Assembly (NCBI GenBank): GCA_964549115.1
Contig: CAZJTX010000001.1
Coordinates: forward strand, 56,494 to 120,493
DNA from: an uncultured Muribaculaceae bacterium
Lineage (GTDB): Bacteria; Bacillota_I; Bacilli_A; RF39; UBA660
DNA: 64,000 bases
Reading direction: 5' to 3'
Shown here: piece after piece, positions 1-64,000 of the stretch
How positions within the stretch are numbered: position 1 is the first letter of the stretch
Layout: the number at the start of each line of letters is the position of its first letter
Translations under genes and position numbers: made by a program
The notes under the pieces: model-generated
Database searches by the model: none
Seen by the model: the letters and a program-made list of their open reading frames with translations, nothing else
What the model was told of the DNA's origin: nothing

Positions 1-486
1 TGTTTTAAAAGTAAACTTGCCTTCAGATAAATCTATTAAATCAATATTAAATATTTCTACTTCTCTTGTAGGTAACTTAACTTCTTTTCCTTCTCTAGCA
101 TATTCATATAAGCGTTTTCCTTTAATAGATACTGCCGAATATATAGGAACAGTTTGGCTATATTTACCTAAAAAAGAGTTTAAAACAGTTACTAATTCAT
201 CTTTATTTATATTATAGTCAGCTTCTTCAACTATGTGTCCAGTTATATCTAATGTATCAGTTTTAATACCTAATTGTACTTCAACTATATATTCTTTATC
301 CAAACTAGTAATTTCATTCACCAGTTTTGTATATCTTCCTAAACACACCACTAACACACCGGTTGCAAGAGGATCAAGAGTTCCACTATGTCCTATTTTA
401 GACATATTAAATATGTTATTCAATTTATTGATAACATCTCTACTTGTATAATTCTTATCCTTATTAATAACTATTATGCCCTTCAT
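1..486 (-). CDS. truB: tRNA pseudouridine(55) synthase TruB, partial (5' part; continues beyond window start)
   Basis: Reverse-strand translation from the ATG at 486-484 gives MKGIIVINKDKNYTSRDVINKLNNIFNMSKIGHSGTLDPLATGVLVVCLGRYTK..., which contains the TruB catalytic motif GHSGTLDP. It sits directly downstream of rbfA as in the nusA-infB-rbfA-truB operon. There is no stop codon before the window edge, so it is absent from the ORF track. Confidence 0.8.
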   Translation of the reverse strand, partial: MKGIIVINKDKNYTSRDVINKLNNIFNMSKIGHSGTLDPLATGVLVVCLGRYTKLVNEITSLDKEYIVEVQLGIKTDTLDITGHIVEEADYNINKDELVTVLNSFLGKYSQTVPIYSAVSIKGKRLYEYAREGKEVKLPTREVEIFNIDLIDLSEGKFTFKT

Positions 487-487
487 A

Positions 488-826
488 TTACTTATTAATT
501 TCTTTTATAAGCTTTTCTATTTTATCTCCATACTCAACTGATTTATCATAAACAAACAATATCTCAGGAGTATGTCTTAAATTTATTAATTTTGATAACT
601 TTCCTCTTATAAAAGAAGAAGATTCATTAACATGGTTTTCTAACTCTTCATGAGTTAAGTCACTAATAGCTGTAAAAAACACTCTAGCTATACTCAAATC
701 ATTATTTAACTCAGTATCAATTATAGTAATACTCTTAATTAATTCATCTTTTATATCTTTTAAAATAATGCTATTAACATATCTAGTTATTTCTGTAGAT
801 ATTCTTTTGTTTTTATAATTGGTCAT
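488..826 (-). CDS. rbfA: ribosome-binding factor A
   Basis: 112 aa. Typical RbfA size and sequence (…IARVFFT…). Conserved position after infB. Confidence 0.85.
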   Translation of the reverse strand: MTNYKNKRISTEITRYVNSIILKDIKDELIKSITIIDTELNNDLSIARVFFTAISDLTHEELENHVNESSSFIRGKLSKLINLRHTPEILFVYDKSVEYGDKIEKLIKEINK

Positions 827-2934
827 TTTATTTTTACCTCGACCATTTCATAACACACAATTAAATCTTTTTCTTTAATATCATTATAACTTTCTAATGT
901 TATACCACATTCAAAACCTTTTTTAACTTCTTTTACAGTATCTTTTCCTCTTTGAATACTAGATATTTTAGATTCTCCAACTATTTTGCCATCTCTAATA
1001 ATTCTAGCCATAGTATTATTTTTAATTATACCTTCAGTAACATAAGACCCAGCTATATTACCAACTTTAGAGAACTTAAATATTTTTCTAACTTCAGCTG
1101 TACCTAATTCTTTTTCTTCAAATTCGGGATCTAACATACCTTTCATAGCGTGTTCTATTTCTTCAATTAATTTATAAATTACTGTATAAACTCTAACATC
1201 GATACTATGATCTTTAGCTTTTGATGAAGCTATAGTTTCAGTAGTTACGTTAAATCCTAAAACAATTGCACCACACGCTATAGCTAAATCAATATCACTT
1301 TCTGAAATAGCTCCGATTCCGCTTCTTACGACTTTTACTTTAACCCCGTCTATATCAATTCTTTCTAAAGAACTTTTAATAGCTTCTTCACATCCATGCA
1401 TATCAGCTTTTAATATTATATTAATTTCTTTATTACCTTGTTCAATAGAAGCAAATAAATCTTCCAAAGAGATATGCATTGCACAACTTGCTGCATCTTC
1501 TTCACATCTTGCTCTTTCAGCTGCTATTTTCTTGGCTTCACTTTCAGTTTCAAAAGCCATAAATTTATCCCCGGCATCTGGTGTTGATGTTAATCCTGTT
1601 ATTTCAACTGGGGTACTAGGACCAGCTTCTAAAATAGATTCTCCTTTATCGTTTTTCATAGATCTAACTTTTGCAAACGCTGTTCCTACAACTATAGGAT
1701 CTCCAACTCTTAATGTTCCATTTTGAATTAGTAGGGAACCTATTCCTCCAACTTTTTTATCCATCTTGGATTCTATAACCGCTCCAATAGCATATCTTTT
1801 AGGATTGGCTTTATATTCACTAACTTCAGCTATTGTAGCTAAAGTATCTAAAACTAAAGGTATACCCTCACCAGTTATTGCAGATATTTTAATAAATGGA
1901 TATTCTCCACCCCATTCTTCAGGCGTTAACCCTGCTTCTGCAAGTTCTTGCATTACCTTATCTGGATTAGCTGTTGGCTTATCCATTTTATTAATAGCTA
2001 CGATTATTGGAACATTTGCACTCTTTGCATGTTCTATAGCTTCTTTTGTTTGTGGCATAACTCCATCATCTGCTGCTACTATAATAATAACTATATCAGT
2101 AACACTAGCACCTCTTGCTCTCATTTGAGTAAATGCAGCATGACCAGGTGTATCAATAAATGTAATATAATCATCATTATGTTTAATTTGATAAGCTCCA
2201 ACTCTTTGAGTAATTCCCCCATCTTCACCATCAACAACATTTGATTTTCTAATATAATCTAAAAGTGATGTCTTACCATGATCAACATGCCCCATAATTG
2301 TTACAATAGGGGCTCTTTTTACTAAATCTTCATCTTTGTCATAAATTTCATAATCTTCAAATTTTGAAATATCAGATGCCTCGTCTTCTAATTTTAAGTT
2401 TCTTTTATATTCAGATGCAATTAGCTCAGCAATTTCTTTAGATACTTCATCTTTAATACCAATTTCCAATTCTAAAGTTAATAATTTTTTAATAATCTCA
2501 GCTGGATTAGTTCTCATTTGTTCGGCTATTTCATATAAAGTTATTCCGTCTTTATATATAATATTTTTTTCATCTGCAACATTTCTTTTTAATCTTTCTT
2601 TTTTCTTATACAATTCTTTCTTCTGAGCTCTAAATTCCTTAGAGTTTACTTCATCAGTAGTATCCTTTACCTTTTCTTTAGTAATAGTATATTCTACATC
2701 TTCGTATTCACTACCTACCACATAATCTTCAACTAACTCATCCATCTTTTCATCTTCTTCATGAGTTATCTCATCATCCGTACTAATTAAATGTAGTGTA
2801 TTATCCAGCATAATAATGTCATCTTCCGATAACATATCATCTTTATCTTTTACATCGATATTTAAGTTTTTACACTCTTGTAGTACTTCTGCAATAGATA
2901 TGCCAATATCTTCAGCGTAATCTTTAACTGTCAT
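823..2934 (-). CDS. infB: translation initiation factor IF-2
   Basis: 703 aa. G-domain motifs GHVDHGKTSLLD, DTPGH and NKMD. C-terminal IF-2 beta-barrel domains. nusA-infB synteny. Confidence 0.95.
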   Translation of the reverse strand: MTVKDYAEDIGISIAEVLQECKNLNIDVKDKDDMLSEDDIIMLDNTLHLISTDDEITHEEDEKMDELVEDYVVGSEYEDVEYTITKEKVKDTTDEVNSKEFRAQKKELYKKKERLKRNVADEKNIIYKDGITLYEIAEQMRTNPAEIIKKLLTLELEIGIKDEVSKEIAELIASEYKRNLKLEDEASDISKFEDYEIYDKDEDLVKRAPIVTIMGHVDHGKTSLLDYIRKSNVVDGEDGGITQRVGAYQIKHNDDYITFIDTPGHAAFTQMRARGASVTDIVIIIVAADDGVMPQTKEAIEHAKSANVPIIVAINKMDKPTANPDKVMQELAEAGLTPEEWGGEYPFIKISAITGEGIPLVLDTLATIAEVSEYKANPKRYAIGAVIESKMDKKVGGIGSLLIQNGTLRVGDPIVVGTAFAKVRSMKNDKGESILEAGPSTPVEITGLTSTPDAGDKFMAFETESEAKKIAAERARCEEDAASCAMHISLEDLFASIEQGNKEINIILKADMHGCEEAIKSSLERIDIDGVKVKVVRSGIGAISESDIDLAIACGAIVLGFNVTTETIASSKAKDHSIDVRVYTVIYKLIEEIEHAMKGMLDPEFEEKELGTAEVRKIFKFSKVGNIAGSYVTEGIIKNNTMARIIRDGKIVGESKISSIQRGKDTVKEVKKGFECGITLESYNDIKEKDLIVCYEMVEVKIK

Positions 2935-2950
2935 TTTACTACCACCTTTC

Positions 2951-3205
2951 TTATTTATTAATTAATTCTTCATATATTTTTTCATCAATTATTTCTTCAA
3001 AAACATCGTTTAATATATCTTGTCTTTTGGCTTCTTTAAAAACTTCTATATCGTTTTTAAAGTAAACACCTCTTCCGTTCTTTTTACCTGTTAAATCAAT
3101 TTCTATATTCCCTTCCGGGGTTCTTACAACTCTAATTAATTCCTTTTTAGGTAATTTTTCCTTTGTAATAATACATGTTCTAAGAGGTATCTTTTTTGTT
3201 TTCAT
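2951..3205 (-). CDS. ylxR: YlxR/RnpM-like RNA-binding protein (DUF448)
   Basis: 84 aa. IPLRTCI…GRGVY motif typical of YlxR. Located between nusA and infB. Confidence 0.75.
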   Translation of the reverse strand: MKTKKIPLRTCIITKEKLPKKELIRVVRTPEGNIEIDLTGKKNGRGVYFKNDIEVFKEAKRQDILNDVFEEIIDEKIYEELINK

Positions 3206-3208
3206 GAT

Positions 3209-4321
3209 TTACTCATTAGCCTCCGCATTTATTTCTTCTAATGTTTTTAAATCTATTCTATGTCTTGTTAATCTACTTGCTAATTTAACATTACTTCCTT
3301 TTTTACCAATAGCTAAACTTAAATTATCTTCATTAACTATAACTAATGCTTCCCTTTTTTCTGGATCAACAATATTAACTATTACATCTTTAGCTGGCGA
3401 TAAAGCATTTTTAATATATTCTGCATCATCTTCACTATATAATATAATATCTACTCTTTCTCCTTTTAACTCATTTAATATATTAGAAATTCTAATACCA
3501 CGTTCACCTATACATGCTCCAATTGGATCTATTTTAGGATCTGTTGAGTATACTGAGACTTTACTTCTAATGCCCGGTTCTCTAACTACAGCGTTTAATA
3601 CAATTTCTCCACTAGCTAATTCTGGTATTTCATGTTCAAATAATCTTTTAACAAATCCATAATGTCTTCTTGATAAAAGTATAATTGGACCTTTATTATT
3701 ACTATCTATTTTAGTAATATAAACTCTTATATTACTTCCCATTTCAATTTCTTCTCCTGGTATAGTTTCTGCTTTAGGTAAAACTCCTCTTCCTCTTCCA
3801 AGGTCAATATAGAAATTTCTTTCATCTTCCATCGCAACCATACCAAGCATTAATTCATATTCTTTTCCTTCAAAATCTTTAATAATAGAATCTTTTTCAG
3901 CTTCTCTTATTTTTTGAACTATTACTTGTTTAGCGGTACCTGCTGCAACTCTGCCGAAATCTTCCGGAGTTACTTCAACTTCGATTTCATCACCTAGTTT
4001 TGCATCCTTTTTCATTTTCTTAGCATCTTCTAAAAGTATTTGAGCATCAAAATTAATTTCAGGAGGTATTTTAACAATATTTCCTTCTTCGTCTGTTTCC
4101 TCACTACCTTCGTCAATTTTATCCACTACTACTAAATAAGACACAACTTTAATATCTCCTGTATCTTTATTTATATCTACTTTAACATTGGTTTTAGAAT
4201 CGAAGTTTTTTCTATATGCAGTAAGTAACGCAAGTTCTAATGCTTCAAAAACCACATCTATATCAATGCCTTTTTCTTTTACTACATCATCAATTATTTT
4301 AATTATTTCTTTTCCGTTCAT
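3209..4321 (-). CDS. nusA: transcription termination/antitermination factor NusA
   Basis: 370 aa. N-terminal domain, S1 and tandem KH regions (…GPIILLSRRHYGFVKRLFEHEIPE…GACIGERG…). Operon context. Confidence 0.95.
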   Translation of the reverse strand: MNGKEIIKIIDDVVKEKGIDIDVVFEALELALLTAYRKNFDSKTNVKVDINKDTGDIKVVSYLVVVDKIDEGSEETDEEGNIVKIPPEINFDAQILLEDAKKMKKDAKLGDEIEVEVTPEDFGRVAAGTAKQVIVQKIREAEKDSIIKDFEGKEYELMLGMVAMEDERNFYIDLGRGRGVLPKAETIPGEEIEMGSNIRVYITKIDSNNKGPIILLSRRHYGFVKRLFEHEIPELASGEIVLNAVVREPGIRSKVSVYSTDPKIDPIGACIGERGIRISNILNELKGERVDIILYSEDDAEYIKNALSPAKDVIVNIVDPEKREALVIVNEDNLSLAIGKKGSNVKLASRLTRHRIDLKTLEEINAEANE

Positions 4322-4566
4322 TTTGCACCTCTTTCTTTACTTGATATATCTAACACATAATTTTCATACGGTAAGTCTTCTTTATCAATTAATTTGTTTA
4401 TTATTCTACTGGCTTTAACAACTAAATCTAAATCTAATCCACCATCTTTATCTAATATTATATTTAAAAACTCGTTTTTGCCTTTTTTCTCATATTTTAT
4501 ATTATCTACGAAAATATCAAACGATTTTAATTCTTCATTAATTTCAACTTTTAATTTGTCTAACAT
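4318..4566 (-). CDS. rimP: ribosome maturation factor RimP (short form)
   Basis: N-terminal RimP-like sequence immediately upstream of nusA. I placed the start at the ATG at 4566 (MLDKLKVEINEEL…), which lies 9 nt after AAGGAG. The ORF-track start at 4605 lacks an SD. Only about 83 aa, versus roughly 150 aa for canonical RimP. Confidence 0.6.
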   Translation of the reverse strand: MLDKLKVEINEELKSFDIFVDNIKYEKKGKNEFLNIILDKDGGLDLDLVVKASRIINKLIDKEDLPYENYVLDISSKERGAK

Positions 4567-4681
4567 TTTGAATCTCCTTAATAATAAAAGTGGGATTTGG
4601 CCCACTTAAATTTGCTATAAACATTATAACATACATTTAAAATAAATAAAGATATATTAAAAAACAGAGTATTTACTCCAT

Positions 4682-5191
4682 TTATTTAATAATTCCGTTT
4701 TGAACATATTTTGTTTCGTTTATGGTTAAGAAATAATTTTCTCCGGTTTTTTCAACTAATTCAGTTAATTCTTTTAAGCTCTTCTTTTTTATCTCTAATA
4801 TTATCATTTCTTTTTTTATTCCATCCGCAGTTTGTTGTAAATCCATTATGGTCATCGCATAACCTGCTTCTTTTAACACATTTATTAATGGGTCTTTAGC
4901 TTCTTTAGTTATTATTTGAACTCTTATAAAAGCGCTAAATAATGTATCAGTTATATAAGTACCAAATAAAGTTCCTACAGAAAAACCGCCTGCATAAAAG
5001 AGTGGAAGAGTCAAAGCTCCTGCTCCTTCAAACGATAAAGCTGTCCTTACTACTAAAAACCAAATTAATGCTTCTACAAAAGCAAGCATAGCTGCAAATG
5101 TTTTTTTACCCTTAACTGATAAATAAACTCTCATTGTTCCTAAAGATACATCAATAAATCTAGCAAAGAATACTGTTAAACCTATCGTCAT
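4682..5191 (-). CDS. UPF0316/DUF2179 family membrane protein
   Basis: 169 aa. Three N-terminal TM helices followed by a DUF2179-like C-terminal domain. Confidence 0.5.
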   Translation of the reverse strand: MTIGLTVFFARFIDVSLGTMRVYLSVKGKKTFAAMLAFVEALIWFLVVRTALSFEGAGALTLPLFYAGGFSVGTLFGTYITDTLFSAFIRVQIITKEAKDPLINVLKEAGYAMTIMDLQQTADGIKKEMIILEIKKKSLKELTELVEKTGENYFLTINETKYVQNGIIK

Positions 5192-5455
5192 TTATTCTCC
5201 TAACTTGATAACTAGAAATATTATTAAAAATACAACTAATATTATTGATAATAATATGTAACCTTTAATATTTTTGTTATCTTCTCTAAATTCTATTTTG
5301 TTATCCACCCCAAATTGGCTAGACAACCTTTTAAATTCTTGTCTTTCTTCTATTTCTTTTTTTATATCACTTTGTTTTTTGCTAATTACTTTTCCACAAA
5401 ATTCACAAACCACTTTTCCTTTTGGTATAGCACTTCCGCAATTTTCACAATACAT
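5192..5455 (-). CDS. zinc-ribbon domain membrane protein
   Basis: 87 aa. CENCG…CEFCG zinc-ribbon pattern at the N-terminus and a single C-terminal TM helix. Confidence 0.45.
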   Translation of the reverse strand: MYCENCGSAIPKGKVVCEFCGKVISKKQSDIKKEIEERQEFKRLSSQFGVDNKIEFREDNKNIKGYILLSIILVVFLIIFLVIKLGE

Positions 5456-5457
5456 AG

Positions 5458-7110
5458 TTACACCCTTATCAAGGTGATTCTAGCATAACCACTGCCCGAA
5501 TGACCTGTTTCTGTTGTCCCCGTTGTTGAAGGAAATAAAGAATCTCCTGAAATTAATTGACAATTTTTCACAAAATGTTTGGTCGATATTTCTATATTAA
5601 TATTTGGATGATTAAAACAAAATCCTGAGCCGCCGCCTCCTCCTGATGAATAAGATCCACTGGCTCCAGATCCGCCACCATACCAGCCTCCGCCGCCGCC
5701 TCCGCCGTCGTATGCTCCATCAACACCATTTCCGCCTTTTCCATGACTCCCCGGTAAACCTGGTGTATAACTATTTTGTCCTGCTACACCACCCGCATTT
5801 TGTGAGCCGCCGCCACCTTGAGTTCCACATGAACCGTTATTGTAATGGCCTCCGCCAGAAATACCTCCACCGACTCCACCTGGTGCACAAGTGTCGCCAC
5901 CTTTTCCGCCGCCGCCGCCTGCCATTAATAATGTTTTATTTAAATCATTACCATTTAATCTAATAGATGTGGCTCCACCACCACCGCCACCAGTTGTAAA
6001 TGCACAGCCTCCACCGTTATATCCGGCACCGTCACAACCAGATGTTGAAACCGATCCGGCGCCTCCTATAGCTACAGATAAATGATTTCCCTTGTCTAAA
6101 TATACTTCACCTTCAGCATAACCACCTTTTCCACCAGCATTACCACCTTGGGCTCCCCATGTTTGGATTTTATAATATCCCGAATTCATTATTGGTAATG
6201 TTTGTAATGCTCCAGATGTAGGAAATTCATTAGGAATTCCTATAACGCACACTCCTGAATTCATCACTTTTGTTAATGAAATGTCATTTCCACTAATAAA
6301 TCCATCTATACCATCATCACACGTCATACTAGCATAAGTATTAACAAACCCATTATTAGGAGTAAATGAAGTATTTAAACTCCCGTTAAAACTTACAGTA
6401 TGAGTGTAATTAGACATAGTACCGTTTGATACTAAAAATTTTACAGTAGCAGCTGTTTCAACATCAAAATAAGCGGTACATGATACATTAGCTGCACCAG
6501 CACTAGATTTTATTTTTTTAGTTACTAAGTCAAATTCTAAAGGTGAACTATCAGAACAACCTGATTTTGACGAATTAAACATATAACCGGTTTTAATAAG
6601 TCCACTAATTGATAAGTCAGTTACATTAGTATATATTCCAGAACCTGAACCATCTAATTTTTTTCTTTCTTTTTTCAATACTAAATTAATATCGTCTGAT
6701 GTATTTATATTTACTGCATTAAAATAAAAATAACACTTGGTTGGACCAGTAGACGTAATATTAAATGTATCATCTTCATTTTTGGTAAATGTCGCACCAT
6801 TAGTACAACTAGATTGTCCCGCTTGATATGTATAATCCTTTTCTGGTGCTTTATAACTTGCATAATAAGTTCCATTACCTGCACCAGAAGAAGTTCTATT
6901 TTCAATCATATAAGTAATATTATAGTCTGGCTGAGTAACGTCCCCTATTTTTCCAGTAATTAAACTTCTGCTTGAGGTTGTTTTAAAATAAGCATACGAA
7001 ATATACCAAGAAACAGACAACATTAAAACAATTATCACAAACGAAACATGAAAAAATTTATTTTTTTTAATTATAGTTTTTAATTCATTAAGTAAATTCT
7101 TTATCTTCAT
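5458..7110 (-). CDS. glycine-repeat surface protein with SipW-cognate-type signal peptide
   Basis: 550 aa. N-terminal TM helix ending in SWYISYAYFKTTSS, which resembles the TIGR04088 GTyAyFsD cleavage motif. Long C-terminal Gly-rich repeats (GGGGGKGG, GGGGSQNAGG, GGGGGGGWYGGGSGASG). Confidence 0.6.
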   Translation of the reverse strand: MKIKNLLNELKTIIKKNKFFHVSFVIIVLMLSVSWYISYAYFKTTSSRSLITGKIGDVTQPDYNITYMIENRTSSGAGNGTYYASYKAPEKDYTYQAGQSSCTNGATFTKNEDDTFNITSTGPTKCYFYFNAVNINTSDDINLVLKKERKKLDGSGSGIYTNVTDLSISGLIKTGYMFNSSKSGCSDSSPLEFDLVTKKIKSSAGAANVSCTAYFDVETAATVKFLVSNGTMSNYTHTVSFNGSLNTSFTPNNGFVNTYASMTCDDGIDGFISGNDISLTKVMNSGVCVIGIPNEFPTSGALQTLPIMNSGYYKIQTWGAQGGNAGGKGGYAEGEVYLDKGNHLSVAIGGAGSVSTSGCDGAGYNGGGCAFTTGGGGGGATSIRLNGNDLNKTLLMAGGGGGKGGDTCAPGGVGGGISGGGHYNNGSCGTQGGGGSQNAGGVAGQNSYTPGLPGSHGKGGNGVDGAYDGGGGGGGWYGGGSGASGSYSSGGGGGSGFCFNHPNINIEISTKHFVKNCQLISGDSLFPSTTGTTETGHSGSGYARITLIRV

Positions 7111-7257
7111 ATTATTTTATCCTACAATTATCTAATTTAATTTTAAAACATATAATACGCTATGTCAAATAAAGTAACACCTATTTCGTAAAGATTTTTT
7201 TCCCTATTTAATAGAAAAATAGCTTAATTTAAGTTATAATATTATTAGGTGAATATG

Positions 7258-9453
7258 ATGGCAAAACGAAAGAGAAGAAAAAGTACTAAAAAACCAATTA
7301 GTTATGGAGTGGAATTAACTGGACTTATATTACTTTTATTAGGAGTAATCGGGCTAGGTTTAGGAGTTGTCGGAGTTTATTTAAAAAAGATAACGATTTT
7401 CTTTGCTGGAGATTTATGGTTTTTAATTATTGCCGTTACTATAATGACCGGTGTTTTAATGTTATTTAAAAGAACATTGCCAGATTTTTCAACAAATAAA
7501 GCTGTTGGAACAGCTGTTTTAATAATATCAGTCATTGCATTATTTCACTTTAAAGTAATTAACAACAATTTTAAAGATACTATAAACATTACTTATAATA
7601 ATTTTTTCAATAAAGTAAGCGATTTAAATCAAAATAGTAGTATTGGTTTTGTTGGCGATCCTACTGTTTTATTAGGCGGTGGTATGATTGGAGCTACCTT
7701 AGCTTTTTTATTGTCCAGTTTATTTGGATTAACCGGGGCTAAAGTTATTACTATAATCTTTGTTGTGTTTGGGTTAATCTTAAGTTTAGACCTTCATTTA
7801 TTTGAAATGCTAAAAACATTTATTAACTTTATAAGAAAAAACAAAAAACCAAAAAAAGTAAAATTAGACGAAGAAGGTAATGTAATAGTTAAACCAAAAA
7901 AAGAAGAAATGAAAAAAGAAAAATTAGTTATTACTAGTTTAGATGAAGTTAAAAGTAAAAAAACTGTTACATCGTTAGAGACATCAAATCTTGATTTGGG
8001 AAGTAAGTCTACACATGATAAATTACCTACTTTTGATATATTAAATAAAATTGAAATTAAACAAGACGATGATAAAAAGTTCGTAAAAGAAAACAAGGAT
8101 ATATTAGAAAAGGTTTTAAAAGATTTTGGAATTACAGGAAAAGTCGTAAAAATTCATGTGGGTCCTGCTGTTACTCAATATGAAATTACAGTACCTCAAG
8201 GCACTAAAGTAAATAGAATTAGTAGTATACACAAGGAAATTGCCTTAGCTTTAGCGGCTAAAGATGTAAGAATAGAAGCCCCTATTCCTGGTAAAAGCAC
8301 TATAGGTATTGAAATACCAAATAAAGAAGTTGCTCTTGTTCATATAAGAGAAGTTTTAGAAGATACTGCTCATATTAATGATAAAAACAAAATATTTGTA
8401 GCTCTTGGTAAAGACATTATGGGAACTTCAATATTAGAAGATATAACAAAAATGCCTCACTTATTAGTAGCTGGTTCTACCGGATCTGGTAAATCTGTAG
8501 CAATTAACTCTATAATAGCGTCTATCCTAATGCGTTATAAACCTAACGAAGTTAAATTAGTATTAATTGACCCTAAAAAAGTTGAGTTAACAAATTATAC
8601 CGGTATACCCCATTTACTAACACCTGTAGTAACCGATCCTAAACATGCATCGGGAGTGTTACAAAATATAGTTAGAGAGATGGAAGAAAGATACCAAACT
8701 TTCAGTGATAAACAATATAAAAATATCGCAGCGTATAATGATTATATAGATAGACATAATCAGAAAAAACCAGAAGATCCACAACAAAGAATGCCACATA
8801 TAATAGTTATAATTGATGAATTAGCTGACTTGATGTTGGTTGCATCTAAAGAAGTTGAGGAATCTATTATGAGAATAACTCAAATAGCTAGAGCAGCAGG
8901 AATACATTTAATAGTTGCTACCCAAAGACCTTCAACAGATGTTATTACAGGATTGATTAAAAACAATATTCCATCTAGAATGGCTTTCTCGGTAGCAAGT
9001 CAAATTGACTCTAGAACAATATTAGATATGGGCGGAGCAGAAAGATTAATTGGGCGTGGAGATATGCTTTACTTACCAATGGATCAAAATACCCCAAAAA
9101 GAATTCAAGGTTGTTTTATAAGTGATGGAGAAATAAACAAATTAATTAAACATTGGAAAGACGATAATACAAAATACGATGACAGATTTAGTAAAAGCAC
9201 TATAGAGAAAAAAGCAATAACTACTCAAGAAGAAGATTATGAAGATCCGATGTACAATGAAGTAGTAGAATTTGCTATAGAAAATAAAAGTTTAAGTACT
9301 TCTTTAATTCAAAGAAGATTTAGATTTGGATACAATAGAGCAGCTAGAATCATTGATTTATTAGAAGAAAGAGGAATTGTTGGACCACAACAAGGATCAA
9401 AACCAAGAGATGTATTAGTAGAATTAGAAAGTAATGAGGAGGAAGAAGAATGA
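7258..9453 (+). CDS. ftsK: DNA translocase FtsK/SpoIIIE
   Basis: N-terminal TM helices, a linker and a motor domain (GSTGSGKS Walker A, IDELADL Walker B, C-terminal gamma domain). I placed the start at the ATG at 7258, 5 nt after AGGTGA. The ORF-track start at 7249 is GTG. Confidence 0.9.
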   Translation: MAKRKRRKSTKKPISYGVELTGLILLLLGVIGLGLGVVGVYLKKITIFFAGDLWFLIIAVTIMTGVLMLFKRTLPDFSTNKAVGTAVLIISVIALFHFKVINNNFKDTINITYNNFFNKVSDLNQNSSIGFVGDPTVLLGGGMIGATLAFLLSSLFGLTGAKVITIIFVVFGLILSLDLHLFEMLKTFINFIRKNKKPKKVKLDEEGNVIVKPKKEEMKKEKLVITSLDEVKSKKTVTSLETSNLDLGSKSTHDKLPTFDILNKIEIKQDDDKKFVKENKDILEKVLKDFGITGKVVKIHVGPAVTQYEITVPQGTKVNRISSIHKEIALALAAKDVRIEAPIPGKSTIGIEIPNKEVALVHIREVLEDTAHINDKNKIFVALGKDIMGTSILEDITKMPHLLVAGSTGSGKSVAINSIIASILMRYKPNEVKLVLIDPKKVELTNYTGIPHLLTPVVTDPKHASGVLQNIVREMEERYQTFSDKQYKNIAAYNDYIDRHNQKKPEDPQQRMPHIIVIIDELADLMLVASKEVEESIMRITQIARAAGIHLIVATQRPSTDVITGLIKNNIPSRMAFSVASQIDSRTILDMGGAERLIGRGDMLYLPMDQNTPKRIQGCFISDGEINKLIKHWKDDNTKYDDRFSKSTIEKKAITTQEEDYEDPMYNEVVEFAIENKSLSTSLIQRRFRFGYNRAARIIDLLEERGIVGPQQGSKPRDVLVELESNEEEEE

Positions 9454-9977
9454 AAAAGAAAAGATTAGTTCCATTTAAAAATTATGTATTGGCAGCGTTA
9501 ATGTTTTTTGGGGTTATATTTTTAGTCGTGTATTCATTTATGTGGTATAACGTTAAAAATGAAACGAGATTATTAGAAAGTTATTTAATTAAATCAAACA
9601 CTACTAGTTTAGTGCTAAACGAACTTGAAGAAATGGACATTATATTTGAAGAAGCCCCAACAGATTTTTTCTTATTTATTAGTTATAGAAAAAATCAGGA
9701 AACTTTTAATCTTGAAAAAGGATTAAAACCATTAATTGATAAATATAATTTAAATCACAATTTTTATTATTTTGACGTTACTGATTTAAAAGAAGAGACT
9801 AATTTTTTAAAAAACTTAAATGAAAAATTAGAGATTAACATCAAAAACATCCCTGCCCTAATATATTTTAAAAATAATGAAGTTGTAGAAATATTGGAAA
9901 GTAAAGATAATTCCACTTTTAATAAAAGTGATTTTAATAATTTATTAAAATTATACAATTTCGAATTACTTAAATAA
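9450..9977 (+). CDS. hypothetical membrane-anchored protein (possible thioredoxin-like fold)
   Basis: 175 aa. N-terminal TM helix. ATGA start overlap with the ftsK stop. No recognisable catalytic motif. Confidence 0.4.
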   Translation: MKKKRLVPFKNYVLAALMFFGVIFLVVYSFMWYNVKNETRLLESYLIKSNTTSLVLNELEEMDIIFEEAPTDFFLFISYRKNQETFNLEKGLKPLIDKYNLNHNFYYFDVTDLKEETNFLKNLNEKLEINIKNIPALIYFKNNEVVEILESKDNSTFNKSDFNNLLKLYNFELLK

Positions 9978-10486
9978 TGATTAATATAGTTTTACTTGAA
10001 CCAGAAATACCACAAAATACTGGCAATATAATGCGTACATGTATTGCTACAAATACAAGACTTCATTTAATTAAACCATTAGGTTTTAAATTAGATAGTA
10101 AATACATAAAAAGAAGCGGTGTTAATTATATAGATAAATGTGATCTTCATGTATATGAAGATTTTTCTGATTTTGAAAGTAAAAACAAAGGCGAATATTA
10201 CTTTTTAACAAGATATGGACATAACCCCCACTCTAGTATGAAATACAATAAAAGAGATACAAATTATTATTTTATATTTGGAAAAGAAAGCACTGGTATA
10301 CCTAAGAAACTTTTAAAAAACAATTTAAATAATTGTCTAAGAATACCAATGAGTAATAATGTACGAGCATTAAACTTGTCCAACTCAGTGGCTATTGTAT
10401 TATACGAAGCACTAAGACAACAAGATTATCCTGATTTATGTTTTGATGAACCACACAAAACTAAATACGAAATAGAAAACTCATAA
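9977..10486 (+). CDS. trmL: tRNA (cytidine/uridine-2'-O-)-methyltransferase TrmL (SpoU family)
   Basis: 169 aa. SPOUT N-terminus (LLEPEIPQNTGNIMRTC) and C-terminal trefoil-knot motifs. Confidence 0.8.
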   Translation: MINIVLLEPEIPQNTGNIMRTCIATNTRLHLIKPLGFKLDSKYIKRSGVNYIDKCDLHVYEDFSDFESKNKGEYYFLTRYGHNPHSSMKYNKRDTNYYFIFGKESTGIPKKLLKNNLNNCLRIPMSNNVRALNLSNSVAIVLYEALRQQDYPDLCFDEPHKTKYEIENS

Positions 10487-10490
10487 AAAA

Positions 10491-10515
10491 AACTCAGTTA
10501 CCTGAGTTTGTTTTT
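10491..10515 (+). terminator. rho-independent terminator after trmL
   Basis: Hairpin AACTCAG-TTAC-CTGAGTT followed by TGTTTTT. Confidence 0.6.
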
Positions 10516-10518
10516 AAA

Positions 10519-10594
10519 TGGTGTTCCGTATGCGACTCGAACGCATGACCCTTTGATTAAAAGTCAAATGCTCTACCTACTGAGCTAACGGAAC
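10519..10594 (-). tRNA. tRNA-Lys (anticodon UUU)
   Basis: 76 nt cloverleaf on the minus strand. Anticodon loop CTTTTAA. Encoded CCA. Confidence 0.85.
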
Positions 10595-10602
10595 AAAGTA
10601 AA

Positions 10603-10678
10603 TGGCTGCCTCGGATGGATTCGAACCATCGGAATGTCAGAGTCAAAGTCTGATGCCTTACCACTTGGCTACGAGGCA
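10603..10678 (-). tRNA. tRNA-Gln (anticodon UUG)
   Basis: Anticodon stem TCAGA/TCTGA with loop CTTTGAC. U1-A72 pair. Encoded CCA. Confidence 0.8.
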
Positions 10679-10682
10679 ATAA

Positions 10683-10766
10683 TGGTGGAGAGACATGGAT
10701 TTGAACCATGGAACCCTAAGGAACAGATTTACAGTCTGCCGCGTTTGACCACTTCGCTATCCCTCC
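10683..10766 (-). tRNA. tRNA-Tyr (anticodon GUA)
   Basis: 84 nt with a long variable arm. Anticodon loop CTGTAAA. Encoded CCA. Confidence 0.8.
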
Positions 10767-10773
10767 ACAAAAA

Positions 10774-10849
10774 TGGTGCCGACAGAGGGAGTCGAACCCC
10801 CAACCTACTGATTACAAGTCAGTTGCGCTGCCAGTTACGCTATGTCGGC
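10774..10849 (-). tRNA. tRNA-Thr (anticodon UGU)
   Basis: 76 nt. Anticodon loop CTTGTAA. Encoded CCA. Confidence 0.8.
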
Positions 10850-10854
10850 TAAAA

Positions 10855-10931
10855 TGGTGGGCGCTATAGGACTCGAACCTATGGCCCCTTGCTTGTAAGG
10901 CAAGTGCTCTGACCAACTGAGCTAAGCACCC
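10855..10931 (-). tRNA. tRNA-Val (anticodon UAC)
   Basis: 77 nt. Anticodon loop CTTACAA. GCTCAGTTGG D-loop. Encoded CCA. Confidence 0.8.
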
Positions 10932-11006
10932 CATTTCTTTAAGACAATTAAAATTATACTATAATATAGTGTCTATTGCAATAACTAATTACTATAAATC
11001 AATATT

Positions 11007-12404
11007 TTGTCAATTATTGTTTTATATCGAAAATACATATGTTTTTCTGATTATAATAGTTTTATGATTTTAGATAAATACCAAGAAAAAATAATAAAAG
11101 AAAAAAATAATTTGTTGATATTAGCTAGTGCTGGATCAGGTAAAACTTTTACTTTAATTCATAAAGTTAAACATTTATTAAAAACATATTCTAGTGAGGA
11201 AATATTAATAGTATCTTTTACTAATGAAACAGTTAATAACTTAAAAGGAAAATTAAATGAAGATATTCATATTTTTACCTTCCATAAACTAGCAATATAT
11301 TTATTAAACAAATATAACTACAACTATAAACTAGTCGGAGATAATATTCTTATATATAGTATAAATGAATACTTTATAAATTATATAAATGATATAGAAA
11401 AGAAGTTGCTTTGCAAACATTTTTTCGAATTAAATTATAAAAGTTTAATTAAATCAAATAAATTTAAATATTATAAGAAAAATATACACACCTTTATCAA
11501 ATTATATAAAACCAACAATTATAGTTATGATTATATATTAACTTTACTTAAGAGCAAGAAAGATTCGCTATTCATACTAATTGTTATTAATATTATGACT
11601 TTATATAACAATGAACTAAGAAGTACTAATAGCTTGGATTTAGACGATCTTATTACTGAGGCTAGTAAAGTAGTTAAAAATTTAAATTTAAAATATAAAT
11701 ATATATTTGTCGATGAATTTCAAGATACATCTCAAATTAGATTTGATTTAATATACAATATTTTTATTAATACAAATTCTATAATAAATATATTTGGTGA
11801 CGATTTTCAATCTATATATGCTTTTTCAGGTTGTAAGTTATCTATTATGTTAAATATAAATAAATATATACCCAACATTAAAACATTAACTCTTAATAAG
11901 AATTATAGATTAAGTAACGATTTAATTACTATTAGTAATAGTTTTATAACTAAGAACGATAAACAAATTAAAAAAGACATTTATAGCGAAATATACAACA
12001 ATAACACAATTAACATAATATATTACTCTAACAAGGAAAAAGCTTTAAATAAAGCCTTAAAAGAAGGTTTAAGAGTAAGTAAAGACATTATGATTCTTAG
12101 TAGATATAAACATGATTTAAAAGGTATAAATAATTATAAAACATTAACTGTTCACGAAGCTAAAGGTTTAGAAGCAGATATTGTTATTATACTTAATATG
12201 AATAATGGATATTATGGATTTCCTTCAAATATTAAAAATCATATATTTATAGATAAAATAGAAAAAGAAAGCGAATCTTTCTTATATGCTGAGGAAAGAA
12301 GGTTATTTTTTGTAGCTATGACTAGGGCTAGAAAAAAATTATACATATTAGTACCAAGAGACAATCCTTCTCCCTTTATTAAAGAAATTAAAAAAATGTT
12401 ATAA
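11007..12404 (+). CDS. UvrD/Rep-family SF1 helicase, short form
   Basis: Helicase motifs I (ASAGSGKTFTL), II (VDEFQD), III (GDDFQSIYAFSG), V (TVHEAKGLEADIV) and VI (FFVAMTRARKKLYIL). Extremely Asn/Tyr/Ile-rich. The start may instead be the internal Met at 11067. Confidence 0.6.
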   Translation: MSIIVLYRKYICFSDYNSFMILDKYQEKIIKEKNNLLILASAGSGKTFTLIHKVKHLLKTYSSEEILIVSFTNETVNNLKGKLNEDIHIFTFHKLAIYLLNKYNYNYKLVGDNILIYSINEYFINYINDIEKKLLCKHFFELNYKSLIKSNKFKYYKKNIHTFIKLYKTNNYSYDYILTLLKSKKDSLFILIVINIMTLYNNELRSTNSLDLDDLITEASKVVKNLNLKYKYIFVDEFQDTSQIRFDLIYNIFINTNSIINIFGDDFQSIYAFSGCKLSIMLNINKYIPNIKTLTLNKNYRLSNDLITISNSFITKNDKQIKKDIYSEIYNNNTINIIYYSNKEKALNKALKEGLRVSKDIMILSRYKHDLKGINNYKTLTVHEAKGLEADIVIILNMNNGYYGFPSNIKNHIFIDKIEKESESFLYAEERRLFFVAMTRARKKLYILVPRDNPSPFIKEIKKML

Positions 12405-12432
12405 AAACATTTCATTAAAATTATTATTTAAG

Positions 12433-12509
12433 TGGCGTCCTCAGTGAGATTCGAACTCACGACCTACTCCTTAGGAGGGAGTTGCGCTATCCTGCTACGC
12501 TATGAGGAC
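12433..12509 (-). tRNA. tRNA-Arg (anticodon CCU)
   Basis: 77 nt cloverleaf. Anticodon stem ACTCC/GGAGT with loop CTCCTAA. Encoded CCA. Confidence 0.75.
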
Positions 12510-13014
12510 TTATTTATAAATTGGTTGAAGTAATAAATTAATTAAAAATAAAGATGCAATTCCTGCTTTTAAAGGAACTTTATATCTAACACACTCATAT
12601 ACAGCAGAAAATTTATCTGATAAATTTACAATCCAACTTTCTTTATATAATGGCAATACTCTATTAAATGGAAACATATGAGATTCTATAACATTATATT
12701 GTTTATAATCAATATCAAAATACTTAACCGCATTATATGCAGATAACTTAGCATGGGAAAATATACTTGTTTTACCATCAATGTCTTTATCCAAGTAAAA
12801 ATCATGTAATAACGCTGCTCTAGTTATTTCATCGTAATTTTTCAAATTAAACTTTTTTGCTAAATAATAAGAAATTTTAGCCACATTAATAGAATGATCT
12901 AATCTAGATATACCGTGATGTAGTTCATCCTTTAGTTTTATAAATTCTTTATGTTTAATTATATCTTCTACTATTTGATAAAATTCAATGTCGTTTTTTA
13001 ACATATTACCTCTT
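12510..13014 (-). CDS. HD-domain phosphohydrolase
   Basis: H…HD motif (SRLDHSINVA…LLHDFYLDKD). I chose the second ATG at 13014 because it is preceded by AAGAGGT. Confidence 0.6.
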
Positions 13015-13173
13015 TTACAAAAAATAAATGTCCCTAAAGACAATGTAATATTAACATATTATAAAATCTAAGTCAATTTAATCAAAGGCGCTTAACACCA
13101 ATTACATATTGAATTATTCCCCCCTTTATGTTAGGATATCACTTGTATTTAATTTTGAAAGGAGGGGTTTGGT

Positions 13174-13539
13174 GTGTTAGACGAAAATATACAACAAATT
13201 TGTCTAAGGGTTAATGGCATTTTACCTTTTAACATGAATACTGAAACTTTTGCAGAAGAACGTATTTATCCAAAACGTAATTCCGAAAAAAAATATCGTG
13301 TGAGTTGTGGTGTTATTGCATTTGTTACTGAGGATAGAGACTATTATGTATCACCTTTTGCAGATACAGTTAAGTCTTATTTAATAAGAAACAAATATGA
13401 ACAAGGTAAAATTGACGTTCCATTTATTAATGGTGATACACCTTCGGATAAACATTCATTAAAAACATGGGCAGATTTATGTGACTTTGCGTTAATACTT
13501 TATAGAGAAAAAACTTCAAGCAAAACAAAATCTAGATAA
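13174..13539 (+). CDS. hypothetical protein
   Basis: 121 aa. GTG start 6 nt after a strong SD (GAAAGGAGGGG). No recognisable motif. Confidence 0.35.
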   Translation: MLDENIQQICLRVNGILPFNMNTETFAEERIYPKRNSEKKYRVSCGVIAFVTEDRDYYVSPFADTVKSYLIRNKYEQGKIDVPFINGDTPSDKHSLKTWADLCDFALILYREKTSSKTKSR

Positions 13540-13540
13540 T

Positions 13541-13568
13541 AAAAATCGGTTATACCGATTTTTTTTAA
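13541..13568. terminator. bidirectional rho-independent terminator between convergent genes
   Basis: Palindrome AAAATCGGT-TAT-ACCGATTTT flanked by A and T runs. Confidence 0.6.
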
Positions 13569-14551
13569 TTAAAGTCTAATTCATAACTATGGGTTTGTAC
13601 ATTATTTCTAGCAATATGTCGTATTATTGTTAAAAATCGATGTTGTAGATCTTCTGATGAAAGTAAGCATAAGAAATCCCCATAATTATGCAATATATAC
13701 TCTACATTGTTATTAAATATATAAGCAAGCATTAATTCTTTTTGTACTTTATCCATTAAATCATGAAATATTTCATAATTACCATAAAATTTTTGTTCAG
13801 TGTTAGGTAAACTTATTGGATATGGAACGATATTTTGCATTTCTTTTTCATATCCCGAAGCGGTTGCAGCATCTATTAAGTACAATTTTTCTAAATCATA
13901 CATTAAATTTTCAAATGTACCTTCCATCTCAGGAATTGAATCATATATATGTTTAATCTTATCTCTACCACTTTTGCCATAACTAAGAGCTAGCATTTCA
14001 TAAATAGGTATATTTAAAACCTTCGATAACATCAACAATATATTACCATTTAAAGAGTAATCATTTAATATACTTACTACTTTGTGGTTATTTAAATAAT
14101 TTTCATTAGTTTTATAAGTTAATTCTTCTTTTTTATATACAGCATATAAAATTTCTGCCAAGTATTGAGTTACACCTTCAGTTAAAAACATACCTGTAAC
14201 GCCATCATAAAAACCACATCGCTCTATACCGTCTTGATTATAAGATTGAAGCACATGAGTTAATTCATGAAAAAAATGTATTGTATTTTCTTTTTCGTTA
14301 TTATCTTCAGCTAGCACAATTGTAGTCTCATGCGAATAACCATATACATTATCTAAAGGTTCCTCTGAAACCTCTGTTAATACATTAGGAAATGTTTTTA
14401 TTAATTCAAAGTAATTAACATATAAATTATCTATCTTAATAATACTACTTATATACTCTTGCATTAAATAAAAATATTTATCACTTATATTGTGATTAGT
14501 ATTTTTATATTCATTTTTTATATATTTTAATAAATCATTATTAATCATCAT
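13565..14551 (-). CDS. putative zinc metallopeptidase (HExxH motif)
   Basis: 328 aa. HFFHELTHVLQ is the only recognisable motif. 4-nt overlap with the upstream amidotransferase gene. Confidence 0.4.
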   Translation of the reverse strand: MMINNDLLKYIKNEYKNTNHNISDKYFYLMQEYISSIIKIDNLYVNYFELIKTFPNVLTEVSEEPLDNVYGYSHETTIVLAEDNNEKENTIHFFHELTHVLQSYNQDGIERCGFYDGVTGMFLTEGVTQYLAEILYAVYKKEELTYKTNENYLNNHKVVSILNDYSLNGNILLMLSKVLNIPIYEMLALSYGKSGRDKIKHIYDSIPEMEGTFENLMYDLEKLYLIDAATASGYEKEMQNIVPYPISLPNTEQKFYGNYEIFHDLMDKVQKELMLAYIFNNNVEYILHNYGDFLCLLSSEDLQHRFLTIIRHIARNNVQTHSYELDFN

Positions 14552-15249
14552 TTACCCCCACATTTATTTATAAAATTAACAAATATTTTTAAAAAAGTTT
14601 TGTTTTTAATCATCTCTTCTGGGTGAAATTGAAAAGCATATATGTTGTTACCCTCTACTGCTTCAATAATTCCATCTCTAGATGTTGCACTTATAGTCAA
14701 TCCCTTACCTAATTTATCAATGGCTTGATGATGAAATGAATTAACTATTATTTCTTCTTTCTTAAACACATCATATAAAAAGGTGTCTTTCTTTATATTT
14801 ATCGTGTGATGCCCTTTTTCTAGTGTTGATTTAGATACATGGCCTAATGCATCGGATTTAGATATATATATATCTTGAAATAAAGTTCCTTTTAAAAACA
14901 CATTTATTAACTGCATTCCTCTACATATTCCTAATATTGGAATGTTTTTCTCAGTGGATGCTTTTAATAATAAAAGTTCAGTCTCATCTCTTTTTTGGCA
15001 TATATCTTCTATCTCTTTAATAGGATTTTCATTGTATAAAAGTGGTGAAACATCTCCCCCACCCGTTAATATAAGTCCATCTAAAATATCAATATACATT
15101 TTAGTATCTTCTTTATTTAAATCATTTGGAATTATTATTGGAATTCCACCGGATTCTTTAATGGCATTAATATAAGTATATTTTAAACTTACATATGAGC
15201 CTAGTTCGTTTTTCTTTATTTTGGATGTTACTCCTATTATTGGTTTCAT
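14548..15249 (-). CDS. class I glutamine amidotransferase-like / gamma-glutamyl hydrolase (peptidase C26, PuuD-like)
   Basis: 233 aa. Catalytic GICRGMQ and FHHQ…FHPE triad motifs. Confidence 0.7.
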   Translation of the reverse strand: MKPIIGVTSKIKKNELGSYVSLKYTYINAIKESGGIPIIIPNDLNKEDTKMYIDILDGLILTGGGDVSPLLYNENPIKEIEDICQKRDETELLLLKASTEKNIPILGICRGMQLINVFLKGTLFQDIYISKSDALGHVSKSTLEKGHHTINIKKDTFLYDVFKKEEIIVNSFHHQAIDKLGKGLTISATSRDGIIEAVEGNNIYAFQFHPEEMIKNKTFLKIFVNFINKCGGK

Positions 15250-15269
15250 ATATTCTCTTTTCTACTTAA

Positions 15270-15728
15270 TTATTCTTCTATTATAGGAAATTCTTCCATG
15301 GATATTCTTTCATAAGTTATGGTTTTTTTATGATTATCTTGACGATCATCTTTTAAAATTAAAGTATCATCTTTTAAATCAACAATATAACTACTTCCAA
15401 AGGGTGATTCTTTTACTTGGTTTTCCCAATTATTATCTTCAAATTCTTCATTATCTATATATAACTTATTATTTTTTAATTTGTAAAAATAATGATCAAC
15501 TGCAAAAGTTCCAGCATCGTCATAGTAAGAATAAAAACTTATATTATTGTTTGTTATTTCTAAATAACCATTTTTATTATCTCTATAATCTATAATTTGT
15601 CCATTATTATTTTCTTCTATTTCAACCCACATGCCAGTAATATCAAATTCAACACTACTTTCTAAACTGGATTTAGAACACCCTACAATTAAAAATAACA
15701 TACTAAATATAATTAAAAGTCTTTTCAT
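15270..15728 (-). CDS. lipoprotein
   Basis: I placed the start at MKRLLIIFSMLFLIVGCSKSS because AGGTGA lies 5 nt upstream. The lipobox LIVGC is present. Confidence 0.6.
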   Translation of the reverse strand: MKRLLIIFSMLFLIVGCSKSSLESSVEFDITGMWVEIEENNNGQIIDYRDNKNGYLEITNNNISFYSYYDDAGTFAVDHYFYKLKNNKLYIDNEEFEDNNWENQVKESPFGSSYIVDLKDDTLILKDDRQDNHKKTITYERISMEEFPIIEE

Positions 15729-15807
15729 TTCATCACCTGTTTTACTACATTTATTATACACTATTTATTCCAAACAAAAAACTCTCATATTGAGAGTTAA
15801 TTAACAA

Positions 15808-15884
15808 TGGTCGAGAAGACAGGATTTGAACCTGCAACCCCTTGGTCCCAAACCAAGTGCACTACCAAGTTGTGCTACTTCTCG
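15808..15884 (-). tRNA. tRNA-Pro (anticodon UGG)
   Basis: 77 nt. Anticodon loop TTTGGGA. Encoded CCA. Confidence 0.8.
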
Positions 15885-15889
15885 TTTTA

Positions 15890-15966
15890 TGGTGCACCCA
15901 AAGGGAGTCGAACCCCTAGCCTTTAGATCCGTAGTCTAACGCTCTATCCAATTGAGCTATGGGTGC
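15890..15966 (-). tRNA. tRNA-Arg (anticodon ACG)
   Basis: 77 nt. Anticodon loop CTACGGA. Encoded CCA. Confidence 0.8.
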
Positions 15967-16035
15967 ATCCCATGCACATACTAATTATAGTATAACCACT
16001 GTTAAATTGCAATAAAAAAAGCACTATGTGCTTTT

Positions 16036-17631
16036 TTAAACTAAATATGTAATTAATACTAAGAAAGCTTGTAAAACTACAAATAAAGCAATTAAGAATA
16101 TAAATATATATTTTATCCAATCTTTATATGAAGTTTCAGTTAATTCTAAACCTAGTATTAACAATGCACTTGTTGGAACAAATATTTGCATAAATCCATA
16201 TGCTGATATAAATATTGTATGAACAATACCTATGTTTTCACTAAATGCACTTGTTATATATCCGCCCACTAAGTATCCTGTATAACCTAGATCTGGATGG
16301 AATGCAGACGTAATCATCGCTGATAATGATGATATAGCTGGATTTAATCCTTCTGTTAAACCATAAGCCCAATCTAAGAATGTATTTAAAAATGGTGTTG
16401 AATACAATACTACAAATACAAATGATACCGCAGTAAAGTATAAAACTGGTTTAATCATTATTTTAAATCCTTCTTCGTAACTTTTCAGCATTTCTTTAAT
16501 TTTAACTTTGTTAGCCAATGCTACAACGAAACTAAAGATAAACATTACTACTATTCCTGTTATAATATCCCATGATCCAAATTCAGTGGCAGATGTTCCT
16601 AAAATATATGCGAAAATTGGATGTTCAGCAATTGATAATTCTGTTAACCATGTATGGAAATCTTTAAATACAGTTATGTTAAAGTTACTATACCAATCAA
16701 TATAACCAAGTAATATTAATACAGCGAATAATGAAAAGATTACGATTAAAGGAACTGTACTAACTTTTGCTCTATTATCTTTTACTTCATAAGGATCAAC
16801 CATTGCAACTGCTTTAATTTTCTTTTTAGTTGCTAAGTGTTGTCTTACGAATAAGAATACTAAGTATCCAACTAATACAATTGCTTGTAAAATTAATCTA
16901 TACTTTAGACCTTCTGCTCCATCAATTGATGAATAATAACCAAACCAACGCAGTCCTTCCGAACCAAATGGTACACCAACTAATCCAACTAAAATAGCTC
17001 CAAACGTTACAGCAAATGTTGTTAATTTATCTATTTTTAGTTTAGATAAAATTGATAATGCAAATGGTACGAATAAAAACACTATTAGTGTATGTGATAC
17101 AAAAGATGTTAACAATATAAATAATGTAGCAAATAAAATAGTAATATATGTTTCAATACCTTTTAATCCTTTAGCAATATTAGCAATTAATTTTTGATAT
17201 GCCTTTGTTTGTGACAACATATAATATAATGCTGACACTTGTAATAAAAATATAATTTTATCTAAATTAAAATATAAAGCATAATACAATACAATTGCAA
17301 CATCACTCAAACCAAATCTTTGATAAGACTGATCCATAAATTGTTGTTGAGCAAATTGACCATGTGGTATTAACCAAGTTAATACAATAGCTGTTAAAGT
17401 CAAAATACCAATACTTTTTAAAGCTGGTTTTTCATCTGATTTAATAGCTGAGACTAACCAAGTTACAGACATAATCAAAACACCAAACAATTTAAATGGA
17501 ATTGCTAATGGTTCTAATACATCAAATAATTCCTTTCCAAAAATACCAACTAATGTTAAAACAAATCCTATTATTACAGGAATTAAATAAGCTATGTTTA
17601 AATTTAGTTTGCAAGTTTTTTTGTTCTTCAT
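16036..17631 (-). CDS. polytopic membrane transporter (YfcC/DcuC-like anion or amino-acid permease)
   Basis: About 530 aa with 12 or more predicted TM helices. I placed the start at the ATG at 17631, preceded by GGGAGGT. Assignment is by family resemblance only. Confidence 0.45.
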   Translation of the reverse strand: MKNKKTCKLNLNIAYLIPVIIGFVLTLVGIFGKELFDVLEPLAIPFKLFGVLIMSVTWLVSAIKSDEKPALKSIGILTLTAIVLTWLIPHGQFAQQQFMDQSYQRFGLSDVAIVLYYALYFNLDKIIFLLQVSALYYMLSQTKAYQKLIANIAKGLKGIETYITILFATLFILLTSFVSHTLIVFLFVPFALSILSKLKIDKLTTFAVTFGAILVGLVGVPFGSEGLRWFGYYSSIDGAEGLKYRLILQAIVLVGYLVFLFVRQHLATKKKIKAVAMVDPYEVKDNRAKVSTVPLIVIFSLFAVLILLGYIDWYSNFNITVFKDFHTWLTELSIAEHPIFAYILGTSATEFGSWDIITGIVVMFIFSFVVALANKVKIKEMLKSYEEGFKIMIKPVLYFTAVSFVFVVLYSTPFLNTFLDWAYGLTEGLNPAISSLSAMITSAFHPDLGYTGYLVGGYITSAFSENIGIVHTIFISAYGFMQIFVPTSALLILGLELTETSYKDWIKYIFIFLIALFVVLQAFLVLITYLV

Positions 17632-17671
17632 TTTATTACCTCCCAAACAAATTATAACATTTATTAGACAT

Positions 17672-17696
17672 AAAAAAAAGACTCTTTGATGAGTCT
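17672..17696 (-). terminator. rho-independent terminator after lysS
   Basis: On the minus strand: AGACTC-ATCAAA-GAGTCT followed by T8. Confidence 0.65.
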
Positions 17697-17697
17697 A

Positions 17698-19170
17698 TTA
17701 TTCTTTTGGTTTCATTAAAGGAAAGATTACACATTCTCTTACGGGTCTGTCTACCAAGAATGAAAAAAACCTTTCTGATACCCCAAATCCAAATGCTGGG
17801 GGCATACCATATTCTAAAGCTTCGGTAAATTCTTTATCGTGTTCATGAGCTTCCAAATCTCCCGCCTCAGCCATTTCTCGTTGTTCTTTAAACCTTTTAT
17901 CTAAATCAATTGGATCGTTTAATTCAGTGTATCCATTTCCCATTTCTGAACCCGCTAATATAATTTGAAATTGAGCTACTTTTCTTGGGTCTTCTTTTAA
18001 TCTTTTTGGTAATGGATTTAACTCAACAGGTTGTCCTACTAAAAATCCAGGGCCTGCTAAATTTTTCCTTACTGTTTTCCAAAGTAAATCTACTAATCTC
18101 CAATAAGGAACATTTGGATCAAATTCAACATTCGATTCATTCAATTTTTTGATAATTTCTTCTTCACTTGAATTATATATTTCTATTCCTGTATTTTCTT
18201 TTATAATTGTTTCAAAATCATATATAGCCCACTCACTATTCATGTCTATATCAAATTCTTTAATTTTAATTTTTGAAGTACCCATTACTTTTTCAGTTAC
18301 TAACTGATACATTTTTTTCACAAAATCCATACCCATTTTATAATCCGCATAAGCCCAATAAAATTCCATTTGAGTATAATCTTGTAAATGTTCAGGACTC
18401 ATTCCTTCATTTCTAAATTGTCTACCTATTTCAAAAGTTTTATCATAACCTGCAACTAACAATTTCTTTTGCCACAATTCACCCATAGATATTCTTAGAA
18501 ACACATCTATATCTAGTGCATTATGATGAGTTTTAAAAGGTTCTGCAGCAGCTCCTCCTGTTGTATTTTCTAATACTGGGGTTTCCACTTCTAAAAAATC
18601 GTTCTCTAATAAATAATTTCTAATAGTTGCCCAAAATATTTGTTTTTTTCTAAATAAATCTTTAATCTCGGGATCAGTTATAATATCTAAATATCTTTTT
18701 CTTAATTTTATTTCCGAATCTGCTAATCCATGATATTTCTCTGGTAATGGCCTTAATGCTTTTGTTAAATGAATATACTTAGTAGCTTTAATAGATAGCT
18801 CACCAGTATTGGTTTTCATTAATATTCCTTCAATACCTACAATGTCACCTAAATCTGCTATATCAAATAAATAATAATTATCTTCACCTAACATATCTTC
18901 TCTAATGTATATTTGAATTTGCCCAACATTATCTTGAATATGCATAAAACCGGCTTTTCCTTTACCACGTTTAGTCATGATCCTTCCAGCTACTTTTACA
19001 CTTAAATTTAAGTCAACCAATTCTTCCTTGGTTAACTCACCATATTCTTTTAATAAATCTTTACTATAATGTGTTAAATCAAAACTATGACCAAAGGGAT
19101 CAATTTGTTTTTCTTCTAATTTAACTAATTTATCTCTTCTAACTTGTTCTTGTTCTGTTAACTCTTTCAC
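17698..19170 (-). CDS. lysS: lysine--tRNA ligase (class II)
   Basis: 490 aa. N-terminal OB anticodon-binding domain and class II motifs (…FRNEGMSPEH…, GGAAAEPF, GMGIDR-like). Confidence 0.95.
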   Translation of the reverse strand: MKELTEQEQVRRDKLVKLEEKQIDPFGHSFDLTHYSKDLLKEYGELTKEELVDLNLSVKVAGRIMTKRGKGKAGFMHIQDNVGQIQIYIREDMLGEDNYYLFDIADLGDIVGIEGILMKTNTGELSIKATKYIHLTKALRPLPEKYHGLADSEIKLRKRYLDIITDPEIKDLFRKKQIFWATIRNYLLENDFLEVETPVLENTTGGAAAEPFKTHHNALDIDVFLRISMGELWQKKLLVAGYDKTFEIGRQFRNEGMSPEHLQDYTQMEFYWAYADYKMGMDFVKKMYQLVTEKVMGTSKIKIKEFDIDMNSEWAIYDFETIIKENTGIEIYNSSEEEIIKKLNESNVEFDPNVPYWRLVDLLWKTVRKNLAGPGFLVGQPVELNPLPKRLKEDPRKVAQFQIILAGSEMGNGYTELNDPIDLDKRFKEQREMAEAGDLEAHEHDKEFTEALEYGMPPAFGFGVSERFFSFLVDRPVRECVIFPLMKPKE

Positions 19171-19202
19171 ACAATCACCTAGTAATATACTAACATTTAA
19201 TC

Positions 19203-19230
19203 AAAAAAAAAACTAGTAGACTAGTTTTTT
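19203..19230. terminator. palindromic (bidirectional) terminator
   Basis: A9-ACTAGT-AG-ACTAGT-T8, directly 3' of the gene at 19234-19764. Confidence 0.6.
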
Positions 19231-19233
19231 TAT

Positions 19234-19764
19234 TTATACTTTATAAAATTTAGTGTTTCGTTTAGATACTAAGTACGCTCCAATACCTAAAACTGAGATG
19301 ACGCTAATAATTGCCAATGGCATCGATACACCAGTTTGTGTTGGTTTACCAGTACTAATTGTTACTTCTGGATTTTGAGCATATGCTTTAAATGAAAACT
19401 TAACACTACAGTCTTCGATATTACTTGCGTATGAAAACACAACTTTACCTAAAAGAACTTTATCTGTATTTTCAAATAATTCTTTAGGCGTAAATATTAT
19501 TTTGTCACCATCATGTTCTACAGTAAAGAATTCACTGTTTTCCGTTCTAGCAACACTTACTCCTTCGGCCATCTCCAATGTAGCTACAATATCAGAATCC
19601 GCAGGTATCAATTGATCTGTTTCAATCCATATACTTACTTCTGTTTCACAAATATCTTCTCCTGCTAAACAAGAGTCTTTTGGAGTAACAGTAATCGATG
19701 TAGCAGCAAATACTGCAGGAACAAACATGACCATTAAAAGTAATCCTAATAAATATTTCTTCAT
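19234..19764 (-). CDS. secreted surface protein with sortase-type C-terminal sorting signal (KPTQTG + hydrophobic segment + KRNTKFYKV)
   Basis: 176 aa. Classical signal peptide (AVFA|ATS). The C-terminus carries the PTQTG motif, a TM stretch and a basic tail. Adjacent to a SrtB-like gene. Confidence 0.5.
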   Translation of the reverse strand: MKKYLLGLLLMVMFVPAVFAATSITVTPKDSCLAGEDICETEVSIWIETDQLIPADSDIVATLEMAEGVSVARTENSEFFTVEHDGDKIIFTPKELFENTDKVLLGKVVFSYASNIEDCSVKFSFKAYAQNPEVTISTGKPTQTGVSMPLAIISVISVLGIGAYLVSKRNTKFYKV

Positions 19765-19903
19765 AACACTCTCCTATCTTTATAATCCAATTATATCACA
19801 TCTTAATTAAAATCAACATAAAAATGCATTTTTTGAAATTATATACACCCTTTTTACATTTTAAATAATATAGTTTTATGTTATTATTATTCTAGGAGAT
19901 AGA

Positions 19904-21460
19904 ATGAAAAGGATTTTAATTCAAATTGAAAACAATAATATATATTTTAGATCCAAAAGAAAATTAACTAAAAATCAAGAAAATATAATGAATACTAACA
20001 TTATTTCTGGTAATGAGTTAACTTTTTCTGATGAGTATATTATCGAAAACAAAAAAATAGTTATTACCTTTATAAAAGAATTAGTTAAGGACAATAATAT
20101 AGATACCGCGATTATTTATAACAACTCTTTAGAAAGAGACTTAATAACTATTTTAAAACATATCCCTAACATTAAAAACTTAATATTAAAAGATAATGTT
20201 CCTCTTTCATTTAATATGTGTTCTGAAATTATAAAATCAAACATTAAAATGGTTAGTTGTTTTACTCTTCAAGATTTTTTGCTTGAATATTTGGATAGAA
20301 ATAACATAATAGTAGAAATCAGATGTGAACATCTTTTTGTAAGTGAATTCATGGAATTAAATATGTTAAATAAATACTCAAGTATTTATTATAAGAAAAT
20401 TCTTAATTTTAACTTTCCCCTAACTAAATCTGATATAGAAGACTTTGGGGCTTTCTTACACATTAATAAGTATCTTAAAGTTATTCACATCAACAACCCC
20501 ACTAAAGACGATTTGATTGTTTTATTAGATATTATTTTAAAACACAAAAAAACAAGTATAAAAATAGTTTTACATGATAATGTAACAGACATAGAATTAT
20601 TAGAACTTATTAAAAAACAAAATAATTTATTAAAAAAGAAAAGGATTAAAATAACAGTATCTTATAGTGACAACTATATAAAAAAGAACTTATTAAAACA
20701 AACTAATGTAACGATATTAAATATAAGTATATTGTTAATCATTACTTTAATATCTGTGAGTTTTATATATATATTTACAGATAATTATTTATCACATAAA
20801 AAAGTCGAAGGAATACAAGAAGATATTAAAGAAGTTATTAAAACAGTAGATGCAGAAACAATAATTCAAGAAATTGAAGAAAAAGAAAATTCTGTTGTAA
20901 TTAATGATTATATAGCTAGTTTAATAACTATAAATAGCGATACCGTTGGTTGGTTAAAAGTTCCTAATACAAGAATAGATTATTCGGTTGTTAAAGCTAA
21001 AAATAATGAGTTTTATCTAAGAAGAGATTTTAAAAAGAAAAAAGGAAGCATCGGATGGATCTTTATGGACGCTAGAAACAAAAGAGATATGAGTGATGAT
21101 AATACAATTATATACGGGCATAATTATTATGAAAGCACAATTATGTTTGGAACTTTAAAATATGCTTTAAATGAAAAATGGATATCAAACAAAAAGAATC
21201 TTATTATTTCATTTGATTCTTTATACGGTAATCTACAATATGAAATATTTTCAGTTTATATTGTTCCACCTGTTAACGATTATTTAAGAATTAATTATGA
21301 CAATATTTTAGATAGATTAGAATTTTTCAATATGTTAAAAGATAGAAGTATTCATAAATTTGATACAACTATAACTGGGGAAGATAAGATATTAACCTTA
21401 TCTACTTGTGAAGAAAAAGGAACTAAGAGACTTGTTGTTCATGCCAAATTAATAAAATAG
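19904..21460 (+). CDS. class B sortase fused to an N-terminal ~265 aa cytoplasmic LRR-like domain
   Basis: C-terminal domain has IIYGHN (His box), the TLSTC catalytic Cys motif and a conserved Arg (TKRLVVHAK). A TM helix spans about residues 268-290. The N-terminal domain has repeats of the LxxLxLxxN type. Confidence 0.6.
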   Translation: MKRILIQIENNNIYFRSKRKLTKNQENIMNTNIISGNELTFSDEYIIENKKIVITFIKELVKDNNIDTAIIYNNSLERDLITILKHIPNIKNLILKDNVPLSFNMCSEIIKSNIKMVSCFTLQDFLLEYLDRNNIIVEIRCEHLFVSEFMELNMLNKYSSIYYKKILNFNFPLTKSDIEDFGAFLHINKYLKVIHINNPTKDDLIVLLDIILKHKKTSIKIVLHDNVTDIELLELIKKQNNLLKKKRIKITVSYSDNYIKKNLLKQTNVTILNISILLIITLISVSFIYIFTDNYLSHKKVEGIQEDIKEVIKTVDAETIIQEIEEKENSVVINDYIASLITINSDTVGWLKVPNTRIDYSVVKAKNNEFYLRRDFKKKKGSIGWIFMDARNKRDMSDDNTIIYGHNYYESTIMFGTLKYALNEKWISNKKNLIISFDSLYGNLQYEIFSVYIVPPVNDYLRINYDNILDRLEFFNMLKDRSIHKFDTTITGEDKILTLSTCEEKGTKRLVVHAKLIK

Positions 21461-21466
21461 TTTGAA

Positions 21467-22300
21467 TTATTCATTCAAACTATTTACTATTTTTGTACCA
21501 GCCCACTCTAATTCGTTAGAGTTTTTTCTTTTAAAAGTATGTTTATATAAATATAATTTATCTTTAAATTTATTTATTACTATGTTTTTATAATCTTCAT
21601 CTAATGAAGATGTTTCAGTGTTTTCAACTATTACATTTTCATCGGTATTAAAAATAGAAGTTTTTCTTATTTGTTTTATTTTTTGAATATACATGTCATT
21701 TTCTTTTGTAATTTCTAATCCCGATAAGAATGCGGGTCTTTCATAAATATATAAACTATCCTCAGCTTCTTTATATCCTTCTATTAAACTTATCTTAGTA
21801 ACGTCTGATTCCTTTAAAAAGGCACAATATACATCGCTCTCAGTATATATACAATTACTACCTTCTTCTTGAATGTATTCAAGTTCGCTGATACCAAATG
21901 TGATATTAGAATTATAATTTACATATTCTTTAGATATAAAAACGCATTCTTTAGATTCAGTACAATGTTCTTCTTTAAATAAAAGAAATCCTTCCGGTGG
22001 AGTATCTTGGTTAACACTGTCTTTAAATATATACATTAGGTACTTGATTAAAATATTATGATTTATATTTTCTAAATTTAATTCCTCTTCTTTATATACT
22101 CCATCATCACCAGGAATATAAACTATATTTTTTATTATTTCTCGCGCCACATCAAATTCATTTGCTACGTCTACTTGCTCTGTTTTTTCTGGCACATTAC
22201 TTTCAACTAGAAATATTAAGTAAAATGTTTTAACGCCAAAAAAAGTTATAATAACTCCAAGTATTAATGTAATTATTTTTTTATGAGTTTCTTTTATCAC
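21467..22300 (-). CDS. hypothetical membrane-anchored extracellular protein
   Basis: 277 aa. Single N-terminal TM helix. Acidic Cys-containing ectodomain. Confidence 0.35.
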   Translation of the reverse strand: MIKETHKKIITLILGVIITFFGVKTFYLIFLVESNVPEKTEQVDVANEFDVAREIIKNIVYIPGDDGVYKEEELNLENINHNILIKYLMYIFKDSVNQDTPPEGFLLFKEEHCTESKECVFISKEYVNYNSNITFGISELEYIQEEGSNCIYTESDVYCAFLKESDVTKISLIEGYKEAEDSLYIYERPAFLSGLEITKENDMYIQKIKQIRKTSIFNTDENVIVENTETSSLDEDYKNIVINKFKDKLYLYKHTFKRKNSNELEWAGTKIVNSLNE

Positions 22301-22446
22301 ACTACCACAACTCCTACTATAATAATTTTAACACAAAACTAATTTATTTTCTTTAAAATTACATCTTTACTAAATATTTGTAAATCTTAGCAGTAATGAT
22401 GAATTTTACTTAAATATAATATATAATGATGATAGGTGATTTTAAG

Positions 22447-23169
22447 ATGAGATTAAAGAATAAAGTGGCGGTTATTACAGGCGGTACAAGTGGAATAGGA
22501 TTTGCTTGTGCTAAAGATTTTATAAAAGAAGGTGCAAAAGTAGTTATATCCGGATCAAGAGATCGCGGACCTGAGTTATTAAAAGAACTTGGACCTAATG
22601 CTAGGTTTGTAAAGTGTGACGTTAGTAACGAAGAAGATGTTAAAAACTTAATGAACAAAACAGTTGAAATGTTTGGCAAGTTAGATATATTAGTAGCTAA
22701 TGCTGGTATTGGAGATGCAGACCCACTTGCAGATGAACCAACTGAGACTTGGCATAAAATATTAGACATTAACTTGACCGGTGTATTTTTATCAAACAAA
22801 TATGCTATTAAAAAAATGATGGTTAACAAAAGTGGTTCCATTATTAATATGTCTTCCATATTAGGAATAGTTGGAAATCCAGTCGCTCCTGCATATTGCG
22901 CATGTAAAGCTGGAGTTATAAACCTAACCAGATCAGCTGCTCTAGCATATTCAAAAGATGGAATTAGAGTTAATGCAATATCTCCGGCGTATATTAAAAC
23001 TCCATTAATAGAGTCGATACCAGAAGAAGATTTAATTCCATTACATCCAATTGGAAGATTAGGATTTGATTACGAGGTAGCCAAGGCTGTAACCTTCCTA
23101 GCTAGCGAAGATGCATCTTTTATAACAGGTGTAACACTACCAGTTGATGGCGGATATACAGCTCAATAA
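22447..23169 (+). CDS. short-chain dehydrogenase/reductase (FabG-like)
   Basis: TGGTSGIG cofactor motif, NAG, and the YCACK catalytic Tyr-Lys. The start was taken at MRLKNKVAVITGG. GC content is visibly higher than the flanking DNA. Confidence 0.8.
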   Translation: MRLKNKVAVITGGTSGIGFACAKDFIKEGAKVVISGSRDRGPELLKELGPNARFVKCDVSNEEDVKNLMNKTVEMFGKLDILVANAGIGDADPLADEPTETWHKILDINLTGVFLSNKYAIKKMMVNKSGSIINMSSILGIVGNPVAPAYCACKAGVINLTRSAALAYSKDGIRVNAISPAYIKTPLIESIPEEDLIPLHPIGRLGFDYEVAKAVTFLASEDASFITGVTLPVDGGYTAQ

Positions 23170-23189
23170 CAAACACACGCCTTTACAAG

Positions 23190-23219
23190 CGGTTTACCAA
23201 TTCGTGTAAACCGTTTTTT
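23190..23219 (+). terminator. rho-independent terminator after SDR gene
   Basis: CGGTTTAC-CAATTCGT-GTAAACCG followed by TTTTTT. Confidence 0.65.
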
Positions 23220-23224
23220 AAATG

Positions 23225-23260
23225 CTTGTCAACTATAAGCGTTTCCTTTATAATATATTT
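23225..23260 (+). promoter_or_regulatory. sigma-A-type promoter
   Basis: TTGTCA, a 17 nt spacer, then TATAAT, upstream of the TasA-like gene at 23289. Confidence 0.4.
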
Positions 23261-23288
23261 ACAGGGTAAGTTATGTAAAGGAGTGGCT

Positions 23289-23900
23289 ATGAAAGGTAAA
23301 GGTAAGATTATTCTATTACTATTATCATTAACAATTACTATCGGCTTTATGAATAGTACCTATTCAAGATATGTTGCTGGTACTACTGGTAATGTTGAAG
23401 CTGACTTTGCTAAGTGGCAATTATTAGTAAACAATAATGATATTACTGATAATAATACTAACAGTATTAGTTTTACTCCTGTCATAGAACAAAGTGAACA
23501 TGTAAGAGATAATGTTATCGCCCCTTCTTCAAAAGGATACTTCGATATTGAAATAGACCCTACTAATGTAGATGTATCATTTAAATATAAATTAAGTTTA
23601 CAAATTGAAAATGAAGAAGTGCCAGATCTACTAATGAGTAAATACGCGGTGTTACCACTTGATTACGAAGAAGAAGACCCACTAACATTTATAAATATAA
23701 TGGATAACGAAATAGAGAACTCATTATATATGAACAACACAATAGAAAATTTCAAGTACGAAAAATTCACTATTAGAATATACTTTGAATGGTTTGACAA
23801 TGAAGAAACAGACCATACAGAAATAGGTTATTTAGCAGCTACTGAAGGTTATGAATTAGATATTAGTGCAGATATAACATTTGAACAAATATTCAATTAA
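23289..23900 (+). CDS. TasA/camelysin-like (peptidase M73 family-like) secreted protein with SipW-cognate signal
   Basis: The start at MKGKGKII is preceded by AAAGGAG. The TM helix ends NSTYSRYVAG. A beta-rich region (GYFDIEIDPTNVDVSFKYKLSL) parallels the TasA FxFxNxG segment. Confidence 0.5.
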   Translation: MKGKGKIILLLLSLTITIGFMNSTYSRYVAGTTGNVEADFAKWQLLVNNNDITDNNTNSISFTPVIEQSEHVRDNVIAPSSKGYFDIEIDPTNVDVSFKYKLSLQIENEEVPDLLMSKYAVLPLDYEEEDPLTFINIMDNEIENSLYMNNTIENFKYEKFTIRIYFEWFDNEETDHTEIGYLAATEGYELDISADITFEQIFN

Positions 23901-23902
23901 AA

Positions 23903-23920
23903 ACAACTTTTAAAAGTTGT
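23903..23920. terminator. bidirectional terminator between convergent genes
   Basis: Perfect palindrome ACAACTTTTAAAAGTTGT followed by T7. Confidence 0.55.
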
Positions 23921-23928
23921 TTTTTTAT

Positions 23929-25152
23929 TTATAAGTTTATTTTTTCTACTGTAATAACTGGTACTATATTACATGATTCTAAATTATTCTTTTTATATAT
24001 AGCAGAGGTGTTCTCATCTTCTTTTTTTATGGCAAATGTTGAGGTAGTATCATATACTGTATTAGTCCAATAACAATTATTAGAAACTAAATACTCCGGT
24101 TTGTTATTAAAAGTAAATATAGAATTGTTTAATTTAGCTTTATTTATAATAGTATTTAATCTATCTCCATAATATATGTGACCTAAGATTTCGGGGGCTA
24201 TACCCGTAGTTATTATTTGAGTATTTACAACGTCTTTAGAAACAATAGTTAATAAATCACCCACTTCTAAGCCTTTATAAGGAACAGTCCAACTTGAAGC
24301 TAATAACTGCATATTAGAAGCATAATCTGTTTGATTTGATGTAACATACTGAGTTGAAGGGTCTAACATTAAATTAACCTCTAAATCCCCTTTTTTATTA
24401 TCTCCATCTATAACTCTAGTTTTATAACAATCATTACCCACACTTGAGCAAGCTTGATTTAATACTGGGTTAAATAACACCTTTTTCCCCATCGGATAAT
24501 CAAGATCTGATGATGTTGCATCTTTTATATGTTGTTCCGCTATTACGCTAATAACTATCTTTATAGATGGTTGAATTAGGTAATTAGGATCTTGTAGTTT
24601 TTTATTGGCTTCGCTTTTTTGAAAAGCATATGCTCCATTACCCCATAAACTGTCAGCTTCATCATCATTTGAATCTAATGGCCATGAAATTGATACTGTA
24701 AATGTACCTTCATCTCCGTGTGCTAATAAGTGGTTTTTACTAAAACTCATGTTAATATGAAAAGGATAATTATGAGATATAGAGTCCTCTATATAAAGAG
24801 TATTCGGATTAATTTCATCATATTCATAATAATCTTCTTCGTTTCCTAGAATTCTAGCTGATGTTACAATATATTTTAAACTAGCATCAGAATCCCCCAT
24901 GTTTTTTATTTCCATCTTTTCACTTACTAAATCCATACCTGGGTGAATGTCCGATAAGCTAATTTCTATTTGATTAGAGATTGCCTCCCCGTCTTTAGTT
25001 AATTCTATATACCATGCCTTAACATCTATCTCTGTAGTCATTGAAGATAATCCGCTGTAAGCAAACCACGCCAAAGTAACAGCCATAAAAGATGTGACTG
25101 CTAGTGCAACTGTTACTAAATTAGCTCTTATTATTTTTAGTTTCTTATTCAT
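23929..25152 (-). CDS. TasA/camelysin-like domain protein with long C-terminal extension and SipW-cognate signal
   Basis: 407 aa. Signal/anchor ending VTLAWFAYSG. MEIKNMGDSDASLKYIV aligns with TasA FQFENNGSLAIKEV. Immediately downstream of sipW, as in tapA-sipW-tasA. Confidence 0.55.
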   Translation of the reverse strand: MNKKLKIIRANLVTVALAVTSFMAVTLAWFAYSGLSSMTTEIDVKAWYIELTKDGEAISNQIEISLSDIHPGMDLVSEKMEIKNMGDSDASLKYIVTSARILGNEEDYYEYDEINPNTLYIEDSISHNYPFHINMSFSKNHLLAHGDEGTFTVSISWPLDSNDDEADSLWGNGAYAFQKSEANKKLQDPNYLIQPSIKIVISVIAEQHIKDATSSDLDYPMGKKVLFNPVLNQACSSVGNDCYKTRVIDGDNKKGDLEVNLMLDPSTQYVTSNQTDYASNMQLLASSWTVPYKGLEVGDLLTIVSKDVVNTQIITTGIAPEILGHIYYGDRLNTIINKAKLNNSIFTFNNKPEYLVSNNCYWTNTVYDTTSTFAIKKEDENTSAIYKKNNLESCNIVPVITVEKINL

Positions 25153-25169
25153 CGGATACCTTCTTTAAA

Positions 25170-25721
25170 TTATACTGCGTTTCTCCTTTTTTCCTCTTTT
25201 GCTAACAATGACGTTAGTATTTGAGCTCCAACTATATAAAATGTCGGAATTATACAAAATAATAAAAATCCTATTTTATTACTTATTACTTTATATATAA
25301 ACGACAACACTACTGAACGATAAATTATCTTACCGTATAATTGATCTTCTGATATAATTGGGTCTTCAATTATATTGGCTAAACCTTTAGCTGAAAAATA
25401 ATATTTTCCATCTGAGGATTGCATTACGTTTGTAACTTCGTGAGTTACTACTTTTCCTTTAAAGCTACCCTCTTTACCTTGGTAACTAATCGGATCCCCA
25501 ATTTTTATTGATGAGGGCGGTACCTCTTTTGAGATTAACACATCTCCTACGTCATACTTAGGCATCATACTACCAGATATGACGGAAAACATTCGATATT
25601 TAAATATTGAAACCTGATTATTACTTATTCTTTGCAATAAAACTACTACTATAAACGCTAGTAGTAAAATAGTAACCACAACATTTAATATCTTTTTTGT
25701 TATTTTAAATGCTTTTTTCAT
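25170..25721 (-). CDS. sipW: signal peptidase I, archaeal/ER type (S26B), SipW-like
   Basis: 183 aa. N-terminal TM helix, the SGSMMP serine box, a VTHEV histidine box and a C-terminal TM helix. Good alignment to B. subtilis SipW. Confidence 0.8.
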   Translation of the reverse strand: MKKAFKITKKILNVVVTILLLAFIVVVLLQRISNNQVSIFKYRMFSVISGSMMPKYDVGDVLISKEVPPSSIKIGDPISYQGKEGSFKGKVVTHEVTNVMQSSDGKYYFSAKGLANIIEDPIISEDQLYGKIIYRSVVLSFIYKVISNKIGFLLFCIIPTFYIVGAQILTSLLAKEEKRRNAV

Positions 25722-26860
25722 TAAACGACTCCTTTTTTATTTTCTTTTAAGAACCTTTTCATTTCATCTTGGAATTGTTTTTTAATTTCTGTTTCTCCAG
25801 CAGTTCTCTTTATTTTCTCATTTTTAATTTCATCTGCAATCATTTTTATAATTTCGTCTTCACTTATATCATAACCACTATTTAGAAGAATCTCAATAAC
25901 TCTTCGTATTTGTTCCGTAATCATAACGATTCCATAATGATATAATTTTTCGTTTTGATCTCGTTTTCTACTTGAAATTGAATCTAAAACATAATAACTC
26001 ATTAAAAACGCATCGTCTAATATTCCACGCACCATTTCATTACCTGTTGTCTCTAACGATTGTTTACCTTGGGCATTTTCTTTAATCATGTCTTGATTTA
26101 ATAAAAATTGCCATAACTTACTTGCAATTTGGAAGTTGGGGTTTTTTAATATCATATTAGTTTTTCTAATTGGAGGAATAACAAATGGTACTCTTGCTTT
26201 TTCTAATGATGTAACAAATTCACTTCTTCTCCAGTTAGTTAAATAATCTTGAACAAATTTTATTCTAGATCTTATATCTTCAATTTCTTTTGCAAACTCC
26301 TCAGGGTTTTTATCTTTTGGTAATTCTCCAGAAGTAATTCTAAATTCTATATCTATTTTTTCAACATCTGTTTTAGCAGTAGATGAATATTCAAGATGTT
26401 TATGGTTTTTCATCTCAAAGTTATCTAACATTCTCTCTTTATCCAAGACAAATCTTAACATATGATCTATTAAAGTATATATAAATCTGTTTTCATATGT
26501 ATTATAAGTTTCTTCTCTTCTTTCAATTAATATCTTAGATGGTTGAACCTCCATAGTTTCTAAATCTATTTTATCGATAAAGTGAGTATTTTTAGCCAAG
26601 TTTTTAACACTTGCCACCCCTATTTTTTTGGCTTTTTCTATTGTTACTATGTCTTCTTCATTTATAAGCGCCATTCTAGGATTCTTTATAATGTTATCGA
26701 TATAAGGACAAGCAAACTCTAGTTCATCCAACCAATTTAAAGACATTGTATCACTGTCTACTTCCGACTTGTAATACATTGAAGAATCTACACTATCCAT
26801 GAATAGTGTAGCTTTTTCTTTTGCTAATTCTGTATTTTCAACATTAATCTTTTTAGCCAA
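25721..26860 (-). CDS. hypothetical cytoplasmic protein, partner of the AAA ATPase
   Basis: 379 aa. No TM helix and no recognisable catalytic motif. TAATG overlap with sipW. Follows the AAA gene by 12 nt. Confidence 0.35.
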   Translation of the reverse strand: MAKKINVENTELAKEKATLFMDSVDSSMYYKSEVDSDTMSLNWLDELEFACPYIDNIIKNPRMALINEEDIVTIEKAKKIGVASVKNLAKNTHFIDKIDLETMEVQPSKILIERREETYNTYENRFIYTLIDHMLRFVLDKERMLDNFEMKNHKHLEYSSTAKTDVEKIDIEFRITSGELPKDKNPEEFAKEIEDIRSRIKFVQDYLTNWRRSEFVTSLEKARVPFVIPPIRKTNMILKNPNFQIASKLWQFLLNQDMIKENAQGKQSLETTGNEMVRGILDDAFLMSYYVLDSISSRKRDQNEKLYHYGIVMITEQIRRVIEILLNSGYDISEDEIIKMIADEIKNEKIKRTAGETEIKKQFQDEMKRFLKENKKGVV

Positions 26861-26872
26861 GACTAATCACTC

Positions 26873-28414
26873 CTAAATTGATTTTTTCAATCTTTCCAAA
26901 TAATCTATACACTCTATCATTGCTCCATTTCCGAATTCCTTATTTAAGTATGCAATAAATGGATCAACTTCATCTCTTATTAATGTAATATTTAATTGGT
27001 CAAATTTTCTTAAAATTTTCTTTGCTATAAAGTAATCTATAGCTTCTACTTCTTCTCCCCCACAAGCAACATACACTGGAACAAATGTATTTAATTGTTT
27101 CATAATTCTGTTACCAAAAGCTATTCTAAAATGTTTAATAACATAATCATCCATTGCTCTAACTTTATCTATATTTGATTCTGAAACTTTTATTTGTTCT
27201 TCTGCTTCTTTAAATAATCCTTCTAAATAACTAGAATTAATATCCATTGCTGCCTGTTCTCTACTCTTAAATGGATCAATTCTACTATTGATATCTATCG
27301 GCATAGCTCTATCATAAACTTTATCCGTAACCATGAAGGTCGAGTCGTCGTTGTTAATTGTTCCGATATACCATAGATTTTCCGGTAGTATTAATTTACC
27401 ATTTTCTATTCTTTTAGGGTCATCTGGCCAAGCACTACTTACTACTTCAATTACCCACTCACTTCTTGATGGCATTTCATATATAGATAACATCTCCGCA
27501 AAGTAATACTCAACTCTCGCAATGTTCATCTCGTCTAATATAATTGTGTGAACATCGTCGTTAAATCCAGCTTCGTATAATTCCGCTAAAACATCTGATT
27601 CGTTAAACTTTTTCGTAAATTCGTTAAAGTATCCTAATAATTCTGTTTTATCTCTCCAAGACGGTTCAACTGATGCTATACATGCATCAACGTTAACAAA
27701 CTTACCCCAAGCATATGCTAGAGAGGTTTTACCAGTACCAGATATACCTTGTAAGATAATTAACTTACCACAAGCTAAACCCGCCATAAATGGTCTTAAA
27801 ATACTATAATCATAATACAATCTTAATTGACTAGCAGCGAATGCTCTAAAGTTGTCGGTTAATTCTTTTAAATTAAAATTATTACCATAATTTTTAACTT
27901 TATATCCTTTGTATTCTTCGTCTAATTTTGTAAGTTTAGTAAATCTAACATTAGCTAAATCTATTTCGCCTTCTTCTAATTCTTCTCCATCTTCAGTCAA
28001 CTGAACTTCTTCGTCATCAGGAGATAATCCTAGTTGCGAAACTTTCATTGCCATGATCTCATCTTTTTCTTTCATAAGTTTTTTAACTTGATGATTTAAA
28101 TCTCCGATTTCATTTAAAAGTTCTTCTTGATTATATTTTCCTCTTCCAAATTGAATGTATCTTTTAATACCCCAAAAGATTAACCAAAAAGTTAATCCTA
28201 CCATAGCAACTAAAACTAAAACAGTTAAACCCACTAATATCCATTCAACAGTTGTAAAACTTGTATTGTATGAGTTAAATACTTTTTGATAGTTCGTAAA
28301 CTTAAACATTTTAGCAAAGCCCGAACCTATTCCTTTAAATATAGTTATAACTCCATCAAAGAATATTGAGATAAACTCATAAAAGAATCTTACAAATGTG
28401 TGCATATTAATCAC
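26873..28414 (-). CDS. membrane-anchored AAA+ ATPase of the McrB/AAA_5 type
   Basis: 513 aa. One or two N-terminal TM helices followed by a coiled coil. Walker A GISGTGKTS, LDEMNIAR (DEiNRa-like) and NLWYIGTINNDDST…DRA (McrB-like). Confidence 0.55.
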   Translation of the reverse strand: MINMHTFVRFFYEFISIFFDGVITIFKGIGSGFAKMFKFTNYQKVFNSYNTSFTTVEWILVGLTVLVLVAMVGLTFWLIFWGIKRYIQFGRGKYNQEELLNEIGDLNHQVKKLMKEKDEIMAMKVSQLGLSPDDEEVQLTEDGEELEEGEIDLANVRFTKLTKLDEEYKGYKVKNYGNNFNLKELTDNFRAFAASQLRLYYDYSILRPFMAGLACGKLIILQGISGTGKTSLAYAWGKFVNVDACIASVEPSWRDKTELLGYFNEFTKKFNESDVLAELYEAGFNDDVHTIILDEMNIARVEYYFAEMLSIYEMPSRSEWVIEVVSSAWPDDPKRIENGKLILPENLWYIGTINNDDSTFMVTDKVYDRAMPIDINSRIDPFKSREQAAMDINSSYLEGLFKEAEEQIKVSESNIDKVRAMDDYVIKHFRIAFGNRIMKQLNTFVPVYVACGGEEVEAIDYFIAKKILRKFDQLNITLIRDEVDPFIAYLNKEFGNGAMIECIDYLERLKKSI

Positions 28415-30434
28415 TTTCTCCTTCTTTTAACTTCTTATATATATTTTCATAAATAATATTACCTTTATAATCATTAATTATACTTACTGGTGTATTATCT
28501 TTTACTTTTCTTGTCATAAACAAGTAATCTGCCAAATATATTCTTGTTTTATCTTTTACAGCTAATTTAGCATTAGTATCTAATATTAAAGCAAACTTGT
28601 AACCTAATTGTTTTAATTCTTTAATAATTTTATGATTAGCATTTAAGTCCTCATATGTAATACATGAAATAACATTATCCTTTGCATATTCATTATCAAA
28701 TAAACCAAACAATCTTTGTGTTTTCTTTACCTTTGGATATAAACTACCTGGAACATCTATATAATATTTTTTATCATGTTTATTATTAACTATATCATTT
28801 ACTAGTTGTTTTAATAATAATGTGATTAATATTTCTAGTTTGTCCTCCGCTACTACTCCTTCATTATATGTTTTATCAATTATGTAATCACTAAACACTT
28901 TGCTAAACGTAATATTGTGAGCTAATTTAACAACTTTCATATACTTTCTTGTTCTTACTTTAAAGAAGTCTAACTCAAATGTTGGAGCTCCCTCTTCCTC
29001 AAAGTAATATACATATAAATCTTTATATTTGTTTTGAACTTTAAGTATTTTCTCCGCCATATGTGGATGTTTTTCTTCTTCCCATTCTTTAAAGTTTTTA
29101 GCTAATGTCTTTTTAATAAATTCTTGCTTAACTTTATCTTCTTTTACAGTTTTATTAGCATGCTCTAAATGAGACACAACATTATAGTACTCAGAATATT
29201 TTTTAATAATGGTTTTTTCTTTATCGTCTTTTGTTTCTTTTAATAAGTCTTTCTCAAGTCTTTTTACTACTTTTAACATTTTATCTGTTATATTTTTCTC
29301 TACCGGTTTAATTGGTACACCTTTATAGAAATTATAATAATAACCTTTAACATAATGTTCACTATAATCTTTTTTAAACTTAGAATTAATTACATACTTT
29401 AGATCATCTTGGTTTAACAAGTCTACTATTTCAATAATTTCTTCTTGTTTTAAAGTTAGTAATAACTCCAGTACATTATCAGCCTTAGTTTCTTTCTTAG
29501 GCATTACTAATGGTTCTCTTGGTTTTTCTTTTTCTACTTCTTCTTTTGGCTCTTCTTTTACCACTGGTACTGGCTTTTGTTCTTTCATTTCTGTATTTGC
29601 AATTTCTAATAAGGTCTCATCTATCTCAGATTCATCAACCGATATCATCCTAAACAATACCGTTTCCGATTCTTCATCACTTATTGTATCCTCTTCAGTC
29701 GATTTCTCCTCGATTACTTCTTCTTTTGGTTCTTCTTTTACCTCTTCCTCTTCCATATCATCAATTAATACAGTCTTAAAAGTAACGGTTTTTTCTAAGT
29801 CTTCATTTATTTTATCTATATCTTCATCTTTAACTGTTATAACTTCAGTTAATTCTTTTTTAAGTTTTGGTTTTTTCTTTTCTTTTATCGGTCTTTCTTC
29901 TTTTGGGACAGGTTTATAAGTTTTTAATATATAATTAAAAATAACCACGGTTAACAATGCCGAAAACAATACCATTTTATTTAATATAACTTTTCTAAAT
30001 ATTCCAACATTAGGTATAATCTTTACTACTTTACCTACTATTTGTTTTGAAGATACAGGTTCATCTTTAACTTTATTAGCATCTCCCTTAGTTATATATT
30101 TATCTTGATATATACCTACTACTCTATGTGTAATAAACTCTTGATTAGATTCAAAAGTTATAACATCATTTAATTTAACATCTTTTGTTAACTTAACAAT
30201 AACCCAGTCTTGAGGCATGATGTGTTTAGCCATACTCCCAGTTTCTACTTCAAACAAAGAATATCCAAAAAATGTCGCATGTTTGGAATCAGTAAACTTT
30301 GTTTTTAAGTTTATAAATATAACAAGTACTAGTGTTAAACTAAATAAAAAAATTAGTATATTTAAAAATATATTCGCTATTTTTTTAAATACTTTATTAT
30401 TGTCAATTACCCCGTTTTTTATCTTCTCTATCAT
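28407..30434 (-). CDS. SipW-like S26B signal peptidase domain fused to a ~500 aa cytoplasmic KE-rich, possible degenerate EAL-like extension
   Basis: N-terminus has a TM helix, ETGSMAK, NDVITFESNQEFITHRVV, TKGDANKVKDEPVS and a second TM helix, aligning closely with SipW. The C-terminal region contains LKQLGYKFALILDTNAK and YLADYLF, which resemble EAL DDFG/KID blocks with the catalytic residues replaced. Confidence 0.55.
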   Translation of the reverse strand: MIEKIKNGVIDNNKVFKKIANIFLNILIFLFSLTLVLVIFINLKTKFTDSKHATFFGYSLFEVETGSMAKHIMPQDWVIVKLTKDVKLNDVITFESNQEFITHRVVGIYQDKYITKGDANKVKDEPVSSKQIVGKVVKIIPNVGIFRKVILNKMVLFSALLTVVIFNYILKTYKPVPKEERPIKEKKKPKLKKELTEVITVKDEDIDKINEDLEKTVTFKTVLIDDMEEEEVKEEPKEEVIEEKSTEEDTISDEESETVLFRMISVDESEIDETLLEIANTEMKEQKPVPVVKEEPKEEVEKEKPREPLVMPKKETKADNVLELLLTLKQEEIIEIVDLLNQDDLKYVINSKFKKDYSEHYVKGYYYNFYKGVPIKPVEKNITDKMLKVVKRLEKDLLKETKDDKEKTIIKKYSEYYNVVSHLEHANKTVKEDKVKQEFIKKTLAKNFKEWEEEKHPHMAEKILKVQNKYKDLYVYYFEEEGAPTFELDFFKVRTRKYMKVVKLAHNITFSKVFSDYIIDKTYNEGVVAEDKLEILITLLLKQLVNDIVNNKHDKKYYIDVPGSLYPKVKKTQRLFGLFDNEYAKDNVISCITYEDLNANHKIIKELKQLGYKFALILDTNAKLAVKDKTRIYLADYLFMTRKVKDNTPVSIINDYKGNIIYENIYKKLKEGESD

Positions 30435-30490
30435 ATATAAATATTATCATATTAAAACTGTTTTTACAACGATTATACTGTTATGAAAAT

Positions 30491-30520
30491 AAAAAGAACA
30501 TCTTTTTTTTGATGTTCTTA
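30491..30520 (-). terminator. rho-independent terminator
   Basis: AAGAACATC-T8-GATGTTCTT. On the minus strand it is followed by a T-rich tract. Separates the 30518 gene from the 28407 gene. Confidence 0.55.
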
Positions 30521-31045
30521 AGCGTAATTTTCTTTTCCGTATCTTATTTCTACAACTAAAGCATATATTTGATATATAAATATTAGGAAACATGGTATGA
30601 GAATGACAAACAAGAATCCCATTGTAGACCCTACCACTGAGAGGAATGTACCCATAAACTCATAAGACTTCGTTGGTTGTCCTATTATAAATTCATCTTT
30701 AAATATACGTCCATTTTCAAACACTATTCGTTTATTGTCGCTATCTACTACCCCTAGTTTACCAAATTCAATATGAACGATCTTTCCCTCTACAACATAA
30801 ACAAACATTTCTTTGCCTATTTTATAATCTTGTAATTTTTTACTCTCCGTTAAAACTAAAGACCCTTTTTTAAACTTTTCTGAAGAATTTTGAGTATTAA
30901 TTAATACTAATGACGTATCCCCAAATTGAGTTACACCATATTTATTTCTATAAATTAATACTAAAGCCATCGCCGTAGCAAATATAAAAAATGCTAAGAC
31001 TAATAAACCTACAAAAAACGTTTTTACTTTCTTTAATATCTTCAT
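30518..31045 (-). CDS. SipW-like paralog with degenerate serine box (probable pseudo-peptidase)
   Basis: 175 aa. Same TM/ectodomain/TM architecture and a conserved His region (KIVHIEFG), but the SGSMxP box is replaced by INTQNSSEK. Confidence 0.4.
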   Translation of the reverse strand: MKILKKVKTFFVGLLVLAFFIFATAMALVLIYRNKYGVTQFGDTSLVLINTQNSSEKFKKGSLVLTESKKLQDYKIGKEMFVYVVEGKIVHIEFGKLGVVDSDNKRIVFENGRIFKDEFIIGQPTKSYEFMGTFLSVVGSTMGFLFVILIPCFLIFIYQIYALVVEIRYGKENYA

Positions 31046-31103
31046 AATTCACCTATCCTTAATATACCACATTATTTATTAACTAACAATTATATTGACA
31101 TCT

Positions 31104-32000
31104 TCATGGACACATTTTTAACTCAATAATTGTAAAGTCTTCTACTTTAATAATATTATTTATGTCTAAATTAATAAATTTGTACAATTTAGACGATTTT
31201 TTATTTATTTTAAAATGTACTTCGTTAATAAAACCAGTTGGATCTTCTTCGTAATCTAAAAAGTTATCTAAATCTTCGTCTATCTTTATAGTGTTTTTAT
31301 CCCAATCCAAGCTGTAGCATTTATCTTCATTAAATGTATTTATTATATACACTTCATCAAAGTCAGTTTTATGATTTATATCAATTATTAAGTCTTCTAG
31401 TTCTTGATCAACCCTCATTAAATAAAACGTTCCTTTTAATACTTTTTTATATGGACTAGTAGACTCCACTTTTATTAAAACTTCAACCTGATCTAATTGA
31501 TAGTTTTCATTTGTTGATTTAACATTAAAATAAATTTCATCTTCCACTTTTTCTTTATGCCATTCATATCCTTCTTGATTACATCTATCAACATTATGAG
31601 ACGACACATCTACCTCATCAATATTATTCACACAGTAATCGTTTTTATCTAAAGATAAAGTTAATTCATCCGCATCTGTGCCATTAATACTACAAGTCGC
31701 ATGACTAGACGCTTCCCCTAATACTTCACAAGTTACATTATAAGAAATATCTAAGTCTGTTATATCGCTACCTTCAAAGTTTTTAATATTAAAGTAAATA
31801 TCCTCACCTTGCCAGTAATTAAAATGATTGTCGATTCCCTTTTTTGTTAAATAATCACTTTCAAAATGAAATTCATTTGATACTACATAATGAGTCCACA
31901 TTTTGTTATATACATATCTACTAAAAGTAAATGATATATACATTGATGATATTGCTAGTAGTATCAATAGAACGAATAATGGTTTTGATTTTAATTTCAT
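31104..32000 (-). CDS. secreted protein with SipW-cognate-like signal (FTFSRYVYN)
   Basis: 298 aa. N-terminal anchor followed by an acidic, Cys-containing beta-rich domain. Confidence 0.4.
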   Translation of the reverse strand: MKLKSKPLFVLLILLAISSMYISFTFSRYVYNKMWTHYVVSNEFHFESDYLTKKGIDNHFNYWQGEDIYFNIKNFEGSDITDLDISYNVTCEVLGEASSHATCSINGTDADELTLSLDKNDYCVNNIDEVDVSSHNVDRCNQEGYEWHKEKVEDEIYFNVKSTNENYQLDQVEVLIKVESTSPYKKVLKGTFYLMRVDQELEDLIIDINHKTDFDEVYIINTFNEDKCYSLDWDKNTIKIDEDLDNFLDYEEDPTGFINEVHFKINKKSSKLYKFINLDINNIIKVEDFTIIELKMCP

Positions 32001-32002
32001 AT

Positions 32003-32557
32003 TTAATCTTCCTTCTTTTGCCAGCTATTTATATTTAATTGAATAAAATCTGCTAAATCTTGATATTGTAAATCATTATACTCTTCTGGAAATATTATTT
32101 TAAGTTTATATACGTCTTCCTTAGCTAATTTATATTGTAGTAACATATTATCTGTTTCGCATACTAACTCATTTTTGTCATTACGATCAAAATCATCTTC
32201 ATTACAATCCATTACTAAAGTCTCAGTTTCATCTTCAACATTATATAACAGGATTTCTAGTGGAATGAAATGATATGTTTTTATAGTAATTTTATACTCA
32301 ACATCAATATCACTCAATTTGCTATCTTCATTATTTTTAACATTAAATATATATTCTTTTTCCATACCTGGTGAAATATTATTAACCGGCAATTCAAAAT
32401 CCTCCACTGTGCTTGCTTCAAATACAAACTTAGCAAAGCTAGGATTATCTGACTCCATTACAATTCCACTTTTAAAATATGAGTATGTTGCTCCGGCTCC
32501 TATACTTAAAAGGTTTAAAAATACTATCATAAATATTATTTTATATTTTCTTTTCAT
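32003..32557 (-). CDS. TasA/camelysin-like small secreted protein
   Basis: 184 aa. Signal ending GAGATYSYFKSG (the GTyAyFsD consensus). YIFNVKNNEDSKLSDIDVEY matches the TasA FQFENNGSL block. Confidence 0.6.
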   Translation of the reverse strand: MKRKYKIIFMIVFLNLLSIGAGATYSYFKSGIVMESDNPSFAKFVFEASTVEDFELPVNNISPGMEKEYIFNVKNNEDSKLSDIDVEYKITIKTYHFIPLEILLYNVEDETETLVMDCNEDDFDRNDKNELVCETDNMLLQYKLAKEDVYKLKIIFPEEYNDLQYQDLADFIQLNINSWQKKED

Positions 32558-32560
32558 ACA

Positions 32561-35500
32561 TCACCTTACTATGAATACCTTTTCTATAGTATTTATTTTT
32601 GTATTATCGTTATAAAACTCAAACCTTAATTTATATGAATTATAATCTAAGTTAGATGTATTAAACTCTAGATCTAATTGGTTAAATAAATGAAATGGCG
32701 ATTCATATAATACTGGGTTTTTAAATGCATAATATACATTATTAGCAATTAATTCTAAATTGTTTGATACATAATTGTTTATATTTATTAAGGTGTACTC
32801 TTGGTTATACGCCGATAACTCTTTTTTCTCATATAACGACACTCTTATATTAGGATTAACAACTGATGTATTTAATGATATTTTATAATTTATAGTATCT
32901 TGTAATAATTCTTTTGTTATCAAGTTTTTATCACCACTTACACTATAAATATAAGTATTAACTATTTCATTATTTAATACTCTTACTGGTATTAATATAT
33001 CTTCTTTTATATATTTGTCTCCGAACAAACCATCATTTGATGCAAATAATGTTAATTTTAAATTATATAAACCTTCACTTAAGTTATTATTATCAGCCAA
33101 TGTTATTATTTCTAAGTCATTAATAGAATTAACAACATTATTATTTAATCTAATTCTAAACATTCCATTTTTATCCGGATAATAAGTTTTCCCATCTACT
33201 TTTATTTGCATATTTTTTAAATATTTAACATCTACAATGTTGTTGTTTTTTACAAACGATACTTCCATTCCTAACTTTTTATTAAATAATCTTGTATCAT
33301 ACACTTCCATTAAATTTAACAATTTATAATCTATCTTAGTATCTAATTCTATATTAGTAATAGAGTTACTATTATAAATTATTTCTTCTTCAAAATCAGT
33401 AGTAATAGTTATTTCTTCTCTATAATCATTAGAGGTTATTATATTGTATAATTTAACGTCTTTATTTAGGGTATATCTCATTATATCGTCATTTGTATCG
33501 TACACTCTTAAACGAGCTCTAAAGTCTTCTATATCGTCGTTTATAGTGGCGTTATTAAAATGTAACGTAATAGTAAAATCTTCATTTACTTCATTATTTT
33601 TATAATAGTTATCTTCTTCATAATAATCTTTAGTTGATCCAACTTCTTTAAAGTCTTCAAATGAGTATACTGCTTCTTTTTCACATTCTAAATCTAAAAT
33701 ATCACAACTATTATTATATCCATATAAATCATCACTAGTTGATACTTTATAGTAATATTTTTTATTATTAATATTGTCCTCTAATTTTATATAAGTTCCT
33801 ACTGGTAATAAATAATTAGTGACTAGCACATGTTTTTCTACCTCGTGATATAAATAATCACTAAAGTATGTAAATTCTAATTTTATTTCTGATTTATTGC
33901 TAATATTAGAAATATTATAAACATTATTTAAATTATATCCTTCATATAAAATATAGTCAGTATTTAAGTATAAGTTTTTACCATCTATATCGGTTATTTT
34001 TACATATACTATGTGTTTACCTTCTTCTTCTATATTTATTCCATCGACATACTCATCCCAGCTGCTTACACTCATTGACGCTAATGCTTTAATTGTCTTT
34101 TTAGATTCAGTAACGTGATAATAAGCGCTTACAATGTCGCTTCCAAGCTCTAAGTCAATTGTTTCATTTTTATGTATATATATAGTTTTAGGACTATTAT
34201 TATAATCTCCCCATACATAATTATTTAATTTTAAGTTTGTTCCTTCATTAGATTGATCTAATACCAAAAAGTCAGTGTTAGAGTAATATTCATTGTCGTT
34301 ATAGTCTATAGTTTTAACATATATTACATATGTACCTTCTTCTTCTATTTTAACAATATCATTATACTCAGTCCATGTATCTATACTTTTTATATCCTCT
34401 AAAAACAACGCTTCTTCAGTATCAGAAATATAATAATATATTTTCTTAGAAGGGTTTAGAGCATCTAAATCCTCTATGTTAAAAGTAATATTAGATGAGA
34501 AGTTATAATAATCTAACTCCATACTATAATTAGTCCAAGTATAAATACTTGAGTTTATACTAACTAAAGAATCTTTTAAATCATCTATAAATAGTATTGG
34601 CAATATACCTTCATCGTATACCCATACATTTTCATCGTTTGTTTCTATGTCATTAAAATTAATAAATTCATCATATAATAAATCATCTTTAATATCTTCA
34701 TCAATTAATATGTCTTCTAACAAAGCATAGTTGAACTCACCGATTAATAATCCGTTATTAACATGATCTTCTTCTTTTGTAGTATAAGAATTTGACACTA
34801 CTACATCTGTGTCTATTATATTGTTAATTAAATGGTCTTCTGAATTACTAATTACATGATATAAATTAATTTCATCTGAGTTATAAACATTACCAATCAA
34901 ACTAGATTTTAGAGATGAATTCAATACTCCATCATTATAAGATTTATATATATTTGATTCTAATGATTCATCTATAGTGTTTATTAATCCTGCTGTATTG
35001 TGATTAGAATGTATAAAACCTTTGTTATAACTTCTTTTTATATCAAAAGAGCCTCTTACAAGAGATATTAATCCACTTGAGTTATAATCTCCGATTATTC
35101 TTCCCTTGTTTATAACGTTTTCTAACACTACATTATTAGCATAACCAACAATACCGCCTGTATGGGTATTTTTATATATTATTTCATATCTTAAATTAGA
35201 TAATTTTAACTCTCCTTCTAATAAAGAAGGCTCTATTTCTAAATTTAGAGATTCATATAAATTTTGGTTAAAGTTTAATTCAAAGTTTTTAGTTAACACA
35301 GATTCATTATTAATTTTCAAATCAACTGATTGACTAGTATTAATTAAATCCATAGTTCCATAAAGGGTTGTTTTTACTATGTCTCCATCTTTTAATAATA
35401 AGTCATTATCTATTAATATTTCATCTGTTATAAATAAATTATTTAAAGAAGTTGTATAGTCTTCCAAATCTATACTTTCAATTATTTCATCTGATTCATT

Positions 35501-36187
35501 TCCTAATACTATTCCATCGAATAATATGTTTTTTAAATTAGATGATGATGAACTAGACGCAATACCTCCGGTTATATAACCACCATTAATAATAGTATTT
35601 TCAACATATAGGTTTTCTATATTTCCTTCTAAGTTTGTAAAAAGACCTACCTCATCTTCTTCACTTGCTATAAAAAGACCATATATTCTAAAATAACTGC
35701 CATCTAAATTACCTTTAAAATTATTTAGTGTATTAAAGTTATTTAAAAGTCCTACAACATCTTCTTTTAATAAATCATCGTAATATTCATTTGTATTATT
35801 TTTAATATAATATTTATTATCGTTTAATATATAAATTAAACCATCTTCTTCATCGTATCCAAATATACCATGATTTAAAACTATATTGTTACTAATTTTA
35901 AAATACTCATCTTCGTAGTTTGTATTATTTAATTCCTCAGCAAAGAAAGCTAATTCACTACCATTAGATATAATGTATGGATCAGTTATTGAACCATCAC
36001 CTTTTTTATACTTAGTCGCCACTGTTCCATCCCAAACTGAAGTAGTTACTATACTAGCTCTATTTTTAAATCTTGCCGCAGTTGGAATAACTATAAATAT
36101 AGTAAGCATTAAAAGAAGTACACTGGATAGTGTAATTATTAAAGTTTTATTGTTTTTTATTAAATCTTTAAACCTCTTTTTATACAT
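32561..36187 (-). CDS. giant surface adhesin-like protein with GLUG repeats and SipW-cognate-type signal
   Basis: 1208 aa. N-terminal TM helix ending IPTAARFKNRAS. HTGGIVGYANNVV…SSGLISLVRG…TAGLINTI are GLUG-type repeats. Extremely N/Y/D-rich. Lowest GC in the window. Confidence 0.55.
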   Translation of the reverse strand: MYKKRFKDLIKNNKTLIITLSSVLLLMLTIFIVIPTAARFKNRASIVTTSVWDGTVATKYKKGDGSITDPYIISNGSELAFFAEELNNTNYEDEYFKISNNIVLNHGIFGYDEEDGLIYILNDNKYYIKNNTNEYYDDLLKEDVVGLLNNFNTLNNFKGNLDGSYFRIYGLFIASEEDEVGLFTNLEGNIENLYVENTIINGGYITGGIASSSSSSNLKNILFDGIVLGNESDEIIESIDLEDYTTSLNNLFITDEILIDNDLLLKDGDIVKTTLYGTMDLINTSQSVDLKINNESVLTKNFELNFNQNLYESLNLEIEPSLLEGELKLSNLRYEIIYKNTHTGGIVGYANNVVLENVINKGRIIGDYNSSGLISLVRGSFDIKRSYNKGFIHSNHNTAGLINTIDESLESNIYKSYNDGVLNSSLKSSLIGNVYNSDEINLYHVISNSEDHLINNIIDTDVVVSNSYTTKEEDHVNNGLLIGEFNYALLEDILIDEDIKDDLLYDEFINFNDIETNDENVWVYDEGILPILFIDDLKDSLVSINSSIYTWTNYSMELDYYNFSSNITFNIEDLDALNPSKKIYYYISDTEEALFLEDIKSIDTWTEYNDIVKIEEEGTYVIYVKTIDYNDNEYYSNTDFLVLDQSNEGTNLKLNNYVWGDYNNSPKTIYIHKNETIDLELGSDIVSAYYHVTESKKTIKALASMSVSSWDEYVDGINIEEEGKHIVYVKITDIDGKNLYLNTDYILYEGYNLNNVYNISNISNKSEIKLEFTYFSDYLYHEVEKHVLVTNYLLPVGTYIKLEDNINNKKYYYKVSTSDDLYGYNNSCDILDLECEKEAVYSFEDFKEVGSTKDYYEEDNYYKNNEVNEDFTITLHFNNATINDDIEDFRARLRVYDTNDDIMRYTLNKDVKLYNIITSNDYREEITITTDFEEEIIYNSNSITNIELDTKIDYKLLNLMEVYDTRLFNKKLGMEVSFVKNNNIVDVKYLKNMQIKVDGKTYYPDKNGMFRIRLNNNVVNSINDLEIITLADNNNLSEGLYNLKLTLFASNDGLFGDKYIKEDILIPVRVLNNEIVNTYIYSVSGDKNLITKELLQDTINYKISLNTSVVNPNIRVSLYEKKELSAYNQEYTLININNYVSNNLELIANNVYYAFKNPVLYESPFHLFNQLDLEFNTSNLDYNSYKLRFEFYNDNTKINTIEKVFIVR

Positions 36188-36264
36188 ATAATTATCCTAC
36201 TCGCTTACTATTATATCTATATATATAATAGCATATAATACATTTTAATAAAACTACTATCGCA

Positions 36265-36288
36265 TAAAAAAAGAGTGAATAATCACTC
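36265..36288 (-). terminator. rho-independent terminator after paralog A
   Basis: On the minus strand: GAGTGA-TTAT-TCACTC followed by T8. Confidence 0.6.
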
Positions 36289-36326
36289 AATTTTTATTAT
36301 TTATTTTATTAAGGATCTAAAAGTTA

Positions 36327-37844
36327 TTAACTAACAATTACTTTTAATAATCTATGACCCCAGTTTTCAGCTGCATCTTCAACAGAATATAGTACGTAGT
36401 ATGTTCCTGCTTTCGCTAAGTTTACTGTTCCTGCTTTTGTTACGTCAGCATCTGTTAGATTTGTATCCACATTATCAGTTACTTCAGCTTCTGGTAACAG
36501 ATCTTCTAAGTCTCCTTCTGTACCTAACGCTATTTCAATTTCATCATTTTCTAAATATGAGCCATCTCCAGCTAAGAATTTAATTTCTGGTGCTGTTGTA
36601 TCTGATGCTCCAGGTCCTGCTCCTTGGTTAAGTGCTGGTCCTTCATAGCCTGAATCTCCAGGATATAGTTGTTGTTTTGAGAATCCAAATTTAACTGAAA
36701 TTTTTCTTCCAATTGCTGCAAAGTCATAGTTATCTATGTCTTGTCCTTCTAGGTATATGTATACTCTTACTTTAGTAATACTTGCTGGTTCAAGTCTCAT
36801 GAATTCTGGTCTTAATCTACCTCTCATTAATTTCATTGTATCTGTGAAATATTCAAATTCTTCTACGAACTCGCTATTAGCTTCGTATGTATTAAATGCT
36901 TTACCATCATAAATGTTAACGTTATCACCTGATCCAATTACTTTTTGCGCTACATATGTTGGATAACCAATACCATCTATCACTTCTTCACATTCGCCAG
37001 AATATGAATCTGTTTTAGTAACATCCGCACCTGTTCTTGCCGCACAGTTGGTTGCATAATAACTTATTGCATGAGTCTCATGATTTCTATCATTTGGTTC
37101 CCAAATTTGTGCATCTCTACAAATTCCAGTTACGTTATCATCACCCGTACAAGTAATTCCCGTTACAACTTCTGCATCTAATTCTTCTAATGCTGAAACT
37201 CTTCCGATTTGAGCAAATGCTACACGTACTGAGTTTTCAATTCCTGAACCTGCTACGCCGCCGTCTCCTGCATCTGGTGCCGATTCTTCAGTTACAGTTA
37301 CCGATGAATCAGGAGCTAGATAAATTGCTTCTTCGCCTAAAATATCTAGAGCTTTTAGATATTGATTACCTGAGCTATTTTTAACAAATAAATCAAATAC
37401 AACATATCCATCTGCTTCTTTATCACCTTTATTTTGAACTTCACTAACCATTAGTCTTAGTCCACCCGGTGTTCCTTCCGGTACAGCGGTTAAACTGGCT
37501 TTTTCATATAGAACTAGTCTAGATGAGGTTTGATCAATTTTACCTGCCGTTGACATTGGTATTAAACCACGTCCAGCCCAATTATTAGTATTACCTTCAT
37601 AGACAGTATCGGTGTCGTTAAAGGTTTCCTTACTAATTGCTACTGTTGTGTCAAAATTCTCGCCGTCAAACGATAATAACAAGCCATCAGCTGCTGCTAT
37701 TTCAATATCGAACGATGTTACGTTGACTGTTTGCATTCCTATAAACCATGCAAATGTTGCTACCAATAATACGATTGCACTAAGTGCACTAATACCTATT
37801 AGGTTTCTAACCCTTTTAGAGTGTTGAGGGTTTTCTTTTTTCAT
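36327..37844 (-). CDS. paralog A of the FAWFIGMQ/WLEGQD surface-protein family with C-terminal DUF5011 Ig-like domain
   Basis: 505 aa. Anchor …LLVATFAWFIGMQ. Shared motifs IPMSTAGKID, GYVVFDLFVKN, SVRVAFAQIGRV, GICRDAQIWEPND, KVRVYIYLEGQDIDNYD and SVKFGFSKQ. C-terminal Ig-like block TAPEIKF…GTYYVLYSVEDAAEN. Confidence 0.6.
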   Translation of the reverse strand: MKKENPQHSKRVRNLIGISALSAIVLLVATFAWFIGMQTVNVTSFDIEIAAADGLLLSFDGENFDTTVAISKETFNDTDTVYEGNTNNWAGRGLIPMSTAGKIDQTSSRLVLYEKASLTAVPEGTPGGLRLMVSEVQNKGDKEADGYVVFDLFVKNSSGNQYLKALDILGEEAIYLAPDSSVTVTEESAPDAGDGGVAGSGIENSVRVAFAQIGRVSALEELDAEVVTGITCTGDDNVTGICRDAQIWEPNDRNHETHAISYYATNCAARTGADVTKTDSYSGECEEVIDGIGYPTYVAQKVIGSGDNVNIYDGKAFNTYEANSEFVEEFEYFTDTMKLMRGRLRPEFMRLEPASITKVRVYIYLEGQDIDNYDFAAIGRKISVKFGFSKQQLYPGDSGYEGPALNQGAGPGASDTTAPEIKFLAGDGSYLENDEIEIALGTEGDLEDLLPEAEVTDNVDTNLTDADVTKAGTVNLAKAGTYYVLYSVEDAAENWGHRLLKVIVS

Positions 37845-37897
37845 ACTTTTTTCTCCTTCTTTCCTTTATTTTGAATAGTCTCTCTACTATTATATTA

Positions 37898-37925
37898 ATT
37901 TTATCATATCATTTGATTTTGTCAA
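37898..37925 (-). promoter_or_regulatory. sigma-A-type promoter of paralog A
   Basis: On the minus strand: TTGACA, a 16 nt spacer, then TAAAAT. The same architecture recurs upstream of paralog B. Confidence 0.35.
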
Positions 37926-37938
37926 TATTATTTGACGT

Positions 37939-39576
37939 TTATTCTGTTTTTTGAGTCTTTAATATTTTATTAGTTTCAGTTACAAACCAAATTTGTTCAA
38001 CATCGATTTTACTTTCTTCTATTATTTTTATTCTAAGCAGTAAATCCAGTTTCTCTAAAAGTAAATCAATGTCGCCTTCTTCAAAGTCCTCTTCTGTAAC
38101 ATTTATGTTTTCTAATCTATATTTATTAACTATAGTACTTTTCAAGTTATTATCTTCAAATACTAAAGCTCCTTTTGTAACAATGTTTGTTGTTTCTTTA
38201 GCGTAAGCATCAAAGTTATCGCTAATTTTCATTAAATCAGAATATGTTTCTAGGTCCATTAATTTTTTAATTACATCTTTTTTATAATAAGAATGGCTAT
38301 GATAAAAGTTCATTAATTCCGAAATAGTTAGAGCCTTGTTTAACATTGATAATACATTTATTGTGAAAAACTCATTATCTTCCTTTATATATAGATCATA
38401 TGTTAAATTAGCTAACTTATTAGACTCAATTTTTAATTGTTTTACTTCATAATTAGTCTTATTATCATTTAAGATTGTATCTTTTTTAAATATAGTATTG
38501 TTAATCTTTGCTAATTTACGTTCGTTCTTTTTAATGTCTTTGTTAATCTCTTTAATCTTTTTTAAATGTAAATTAACTCTTTTTTTGTCTCCAATTTGTT
38601 CTAGTTCTTTTATATATTCTTGTTTAAAATTATTTACAATAGGTAAAAAAGTCATATAATTCTTTAACTCAACTACATTTGTTCTTAGTTTTTCTACTGA
38701 AGAATAAAACTTTTCCAATTTTTGTTTATCATCCATATCCAATGCTTCGATGGATAGTGTTGTATATGCTGAAGTTCGGTTTTTACTTTCTTCAAAGAAA
38801 CTATTAACATCAGCTTCTCCGCTTTTAGCTAAATCAATTATGTCCCAAATAGTTTCGTTTTGAGTTAATAACAGTTCTCTTGAAGCTTCTTTTAGTTTAT
38901 CAATACATTCTTGATAAGTTTTAATCTTTTCAGCTTGCATAGACTTTGTTTGTTTATCTTTGATATAAGCATCAAACTTTTTGGCATTATCTTTTACTAA
39001 TTTTCTAAAAGTTAATTCTATGTGTTTTACTATTTCTGGGTTTAACCAGTATATTTGTTCAAACACTTTATTTAATTTAGTGAAATTCTTTTCTTCTTGG
39101 GATCTTTCTTTTAAGAACGCTTTCATGTAATCATGTACATATGAGGTTAACTTAAAGTCCGATGACACTAATTTAATATCAACTTTTTCAAATATTACTA
39201 ATAAGTCTTCTAATATTCGATTAAGTGATTTAAATTCAAAATCAGTATAATTGCTTAACTCATAGAATAAATTATCAAAATTTAATTTTTCGTAATATGT
39301 ATTACTTGGGTTAAGTAACATTTTTAATTCTTCAAGTTTTTTAACCTTTTCAATTAATTCTTCATTTTTACGAGATTCTTTTTTAGATAGTATTTTTTTA
39401 GTTTTAGCTTCTAAATATCTTTTTACTTGATCTTCATATTCTTCGTATTTAGCATGTATTTCATCTATCTTTTTATTTTTATTCTTTTTATTAGTTTTCG
39501 TTCTAACAGGAAGAGATGTTATTAAGGTGGTTTTAGCAGCTATATCTTCTTCTATAAACTCTAAAAAATTACTCAT
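37939..39576 (-). CDS. cytoplasmic coiled-coil protein
   Basis: 545 aa. No TM helix or signal peptide. K/E-rich heptad-like segments. Embedded between surface-protein paralogs. Confidence 0.4.
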   Translation of the reverse strand: MSNFLEFIEEDIAAKTTLITSLPVRTKTNKKNKNKKIDEIHAKYEEYEDQVKRYLEAKTKKILSKKESRKNEELIEKVKKLEELKMLLNPSNTYYEKLNFDNLFYELSNYTDFEFKSLNRILEDLLVIFEKVDIKLVSSDFKLTSYVHDYMKAFLKERSQEEKNFTKLNKVFEQIYWLNPEIVKHIELTFRKLVKDNAKKFDAYIKDKQTKSMQAEKIKTYQECIDKLKEASRELLLTQNETIWDIIDLAKSGEADVNSFFEESKNRTSAYTTLSIEALDMDDKQKLEKFYSSVEKLRTNVVELKNYMTFLPIVNNFKQEYIKELEQIGDKKRVNLHLKKIKEINKDIKKNERKLAKINNTIFKKDTILNDNKTNYEVKQLKIESNKLANLTYDLYIKEDNEFFTINVLSMLNKALTISELMNFYHSHSYYKKDVIKKLMDLETYSDLMKISDNFDAYAKETTNIVTKGALVFEDNNLKSTIVNKYRLENINVTEEDFEEGDIDLLLEKLDLLLRIKIIEESKIDVEQIWFVTETNKILKTQKTE

Positions 39577-39707
39577 GATTCTTCCTCTTCTATTTTAGAA
39601 TCTTCTAATGTTTTAATAAATTCAACAATGTCATTATATAGTTTAATTAAGTCAGTTAAACTTAATACTGACATGTCATAATCAACTTTTTTTACTTCCT
39701 TTTTCAT
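39573..39707 (-). CDS. small ORF (44 aa) translationally coupled to the coiled-coil gene
   Basis: MKKEVKKVDYDMSVLSLTDLIKLYNDIVEFIKTLEDSKIEEEES. RBS GGTGGA lies 5 nt upstream. Its TGA stop overlaps the ATG of the downstream gene (ATGA). It is below the ORF-track length cutoff. Confidence 0.4.
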   Translation of the reverse strand: MKKEVKKVDYDMSVLSLTDLIKLYNDIVEFIKTLEDSKIEEEES

Positions 39708-39801
39708 CTATCCACCTTTTATCCTTAAATTAATTAAGGGCAACCAACTAGATTACCCTTAATAATTTTATATTTCTAACATAATCAATAGTTAGTATTT
39801 A

Positions 39802-41319
39802 TTAACTTACAATAACTGTTCTATAAACTCTAACAGCTCTGTTTCCTGCCCAGTCACTTACATCATAAGCTACGTAATATGTTCCTGCTTTAGATGTATC
39901 TACCGGATTTATAACTTGGATTCTATATGTTATGTCACCGTCAACATCATCTTCTGCTGTTGCGCCCGCATCAATATAGTCATCATTTAAATCAACGTTT
40001 ACTGTTTCTTCGCCTTCTAGTGTTATAACTGGTTTTGTTGTGTCTTCAACTTCTGGACGAGGTCCCTCATAACCGAAGTCGTCTCCAGTCATTCTTTGTT
40101 TTGTAAATCCAAATTGAACTGATATTCTTTTACCGATAAATGATAAATCATAGTTATCAATATCTTGACCTTCTAAGAAAACATATACTCTTACTTTAGT
40201 AATACTATTTGGAGCAAGTGTCATGAAAGCTGGTCTATTAACACTTTGTAAATCTCTATGTGTGTCTGTGAAATATGGATATGCTTTTAATTTATTATTT
40301 GTTATTGCTTCCATGTGTCCGTTATAAGCTTCACCATCATAAACGTTTACATGATCTGATACTGTTATAACATCTTGTACAGCATATGTTGGATAAGCTG
40401 CATCTTCTTCAATTAATCCACATGCGTTTTCCGAATATGAATCTTCATCATATACATCTATATCTGGAGTTTCGTCTACTCTTTCTCTACAGTTTGTTTC
40501 ATAATAATTGATTGCGCTTACAACGTGCTTTGTATCATTTGGTTCCCAAATTTGTGCATCTCTACAAATTCCGGTTATTCCATTATCAACATCAGGTTGT
40601 CCACCGTCTCCCACATTACATGTGATTCCGGTAATTTTATCTTGATCAGTTTCGGTTCCGATAACTCTTCCGATTTGAGCAAATGCTACTCTAATTGCGT
40701 TTTCAATGCCTGTATCTTCTTCTCCAGCTTCTGCTACTTCAACTTTTGAACCTGCACCTGCTTCAACGCCTTCATCTCTGTCTGTAATTAGATAAATTGC
40801 TTCTTCGTCTAAAAGATCTCTATCTTCAATATAAGCTGTTGATCCAGTATTTTTCACAAATAAATCAAACGCCACATAACCGGCTTGTTCCGTTTGGCTT
40901 TGTTCGTGGTTATTTACTCGACTACTAATTAATCTAAATCCACCTGGTCCTGTTGCTGGTACTGGTGTATGACTTGCTTTTTCAAACAATTTTAGTCTTG
41001 AAGCTTCTAAGTCAATTTCACCTACTGACGACATTGGAATTAAACCATGTGTTCCGCCCCAACTATTAGTGTTACCTTCATATGAATCTATATTAAAATT
41101 ATCTTCATTTATAGTAACTGTTGTGTCCCATTTCCTTCCATCTAATGATAGCATCAGGCCATCTACAACTGCTACTTCAATATCGAATGAAGTTACAGTA
41201 ACTGTTTGCATTCCTATAAACCATGCAAATGTTGCCACTAATAAGACAATTGCACTTAGTGCACTTATACCTACTAGATTTCTTACACGATTATCGTGTC
41301 TTTGATTTTTCTTGTTCAT
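39802..41319 (-). CDS. paralog B of the FAWFIGMQ/WLEGQD family with DUF5011 domain
   Basis: 505 aa. The N-terminal 80 aa are about 80% identical to paralog A. Same motif set. C-terminus PVITLEG…GTYYVAYDVSDWAGN. Confidence 0.6.
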   Translation of the reverse strand: MNKKNQRHDNRVRNLVGISALSAIVLLVATFAWFIGMQTVTVTSFDIEVAVVDGLMLSLDGRKWDTTVTINEDNFNIDSYEGNTNSWGGTHGLIPMSSVGEIDLEASRLKLFEKASHTPVPATGPGGFRLISSRVNNHEQSQTEQAGYVAFDLFVKNTGSTAYIEDRDLLDEEAIYLITDRDEGVEAGAGSKVEVAEAGEEDTGIENAIRVAFAQIGRVIGTETDQDKITGITCNVGDGGQPDVDNGITGICRDAQIWEPNDTKHVVSAINYYETNCRERVDETPDIDVYDEDSYSENACGLIEEDAAYPTYAVQDVITVSDHVNVYDGEAYNGHMEAITNNKLKAYPYFTDTHRDLQSVNRPAFMTLAPNSITKVRVYVFLEGQDIDNYDLSFIGKRISVQFGFTKQRMTGDDFGYEGPRPEVEDTTKPVITLEGEETVNVDLNDDYIDAGATAEDDVDGDITYRIQVINPVDTSKAGTYYVAYDVSDWAGNRAVRVYRTVIVS

Positions 41320-41374
41320 CTTTCTCCCTCTCTTTTGTGAACTTTTGTAAAGTCCTCTTTTCTACTCTAATTAA

Positions 41375-41402
41375 AGTTTATCACATTACCATTTTTTGTC
41401 AA
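41375..41402 (-). promoter_or_regulatory. sigma-A-type promoter of paralog B
   Basis: On the minus strand: TTGACA, a 16 nt spacer, then TAAACT. It is embedded in the same TTTGTCAATAaTAaTTGAC element found upstream of paralog A. Confidence 0.35.
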
Positions 41403-41430
41403 TAATAATTGACACAAATTAAAGTCTTTT

Positions 41431-42450
41431 TTAAAAATCTATATACCCCGCTAAGTCTTTTAATAAATCTATAGCAAGGAATATTGGTGCCCCCTCTGAG
41501 TTTGTTTCCAAACTATCTATATCTTGACCTTCTAACCAAACATAAATTCTCATTTTAGTAATTCCATTTGGTATTTGAAATATTGGATCAATGAATTGAG
41601 ATTCCATTATTGTTTCTTGAAATTGGAAATGTTCAGTATCTAAAGGTATTCCCGATCCTTCATGACCATTGGCATACTCTAGTCTTCTACCTTCTTTTAT
41701 AATAGCGTATGTGGGTGATATTTCTCCATCTACTAATGTAACACCATAATCTGTATAAGCTCTTTCTATTGAAAGCGGTGAATGTTTTATTTTATTTGGT
41801 TCATATATAACTGCCGCACAATCATTATTACATTTCAAGTTTTGAATATTTCTTATTTCATCATTTGATGAAGTGCTTCCTATTTTTAAAAATCCGAACC
41901 TTATAGAGTTAATAATACCATCCATCTCTATTCTTGATTCTTCATCCACGTCATCACCAAAATCTATATATGTTCCCTCATCTATATATAAGTTGTCGCT
42001 TTTAGGTGAACCACTCACATTTTTTAAAAATATATCAAATGCTAAATATGATTTATATAAATTAGATGAGTCCTCTGGCATATGAGCAGTATTTAAGAAA
42101 CGGTAAAGTTTCCTATCTTTATCTCTTGCTTTAACTAATGTTCCTTCATATATTTCAAACTTATCTTGGTTGGGATGCTTTATCCCTATTGTAGATATTG
42201 GCCACAGTCCTTTAGCAGCCCATTGATTAGTGTTCGTTGGGTATCTTGTTTTTAAATTATCTATAATTGATTTTGAAGTAATTTCGACCGAATCTGAAAA
42301 ATCGATTCCGTCTAAAGAAATAAATAAACCACTATTACTAGATACGTTCATTTCAAAGAATTTAATTTTAACATTCAAAGAAACAGAAAACCATGCATAA
42401 GTAACAAAGATTAGAAGCACTGTTGTTAAAAACAGTAGTGCTAAAACCAT
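41431..42450 (-). CDS. paralog C (short, no DUF5011) of the same family
   Basis: 339 aa. Contains FVTYAWFSVS, GLWPISTIGI, SYLAFDIFLKN, INSIRFGFLKIG and KMRIYVWLEGQDIDSLE. The ATG at 42450 has no SD. A non-canonical ATA start at 42504, 5 nt after AGGAG, would add a basic N-terminus as in the other paralogs. Confidence 0.5.
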   Translation of the reverse strand: MVLALLFLTTVLLIFVTYAWFSVSLNVKIKFFEMNVSSNSGLFISLDGIDFSDSVEITSKSIIDNLKTRYPTNTNQWAAKGLWPISTIGIKHPNQDKFEIYEGTLVKARDKDRKLYRFLNTAHMPEDSSNLYKSYLAFDIFLKNVSGSPKSDNLYIDEGTYIDFGDDVDEESRIEMDGIINSIRFGFLKIGSTSSNDEIRNIQNLKCNNDCAAVIYEPNKIKHSPLSIERAYTDYGVTLVDGEISPTYAIIKEGRRLEYANGHEGSGIPLDTEHFQFQETIMESQFIDPIFQIPNGITKMRIYVWLEGQDIDSLETNSEGAPIFLAIDLLKDLAGYIDF

Positions 42451-42512
42451 TGGCTTTTCTTTAAATTTATTTTTAAGATCTTTTAATTTTACTTCTTTTT
42501 TTATGATAACTC

Positions 42513-43955
42513 CTAATCTTCTACTATGACTGTTCTAATAACTTCTTCTGCCCAGTTACCTGCCCAGTCTCTTACGTTGTATCTAACTACATATGTACCC
42601 TCTACATTTGTATTTACATGGTTTTGAACAACAATATGTTCAGTTATATCTCCTTCTAAATTATCATCTGCCGTTGCACCTTCATCTGTATATGTCGAAC
42701 CAGTTGCTATACGTACAATCGGGTCTCCTATTAATGTAATTACAGGAGGAGTAACGTCTCTTGCTGGTGCTATATCTGGACCATCATAATCGAAGTCTTC
42801 CTCGGTTAAACGATCTTTGGTAAATCCAAAATGAACTGATATCCTTTTACCTATTGCAGCATAATCATAATTGTCAATATCTTGACCCTCTATATAAATA
42901 TATACCCTTACTTTAGTAATACTATTTGGTGCAAGTGTCATAAATGTTGGTCTTCTAACACCAGGCATATCTCTGTTTGTATCTGTAAAATATGGATATT
43001 TCATAACTTTAGGACTTGGAGCATAACTGTTATATTCTTGACCATCGTATATATCAACATTATCTGATGACATTAATTCTTGTCTTATAGCATATGTCGG
43101 ATAATATGTTTCATCTTCTAATTGGTGACACTTATCTGATGAATATGCTGTTGGCATATGTATTTGGGTTCCTACCCTTCTTCTACATGTTGCATCATAA
43201 AATTTAATTGCGTTTTCAACATGATATATATCATTTGGTTCCCAAATTTGACCTATTCTACAAATTCCTGTAATGCCGTCCTTAATTGAAGGAACTCCAA
43301 CATCATTCGCGTTACATGTTATTGATGTAATTAACTCTTGATCTGTTACAGCTGCTGATACTCTTCCGATTTGAGCAAAAGCTACTCTTACTGAATTTTC
43401 TATACCAGTATTTGCTATACCAGTCTCGGCAACATTAACTTCTGATTCAATAGATAAGTATATTGCTTCTTCATTTAATACATCGTCTATTTCAAAATAT
43501 TTTGGTCCCGAGAAATTTTTAATAAATAAGTCAAACGCTACATAACCGTCCGCTTCGGCTTCACCAGTATTGTGAACTCTACTTGCCATAATTCTATGTC
43601 CACCCGAAGTAGCTGTAAAACTAGATTTTTCAAAAAATACTAGCCTTGATGAATTAACATCAACTTCACCAATAGTAGACATTGGTATAAGTCCTCTTCC
43701 ACCCCACCTATTCGTATGTCCTGGATAAGACACTTCATCTACTGTTTCTTTAGTTATGCTCACAGTTGTGTTCCATTTTTTACCATCAAGTGACAATAAC
43801 AAACTATCCGTTGCAGCTATTTCAATATCAAATGATGTCACACTAACTATTTGCATTCCTATAAACCAAGCAAATGTTGTTACAAGCAATAATATAGCTG
43901 TTATTGTTGTAACTGTTATTAATTTCTTTAATCTTTTCGTATCTTTTTTAGTCAT
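42513..43955 (-). CDS. paralog D with DUF5011 domain
   Basis: 480 aa. Contains TTFAWFIGMQ, GYVAFDLFIKN, KVRVYIYIEGQDIDNYD and PVITLIG…GTYVVRYNVRDWAGN. Confidence 0.6.
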   Translation of the reverse strand: MTKKDTKRLKKLITVTTITAILLLVTTFAWFIGMQIVSVTSFDIEIAATDSLLLSLDGKKWNTTVSITKETVDEVSYPGHTNRWGGRGLIPMSTIGEVDVNSSRLVFFEKSSFTATSGGHRIMASRVHNTGEAEADGYVAFDLFIKNFSGPKYFEIDDVLNEEAIYLSIESEVNVAETGIANTGIENSVRVAFAQIGRVSAAVTDQELITSITCNANDVGVPSIKDGITGICRIGQIWEPNDIYHVENAIKFYDATCRRRVGTQIHMPTAYSSDKCHQLEDETYYPTYAIRQELMSSDNVDIYDGQEYNSYAPSPKVMKYPYFTDTNRDMPGVRRPTFMTLAPNSITKVRVYIYIEGQDIDNYDYAAIGKRISVHFGFTKDRLTEEDFDYDGPDIAPARDVTPPVITLIGDPIVRIATGSTYTDEGATADDNLEGDITEHIVVQNHVNTNVEGTYVVRYNVRDWAGNWAEEVIRTVIVED

Positions 43956-43965
43956 TTGCTATCTC

Positions 43966-45405
43966 CTATTCAACTATTACAGTTCTAGTAACTTCATCTG
44001 CCCAGTTACCTGCCCAGTCTCTTACGTTATATCTAACTATATATGTTCCTGTTTCCGCAGTGTTGACAGGATTATTTACAACTATATAAGGAGTTATATC
44101 TCCGTCTATATTATCACTTGCTGTTGCACCTAAGTCGTCATATGTTGATCCTTGATTAATAGTTATTTCATCTAAACCATTTAATAATATAATTGGTTTA
44201 ATTGTATCTCTTAGAGGTTCTAAATTCGGTCCTTCGTATCCAATATCGTCTTCAGTAAATCTTTGTTTTGTAAATCCGAATTTAACTGATAATTTTCTTC
44301 CTATTGAAGCATAATCATAATTATCTACATCTTGACCTTCTAAATATACATATACTCTTACTTTAGTAATACTATTTGGAGCCAAATACATAATAGGTAG
44401 TCTTTCAACACCTTCTAATTCTTTATCTGTATCTGTAAAATAAGGAACGCTAAATAACTTAGTACTACCCTCATATGTATTATATGCTGGTCCATCGTAT
44501 ATATTTACATAATCACTTGATGCAATAGGTTCACTAACTACATATGTTGGGTACGCTACTCCATCAACTATAGGATTACAAGTTCCACCATAAGATTCTG
44601 GTAATCTTGAATTTCCTCCAGTTCTTTTTAAACAATGAGTATCATACCAATCTATAGCTCCCGCCACGTGCTTAGTATCATTTGGTTCCCAAATTGATGC
44701 AGCTCTACATATTCCTGTTACTCCATCAACTATACTAGGTTTACCTTCTCCATCTGGATTACATGATATAGAAGCAATTTTTTCTTGATCTAATTCTGTA
44801 CCTATAACTCTTCCGATTTGAGCAAAAGCTACACGTACCGAATTTTCTAGTCCTGTATCTTCAACTCCACCATCTATAGCAACTTCTACAGATGAATCAA
44901 CAGATAAATAAATTCCTTCTTCATCTAATAAATTATATTCTGGAGTATAAGCACTTCCTGTCATATTTCTAACAAACAAGTCAAATACTACATAACCATC
45001 TGCTTCTTTGTCTCCTGTATTTTCTACTCTACTTGCCATTAAACTATGGCCACCAGGTATAGCAGTTATTCCTGCCTTTTCAAAAAGCATTAATCTAGAT
45101 GTATTCACATCAATTTGTCCAATTGTTGACATCGGTTCTAATCCGCCGCCTGACCACCAATTAGTATGATTTGGATATGATACATTTTCTAAATTTTCTC
45201 GGTTAATACTTACCGTAGTATCCCAGCTCACTCCATCTAGTGATAATAATAAGTTTTCAGCTGCTGCAATATCAATATCAAATGATGATACCATTACTGA
45301 TTGCATTCCAATAAACCAACCAAATGCAGTAAAGATTAATACTACCGCACTTAAAGCCATTAGAATCAACTGACGTCTTATTTTAATTGTACTTTCTTTC
45401 TTCAT
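43966..45405 (-). CDS. paralog E with DUF5011 domain
   Basis: 479 aa. Contains TAFGWFIGMQ, GYVVFDLFVRN, KVRVYVYLEGQDVDNYD and PIILLNG…GTYIVRYNVRDWAGN. Confidence 0.6.
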   Translation of the reverse strand: MKKESTIKIRRQLILMALSAVVLIFTAFGWFIGMQSVMVSSFDIDIAAAENLLLSLDGVSWDTTVSINRENLENVSYPNHTNWWSGGGLEPMSTIGQIDVNTSRLMLFEKAGITAIPGGHSLMASRVENTGDKEADGYVVFDLFVRNMTGSAYTPEYNLLDEEGIYLSVDSSVEVAIDGGVEDTGLENSVRVAFAQIGRVIGTELDQEKIASISCNPDGEGKPSIVDGVTGICRAASIWEPNDTKHVAGAIDWYDTHCLKRTGGNSRLPESYGGTCNPIVDGVAYPTYVVSEPIASSDYVNIYDGPAYNTYEGSTKLFSVPYFTDTDKELEGVERLPIMYLAPNSITKVRVYVYLEGQDVDNYDYASIGRKLSVKFGFTKQRFTEDDIGYEGPNLEPLRDTIKPIILLNGLDEITINQGSTYDDLGATASDNIDGDITPYIVVNNPVNTAETGTYIVRYNVRDWAGNWADEVTRTVIVE

Positions 45406-45414
45406 TTGTCCTCC

Positions 45415-46110
45415 TTATTTTTCAATTAACTCTGAGTTAAATTGCATACTTATTTTAATATGTCCCCCAATTAAATTATCTGTGCAATCTGGGTCTCTAC
45501 CTTCTAACCAGATTACAACTGTATATTTATCTATATCTCCTGGTGAAAAATGTTTTACTTGCTCCATCATTACCCAATCATCTTTTTTAAAAGGTTCAGT
45601 TTCAGGCTCTGGCCTTCCGTTTCTTCCCATTTTTGCAAATGTTGTTTCTTCACCATTTCTAAATATTTTTATTCTTATTGCTTCGTCCACATTTTTTATA
45701 ACATTTTCTATATTAACCTCATACCAATAGTCTGAAACGTTTTCTCCGGTATTTTCAACAAAAAATGTATAAGAAACATAATTGTCTCCATTATTAGATC
45801 CACCTTCGTGTTCTTCTAAACCAGGTGGCAACCATTTACCAGACATATTATCAAATGATTCTAATGATTCAGCAAATAATTCAGAGCGGTATACTTTATA
45901 AGTCGGATCATCGTATATGATGATTCCCTTTTCATAATATAGATTTCTATCTAACATAATCGTAAAACCCCAGCTGGTGTATAAAACACTAATAACTAGA
46001 TACAAAATAAAAAGCAAAAACAAAACGCCAACGACTACCCACTTAAGTCGTTTTCGTCTTTTTCGCTTCTTGTTTACAGCAATGGCTTTTTCACGAATGT
46101 CTTTATCCAT
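45415..46110 (-). CDS. paralog F (most divergent and shortest) of the same family
   Basis: 231 aa. Basic N-terminus, a TM helix ending TSWGFTIML, and a C-terminal VVIWLEGRDPDCTDN…KISMQFNSE matching the family end-block. Confidence 0.45.
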   Translation of the reverse strand: MDKDIREKAIAVNKKRKRRKRLKWVVVGVLFLLFILYLVISVLYTSWGFTIMLDRNLYYEKGIIIYDDPTYKVYRSELFAESLESFDNMSGKWLPPGLEEHEGGSNNGDNYVSYTFFVENTGENVSDYWYEVNIENVIKNVDEAIRIKIFRNGEETTFAKMGRNGRPEPETEPFKKDDWVMMEQVKHFSPGDIDKYTVVIWLEGRDPDCTDNLIGGHIKISMQFNSELIEK

Positions 46111-46198
46111 ATCTTTCCCTTTACTATACTCTACTCTTATAATAATTTTATCACAGGATTGCGTATTGTCAATTATTTCAATAAAAAAGACTAGTTTT

Positions 46199-46498
46199 TT
46201 ATTTATAAAATATTTTTTCTAATCTATTTTTAATTTTTTCAGCGTCTTTTAACTTTAATATTTCATCTATTTGTTCTTTTTTATAAAGGTTTTTTAACAC
46301 CCCTTCATAGTACTCTAATTTATCTGATACTTGATTTATAGTTTTACTAATGAAACTTCTAGAAACTTTGTTAATGTCCGCTATTTCTTGAAGAGATAAA
46401 TTCTCTTCATAATATAATCTATATATCTCTTTTTGATTATCAGTAAATAAATCTTTATAAATATCAAATAATTTATTAAAGTATATTAACTTATCCAT
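46199..46498 (-). CDS. ylxM: YlxM/UPF0122 putative DNA-binding protein (normally co-transcribed with ffh)
   Basis: 99 aa. Sigma-70 region-4-like HTH (LSLQEIADINKVSRSFIS). Immediately downstream of ftsY. Confidence 0.75.
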   Translation of the reverse strand: MDKLIYFNKLFDIYKDLFTDNQKEIYRLYYEENLSLQEIADINKVSRSFISKTINQVSDKLEYYEGVLKNLYKKEQIDEILKLKDAEKIKNRLEKIFYK

Positions 46499-46499
46499 C

Positions 46500-47477
46500 T
46501 TATATCACATCCTTAAATAATCCATATATATAATTTTCTAAATCAAATGTTTTTAAGTCCTCCATTTTTTCTCCTAGACCTACAAACTTAACTGGTATAT
46601 TTACTTTTTCTTTTATAGCTAAAACAATTCCACCTTTAGCTGTTCCGTCTAACTTTGTTAGTATTATACCACTTACATTAGTAATTTCTTTAAAGCTCTC
46701 CGCTTGCAATATTCCATTTTGACCAGTAGTAGCATCTATTACTAATAATGTCTCATGAGGAGCATTTTCTATCTTACTATTTATAACTTTATTTATCTTT
46801 TCTAATTCGTTCATTAGATTAACTTTGTTTTCTAATCTACCCGCGGTATCTATTAATACTATATCAACCTTTTCTTCTATTGCATAATCTAGTCCATCAA
46901 ATATAACACTAGCTGGATCATTATCTTCTTTTCCAAAAAATAAACTCTTAGTTCTATCTGCCCATATTTTTAGTTGTTCTGTTGCTCCCGCTCTAAAAGT
47001 ATCTCCTGCTATCATTAAAACTTTTTTATTTTCCAATTTATATTTATGAGCCAGTTTAGCAATTGAAGTAGTTTTGCCTACTCCATTAACTCCCACTACT
47101 AATATAATCGTAGGACCTTCTTCTACTTCATTTATTTTATCGGTTAAAATTCCTTCATCTACATATATAATAAATAACTCATCAACTATAACTTCTTTTA
47201 AATCCTCGGTGGATTTAATATTTTCACTCTTTACTCTTTTTCTTAATCTCTCAATAAAATCCATAACAGTGTTTATTCCAATATCGGCCATTATTAATAT
47301 ATTTTCTAATTCCTCAAAATATTCTTCTGTAATAACTTTATGCTTTTTACTTAAATTTATTAGTTTAGAAGAAAACTCTTCTCTTGTTTTCTCTAATCCA
47401 TCATAATAAATATCCGCCTCGGAATCTTTTGTTTTTAAAATTGATTTAATTTTTTTGAAAAAACCCACATAAATCAC
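46500..47477 (-). CDS. ftsY: signal recognition particle receptor FtsY (short form)
   Basis: 325 aa. NG domain with GVNGVGKTT, DTAGR and TKLDG motifs. Confidence 0.9.
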   Translation of the reverse strand: MIYVGFFKKIKSILKTKDSEADIYYDGLEKTREEFSSKLINLSKKHKVITEEYFEELENILIMADIGINTVMDFIERLRKRVKSENIKSTEDLKEVIVDELFIIYVDEGILTDKINEVEEGPTIILVVGVNGVGKTTSIAKLAHKYKLENKKVLMIAGDTFRAGATEQLKIWADRTKSLFFGKEDNDPASVIFDGLDYAIEEKVDIVLIDTAGRLENKVNLMNELEKINKVINSKIENAPHETLLVIDATTGQNGILQAESFKEITNVSGIILTKLDGTAKGGIVLAIKEKVNIPVKFVGLGEKMEDLKTFDLENYIYGLFKDVI

Positions 47478-47525
47478 CTAATATTATTTTAACAAATTAT
47501 AGAAAAAATAGTAAGTTACTCCAAA

Positions 47526-47555
47526 CAAAAAATCAGTATTAAACTGATTTTTGTT
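47526..47555 (-). terminator. rho-independent terminator
   Basis: ATCAGT-ATTAAA-ACTGAT with A and T runs, 3' of the gene at 47561-48154. Confidence 0.5.
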
Positions 47556-47560
47556 TTGTC

Positions 47561-48154
47561 TTATCTTCTTTTACTTTGAATTTGTTCTAACTCTTCATTT
47601 TCTATTATTTTAGTTTTTACTAAATCTTCTATTTCTGGAGTTACATTCAAAGTCGTCATTAAATAAAATTCGGGTCCTAATTTAGAAAAGTTGAAAATTA
47701 TTTCCCTTACTGTTTCTAAAGAAGCTCTATCCTTGTTTTGATCCAGCAATATCCCAACAGCTTCTTCGTATGACAAATCACTTTCTAATCCTTCCATAAT
47801 GTTTAAAGCTGATTCAATTTGTTTTTCCCAAGTATAGTTTTTAAATACTAAATCTAAAACATACTTATTCCACTCTTTTATTCTCTCAGGATATATTAAA
47901 CTTTCTCCTCTTTTTAATAAAGCGGCAGCATTATCCCCAATCTTTTTAACTTCTCTTAACGATTTATGATATTGATCATATCCTTCTTTCGTCATACCAT
48001 GCACTTCCATGTAGGCAGCATCCATAGTAATAGAACCAGAAAAGAACACTTTCCCCTTATAAGTTAGGGCTGTTAATTTGTCTTCTTTACCAGCTTCTAG
48101 CAATTCATTAATTACATTTTCTAAATCGGGATCTCTAAAATTTATATTATTCAT
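47561..48154 (-). CDS. hypothetical cytoplasmic protein
   Basis: 197 aa. No recognised motif. Confidence 0.35.
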   Translation of the reverse strand: MNNINFRDPDLENVINELLEAGKEDKLTALTYKGKVFFSGSITMDAAYMEVHGMTKEGYDQYHKSLREVKKIGDNAAALLKRGESLIYPERIKEWNKYVLDLVFKNYTWEKQIESALNIMEGLESDLSYEEAVGILLDQNKDRASLETVREIIFNFSKLGPEFYLMTTLNVTPEIEDLVKTKIIENEELEQIQSKRR

Positions 48155-48302
48155 CGTTATCCCCCTTTCTTAAGTGTGTTATTATACCAATTTATATCGT
48201 TTTGTCAATATTTTAATATCTTTAAAAATATGGACATTCATAAAAATTTAGTGTATAATACATTTGTTATTAAAACTTTATAAACGAAAGAAGGAATCTA
48301 TA

Positions 48303-49970
48303 TTGAAAAATACTAGTGCTACGTCAATCGTAGCTTTAGGTGGCTTAGGTGAAGTAGGTAAAAATATGTACGTCATCAACCACCAAGAAGAAATTATTAT
48401 TGTTGATGCAGGAGTAATGTTTCCCGAAGACGAATTGTTGGGAATCGATTTTGTAATTCAAGATATTACTTATTTAAAGAAAAATGAACACAAAATAAAA
48501 GCTTTGTTTATTACCCATGGTCATGAAGACCATATTGGAGGTATACCATTTTTATTAAGAAGTTTAAACATACCTAGAATTTACACTCCCCAAATAGCAT
48601 ACGATCTAATACAAAAAAAGTTAGTTGAAAAATTAATTAAGTATGATAATTTTGAAATTATCAACAAAGATTTAATTGTTAAAACGAAACATTTTGAAGT
48701 TGAATTTGTAGAAACCACTCATTCAATTCCGGATACATTTGCAATGGCTATTAAAACCCCAAATGGGACGATATTTGAAACTGGAGATTTTAAGTTTGAT
48801 TTAACCCCTATTGGACCCCCTACTGATATTCATAAGATTGCAAGAATAGCAGACGAAGGTATTACCCTTTTATTAAGCGATTCAACAAATTCATTTTCAC
48901 CCGGATCTGCCAAAAGTGAAAGTTCGGTAGACGATGCTCTTAATAATATATTCCCCAAACATTTAGGAAGAATTATTATAGCTACATTTGCATCCAATAT
49001 ATATAGAATTAAACACATAATAGAAACTTGTAAGAAAAACAACAGAAAAGTTTTAGTTTTTGGAAGAAGTATGGAAGCAAGTATTGATATATCTATTAAA
49101 AATGGTTTGATCGAAGATAAAGGTATATTTATAACTACTGCTCAAGCTAAAAACTTTAAAAAATCAGAAATATGTATTTTATGTACTGGTTCTCAAGGTG
49201 AACCTTTAGCGGCTCTTTCTAGAATTGCAAATGGTTCTCATAAACAAATTAAATTATTACCAGATGACTTAGTAGTATTTTCATCAAGTCCTATCCCGGG
49301 TAACGCTGATAGTATAAATAAAATTATTAACAAATTATATTTAAAAGGAGTAAAAGTTTATACTAACTCTGAATTTAATGACATACATACATCGGGACAT
49401 GCTAAAATGGATGAATTAAAATGGATGCTTAGAATGACCAAACCAAAATATTTTATGCCAATGCATGGCGAATATAGAATGTTAAAAGGTCATGCTAAGC
49501 TAGCTGAGGAGATTGGAATACCTAGAGAAAATATTTTCATTTGTGAAAATGGAGATGTTTTAAACTTATTAGATGGTAAGGTTATAAGAAATGGCAAAGT
49601 TCAAGCCGGAGATGTTTATGTTGATGGTTCTAGAGTCGGAGAAATTGGAAGCGTTGTATTAAAAGATAGAAAACTGATGTCTCAAGATGGAATACTTATA
49701 GCAATATTAAACATAGATCCCTTTAAAAGAAGATTATTATTAAAACCAAACGTAACTGCTAGAGGATTTGTATTAGTTAATGAAAGTCCGGAACTAATGA
49801 AACAAATAGAAAATAAACTAATTGAAATAGTAAACTCATTTTTCTTAAGATCTACTTATACATATACTGATTTGAAAAACCAAATAATATTAGAGTTGCT
49901 TCCGTTTATAAATAAACTAACCGGAAGACATCCAATAATATTACCAATAATTATGGAAATTAAAAAATAA
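48303..49970 (+). CDS. rnj: ribonuclease J
   Basis: Metallo-beta-lactamase HGHEDHIGG, beta-CASP and a C-terminal domain. Strong identity to RNase J1 (ALGGLGE(V/I)GKN…FPEDELLGID…). The probable TTG start at 48303 lies 8 nt after GAAGGA. The ORF-track start at 48264 is also TTG. Confidence 0.85.
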   Translation: MKNTSATSIVALGGLGEVGKNMYVINHQEEIIIVDAGVMFPEDELLGIDFVIQDITYLKKNEHKIKALFITHGHEDHIGGIPFLLRSLNIPRIYTPQIAYDLIQKKLVEKLIKYDNFEIINKDLIVKTKHFEVEFVETTHSIPDTFAMAIKTPNGTIFETGDFKFDLTPIGPPTDIHKIARIADEGITLLLSDSTNSFSPGSAKSESSVDDALNNIFPKHLGRIIIATFASNIYRIKHIIETCKKNNRKVLVFGRSMEASIDISIKNGLIEDKGIFITTAQAKNFKKSEICILCTGSQGEPLAALSRIANGSHKQIKLLPDDLVVFSSSPIPGNADSINKIINKLYLKGVKVYTNSEFNDIHTSGHAKMDELKWMLRMTKPKYFMPMHGEYRMLKGHAKLAEEIGIPRENIFICENGDVLNLLDGKVIRNGKVQAGDVYVDGSRVGEIGSVVLKDRKLMSQDGILIAILNIDPFKRRLLLKPNVTARGFVLVNESPELMKQIENKLIEIVNSFFLRSTYTYTDLKNQIILELLPFINKLTGRHPIILPIIMEIKK

Positions 49971-49996
49971 AAACGAGAAATCGTTTTTATTTTTTA
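49970..49996 (+). terminator. rho-independent terminator after rnj
   Basis: AAAACGA-GAAA-TCGTTTT followed by TATTTTTT. Confidence 0.6.
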
Positions 49997-50006
49997 TTAC
50001 AAACCA

Positions 50007-50018
50007 GAACAATTGTTT
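50007..50018 (+). promoter_or_regulatory. putative LexA (Cheo-type) SOS box
   Basis: GAACAATTGTTT matches GAAC-N4-GTTC at 11 of 12 positions. Located about 45 nt upstream of the lexA start. Confidence 0.5.
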
Positions 50019-50061
50019 GACATCGGGGAATACATTATGTATTATTTAATTAGGTGATATT

Positions 50062-50679
50062 ATGGAAGAATTAACAAAAAGACAATATGACACTCTTTTG
50101 TTTATTAAAAAGTTTATAGCAAAAAATGGTTTTCCCCCTTCTATTAGAGAAATAGCAGCAGGATTAAATTTAAGTAGCCCTGCTACTGTGTTTACGCATA
50201 TTAAAAAGTTGGAGGAAAAAAACATTTTAAAATCTACTGGAGGAAAATCTAGAACAATCGAATTGTTAGTTGAAAATGAATATATTGAAGGTGGAGATGA
50301 AGTTTCTAAAATACCACTTCTTGGAATGATTAGTGCTGGTGACCCAGTGTTAGCTATTGAACAACCCAACGAGTTTTTTGCTATACCATCTAATCTTCTT
50401 CCAAGCAAAAAAGATGTGTTTGCATTAGATGTATCAGGAGAGTCTATGATTAATAAAGGTATCCATGATAAAGATATAGTTATTGTTAAAAAACAACCTA
50501 GTGCCAATAATGGTGATGTTGTAGTTGCACTAACAAATGAAAATGAAGTAACACTTAAAACTTTTTACAAAGAAAAAAATCATTTTAGGTTACAACCTGA
50601 AAATGACTTTTTAGAACCAATAATATTAAATGAAGTTAATATATTAGGTGTCGCTGTAGGTTTATATAGAAAAATATAA
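50062..50679 (+). CDS. lexA: LexA repressor (S24 peptidase)
   Basis: 205 aa. N-terminal winged HTH. Ala-Gly cleavage region (ISAGDP) and Ser-Lys dyad (VSGESM…VVKKQ). Confidence 0.9.
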   Translation: MEELTKRQYDTLLFIKKFIAKNGFPPSIREIAAGLNLSSPATVFTHIKKLEEKNILKSTGGKSRTIELLVENEYIEGGDEVSKIPLLGMISAGDPVLAIEQPNEFFAIPSNLLPSKKDVFALDVSGESMINKGIHDKDIVIVKKQPSANNGDVVVALTNENEVTLKTFYKEKNHFRLQPENDFLEPIILNEVNILGVAVGLYRKI

Positions 50680-51822
50680 TTACCTAAATATCATATAACT
50701 TAAAAACGCGATTAATATAATTAATGCAATGCTTGCATTAATTTTTTCTTGCTTAGAAGTTTTATCAACTATACCAAATGATGCGGTTGATAAATACCCT
50801 CCTATTAATCCTCCTATATGTGCTGCTACATCTATACCAGGTATTAAAAATCCTAATGCTAAATTAATTATTACAATTGGTAATATTTGATTTTTTAGGG
50901 CATTAGATAAATATAATCTAAAATGAAACCCAAAATATAATAATGCTCCAGCTAAACCAAATATTGCACCGCTTGCCCCAACTGAAATATTGTTAGTAAA
51001 TAACACCGACATTAAAGAACCGATTATACCACTAACTAGGTATATACCCGTAAATTTCAATTTACCTATATAATTTTCTACTTGAGATCCCAACATATAA
51101 AGAGCATACATATTTATTGCAAGATGTAAAAACCCAGCATGTAAGAACATTGATGTTACCAATCTCCAAACTTGACCACTCTTAACTAGTGGTGCATAAT
51201 TTGCCCCAAACATAACTAACGTTATTGGGTCTTCTGATCCTTTTCCTAATATATAAGTAAGAGCAAACACTACTATACACAGGGCCATCATTATTTTTGT
51301 CATAATAATTCTTTTTGGTCTAAATATGTTTTCAAATACTTTATTACTCTTTTCAGTCTTATCGTTTATATCTGTTGTCATACTAAATAAATGATCAACT
51401 TTATCTATTTCTTTATTTATTTTTTTAGAAATTTCAGGAAAGGCAGTTTTTATATTATTTTGTTTTGTAAAATCTTTTATATTTTTAGCATTTATAGTTT
51501 CTATGCCTTTTGTTTTTGAAGGTTTAACATAATCACCTATGTTAACACAAATATTTAACGTATTAAAATTAAAAGATAATGTTTTCTTTTTTATTTGTTT
51601 TATAACATTTTCCACTTTTAAAACATCATATTCATATTGTTCACTATTATGAATATAATTATTATTTATTCTTATTACTTTATAAGGGCCCTCAAGATTT
51701 TCTAACCACACTTCGTTTTTAGAACCATGCACTATAATTGGAGAATAGTTTTCTTTTGTTACAAAATAATGAACTAAACTCATTACCATACCATCTTGGG
51801 GTCTTACTGAAATTGAATCCAT
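50680..51822 (-). CDS. rhomboid-family intramembrane serine protease with N-terminal cytoplasmic domain
   Basis: 380 aa. C-terminal six-TM core with GASGAIFGLAG (GxSG) and a His in AAHIGGLIGG. Confidence 0.7.
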   Translation of the reverse strand: MDSISVRPQDGMVMSLVHYFVTKENYSPIIVHGSKNEVWLENLEGPYKVIRINNNYIHNSEQYEYDVLKVENVIKQIKKKTLSFNFNTLNICVNIGDYVKPSKTKGIETINAKNIKDFTKQNNIKTAFPEISKKINKEIDKVDHLFSMTTDINDKTEKSNKVFENIFRPKRIIMTKIMMALCIVVFALTYILGKGSEDPITLVMFGANYAPLVKSGQVWRLVTSMFLHAGFLHLAINMYALYMLGSQVENYIGKLKFTGIYLVSGIIGSLMSVLFTNNISVGASGAIFGLAGALLYFGFHFRLYLSNALKNQILPIVIINLALGFLIPGIDVAAHIGGLIGGYLSTASFGIVDKTSKQEKINASIALIILIAFLSYMIFR

Positions 51823-51860
51823 AACTCCTCCACTTATATATTTTACTATATATAAATGGG

Positions 51861-52745
51861 TTAGTAAAGTTCGAGACTTTTTAGTTTATCATCAAATTCT
51901 TTCGGTAATTTTATTTCAAAAGTCATTACTTCTTTTGAAATTGGATGAACAAGACTCAATTTATACGCATGCAAATATTGATTAAACGAATCCTCTTTAT
52001 ATTTACCATATACTGGGTCATTATATACAGGATGTCCTATATAAGATAAATGAACCCTTATTTGATGTGTTCTTCCAGTTTTTAAATTAATTTTTAATAA
52101 TGTATGTTCTTTATATCTTTTTAAAACTTCAAAATAAGTAATAGATTCTTTTCCATCTTTAGAAGCTTCCATTAATCTAAAATCTTTATTACTTCTGCTA
52201 ATAGGTACATCTATTTTACCTTTTGATGATGGAACTATTCCTTCAACCAACACTTTATATTCTCTATTTATTTTATGTTTTTTAAAATCTTTTGATAATA
52301 TTTTATGTACTTCATTGTTTTTAGCTACTATTAGCAATCCACTTGTATCTTTATCTAATCTGTGCACTATACCTGGTCTTTCCTCTCCCCCTATATCGGA
52401 TAATTCCTTAGTATAAAATAATAAAGCATTAACTAAAGTGTTTTTAAAAACACCACTTCCAGGATGAGTTACCATTCCACTTGGTTTATTCACAACTAAT
52501 ATATATTCATCTTCATATATAATATCCAACTTAATATTTTCAGGTAATATTTCAATTACTTCTTCTTCATAAAAAACTGTTATTACATCTTTAAGAGAAA
52601 CTTTATAAGATGGTTTAACGTTTTCACCATTAACTAATATTAAATTTTCTTTTATTAAAGTTTCTATTTTAGATCTTGATATATCCGTGTTACTAGCAAC
52701 ATATTTATCTATTCTAATGTTTTCTTTATTAACGACTAGTTTCAT
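51861..52745 (-). CDS. rluD: RluA-family 23S rRNA pseudouridine synthase (RluD-like)
   Basis: 294 aa. S4 domain and catalytic HRLDKDTSGLL. Confidence 0.8.
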   Translation of the reverse strand: MKLVVNKENIRIDKYVASNTDISRSKIETLIKENLILVNGENVKPSYKVSLKDVITVFYEEEVIEILPENIKLDIIYEDEYILVVNKPSGMVTHPGSGVFKNTLVNALLFYTKELSDIGGEERPGIVHRLDKDTSGLLIVAKNNEVHKILSKDFKKHKINREYKVLVEGIVPSSKGKIDVPISRSNKDFRLMEASKDGKESITYFEVLKRYKEHTLLKINLKTGRTHQIRVHLSYIGHPVYNDPVYGKYKEDSFNQYLHAYKLSLVHPISKEVMTFEIKLPKEFDDKLKSLELY

Positions 52746-53184
52746 CTTTTTTCTCCTTTAAAACAATTGATATTCCATATAATATAAAACCTATAGTTAT
52801 TAGTATATCTGCAAAATTAAAAACAGGAAATCCATACCCGAATATATTTACAGATATATAATCTACAACATAACCTCTAAATATACGGTCAATTAAATTT
52901 CCTAGTAATCCGCCGATTACAAAAGAATATATAATTACATTTAATTTCGTTTTATCTTCTTTCATTAATTCATTGTTTATAAAAACCAATATCAAAATAC
53001 TTATTGCAATTATTATATATTTAACATTATCTAAAAGACCAAAAGCCACACCATAATTTTTAACTTTTGTTATATACAAAAAATTATTAATTAATGCAAT
53101 ATCAATTAATAATTTATTAGCAAACATCTTTAAAGTTTGATCTATAATTATCCATAAAAAACTTAACGCATATACTCTTTTCAT
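52729..53184 (-). CDS. lspA: lipoprotein signal peptidase II
   Basis: 151 aa. Four TM helices. Conserved NxGxAFG (NYGVAFGL) and FNFAD motifs. The lspA-rluD pairing is conserved. Confidence 0.85.
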   Translation of the reverse strand: MKRVYALSFLWIIIDQTLKMFANKLLIDIALINNFLYITKVKNYGVAFGLLDNVKYIIIAISILILVFINNELMKEDKTKLNVIIYSFVIGGLLGNLIDRIFRGYVVDYISVNIFGYGFPVFNFADILITIGFILYGISIVLKEKKDETSR

Positions 53185-53189
53185 AATAA

Positions 53190-54578
53190 TTATACTATCT
53201 CAGAACACACTTCTATAGTTCCGTACCAATTAAATTGAGTGAACAATAATTTAATTAAAATTGGCAAGAAAAACAATATTATAGTATAAATAAATCTTTT
53301 TAATGCTGTCGAGGAAGCTTTTTTGATTGCGTCATTATCTTGGGCTATAAGTGCCTTAAAGACATCCATAGAACTTAAAAGAAATAATCCGCCTATTCCG
53401 GCTATTCTAATAATATTTAATGTTAACTGTATCCAGTAAGCTGGATGACTTTTATCATCAGGTTCTCCAAATATAGCACCGCAAGATGCATCTTTTACTT
53501 CTAAATTTCCCAAATCAAAATACTCATCTAAAGTAACCAATAATACTTCATCCATATTTCCTTGGTTATCCAATAAGCCTTGAACTAATTCTGCTCCTGA
53601 TTCATCTCCGGCATCTGCCAATTCTTTAGCCTTCTTTTCAAGAACATCTAGAATCATTTCTTTAACTGATTTATCAGAAAGATAATCTTTACCCCTATAG
53701 ACTTCTCGTATCCAGTTTTTCATAAATTCAGGTAAAATTAACAAGTTTGTAGCGTAATCTTTTTTTATTCTTTCTTCTTGAACATTTATCAGTTCTTTAA
53801 ATATCGCCTCATATATTTCATCCGCAATTTGTTCTGAAGATTTTTTATCTTTTAAATCAGGATATAATTCTATGTATTTATCAAGTATTTTATCCATTGA
53901 TGGAGAAATAGAATTTTCAACAGATCTTTTAAAAGTTGTTTCTTCATTCACTTGCAACGGATGACCATCATGTTCAGGATGTATTCTCATTGATCCTGTT
54001 CCAATCATAGGAACACTCCAATACACAAACGAATCTTTACACACATTTGGAGCATCTGCAAAGCACTTTAAATTAGCATTATAATTGGTTTTTGATCTTG
54101 GTTCGGTATATGCCCAATCATCAAAATACACATTATTTGCACAAGAAAATCTTGTTATTCCATCTACCGTAGTAACAGTTGTAAGTTCTCCCGGTGTAGG
54201 ATCTGGGTCCAAATACATTTTTTTATAATAGTTATATGCTCCTCTAGGAAATGTACATTTACTATTAGTGTCAGAGTGACAACCTTCATCATCAACTCTT
54301 TTTTCAAATATAGCTCTAAAACTTGACGGACCTTGTGTATAATTCGAATTGTTCGGAGAATAAAGAGCAAAATAACCTATTTTTGTGTCATAAGGATCAA
54401 CCATATATAATATTTGCATAATATCTTCCGATGCACCAGAACTTCTATAAGTACATAATGGAATACACAATTTGTTTTGCACACAAGTTTCAAGATTTAT
54501 AGGCGTTACTGCATTTACTGTTTTGGGCAATAAAATTAGTAACAACAATATCGTTAAAACTCCAAATTTATTTTTCAT
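53190..54578 (-). CDS. secreted Cys-rich protein with conserved C-terminal two-helix membrane module (PAYWIQ…)
   Basis: 462 aa. Signal peptide. The C-terminal ~90 aa are homologous to the C-termini of the two NlpC/P60 paralogs. Confidence 0.45.
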   Translation of the reverse strand: MKNKFGVLTILLLLILLPKTVNAVTPINLETCVQNKLCIPLCTYRSSGASEDIMQILYMVDPYDTKIGYFALYSPNNSNYTQGPSSFRAIFEKRVDDEGCHSDTNSKCTFPRGAYNYYKKMYLDPDPTPGELTTVTTVDGITRFSCANNVYFDDWAYTEPRSKTNYNANLKCFADAPNVCKDSFVYWSVPMIGTGSMRIHPEHDGHPLQVNEETTFKRSVENSISPSMDKILDKYIELYPDLKDKKSSEQIADEIYEAIFKELINVQEERIKKDYATNLLILPEFMKNWIREVYRGKDYLSDKSVKEMILDVLEKKAKELADAGDESGAELVQGLLDNQGNMDEVLLVTLDEYFDLGNLEVKDASCGAIFGEPDDKSHPAYWIQLTLNIIRIAGIGGLFLLSSMDVFKALIAQDNDAIKKASSTALKRFIYTIILFFLPILIKLLFTQFNWYGTIEVCSEIV

Positions 54579-54615
54579 AATTACTCCCTTTAATTTATTA
54601 TACTACATATTTATT

Positions 54616-55485
54616 TCATTTTTTATTTACAATTAAACTTTTTATAAGTTTTTTATTATTAAAGATTACAATTTGTTCTTCAGCTAATCTAAAATTAAAT
54701 ATACTATCCTCTAATATTTCACCATCATAATTACATGGCATTATTTCTTTAGACCGTATAGTAACATTAGTGATTTGTTGTTTTTTTACATATTTTAAAG
54801 ATTCGTGTGTTCCCTTTACTAACTTGGTTATAGCATTAATTATCTGCGCCTTATTAATTCCTTCTATTGCATAAAAATCTAATACACTATTATCGACTTT
54901 CGCATTAAGTGCAATTTTAAAACCATTCCCATAATATCTACCATTGCAAACAGTAAGGATTGTATACTTTTTATAATTATCATTGTTTATAGAATATAGT
55001 TTGTTTTTATATTTGAAATAAGTATAAAGTATACTTTTTATATAAATGTTCGATGTATCTCCGGTTGTTTTTTTCATTTTGTTAGCATTTTTAGCTATTT
55101 CAGCATCTATACCCACAGAGGCTACATTAATAAAATATTTATCATTAACAATTCCCAGATCTGATTTAAAAACCTGTGGATGGTTTTTTATTGTTTTATA
55201 GAAATCATTTCCACTACCACCTGGTATTACCCCAAGCATAGCTGTACCTCCAACCATTCCATTTACTATTTCGTTTAATGTTCCGTCGCCACCAACTGAG
55301 TATATAACCTTAGCTCTGTTTTTATATCGTCTTGCAAGTTTTACTGAATCGCCTGCTTTTTTAGTGTAGGTTAATATCCAGTCCTTTTCTTTAATCATTT
55401 CTAGTTTATCTGCAATTAATTGGGCATTACCCCCACCCGCTAAAGGGTTAATAATAAAAACAATCACTTTATTATTTCTCCACAT
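54616..55485 (-). CDS. diacylglycerol/lipid kinase catalytic-domain protein (DAGK_cat, YegS/DgkB-like)
   Basis: 289 aa. Contains IINPLAGGG and GGDGTLNEIVNG motifs. Confidence 0.7.
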   Translation of the reverse strand: MWRNNKVIVFIINPLAGGGNAQLIADKLEMIKEKDWILTYTKKAGDSVKLARRYKNRAKVIYSVGGDGTLNEIVNGMVGGTAMLGVIPGGSGNDFYKTIKNHPQVFKSDLGIVNDKYFINVASVGIDAEIAKNANKMKKTTGDTSNIYIKSILYTYFKYKNKLYSINNDNYKKYTILTVCNGRYYGNGFKIALNAKVDNSVLDFYAIEGINKAQIINAITKLVKGTHESLKYVKKQQITNVTIRSKEIMPCNYDGEILEDSIFNFRLAEEQIVIFNNKKLIKSLIVNKK

Positions 55486-56654
55486 TCATTATTGTAATCA
55501 TTTCCATAAACTTTCATATACCCTAATAATAAATTAAGTAAAAGTGGTAAGAAAAACAATATAATAGTATACATAAATCTTTTTAAAGTTGTTGTAATTG
55601 CTTTCTTAGTTGCTTCATCATCTTGGGCAGATAATGCTTTTACTAAATCTATTGTACTAAGTAATAACAATGCTGCGATAGCTGCAATCCTTACAATATT
55701 TAAAGACATTTGAATCCAATAAGCAGGTTCAGCTTTATTATTTATATTTCCTAACATACCGTTACAAGCAAAATTTTCATCTATTGCAAGTGGAGTTAGG
55801 TGTAAATTTGCTTTATCATCTGTTTTTATTAAACTAATTATTCCATCATCTTCATCAGTAGGAGCACCAGTTATAAAAGAACCAGAATTTATTACTTTAA
55901 AAGAAAGTTTGCCACCCTTTCCTACAATGTCTCCACATTTCCAATCATTCCAACGAATATAATTAGTTTGTCTTTTAAGATTAGAACCATAAAAAGCATA
56001 ATTATATCCATCTATTGCTTGTAATTCCTTAGAAAAGTTTTGATATTTCATTTCATAAGCTAATTCTTGATTATATGTATAAGGTCTTGCACAACCTGGC
56101 ATTCTACCAGGCGACTTATATTTAGTTAGGTCATCTACTTGCACCGCACCTGTTCCTGATGTGGTTTGGTGAATAAAATTATCCCCACCTAAATATAAAC
56201 CAACGTGAGGCGCCATATCCAAACCCCATTTTTTATAATAATCTAAATACAATAAATCCCCTGGTTGTATATAGTTACAATCTATCATTAAGTTAGCATT
56301 TTTCATTGCTCTTACTGAACGTACAACACCCGTTCCTATTGCAGTATTAGTATATTTTGTATCAGCCCAATATAATCCAACTTGAGTTAAAGCATAATGA
56401 GTAAAACCTGTACAATCAAAACCAGTAAGACTGTGTCCTCCTAGTACATATTTTACGCCAATTTTAGAAACCCCAGCACACGCAATATGCTGACCTAATG
56501 TCTTAGTACCGGTGCCACCTCTAAAGCCGGGTTGACCACCTGGTATTGAAAATCGTTCTCCTGTTTCATCTACTACTAATTCAGCATTTACCACATTTAT
56601 AGCAAAGAACATTAATAACACAAATAATAACGATTTAATATATTTTTTATTCAT
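55464..56654 (-). CDS. NlpC/P60-family peptidoglycan hydrolase with C-terminal PAYWIQ two-TM module (copy 1)
   Basis: 396 aa. Signal peptide. Catalytic FDCTGFTHYA (Cys) and PHVGLYLGGDNFIHQT (His). The C-terminal anchor is homologous to the 53190 and 56826 genes. Confidence 0.7.
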   Translation of the reverse strand: MNKKYIKSLLFVLLMFFAINVVNAELVVDETGERFSIPGGQPGFRGGTGTKTLGQHIACAGVSKIGVKYVLGGHSLTGFDCTGFTHYALTQVGLYWADTKYTNTAIGTGVVRSVRAMKNANLMIDCNYIQPGDLLYLDYYKKWGLDMAPHVGLYLGGDNFIHQTTSGTGAVQVDDLTKYKSPGRMPGCARPYTYNQELAYEMKYQNFSKELQAIDGYNYAFYGSNLKRQTNYIRWNDWKCGDIVGKGGKLSFKVINSGSFITGAPTDEDDGIISLIKTDDKANLHLTPLAIDENFACNGMLGNINNKAEPAYWIQMSLNIVRIAAIAALLLLSTIDLVKALSAQDDEATKKAITTTLKRFMYTIILFFLPLLLNLLLGYMKVYGNDYNNECGEIIK

Positions 56655-56688
56655 TTCTTTATCCTTATTTAATTTATTATACCATTTT

Positions 56689-56772
56689 TTATTTTAATTT
56701 AATATCTATACCGTCTAAACTAAAACTTTTAACATCAGTTATGTAAACATCTATAATATTATCAACTTCTTT
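56689..56772 (-). pseudogene. duplicated 3' fragment of miaB (tandem-duplication scar)
   Basis: The reverse translation reads …KEVDNIIDVYITDVKSFSLDGIDIKLK*, which matches the true miaB C-terminus (NIIDVYITDAKSFSLDGIDIKLK*) at 58045-58125 with two differences. It is preceded by an in-frame TAA. Confidence 0.65.
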
Positions 56773-56825
56773 TTATACCGTTTTATCCACCATCTTTTTA
56801 ATATGTCCTAATAATAAAACAATTA

Positions 56826-58016
56826 CTATCTTATTTCTCCACATTCGGGATTAAACTCATTACCATAAACTTTCATATAACCAAATAGCAAATTAAGTAA
56901 TATAGGTAAGAAAAACAATATTATAGTATACATAAATCTTTTTAACGATCTAGTTATTGTTTTTTTGGTTACTGTATCATCTTGAGAAGATAACATTTTA
57001 ATTAAATCTATTGTACTAAGTAATAATAATGCTGAGACAGCCGCAATTCTTATTACATTTAAAGCCATTTGAATCCAATAAGCAGGATCCGATTTATTTC
57101 CTACATTTCCTAAAAGACCATCGCACGGAAAAGTTTTATCCATTTCAAGAGGTTTTAAATGCAAATTTGTTTCATCATCAATTTTGATTAATTTTATTAC
57201 TTCCGAATCAGAAGATGATCCCGTACTGGTTTGAATAGAATTTATTACTTCAAATGGAATTTTACCCCCTCTTCCAACAATTTCTTCACATTTCCAATCA
57301 TTCCAACGAATATAATTAGTTTGCTTTCTTAGACCAGAAACAGAAAACGAAAAATTATAGCCATCTATTGCTTGTGATTCTTTAGAAAAGTTTTGATATT
57401 TCATTTCATAAGCTAACTCTTGATTATAAGTATAAGGTCTAGCACACCCCACAATTTGTCCTGGCAAACTATAATGTTTAGATAATATATCAAATTGAAC
57501 AGCATTAGCATATGTAGATTCGGTCTGATGGATAAAATTATCCCCACCCAAAAATATACCAACGTGAGGAGGATTATCTGTAGCATACATTCTATAATGA
57601 TCTAAATATAATAAATCTCCTGGTTGGACATAATTACAGTCTTCCAACAACAAGTTTGCTTTTTTCATCGCTGCATACGATTGCACAACGCCATTTCCTA
57701 ATGAAGCCCCAGGATTGTTTGGAGATTCCCAGAATAAACCGACCTGAGTTAAAGCGTAATGAGTAAAACCCGTACAATCAAAAGCATCAAGTCTATGACC
57801 TCCCATTTCATAAGGTGTTCCAATTTTAGGAATACCCGCACATGCTATATGTTTGCCTAAAGTTTTGGTTCCTGTTCCACCTTTAAAACCAGATGCTGTA
57901 CCCGGAATAGAAAATCTTTCTCCAGTTTCATCCAACACTAATTCTGCGTTTACCATATTCATGGAAAACAACATTAATAATATAACCAATAATAATTTAA
58001 AATGTTTTATCTTCAT
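56826..58016 (-). CDS. NlpC/P60-family peptidoglycan hydrolase with C-terminal PAYWIQ two-TM module (copy 2)
   Basis: 396 aa. Roughly 65-70% identical to copy 1. Same catalytic residues and the same C-terminal module. Confidence 0.7.
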   Translation of the reverse strand: MKIKHFKLLLVILLMLFSMNMVNAELVLDETGERFSIPGTASGFKGGTGTKTLGKHIACAGIPKIGTPYEMGGHRLDAFDCTGFTHYALTQVGLFWESPNNPGASLGNGVVQSYAAMKKANLLLEDCNYVQPGDLLYLDHYRMYATDNPPHVGIFLGGDNFIHQTESTYANAVQFDILSKHYSLPGQIVGCARPYTYNQELAYEMKYQNFSKESQAIDGYNFSFSVSGLRKQTNYIRWNDWKCEEIVGRGGKIPFEVINSIQTSTGSSSDSEVIKLIKIDDETNLHLKPLEMDKTFPCDGLLGNVGNKSDPAYWIQMALNVIRIAAVSALLLLSTIDLIKMLSSQDDTVTKKTITRSLKRFMYTIILFFLPILLNLLFGYMKVYGNEFNPECGEIR

Positions 58017-58044
58017 ATCTTTATGTATTTTATTATAACATTTT

Positions 58045-59448
58045 TTATTTTAATTTAATATCTATACCATCTAAGCTAAAGCTTTTAGCATCAGTAATAT
58101 AAACATCAATGATATTATTAACATTATTTTTAGTAGTTTTAACATTTACTAATTTCATTGTATCGGTGTATCCATAAAATAAGGTATTATCTTTTTCGCT
58201 TTTACCCAATATTAAAACTGGTACAGTTTTATTTAATAACTTTTTATTATTTTCTAAAGAATATTTATTAACCAAATCATTAAGTTTGTATAATCTTTCT
58301 TTTTTAATTTCTAATGATATATTATCTTCCATTTTAGCCGCTACTGTATATTCTCTTTTTGAATATATAAAAGTATATGCCCCATCAAACTTACAATAAT
58401 TCACTAAATCTAATGTTTGTTTAAAATCCTCATCACTTTCATTAGGAAACCCAACTATAATGTCGGTGGTAATTGAAACATTAGGTATTTTATTTTTTAT
58501 TTTATCAAATAAAACTTTATACGATTCATTAGTATATTTTCTATTCATTTTTTTAAGTATTTCGTTACTACCTGATTGTACTGGTAAATGTATATAAGGC
58601 ATAATGTTTTTATATTTAGATATTACTTCGATTAACTCATCAGTAAAGTTCCAAGGATTTGATGTTACAAATCTAACTCTTTCTATATTAGTTTTAGCAA
58701 CATCTTCCAACAAATCAGAAAATCTATAATCCCCATCTTTGTACGAATTAACATTTTGTCCTAAAAGCGTTACTTCTTTATAGCCGTTTTCTTTTAAACA
58801 TTTTACTTCGTTTATTATTTCTTCTTTTTTTCTACTTCTTTCTTTTCCCCTTGTAAATGGAACTACACAATAAGTACAAAAATTATCACATCCATAAGTT
58901 ATATTAACCCACGCTGTAACATTAGAATCTCTTTTATACTGTATATTTTCAAATACTTCATTACTGTTTGAATATACCTGAATATTTAATTTCTTTTGTT
59001 TATTTATAATTAATTCAGGCAGTTCATGAATATTATGAGTTCCTATAATAATATCTATATATTTATGTTTTTTATTTAACTCATCTATTTCTTTTTCCAG
59101 CTGCATTAAACATCCGGCTAAACAAATTATAATATCAGAATTAATCTTTTCCTTTATATGCTTAGCTATTGATAAAAATCCAATGATTTTTTCTTTAGCA
59201 TTTTCTCTTATTGCACACGAATTAAGAACAACTATGTCCGCATCTTTCATATCTGTTGTGTTTTCATAACCTAGTTGTTCTAAATAATATACAATCTGCT
59301 CAGAATCATGAACATTCATCTGACATCCATAAGTTCTAATATAATACTTTTTATTTTTAACTATATTTTTTATATCATTATTTAACGTTATATAATTAGC
59401 ATCTAAATTATCTCTTTTTAGTGCATCTTTATAGTTTGGTTTACTCAT
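58045..59448 (-). CDS. miaB: radical-SAM tRNA methylthiotransferase (MiaB-like)
   Basis: 467 aa. N-terminal MTTase Cys triad (YIRTYGCQMNVHDSE…NSCAIRE…GCLMQ), radical-SAM CTYC and a C-terminal TRAM domain. MtaB or RimO cannot be fully excluded. Confidence 0.7.
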   Translation of the reverse strand: MSKPNYKDALKRDNLDANYITLNNDIKNIVKNKKYYIRTYGCQMNVHDSEQIVYYLEQLGYENTTDMKDADIVVLNSCAIRENAKEKIIGFLSIAKHIKEKINSDIIICLAGCLMQLEKEIDELNKKHKYIDIIIGTHNIHELPELIINKQKKLNIQVYSNSNEVFENIQYKRDSNVTAWVNITYGCDNFCTYCVVPFTRGKERSRKKEEIINEVKCLKENGYKEVTLLGQNVNSYKDGDYRFSDLLEDVAKTNIERVRFVTSNPWNFTDELIEVISKYKNIMPYIHLPVQSGSNEILKKMNRKYTNESYKVLFDKIKNKIPNVSITTDIIVGFPNESDEDFKQTLDLVNYCKFDGAYTFIYSKREYTVAAKMEDNISLEIKKERLYKLNDLVNKYSLENNKKLLNKTVPVLILGKSEKDNTLFYGYTDTMKLVNVKTTKNNVNNIIDVYITDAKSFSLDGIDIKLK

Positions 59449-59450
59449 AA

Positions 59451-59480
59451 AAATAACCGTCCTTACAACGGTTATTTTAT
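59451..59480. terminator. palindromic terminator-like hairpin
   Basis: AAAATAACCGT-CCTTACA-ACGGTTATTTT. It abuts the miaB start and its loop contains the miaB SD. Confidence 0.5.
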
Positions 59481-59639
59481 CATAGATAACTATTTTGTGA
59501 AAGCGAGTAAGATTGAGTTTGGATTTTGTGTTTAGGGTAAGATATTTGTATGAACTTTGATAGGATAATAATCTTTTGTCGCTTTCAAATACATCATAAT
59601 CTACCCTAAAAACTTATTCAATCTATTCGACAAAACTTA

Positions 59640-60929
59640 TCATTTTTTGATAGGAACTAACTTCTCTTTACCCCTCATATAAGGTCTTAATACTTCTGGA
59701 ATTATAACTGTATTATCTTCTTGTATGTTATTTTCTAAAAACGCTATTAACGCTCTTGATGTTGCTAACACAGTATTATTTAAAGTATGTAAGTATCTCA
59801 TTCCATCTTTTGTTCTATTTCTTATTCCTAATCTTCTAGCTTGAGCTTCGCCTAGATTAGAACATGATCCAACTTCAAAGTATTTTTGTTGTCTAGGACT
59901 CCATGCTTCTACATCACATGATTTAACTTTTAAGTCTGCTAAATCCCCTGAACAACATTCTAATGTTCTTACTGGTACATTTAGATTTCTAAATACTTCA
60001 ACAGTATACATCCACATTTTGTCATACCATTCTTTTGAATCTTTAGGATCACATATTACAATCATTTCTTGTTTTTCAAATTGATGAACTCTAAATATTC
60101 CACGTTCTTCAATACCGTGTGCTCCTACTTCTTTTCTAAAACATGGTGAGTATGAAGTCATAGTTATTGGTAATTCTTCATCTTTAATTATTTGATCTTT
60201 AAATTTACCAATCATTGAGTGTTCACTTGTACCTATTAAGTATAAGTCCTCTCCCTCAACTTTATACATCATTGCATCCATTTCTGTAAATGACATAACT
60301 CCACTTACCACTTCTTCTCTAATTAAGAATGGTGGAATACAATATATAAAACCTTGATCCATCATATAATCTCTAGCATAATTAATCATAGCTGTAGATA
60401 AAAGAGCAATATCTCCCATTAAGTAATAAAAACCATGTCCACTAGTTCTTCCAGCTGCATCCTTATCCCAACCATTGAATAATTCCATTATTTCTGCATG
60501 ATATGGTACTTCATATTCTGGAACTACTGGATCTCCCCATCTTTCTCTTTCAACATTTTCTGTATCATCTTTTCCTAGTGGTACATCATCAGCAATAATG
60601 TTTGGAATCACCATCATAATGTCAGTAATTTCTTTAGATAACTTATTTTCTTTTTCTTCTAAAGAATCTATTTCCTCATTTATTACCCTTACTTCTTCTT
60701 TAATTTTTTCGGCTTCTTCTTTTTTGCCTTCTCTCATCAAAGCACCAATGTTATCACTAATCTCATTTCTTTTACTTCTTAACTCATCGGCCTTCTTTTT
60801 AACATCTCTAAAATCTTCATCAAGTTTATATACCTTATCAACTAAAGGTAATTTTTCATCTTGAAACTTTTTCTTAATGTTTTCTTTTACTAAATCTTTA
60901 TTAGTTCTAATTAAATTAATATCTATCAT
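59640..60929 (-). CDS. serS: serine--tRNA ligase
   Basis: 429 aa. N-terminal coiled-coil arm and class II motifs (…FRKEVGAHG…, GSCSNLGEAQARR…). Confidence 0.95.
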   Translation of the reverse strand: MIDINLIRTNKDLVKENIKKKFQDEKLPLVDKVYKLDEDFRDVKKKADELRSKRNEISDNIGALMREGKKEEAEKIKEEVRVINEEIDSLEEKENKLSKEITDIMMVIPNIIADDVPLGKDDTENVERERWGDPVVPEYEVPYHAEIMELFNGWDKDAAGRTSGHGFYYLMGDIALLSTAMINYARDYMMDQGFIYCIPPFLIREEVVSGVMSFTEMDAMMYKVEGEDLYLIGTSEHSMIGKFKDQIIKDEELPITMTSYSPCFRKEVGAHGIEERGIFRVHQFEKQEMIVICDPKDSKEWYDKMWMYTVEVFRNLNVPVRTLECCSGDLADLKVKSCDVEAWSPRQQKYFEVGSCSNLGEAQARRLGIRNRTKDGMRYLHTLNNTVLATSRALIAFLENNIQEDNTVIIPEVLRPYMRGKEKLVPIKK

Positions 60930-60942
60930 TTTTTCTCCTTCT

Positions 60943-61356
60943 TTAATCTAATATTTGTTTAATCCCCATATATGGGATTAATGCACATGTTTTTCTGGAA
61001 CCTTGTTTATATATTTCATCAAATACAAGTGCATCTTTTAATATATCTTTATTATATTCTTTTTCATTTATCATGTTGTAAAAACTATCGATATATTCTT
61101 TTGCTTCTTTTATGGTTTTTCCAATTAAGTTTTTTATCATTATGGAGGAGGAGGCCACGCTTATAGCACAAGCTTCTCCCTCAAATGTAATATCTTTTAT
61201 TACATCTTTATCTATTAATGCATATAAATCAATATCATCAATACAAGATTCATTATTTGATCTCACTTTAATATAATCCTTGTTGTCCATTCTTTTTCTA
61301 TTAACAGGATTTTCATAATTGTCTAAAATAATTTCTCTTCTTTCGTCCTCGTTCAT
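60943..61356 (-). CDS. sufU: SUF Fe-S cluster scaffold SufU (NifU-like)
   Basis: 137 aa. Conserved Cys ligands (…ESCID…, GEACAIS, …KTCALIP). Confidence 0.8.
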   Translation of the reverse strand: MNEDERREIILDNYENPVNRKRMDNKDYIKVRSNNESCIDDIDLYALIDKDVIKDITFEGEACAISVASSSIMIKNLIGKTIKEAKEYIDSFYNMINEKEYNKDILKDALVFDEIYKQGSRKTCALIPYMGIKQILD

Positions 61357-62546
61357 AAAATCATCTCTTTTTTTATTTTTTCTATATCTTTTAAAAGTGA
61401 TACTAACTTATCTATTTCTTCTTTATTATTATAAAAAGATAAACTCACTCTTATAGTGTTTTTAAAACCTATTATGTCTTTTAAGTTTTTAGCACAATGG
61501 TCACCTGATCTTACACATATATTATATTTATTTAAATAATGTGCTACATCTTGGGAAAACAAATCTCCTACATTAAAAGACACTATTCCGGATTTGCTAT
61601 TTGGATTTAAAATTTTAATATATTTTACCATTTTTAAATTATTAATCAAATATTCACTTAATTCCACGATTCGTTTGTTTATGTTATTTATACCCAACTC
61701 ATTAATATATTTAATACTTTCTTTATAACCAATAATGCCTGATATATTTAAAGTTCCCGCTTCTAATTTATAAGGAAGTGATTTATATATAATTTCATCA
61801 TCAAGTGATAAATTCATACCACCACCAACTATATATGGATTGGTTTTTTCTAATAAGTTTTCTTTACCATATATAAAACCTACACCAGTTGGGCCAAACA
61901 TTTTATGTGCTGATGAAACTAAAAAATCCACATCTAATTCATTAACATCTATATTTATATGAGATAAACTTTGAGCCGCATCTACTAACACTAATATATT
62001 ATTATCATGGGCTATTTTAATAATTTCTTTTAAATCTCTAATATCCCCCACTACATTAGTTATATGTGATAAAGCGATTACTTTTGTTTTATCAGTAATA
62101 CTTTTTTTAAAGTTATCAACACCAAAAGTTAAATCTTCTTTTAAATCAATATATTTAATATTTATATTTAATTCTTCTTTTAATATCAACCATGGTAACA
62201 CTAAAGATGCATGTTCACCTTTATTAAGTAAAACCTCGTCACCTTCATTTAAATATTTTTTAAAAAATCCATTAACTATTAAATTTATACCTAGAGTTGT
62301 ACCACTTGTAAATATAATTTCATTAATACTACTTGCATTTATATAATCTTTTATAAGTAATCTAGTTTCTTCTACTTCTTTTTCAACTTTTAAGGCAAGA
62401 TCATATTCTCCCCTGTGATAACTTACAGGGTATTCATTATAATATTCATTTATTTTTTCAATCACTACATTTGGTTTTAAACTTGTTGCAGCGTTATCAA
62501 AATAAATTACATCTTTTTTTAATATGTTGAAATCTTCTCTATTCAT
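61353..62546 (-). CDS. sufS: cysteine desulfurase SufS (class V aminotransferase)
   Basis: 397 aa. PLP lysine in SSAHKMFGPTG. C-terminal catalytic Cys in RSGDHCAKN. Confidence 0.85.
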   Translation of the reverse strand: MNREDFNILKKDVIYFDNAATSLKPNVVIEKINEYYNEYPVSYHRGEYDLALKVEKEVEETRLLIKDYINASSINEIIFTSGTTLGINLIVNGFFKKYLNEGDEVLLNKGEHASLVLPWLILKEELNINIKYIDLKEDLTFGVDNFKKSITDKTKVIALSHITNVVGDIRDLKEIIKIAHDNNILVLVDAAQSLSHINIDVNELDVDFLVSSAHKMFGPTGVGFIYGKENLLEKTNPYIVGGGMNLSLDDEIIYKSLPYKLEAGTLNISGIIGYKESIKYINELGINNINKRIVELSEYLINNLKMVKYIKILNPNSKSGIVSFNVGDLFSQDVAHYLNKYNICVRSGDHCAKNLKDIIGFKNTIRVSLSFYNNKEEIDKLVSLLKDIEKIKKEMIL

Positions 62547-62547
62547 A

Positions 62548-63159
62548 CTAATCTTCCTTAATGAGAGTCTTTATTTTATCATTAAAAGAGCCATATAACA
62601 AACCATTCTTAATTAATTCTTTGGCTTGTTTCTTATTTAAACCTTTACTTTTTAAATAAAATAACTCTTCATCAGTAGCATCATATATACTAACCATATG
62701 ATTTGCTATTACATCGTCAGTGTAAACCTCTACATTCGGCTCCACCAACACTTTACAATCTTCTTTTATTATCTTTACATCCTGAACAATTTCATTGTTA
62801 ACTGTTTTTTCATTTACTTTAGCAAGTAATGTAATAAGTGTATCCTCTTTTGCATACCCTCTTATCTTTACTTCAAAGTAATTGTTATTTCCAATTACTT
62901 CATTTGTTAAGTTATATTCTAATTTAGATTCCGTTACAAATGATTCAATAATTTTTATTTTAGAATTACTATTTTGCTTAATACTTAAATTGATTTTACC
63001 CAATTTTTTATTTGAATAAAAATTTAAAATAATATCTGCTTCATCTTCAAGTTCTATATTTAAAGTTCCTTTAAAGTCTTTTATTAATATGTTTGATTTT
63101 CCACCTAAGATTAATTTTTTAGAATAATCAGTTAATAAACCGTTATAATTTTTAATCAT
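62548..63159 (-). CDS. sufD: short SufB/SufD-family Fe-S assembly protein
   Basis: 203 aa. The C-terminal block YTDDVIANHMVSIYDATDEELFYLKSKGL matches the SufBD family signature. Only about half the usual length. Confidence 0.65.
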   Translation of the reverse strand: MIKNYNGLLTDYSKKLILGGKSNILIKDFKGTLNIELEDEADIILNFYSNKKLGKINLSIKQNSNSKIKIIESFVTESKLEYNLTNEVIGNNNYFEVKIRGYAKEDTLITLLAKVNEKTVNNEIVQDVKIIKEDCKVLVEPNVEVYTDDVIANHMVSIYDATDEELFYLKSKGLNKKQAKELIKNGLLYGSFNDKIKTLIKED

Positions 63160-63877
63160 TGAATCCTTCTTCTTCTATTTTTTTAACTAATGATATATCC
63201 CCAGTTTCTAATGTGGAATCATTATTTAAAACATGAACTTTATCAGGTTTTAAATAATTTAATATCGCAGGGTTATGAGTAATAAACAAAATAGATGCTT
63301 TATATTTTGTTTGATATTCTTTTACGGACTTCATAACTACTTTAAGTGCATCTACGTCTAAACCGGAATCAACTTCGTCTATAATTACAAAGGATGGTTC
63401 CAACATCCAAAGATGAAGAAGCTCATTTTTCTTACGTTCTCCTCCACTCATTCCCATATTAATCTCTCTATGTATAAAACTTTTTGGTATGTCTAACTTT
63501 TTACACAGTTCTTCTAATTTTTTATTAAACTCATATAAATTAACTCGTTTGTGTTCACTTAAAATTGTTCGAAGCATTTCAGCATTTGTAACACCCTCTA
63601 TAGCTATAGGATTCTGACTCAAATAAAAGACACCTTCTTTTGCAATTTCATTTGTATTTAATTCAAGTAATTCCTTTTCATTATATAAAATACTACCACT
63701 TACGTTATAGTCTTCACTATTCATGATTACTTTACCTATGGTACTTTTTCCTACGCCATTAGGACCAAATAAAATATGAATCTCACCATTATTTATAGTC
63801 AAATTAAATTTATTTAATATTGTTTTATCTTCAACAGATACAGTTAAATCTTTAATTTTCAACATGAAAATCACCAT
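63152..63877 (-). CDS. sufC: Fe-S cluster assembly ATPase SufC
   Basis: 241 aa. ABC ATPase motifs GPNGVGKST, LSGGERKK and IIDEVDSGLD. Confidence 0.9.
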   Translation of the reverse strand: MVIFMLKIKDLTVSVEDKTILNKFNLTINNGEIHILFGPNGVGKSTIGKVIMNSEDYNVSGSILYNEKELLELNTNEIAKEGVFYLSQNPIAIEGVTNAEMLRTILSEHKRVNLYEFNKKLEELCKKLDIPKSFIHREINMGMSGGERKKNELLHLWMLEPSFVIIDEVDSGLDVDALKVVMKSVKEYQTKYKASILFITHNPAILNYLKPDKVHVLNNDSTLETGDISLVKKIEEEGFND

Positions 63878-64000
63878 TTTAATTTTACCATATTTACATT
63901 ATAATTAACAGTTGCATTGATTAAAAAAACCTCTTTACAAAGTCACGTTTTTATTTTATACTTGTAATGTGGGGGCAGATATAAATGCATCTTAAATCAA

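Follow-up and report, generated by a model that had tools for sequence, protein, structure and literature searches.

A head-to-tail duplication of an NlpC/P60 hydrolase gene, marked by scars of both bordering genes, in an uncultured gut Bacilli lineage

Two adjacent, related hydrolase genes with a fragment of a miaB gene between them raise the question of how such a locus arose, how long ago, and whether it is still gaining copies. We addressed this question in a 64-kb stretch of DNA, here called the window, from an uncultured low-G+C gut Bacilli lineage. All genes of the hydrolase locus lie on the minus strand. An intact miaB gene for a tRNA methylthiotransferase (58045–59448; Pfam UPF0004, Radical_SAM and TRAM) is followed by the 396-residue hydrolase genes hydB (56826–58016) and hydA (55464–56654) and then by an intact YegS/DagK-type lipid-kinase gene (54616–55485; Pfam DAGK_cat and YegS_C), whose first 22 nt are shared with the end of hydA. 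MiaB was assigned by the equivalog model TIGR01574 (502.3 bits versus a cut-off of 355.3), with the MtaB and RimO models below their cut-offs; NCBIfam lipid-kinase models matched the kinase gene at scores below theirs. The neighbors of hydA and hydB are housekeeping genes (suf, serS, miaB, lspA, rluD).

Several observations identify the two hydrolase genes as parts of a tandem segmental duplication. First, 55449–56775 and 56809–58132 formed a single blastn alignment (76.2% identity over 1338 nt, E = 0) with a repeat period of 1357–1360 nt, and the copies are adjacent, have the same orientation, and are similar across the whole unit. The paralogy proposed by an earlier sequence-only reading of this DNA is borne out by this continuous alignment and by 68% amino-acid identity between the two proteins.

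Second, the space between the hydrolase genes holds a defunct copy of the 3' end of miaB, scar 1 (56689–56783, minus strand). It consists of 27 codons plus the stop, with similarity traceable to ~56783, lacks a start codon, has an in-frame TAA stop just upstream, and derives from the last ~30–38 codons of miaB. The minus-strand translation of 56689–56772, KEVDNIIDVYITDVKSFSLDGIDIKLK followed by the stop, was the same as that given in the earlier reading, which had proposed a miaB copy including stop codon and leader. Scar 1 matched 58045–58128 at 72/84 nucleotides, with 23/27 residues and the stop identical, and 58045–58139 at 78/95 positions. When the real MiaB tail was searched against the whole window, it found 56689–56775 (87.5% over 88 nt, E = 6.8e-26) and, as next best match, a sequence with an E-value of 0.001; the best match of 100 shuffled 84-mers to any part of the window was 50/84. 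The leader after the scar 1 stop is also common to both copies (24/28 plus a 6-nt indel). The nucleotide identity between 56655–56772 and 58017–58130, on which that reading had staked its proposal, is significant.

Third, the first 13 codons of the kinase gene recur as scar 2 (56809–56846, minus strand), which aligned with 55449–55487 (89.7% over 39 nt, E = 2.9e-9). A 1-nt deletion shifts its frame, and it overlaps the last seven codons of hydB. The earlier reading did not include this second scar; the duplicated unit that it proposed, MiaB tail plus leader plus hydrolase gene, holds and extends into the kinase start. Truncated copies of both bordering genes stand back to back at a novel joint (56784–56808, minus strand), ~25 nt of which can be assigned to neither parent. 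Local alignments of the joint with sequence upstream in miaB or downstream in the kinase gene scored at shuffle level or marginally better (p from 0.04 to 0.6), and one possibility is that the joint consists of MiaB sequence that has since decayed, with an ATTA microhomology as the point of joining. Finally, a related species (L001) has the unduplicated order miaB (84% amino-acid identity), hydrolase (53%), kinase (82%), the one-copy arrangement for which the earlier reading had suggested looking among relatives. Its position at the same place supports a single-copy ancestor, with the restriction that L001 is the only outgroup, on a 2.3-kb contig with saturated silent sites, and polarizes changes weakly; copy loss in the L001 lineage may be an alternative.

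Each copy of the unit carries a leader with a candidate promoter. The hydB leader (58017–58044, minus strand) has an extended –10 box, TGTTATAAT, at 58032–58040, directly after the miaB stop; the hydA leader (56655–56688, minus strand) has the box TGGTATAAT at 56676–56684 and a ribosome-binding site, AAGGA, at 56662–56666. The hydB leader is 6 nt shorter and its ribosome-binding site weaker (AAAGAT). The motif TGnTATAAT is kept in both leaders and in the single-copy L001 locus, with variation only at n, and 56655–56720, the hydA leader plus the adjoining part of scar 1, showed no difference in 4/4 further contigs of the species. Among 11 TGnTATAAT sites in the window, five, including those of hydA and hydB, end 5–27 nt before a start codon on the same strand, and a sixth is intergenic, ~300 nt upstream. 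The motif was not enriched in the window (11 observed versus 12.6 in shuffles), and a general promoter scan carries little information in DNA of 28% G+C; the match to the consensus makes these boxes putative promoters.

Both hydrolases have a signal peptide, an NlpC/P60 domain (PF00877, peptidase C40; 58.5 bits for HydA and 47.3 for HydB, cut-off 23), a middle region, and a C-terminal two-helix membrane module. The residues Cys81 (FDCTGF), His150 (PHVG), and His162 (FIH) do not vary among HydA, HydB, and P0001–P0003, and these catalytic motifs align with the same motifs in the structures 8er5 and 6bim; HydA matched NlpC/P60 entries of the PDB with E-values down to 6.7e-8. Because signal peptide, catalytic Cys-His-His, and membrane hairpin are kept in both proteins, both are probably active membrane-anchored peptidoglycan peptidases. 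Among 5.8 billion proteins we found only six relatives, and the architecture was present in only three clusters at 90% identity. It is the fusion of hydrolase and two-helix module that is rare; the duplication itself is ordinary.

How old are the copies? The sequence-only reading called the duplication recent, which is right insofar as the event, or the last homogenization of the scars, postdates the split from L001. The genes themselves do not fit: beside their 68% amino-acid identity they share 76% of nucleotides, with an NG86 dS of 0.78 (~1.2 in codons 36–128) and a pS of 0.48. At four-fold sites 43/91 were identical, against a random expectation of 0.36, and in the N-terminal half these sites are near saturation (19/48). 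For comparison, the L001 hydrolase is 53–54% identical to HydA and 52% to HydB, and the leader and catalytic domain of hydA are closer than those of hydB to this single-copy relative. Scar 1 tells another story. It differs from the miaB of the window at 12/84 positions, eight of them third positions and seven synonymous (pS 0.48, pN 0.075). Duplication followed by plain decay predicts a scar divergence of ~29% and a pN of ~0.24, whereas we observed 14% and 0.075. Silent sites in the adjacent genes have diverged far more than the scar, and extra events must therefore be invoked, whether import of an allele, gene conversion, or the capture of a foreign one. The scars look younger than the genes, and good preservation of a scar is no measure of the age of the genes that adjoin it.

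Comparison of strains showed what kind of change the locus undergoes at present. The species is represented by four more contigs, taken from three other assemblies (L002, L003, L090, L091) and including contigs of 19–21 kb that span the whole locus; both copies and both scars are present in 4/4, and a third hydrolase copy was not found in the 64-kb window. The two-copy arrangement is thus fixed in every sampled strain. Neither near-identical copies nor variation in copy number among strains was seen, and there was no sign of the active expansion that the earlier reading had proposed: there are exactly two copies, with the same scars, in the window and all four contigs. Two contigs, L003 and L091, come from one sample (ERZ4239849), in which two haplotypes of the region coexist. 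Between L091 and the window, serS–miaB had no differences over ~2.3 kb until the end of miaB, where eight synonymous changes are confined to the last 106 nt; hydB then had 95 changes, 52 of them in codons 1–100, and the end of hydB, the joint, and the scar had none. Downstream, hydA differed by 2.7% and the kinase gene by 3.2%. The hydB alleles of strains whose miaB genes are otherwise identical are thus 7.9% apart in nucleotides and 9.5% in amino acids, with a dS of 0.51 in codons 1–100. In L091, a third module-bearing gene, described below, retains its module (81% nucleotide identity) with a head only 32% identical. Such imported blocks, a hydB allele between identical flanks and a replaced head, show that the locus diversifies by recombination. 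Its present change is allele replacement by homologous recombination, seen directly between strains, not gain of copies.

The same recombination distorts the comparison of scar and gene, and most of the apparent decay of the scar is polymorphism of the live miaB. A fixed difference between all scars and all live miaB alleles exists at only 4/84 positions, and the other differences are mostly synonymous polymorphisms of the live gene. Among strains, the distal part of scar 1 is polymorphic and the proximal part invariant. L002 differed from the window at 11 positions in 56721–56812, about the synonymous rate, and 6/11 fell in 56789–56812, the joint and the edge of scar 2.

Taken together, we consider it probable that a 1.36-kb head-to-tail duplication arose in the lineage of this species, that the copies are not new, that the scars seem younger than the genes, and that block exchange drives present change. 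Recombination would have joined a point ~37 nt inside the kinase gene to a point ~95–120 nt before the miaB stop, and this join would repeat the unit of miaB tail, hydrolase promoter and leader, hydrolase gene, and kinase start. Since only the copies at the internal joint are truncated, both miaB and the kinase gene remained intact; and with a predicted promoter and a ribosome-binding site inside the unit, each copy would have had its own expression signals.

A different origin can be imagined in which DNA of a diverged strain or of a sister lineage, comprising miaB tail, hydrolase allele, and kinase start, came to lie in tandem with the resident locus, either through a circular intermediate or through two crossovers, one homologous and the other illegitimate, so that the "paralogues" are two old alleles of a single locus. 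In its favor are the identical pS of scar versus miaB and of hydA versus hydB and a housekeeping-like pN of 0.075, as if the scar had mostly evolved inside a working miaB. The live miaB tails of two strains are also as different (7/84) as the scar is from the live gene across strains (8–12/84), and the dS of 0.51 in hydB codons 1–100 shows that highly diverged hydrolase alleles exist in the population. Tandem insertion of foreign DNA is nevertheless a rarer event than duplication in place, no donor lineage is known, and silent divergence is uneven along the genes (0.23–0.77 per 40 codons, p 0.017). Moreover, 5/7 changes in the scar lineage are non-synonymous, a pattern that also fits neutral decay of a resident scar combined with imports that replaced the live miaB tail. 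We regard this origin as doubtful.

Quite improbable, in our view, is an ancient duplication (dS ~1) followed by concerted evolution, in which conversion refreshed the scars, the leader, codons ~190–240, and the membrane module and left the catalytic core to diverge. The divergence is indeed a mosaic, with silent-site identity of 0.47 in codons 36–128, 0.76 elsewhere (maximum-chi-square permutation p 0.017), and 0.86 in scar plus leader. HydA, HydB, and the L001 hydrolase are almost equidistant in the catalytic domain, over codons 41–140 (amino-acid identities 0.60–0.68, 0.55–0.57, and 0.44–0.60), and identical runs of 17–30 nt between the copies could seed conversion. Yet no conversion event was caught: the L091 hydB alone matched hydA at 31 sites and the window hydB alone at 46, and just 2/4 clustered changes in L003 match hydA. 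The signal-peptide region beside the scar, ~75% identical, is a poor substrate for conversion, and even the best-kept block of the genes (pS 0.23–0.31) exceeds the change in the scar's own lineage (~7/84). This history also requires a copy loss in the L001 lineage.

The reading from which we started, a recent duplication in place at a locus actively gaining copies, draws on a scar that is easily recognized (86% identical, stop codon and leader kept), on the small number of fixed scar differences, and on the single copy in L001. We consider it very unlikely, given the amino-acid divergence, dS, and near-saturated N-terminal four-fold sites, the same joint and two copies in 5/5 contigs of the species with no third copy in the window, and the finding of only six relatives among 5.8 billion proteins. 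That an assembler stitched two strain alleles of one gene in tandem is hardly credible, even with two haplotypes coexisting in one sample, since the window and the four contigs of three further assemblies, the 19–21-kb contigs across the whole locus among them, all show both scars and one and the same joint, which contains sequence that neither parent gene has.

The membrane module extends beyond the duplicated genes. A third gene (53190–54578, minus strand, 462 aa) ends in the same two-helix module (tblastn with the module, E = 4e-31) behind an unrelated, cysteine-rich head and had no Pfam match. Sequence alignments give this module family a signal peptide and two hydrophobic helices with a short charged loop; helices at 310–342 and 347–384 are present in an otherwise poor AF2 model. 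The modules of HydA, HydB, and the third protein did not match the T4SS_pilin profile PF18895, and none of the pilin-like profiles PF18895, PF04956 (TrbC-VirB2), and NF045849, the model for the Mbov_0395 "pilin-like" proteins of mycoplasma ICEs, assigned them. Across the family, PF18895 gave weak matches in 6/51 members and NF045889 in 25/51, all under curated cut-offs; the best single value was 4.4e-5 (PF18895), the relative P0005 scored 14.9 bits against a PF18895 cut-off of 26.6, and the window proteins at most 14.9 bits.

Small relatives of the module open Gram-positive type IV secretion operons in four distinct gene contexts (L004, L085/L086, L087, L088), where genes for VirB6-like, TcpE-like, and TraC-like proteins come immediately after the module gene. 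L085/L086 and L087 have a VirB4-like ATPase gene further downstream, and L087 also encodes a VirD4-like coupling protein and a lysozyme + CHAP hydrolase. The window genes are not placed in such a cluster, and the 64-kb window has no VirB4, VirB6, or VirD4 gene. The family comprises at least 4,345 cluster representatives and has no curated model; here, the two-helix module of this large uncharacterized family is fused to a predicted peptidoglycan peptidase. A more speculative reading, which we think improbable, is that hydB, hydA, and the third gene form a "cargo-on-a-pilin-hairpin" array with exchangeable extracellular heads, two of them NlpC/P60, in which two old alleles were captured in tandem and flanks, scars, and hairpin serve as homology arms for head swapping. 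Such an array would correspond, in Gram-positive bacteria, to the variable VirB2-like arrays recently reported from Patescibacteria. To our knowledge, the long-held view is that Gram-positive conjugation systems lack pilin homologues, and if the module were a true VirB2 counterpart, it would bear on that view.

Bacterial tandem duplications formed by unequal or illegitimate recombination leave partial copies of flanking genes at the join point and are usually unstable, with near-identical copies. The present locus resembles them in its direct repeat, truncated border genes at the joint, intact outer genes, and single-copy relative, and its scars make a clean but ordinary textbook case. It differs in that the copies are 76% identical in nucleotides and fixed in the species, and in that silent sites of the genes have diverged further than the scars. 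Of wider interest is that a hypervariable set of surface proteins undergoes recombination here, in an uncultured lineage.

With the C40 endopeptidases LytE and CwlO of Bacillus subtilis, MepS/Spr of E. coli, and RipA and RipC of mycobacteria, HydA and HydB share a PF00877 domain above cut-off, the Cys-His-His residues, and an N-terminal signal peptide, and they match the solved NlpC/P60 structures 8er5, 6bim, 2k1g, and 8i2f in sequence. Unlike those enzymes, they have no LysM, SH3b, or coiled-coil wall-binding part but a family-specific middle region and the C-terminal hairpin. The wall hydrolases of Gram-positive conjugation, CwlT (ICEBs1), Orf14 (Tn916), TcpG (pCW3), and PrgK (pCF10), are anchored by an N-terminal helix or a lipid, not by a C-terminal hairpin. 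HydA and HydB resemble these NlpC/P60- or CHAP-type hydrolases in their predicted tie to the membrane, and their C-terminal module belongs to a family in which small proteins head type IV secretion operons; they differ in their hairpin anchor and in their location among housekeeping genes.

VirB2-like, PF18895 "T4SS_pilin" proteins are reported to occur in variable tandem arrays in Patescibacteria (bioRxiv 10.1101/2025.01.22.634366). Unlike these and the Mbov_0395 proteins, the window proteins carry heads of 300–360 aa, two of them enzymatic, match the HMMs below cut-off, and are known here from a housekeeping-gene context. Like them, they combine a signal peptide with a two-helix hairpin and charged loop, and small members of their module family stand directly before VirB6-like, TcpE/VirB3-like, and VirB4-like genes. 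As in the VirB2-like arrays, the module genes are clustered, in tandem or one unrelated gene apart, and their extracellular parts are highly variable.

The genes of the region all lie on the minus strand, in the order serS (59640–60929), miaB (58045–59448), the NlpC/P60 hydrolase genes hydB (56826–58016) and hydA (55464–56654), a YegS/DagK-type lipid-kinase gene (54616–55485), a 462-residue gene without a Pfam match (the third gene; 53190–54578), and lspA. The product of 58045–59448 is a true MiaB, because it scores 502 bits against TIGR01574 (cut-off 355). Both hydrolases have 396 residues, match NlpC/P60 above the Pfam threshold, and are 68% identical in amino-acid sequence. A single blastn alignment of 55449–56775 with 56809–58132 covers 1338 nt at 76.2% identity (E = 0), with a period of 1357–1360 nt between the hydA and hydB units. 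Between the two genes lies a dead copy of the miaB 3' end (the scar). The minus-strand translation of 56689–56772, upstream of hydA, is KEVDNIIDVYITDVKSFSLDGIDIKLK*, 72 of its 84 nt match the live miaB end at 58045–58128, and miaB-like similarity extends to ~56783 (78/95). The copy includes the stop codon and is followed by a leader common to both copies (24/28 plus a 6-nt indel). Searching the window with the live miaB tail alone recovered the scar with an E-value of 6.8e-26 (runner-up, 0.001), and shuffled 84-mers reached at most 50/84 anywhere in the window. We ruled out translation of the scar, which lacks an ATG, GTG, or TTG start and is directly preceded by an in-frame TAA. The best promoter-like match in the 5-kb region (TTAACA-17-TATAAT, 11/12) sits in the scar at 56729–56757 on the plus strand, directed into the hydB 3' end, and is absent from the live miaB tail.

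These results uphold the tandem duplication described in the sequence-only reading, both the paralogy of the hydrolases and the intervening miaB copy; the observation is correct and significant, and duplications of this kind are ordinary events. That reading took the unit to be hydrolase gene, UTR, and miaB 3' end, which stands but is incomplete, as it omits a second scar at 56809–56846. This segment copies codons 1–13 of the kinase gene (89.7% identity over 39 nt, E = 2.9e-9) with a 1-nt deletion, and it shares sequence with the last hydB codons, mirroring the overlap of the live kinase gene with hydA. A weak, at best marginal match suggests that the ~25 nt between the scars (56784–56808) may derive from miaB by decay, with the join at an ATTA microhomology. 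We dropped exact placement of the joint, as alignments of 56776–56812 to either parent were not clearly better than shuffles.

Proteins like hydA are rare, with only six among 5.8 billion. Comparison with a single-copy relative also bears out the duplication: a 2.3-kb contig from a related species (L001) has miaB, one hydrolase gene, and the kinase gene in the same order with no scar. Its MiaB is 84% identical to that of the window over 169 residues, its kinase 82%, and its hydrolase 53–54% identical to hydA and 52% to hydB. L001, the only outgroup, supports a probable single-copy ancestor. Polarizing the scar changes with this contig was abandoned because silent sites are saturated (four-fold identity 0.26–0.41; random 0.36). 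Within the window's species, four contigs drawn from three other assemblies (L002, L003, L090, and L091) all have two copies and the same joint, which excludes an assembly artefact. We saw no copy-number variation among the window and these contigs, contrary to the earlier description of the locus as expanding. The nearest GTDB genomes, found through MiaB, are uncultured gut Bacilli with MiaB proteins 59–69% identical; in these genomes neither a hydrolase nor a kinase gene adjoins miaB, and they are therefore no help in dating the event. A scan of GTDB genomes with hydA alone found no relative, and a JGI metagenome scan with the hydrolase alignment returned only one unrelated NlpC/P60 protein (26% identity).

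hydA and hydB are not recent copies. Their dS is 0.78 overall and ~1.1–1.2 in codons 36–128 and 246–300, and dN/dS is ~0.26, compared with 0.06–0.09 for miaB and the kinase gene. Four-fold sites are identical at 19 of 48 positions in the first 180 codons (saturation) and at 24 of 43 in the remainder, and silent identity is uneven, being 0.47 in codons 36–128 and 0.76 elsewhere (permutation p 0.017). The L001 hydrolase, hydA, and hydB are nearly equidistant in the catalytic domain; in codons 181–260 and membrane-module silent sites, hydA clearly groups with hydB. The recent date proposed for the duplication is thus unsupported by the genes and only weakly favored by the scar.

Strain comparisons show how the locus has changed. 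First, L091 and the window have zero differences over ~2.3 kb of serS and miaB, and then 8 differences, all synonymous, in the last 106 nt of miaB (L091 2507–2613; window 58045–58150), which places a recombination breakpoint there. This breakpoint falls almost exactly at the start of the duplicated segment, by coincidence or with the scar as a possible homology arm. Second, hydB differs at 95 positions (7.9% in nucleotides, 9.5% in amino acids), 52 of them in codons 1–100, where dS is 0.51; the hydB end, joint, scar, and hydA leader have no differences, and hydA and the kinase gene differ by 2.7% and 3.2%. Third, L002 shows the opposite pattern, with 1 difference from the window in 1081 nt of hydB and 24 in hydA. 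Based upon these block-wise differences, the locus is a mosaic of exchanged blocks in which very diverged alleles circulate, and both hydB alleles coexist in one sample, as L003 and L091 come from it. In the L091 third gene (6077–7432, 451 residues), the head is only 32% identical to that of the window and the C-terminal membrane module 81% identical in nucleotides, a pattern that resembles cassette-style head replacement at a fixed locus.

The scar looks younger than the genes. Identity of scar plus leader between the copies is 86% (96/112). Under neutral decay over the time of the least diverged gene blocks (dS 0.57), scar and miaB would differ by ~29% with a pN of ~0.24; the observed values are 14%, with a pN of 0.075 and a pS of 0.48. 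The strain data account for much of this low divergence. The live miaB tail is itself polymorphic, differing between the window and L091 at 7 of 84 positions, all synonymous, at five of which L091 and the scar share the same base; the fixed differences between all scars and all live miaB alleles are confined to 4 of the 84 positions (codons 4, 7, 14, and 20). Therefore, synonymous change in live miaB accounts for most of what looks like scar decay in the window, and changes in the scar's own lineage are mostly non-synonymous, as dead sequence predicts. This age mismatch between scar and genes, caused by allele exchange, is a notable property of the locus.

Three histories were considered, all of which use block exchange. 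We favor duplication in place followed by imports, as the simplest start. Scar and genes have equal pS, which is best matched by tandem uptake of an allele that had already diverged; we nevertheless regard this history as unlikely. An older duplication with flanks refreshed by gene conversion between the copies is more doubtful still, as no conversion event was caught in the strain differences: neither the L091 hydB allele nor an L003 cluster in hydB codons 341–350 gave a directional paralogue match, and the latter (four differences within 28 nt of the membrane module, window 56967–56994) is not explained by conversion because only two differences match hydA.

An extended –10 box, TGnTATAAT, directly follows the miaB stop before hydB (58032–58040) and its copy before hydA (56676–56684), as well as in L001, with only n varying; we predict that the hydA and hydB boxes are promoter elements. 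With 11 sites against 12.6 in shuffles, the motif is not enriched in the window. However, five of the 11, including these two, end 5–27 nt ahead of a start codon on the same strand, and a sixth lies ~300 nt upstream in an intergenic region. The ribosome-binding site AAGGA is common to hydA and L001, and in hydB the site reads AAAGAT and the leader is 6 nt shorter. The hydA leader and last ten scar codons (56655–56720) have zero differences in any strain, and 56721–56812 has 11 differences in L002, near the synonymous rate, which fits a constrained promoter-proximal part and a putatively neutral distal part. Co-transcription of miaB, hydB, and hydA is also possible, as a general scan found no terminator-like site between them, a scan that is uninformative in 28% G+C DNA; a general promoter scan, equally uninformative at this composition, found promoter-like sites to be less frequent than in shuffles. 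As the leaders span only 28–34 nt, a riboswitch ahead of the hydrolase genes was rejected.

Several other genes of the window were noted. A second, larger expansion of a surface-protein family lies at 36327–45405, a minus-strand run of paralogous 479–545-residue genes, four of which end in a Bact_surface_Ig-like domain (PF16403). A 518-residue protein (19904–21460) has a C-terminal sortase domain, and the organism therefore has a cell wall. The N-terminus of a 675-residue protein (28407–30434) matches archaeal/SipW-type signal peptidase I (TIGR02228, above cut-off), and an adjoining 513-residue protein (26873–28414) has a weak McrB-like match. A 550-residue minus-strand protein (5458–7110) strongly matches the ALK/LTK glycine-rich domain (PF12810; E = 6e-34), which is named after animal receptor kinases.

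Each hydrolase consists of a signal peptide, the NlpC/P60 domain, a family-specific middle region, and the C-terminal module. Cys81, His150, and His162 do not vary among hydA, hydB, and their relatives, and they line up with solved NlpC/P60 structures; an AlphaFold2 model of hydA from a 5-sequence alignment was unusable (mean pLDDT 36). In the module, a charged loop lies between two hydrophobic helices, and a pair of conserved cysteines flanks them; the same module recurs in the third gene behind an unrelated, cysteine-rich head. A profile search with the module found 4,345 cluster representatives of 127 to 545 residues (E ≤ 0.001), none of which Pfam or NCBIfam assigns above threshold. This large family has no curated model, and every member with a source name is called "hypothetical protein". 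Recurrent weak matches were to PF18895 (T4SS_pilin) and the mycoplasma ICE proteins Mbov_0395, Mbov_0396, and MMCAP2_0566, and also to generic two-helix families such as DUF1980.

Four distinct gene contexts (L004, L085/L086, L087, and L088) place a small or mid-sized module protein directly before VirB6-like membrane, TcpE-like, and TraC-like proteins, and this conserved order associates the module of the small relatives with type IV secretion. A VirB4-like ATPase comes next in L085/L086 and L087, and L087 additionally encodes a lysozyme + CHAP hydrolase and a VirD4-like coupling protein. The hosts are uncultured gut bacteria, and the ATPase is present where the contig reaches far enough. The 64-kb window has no secretion genes, and the hydA/hydB module may thus be no more than a membrane anchor; the weak, sub-threshold matches of the family do not suffice to place it among the pilins. 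A wall peptidase fused to a hairpin module associated with secretion is a rare arrangement and worth noting. According to a preprint (10.1101/2025.01.22.634366), which describes variable VirB2-like arrays in Patescibacteria, Gram-positive systems are thought to lack VirB2 homologues.
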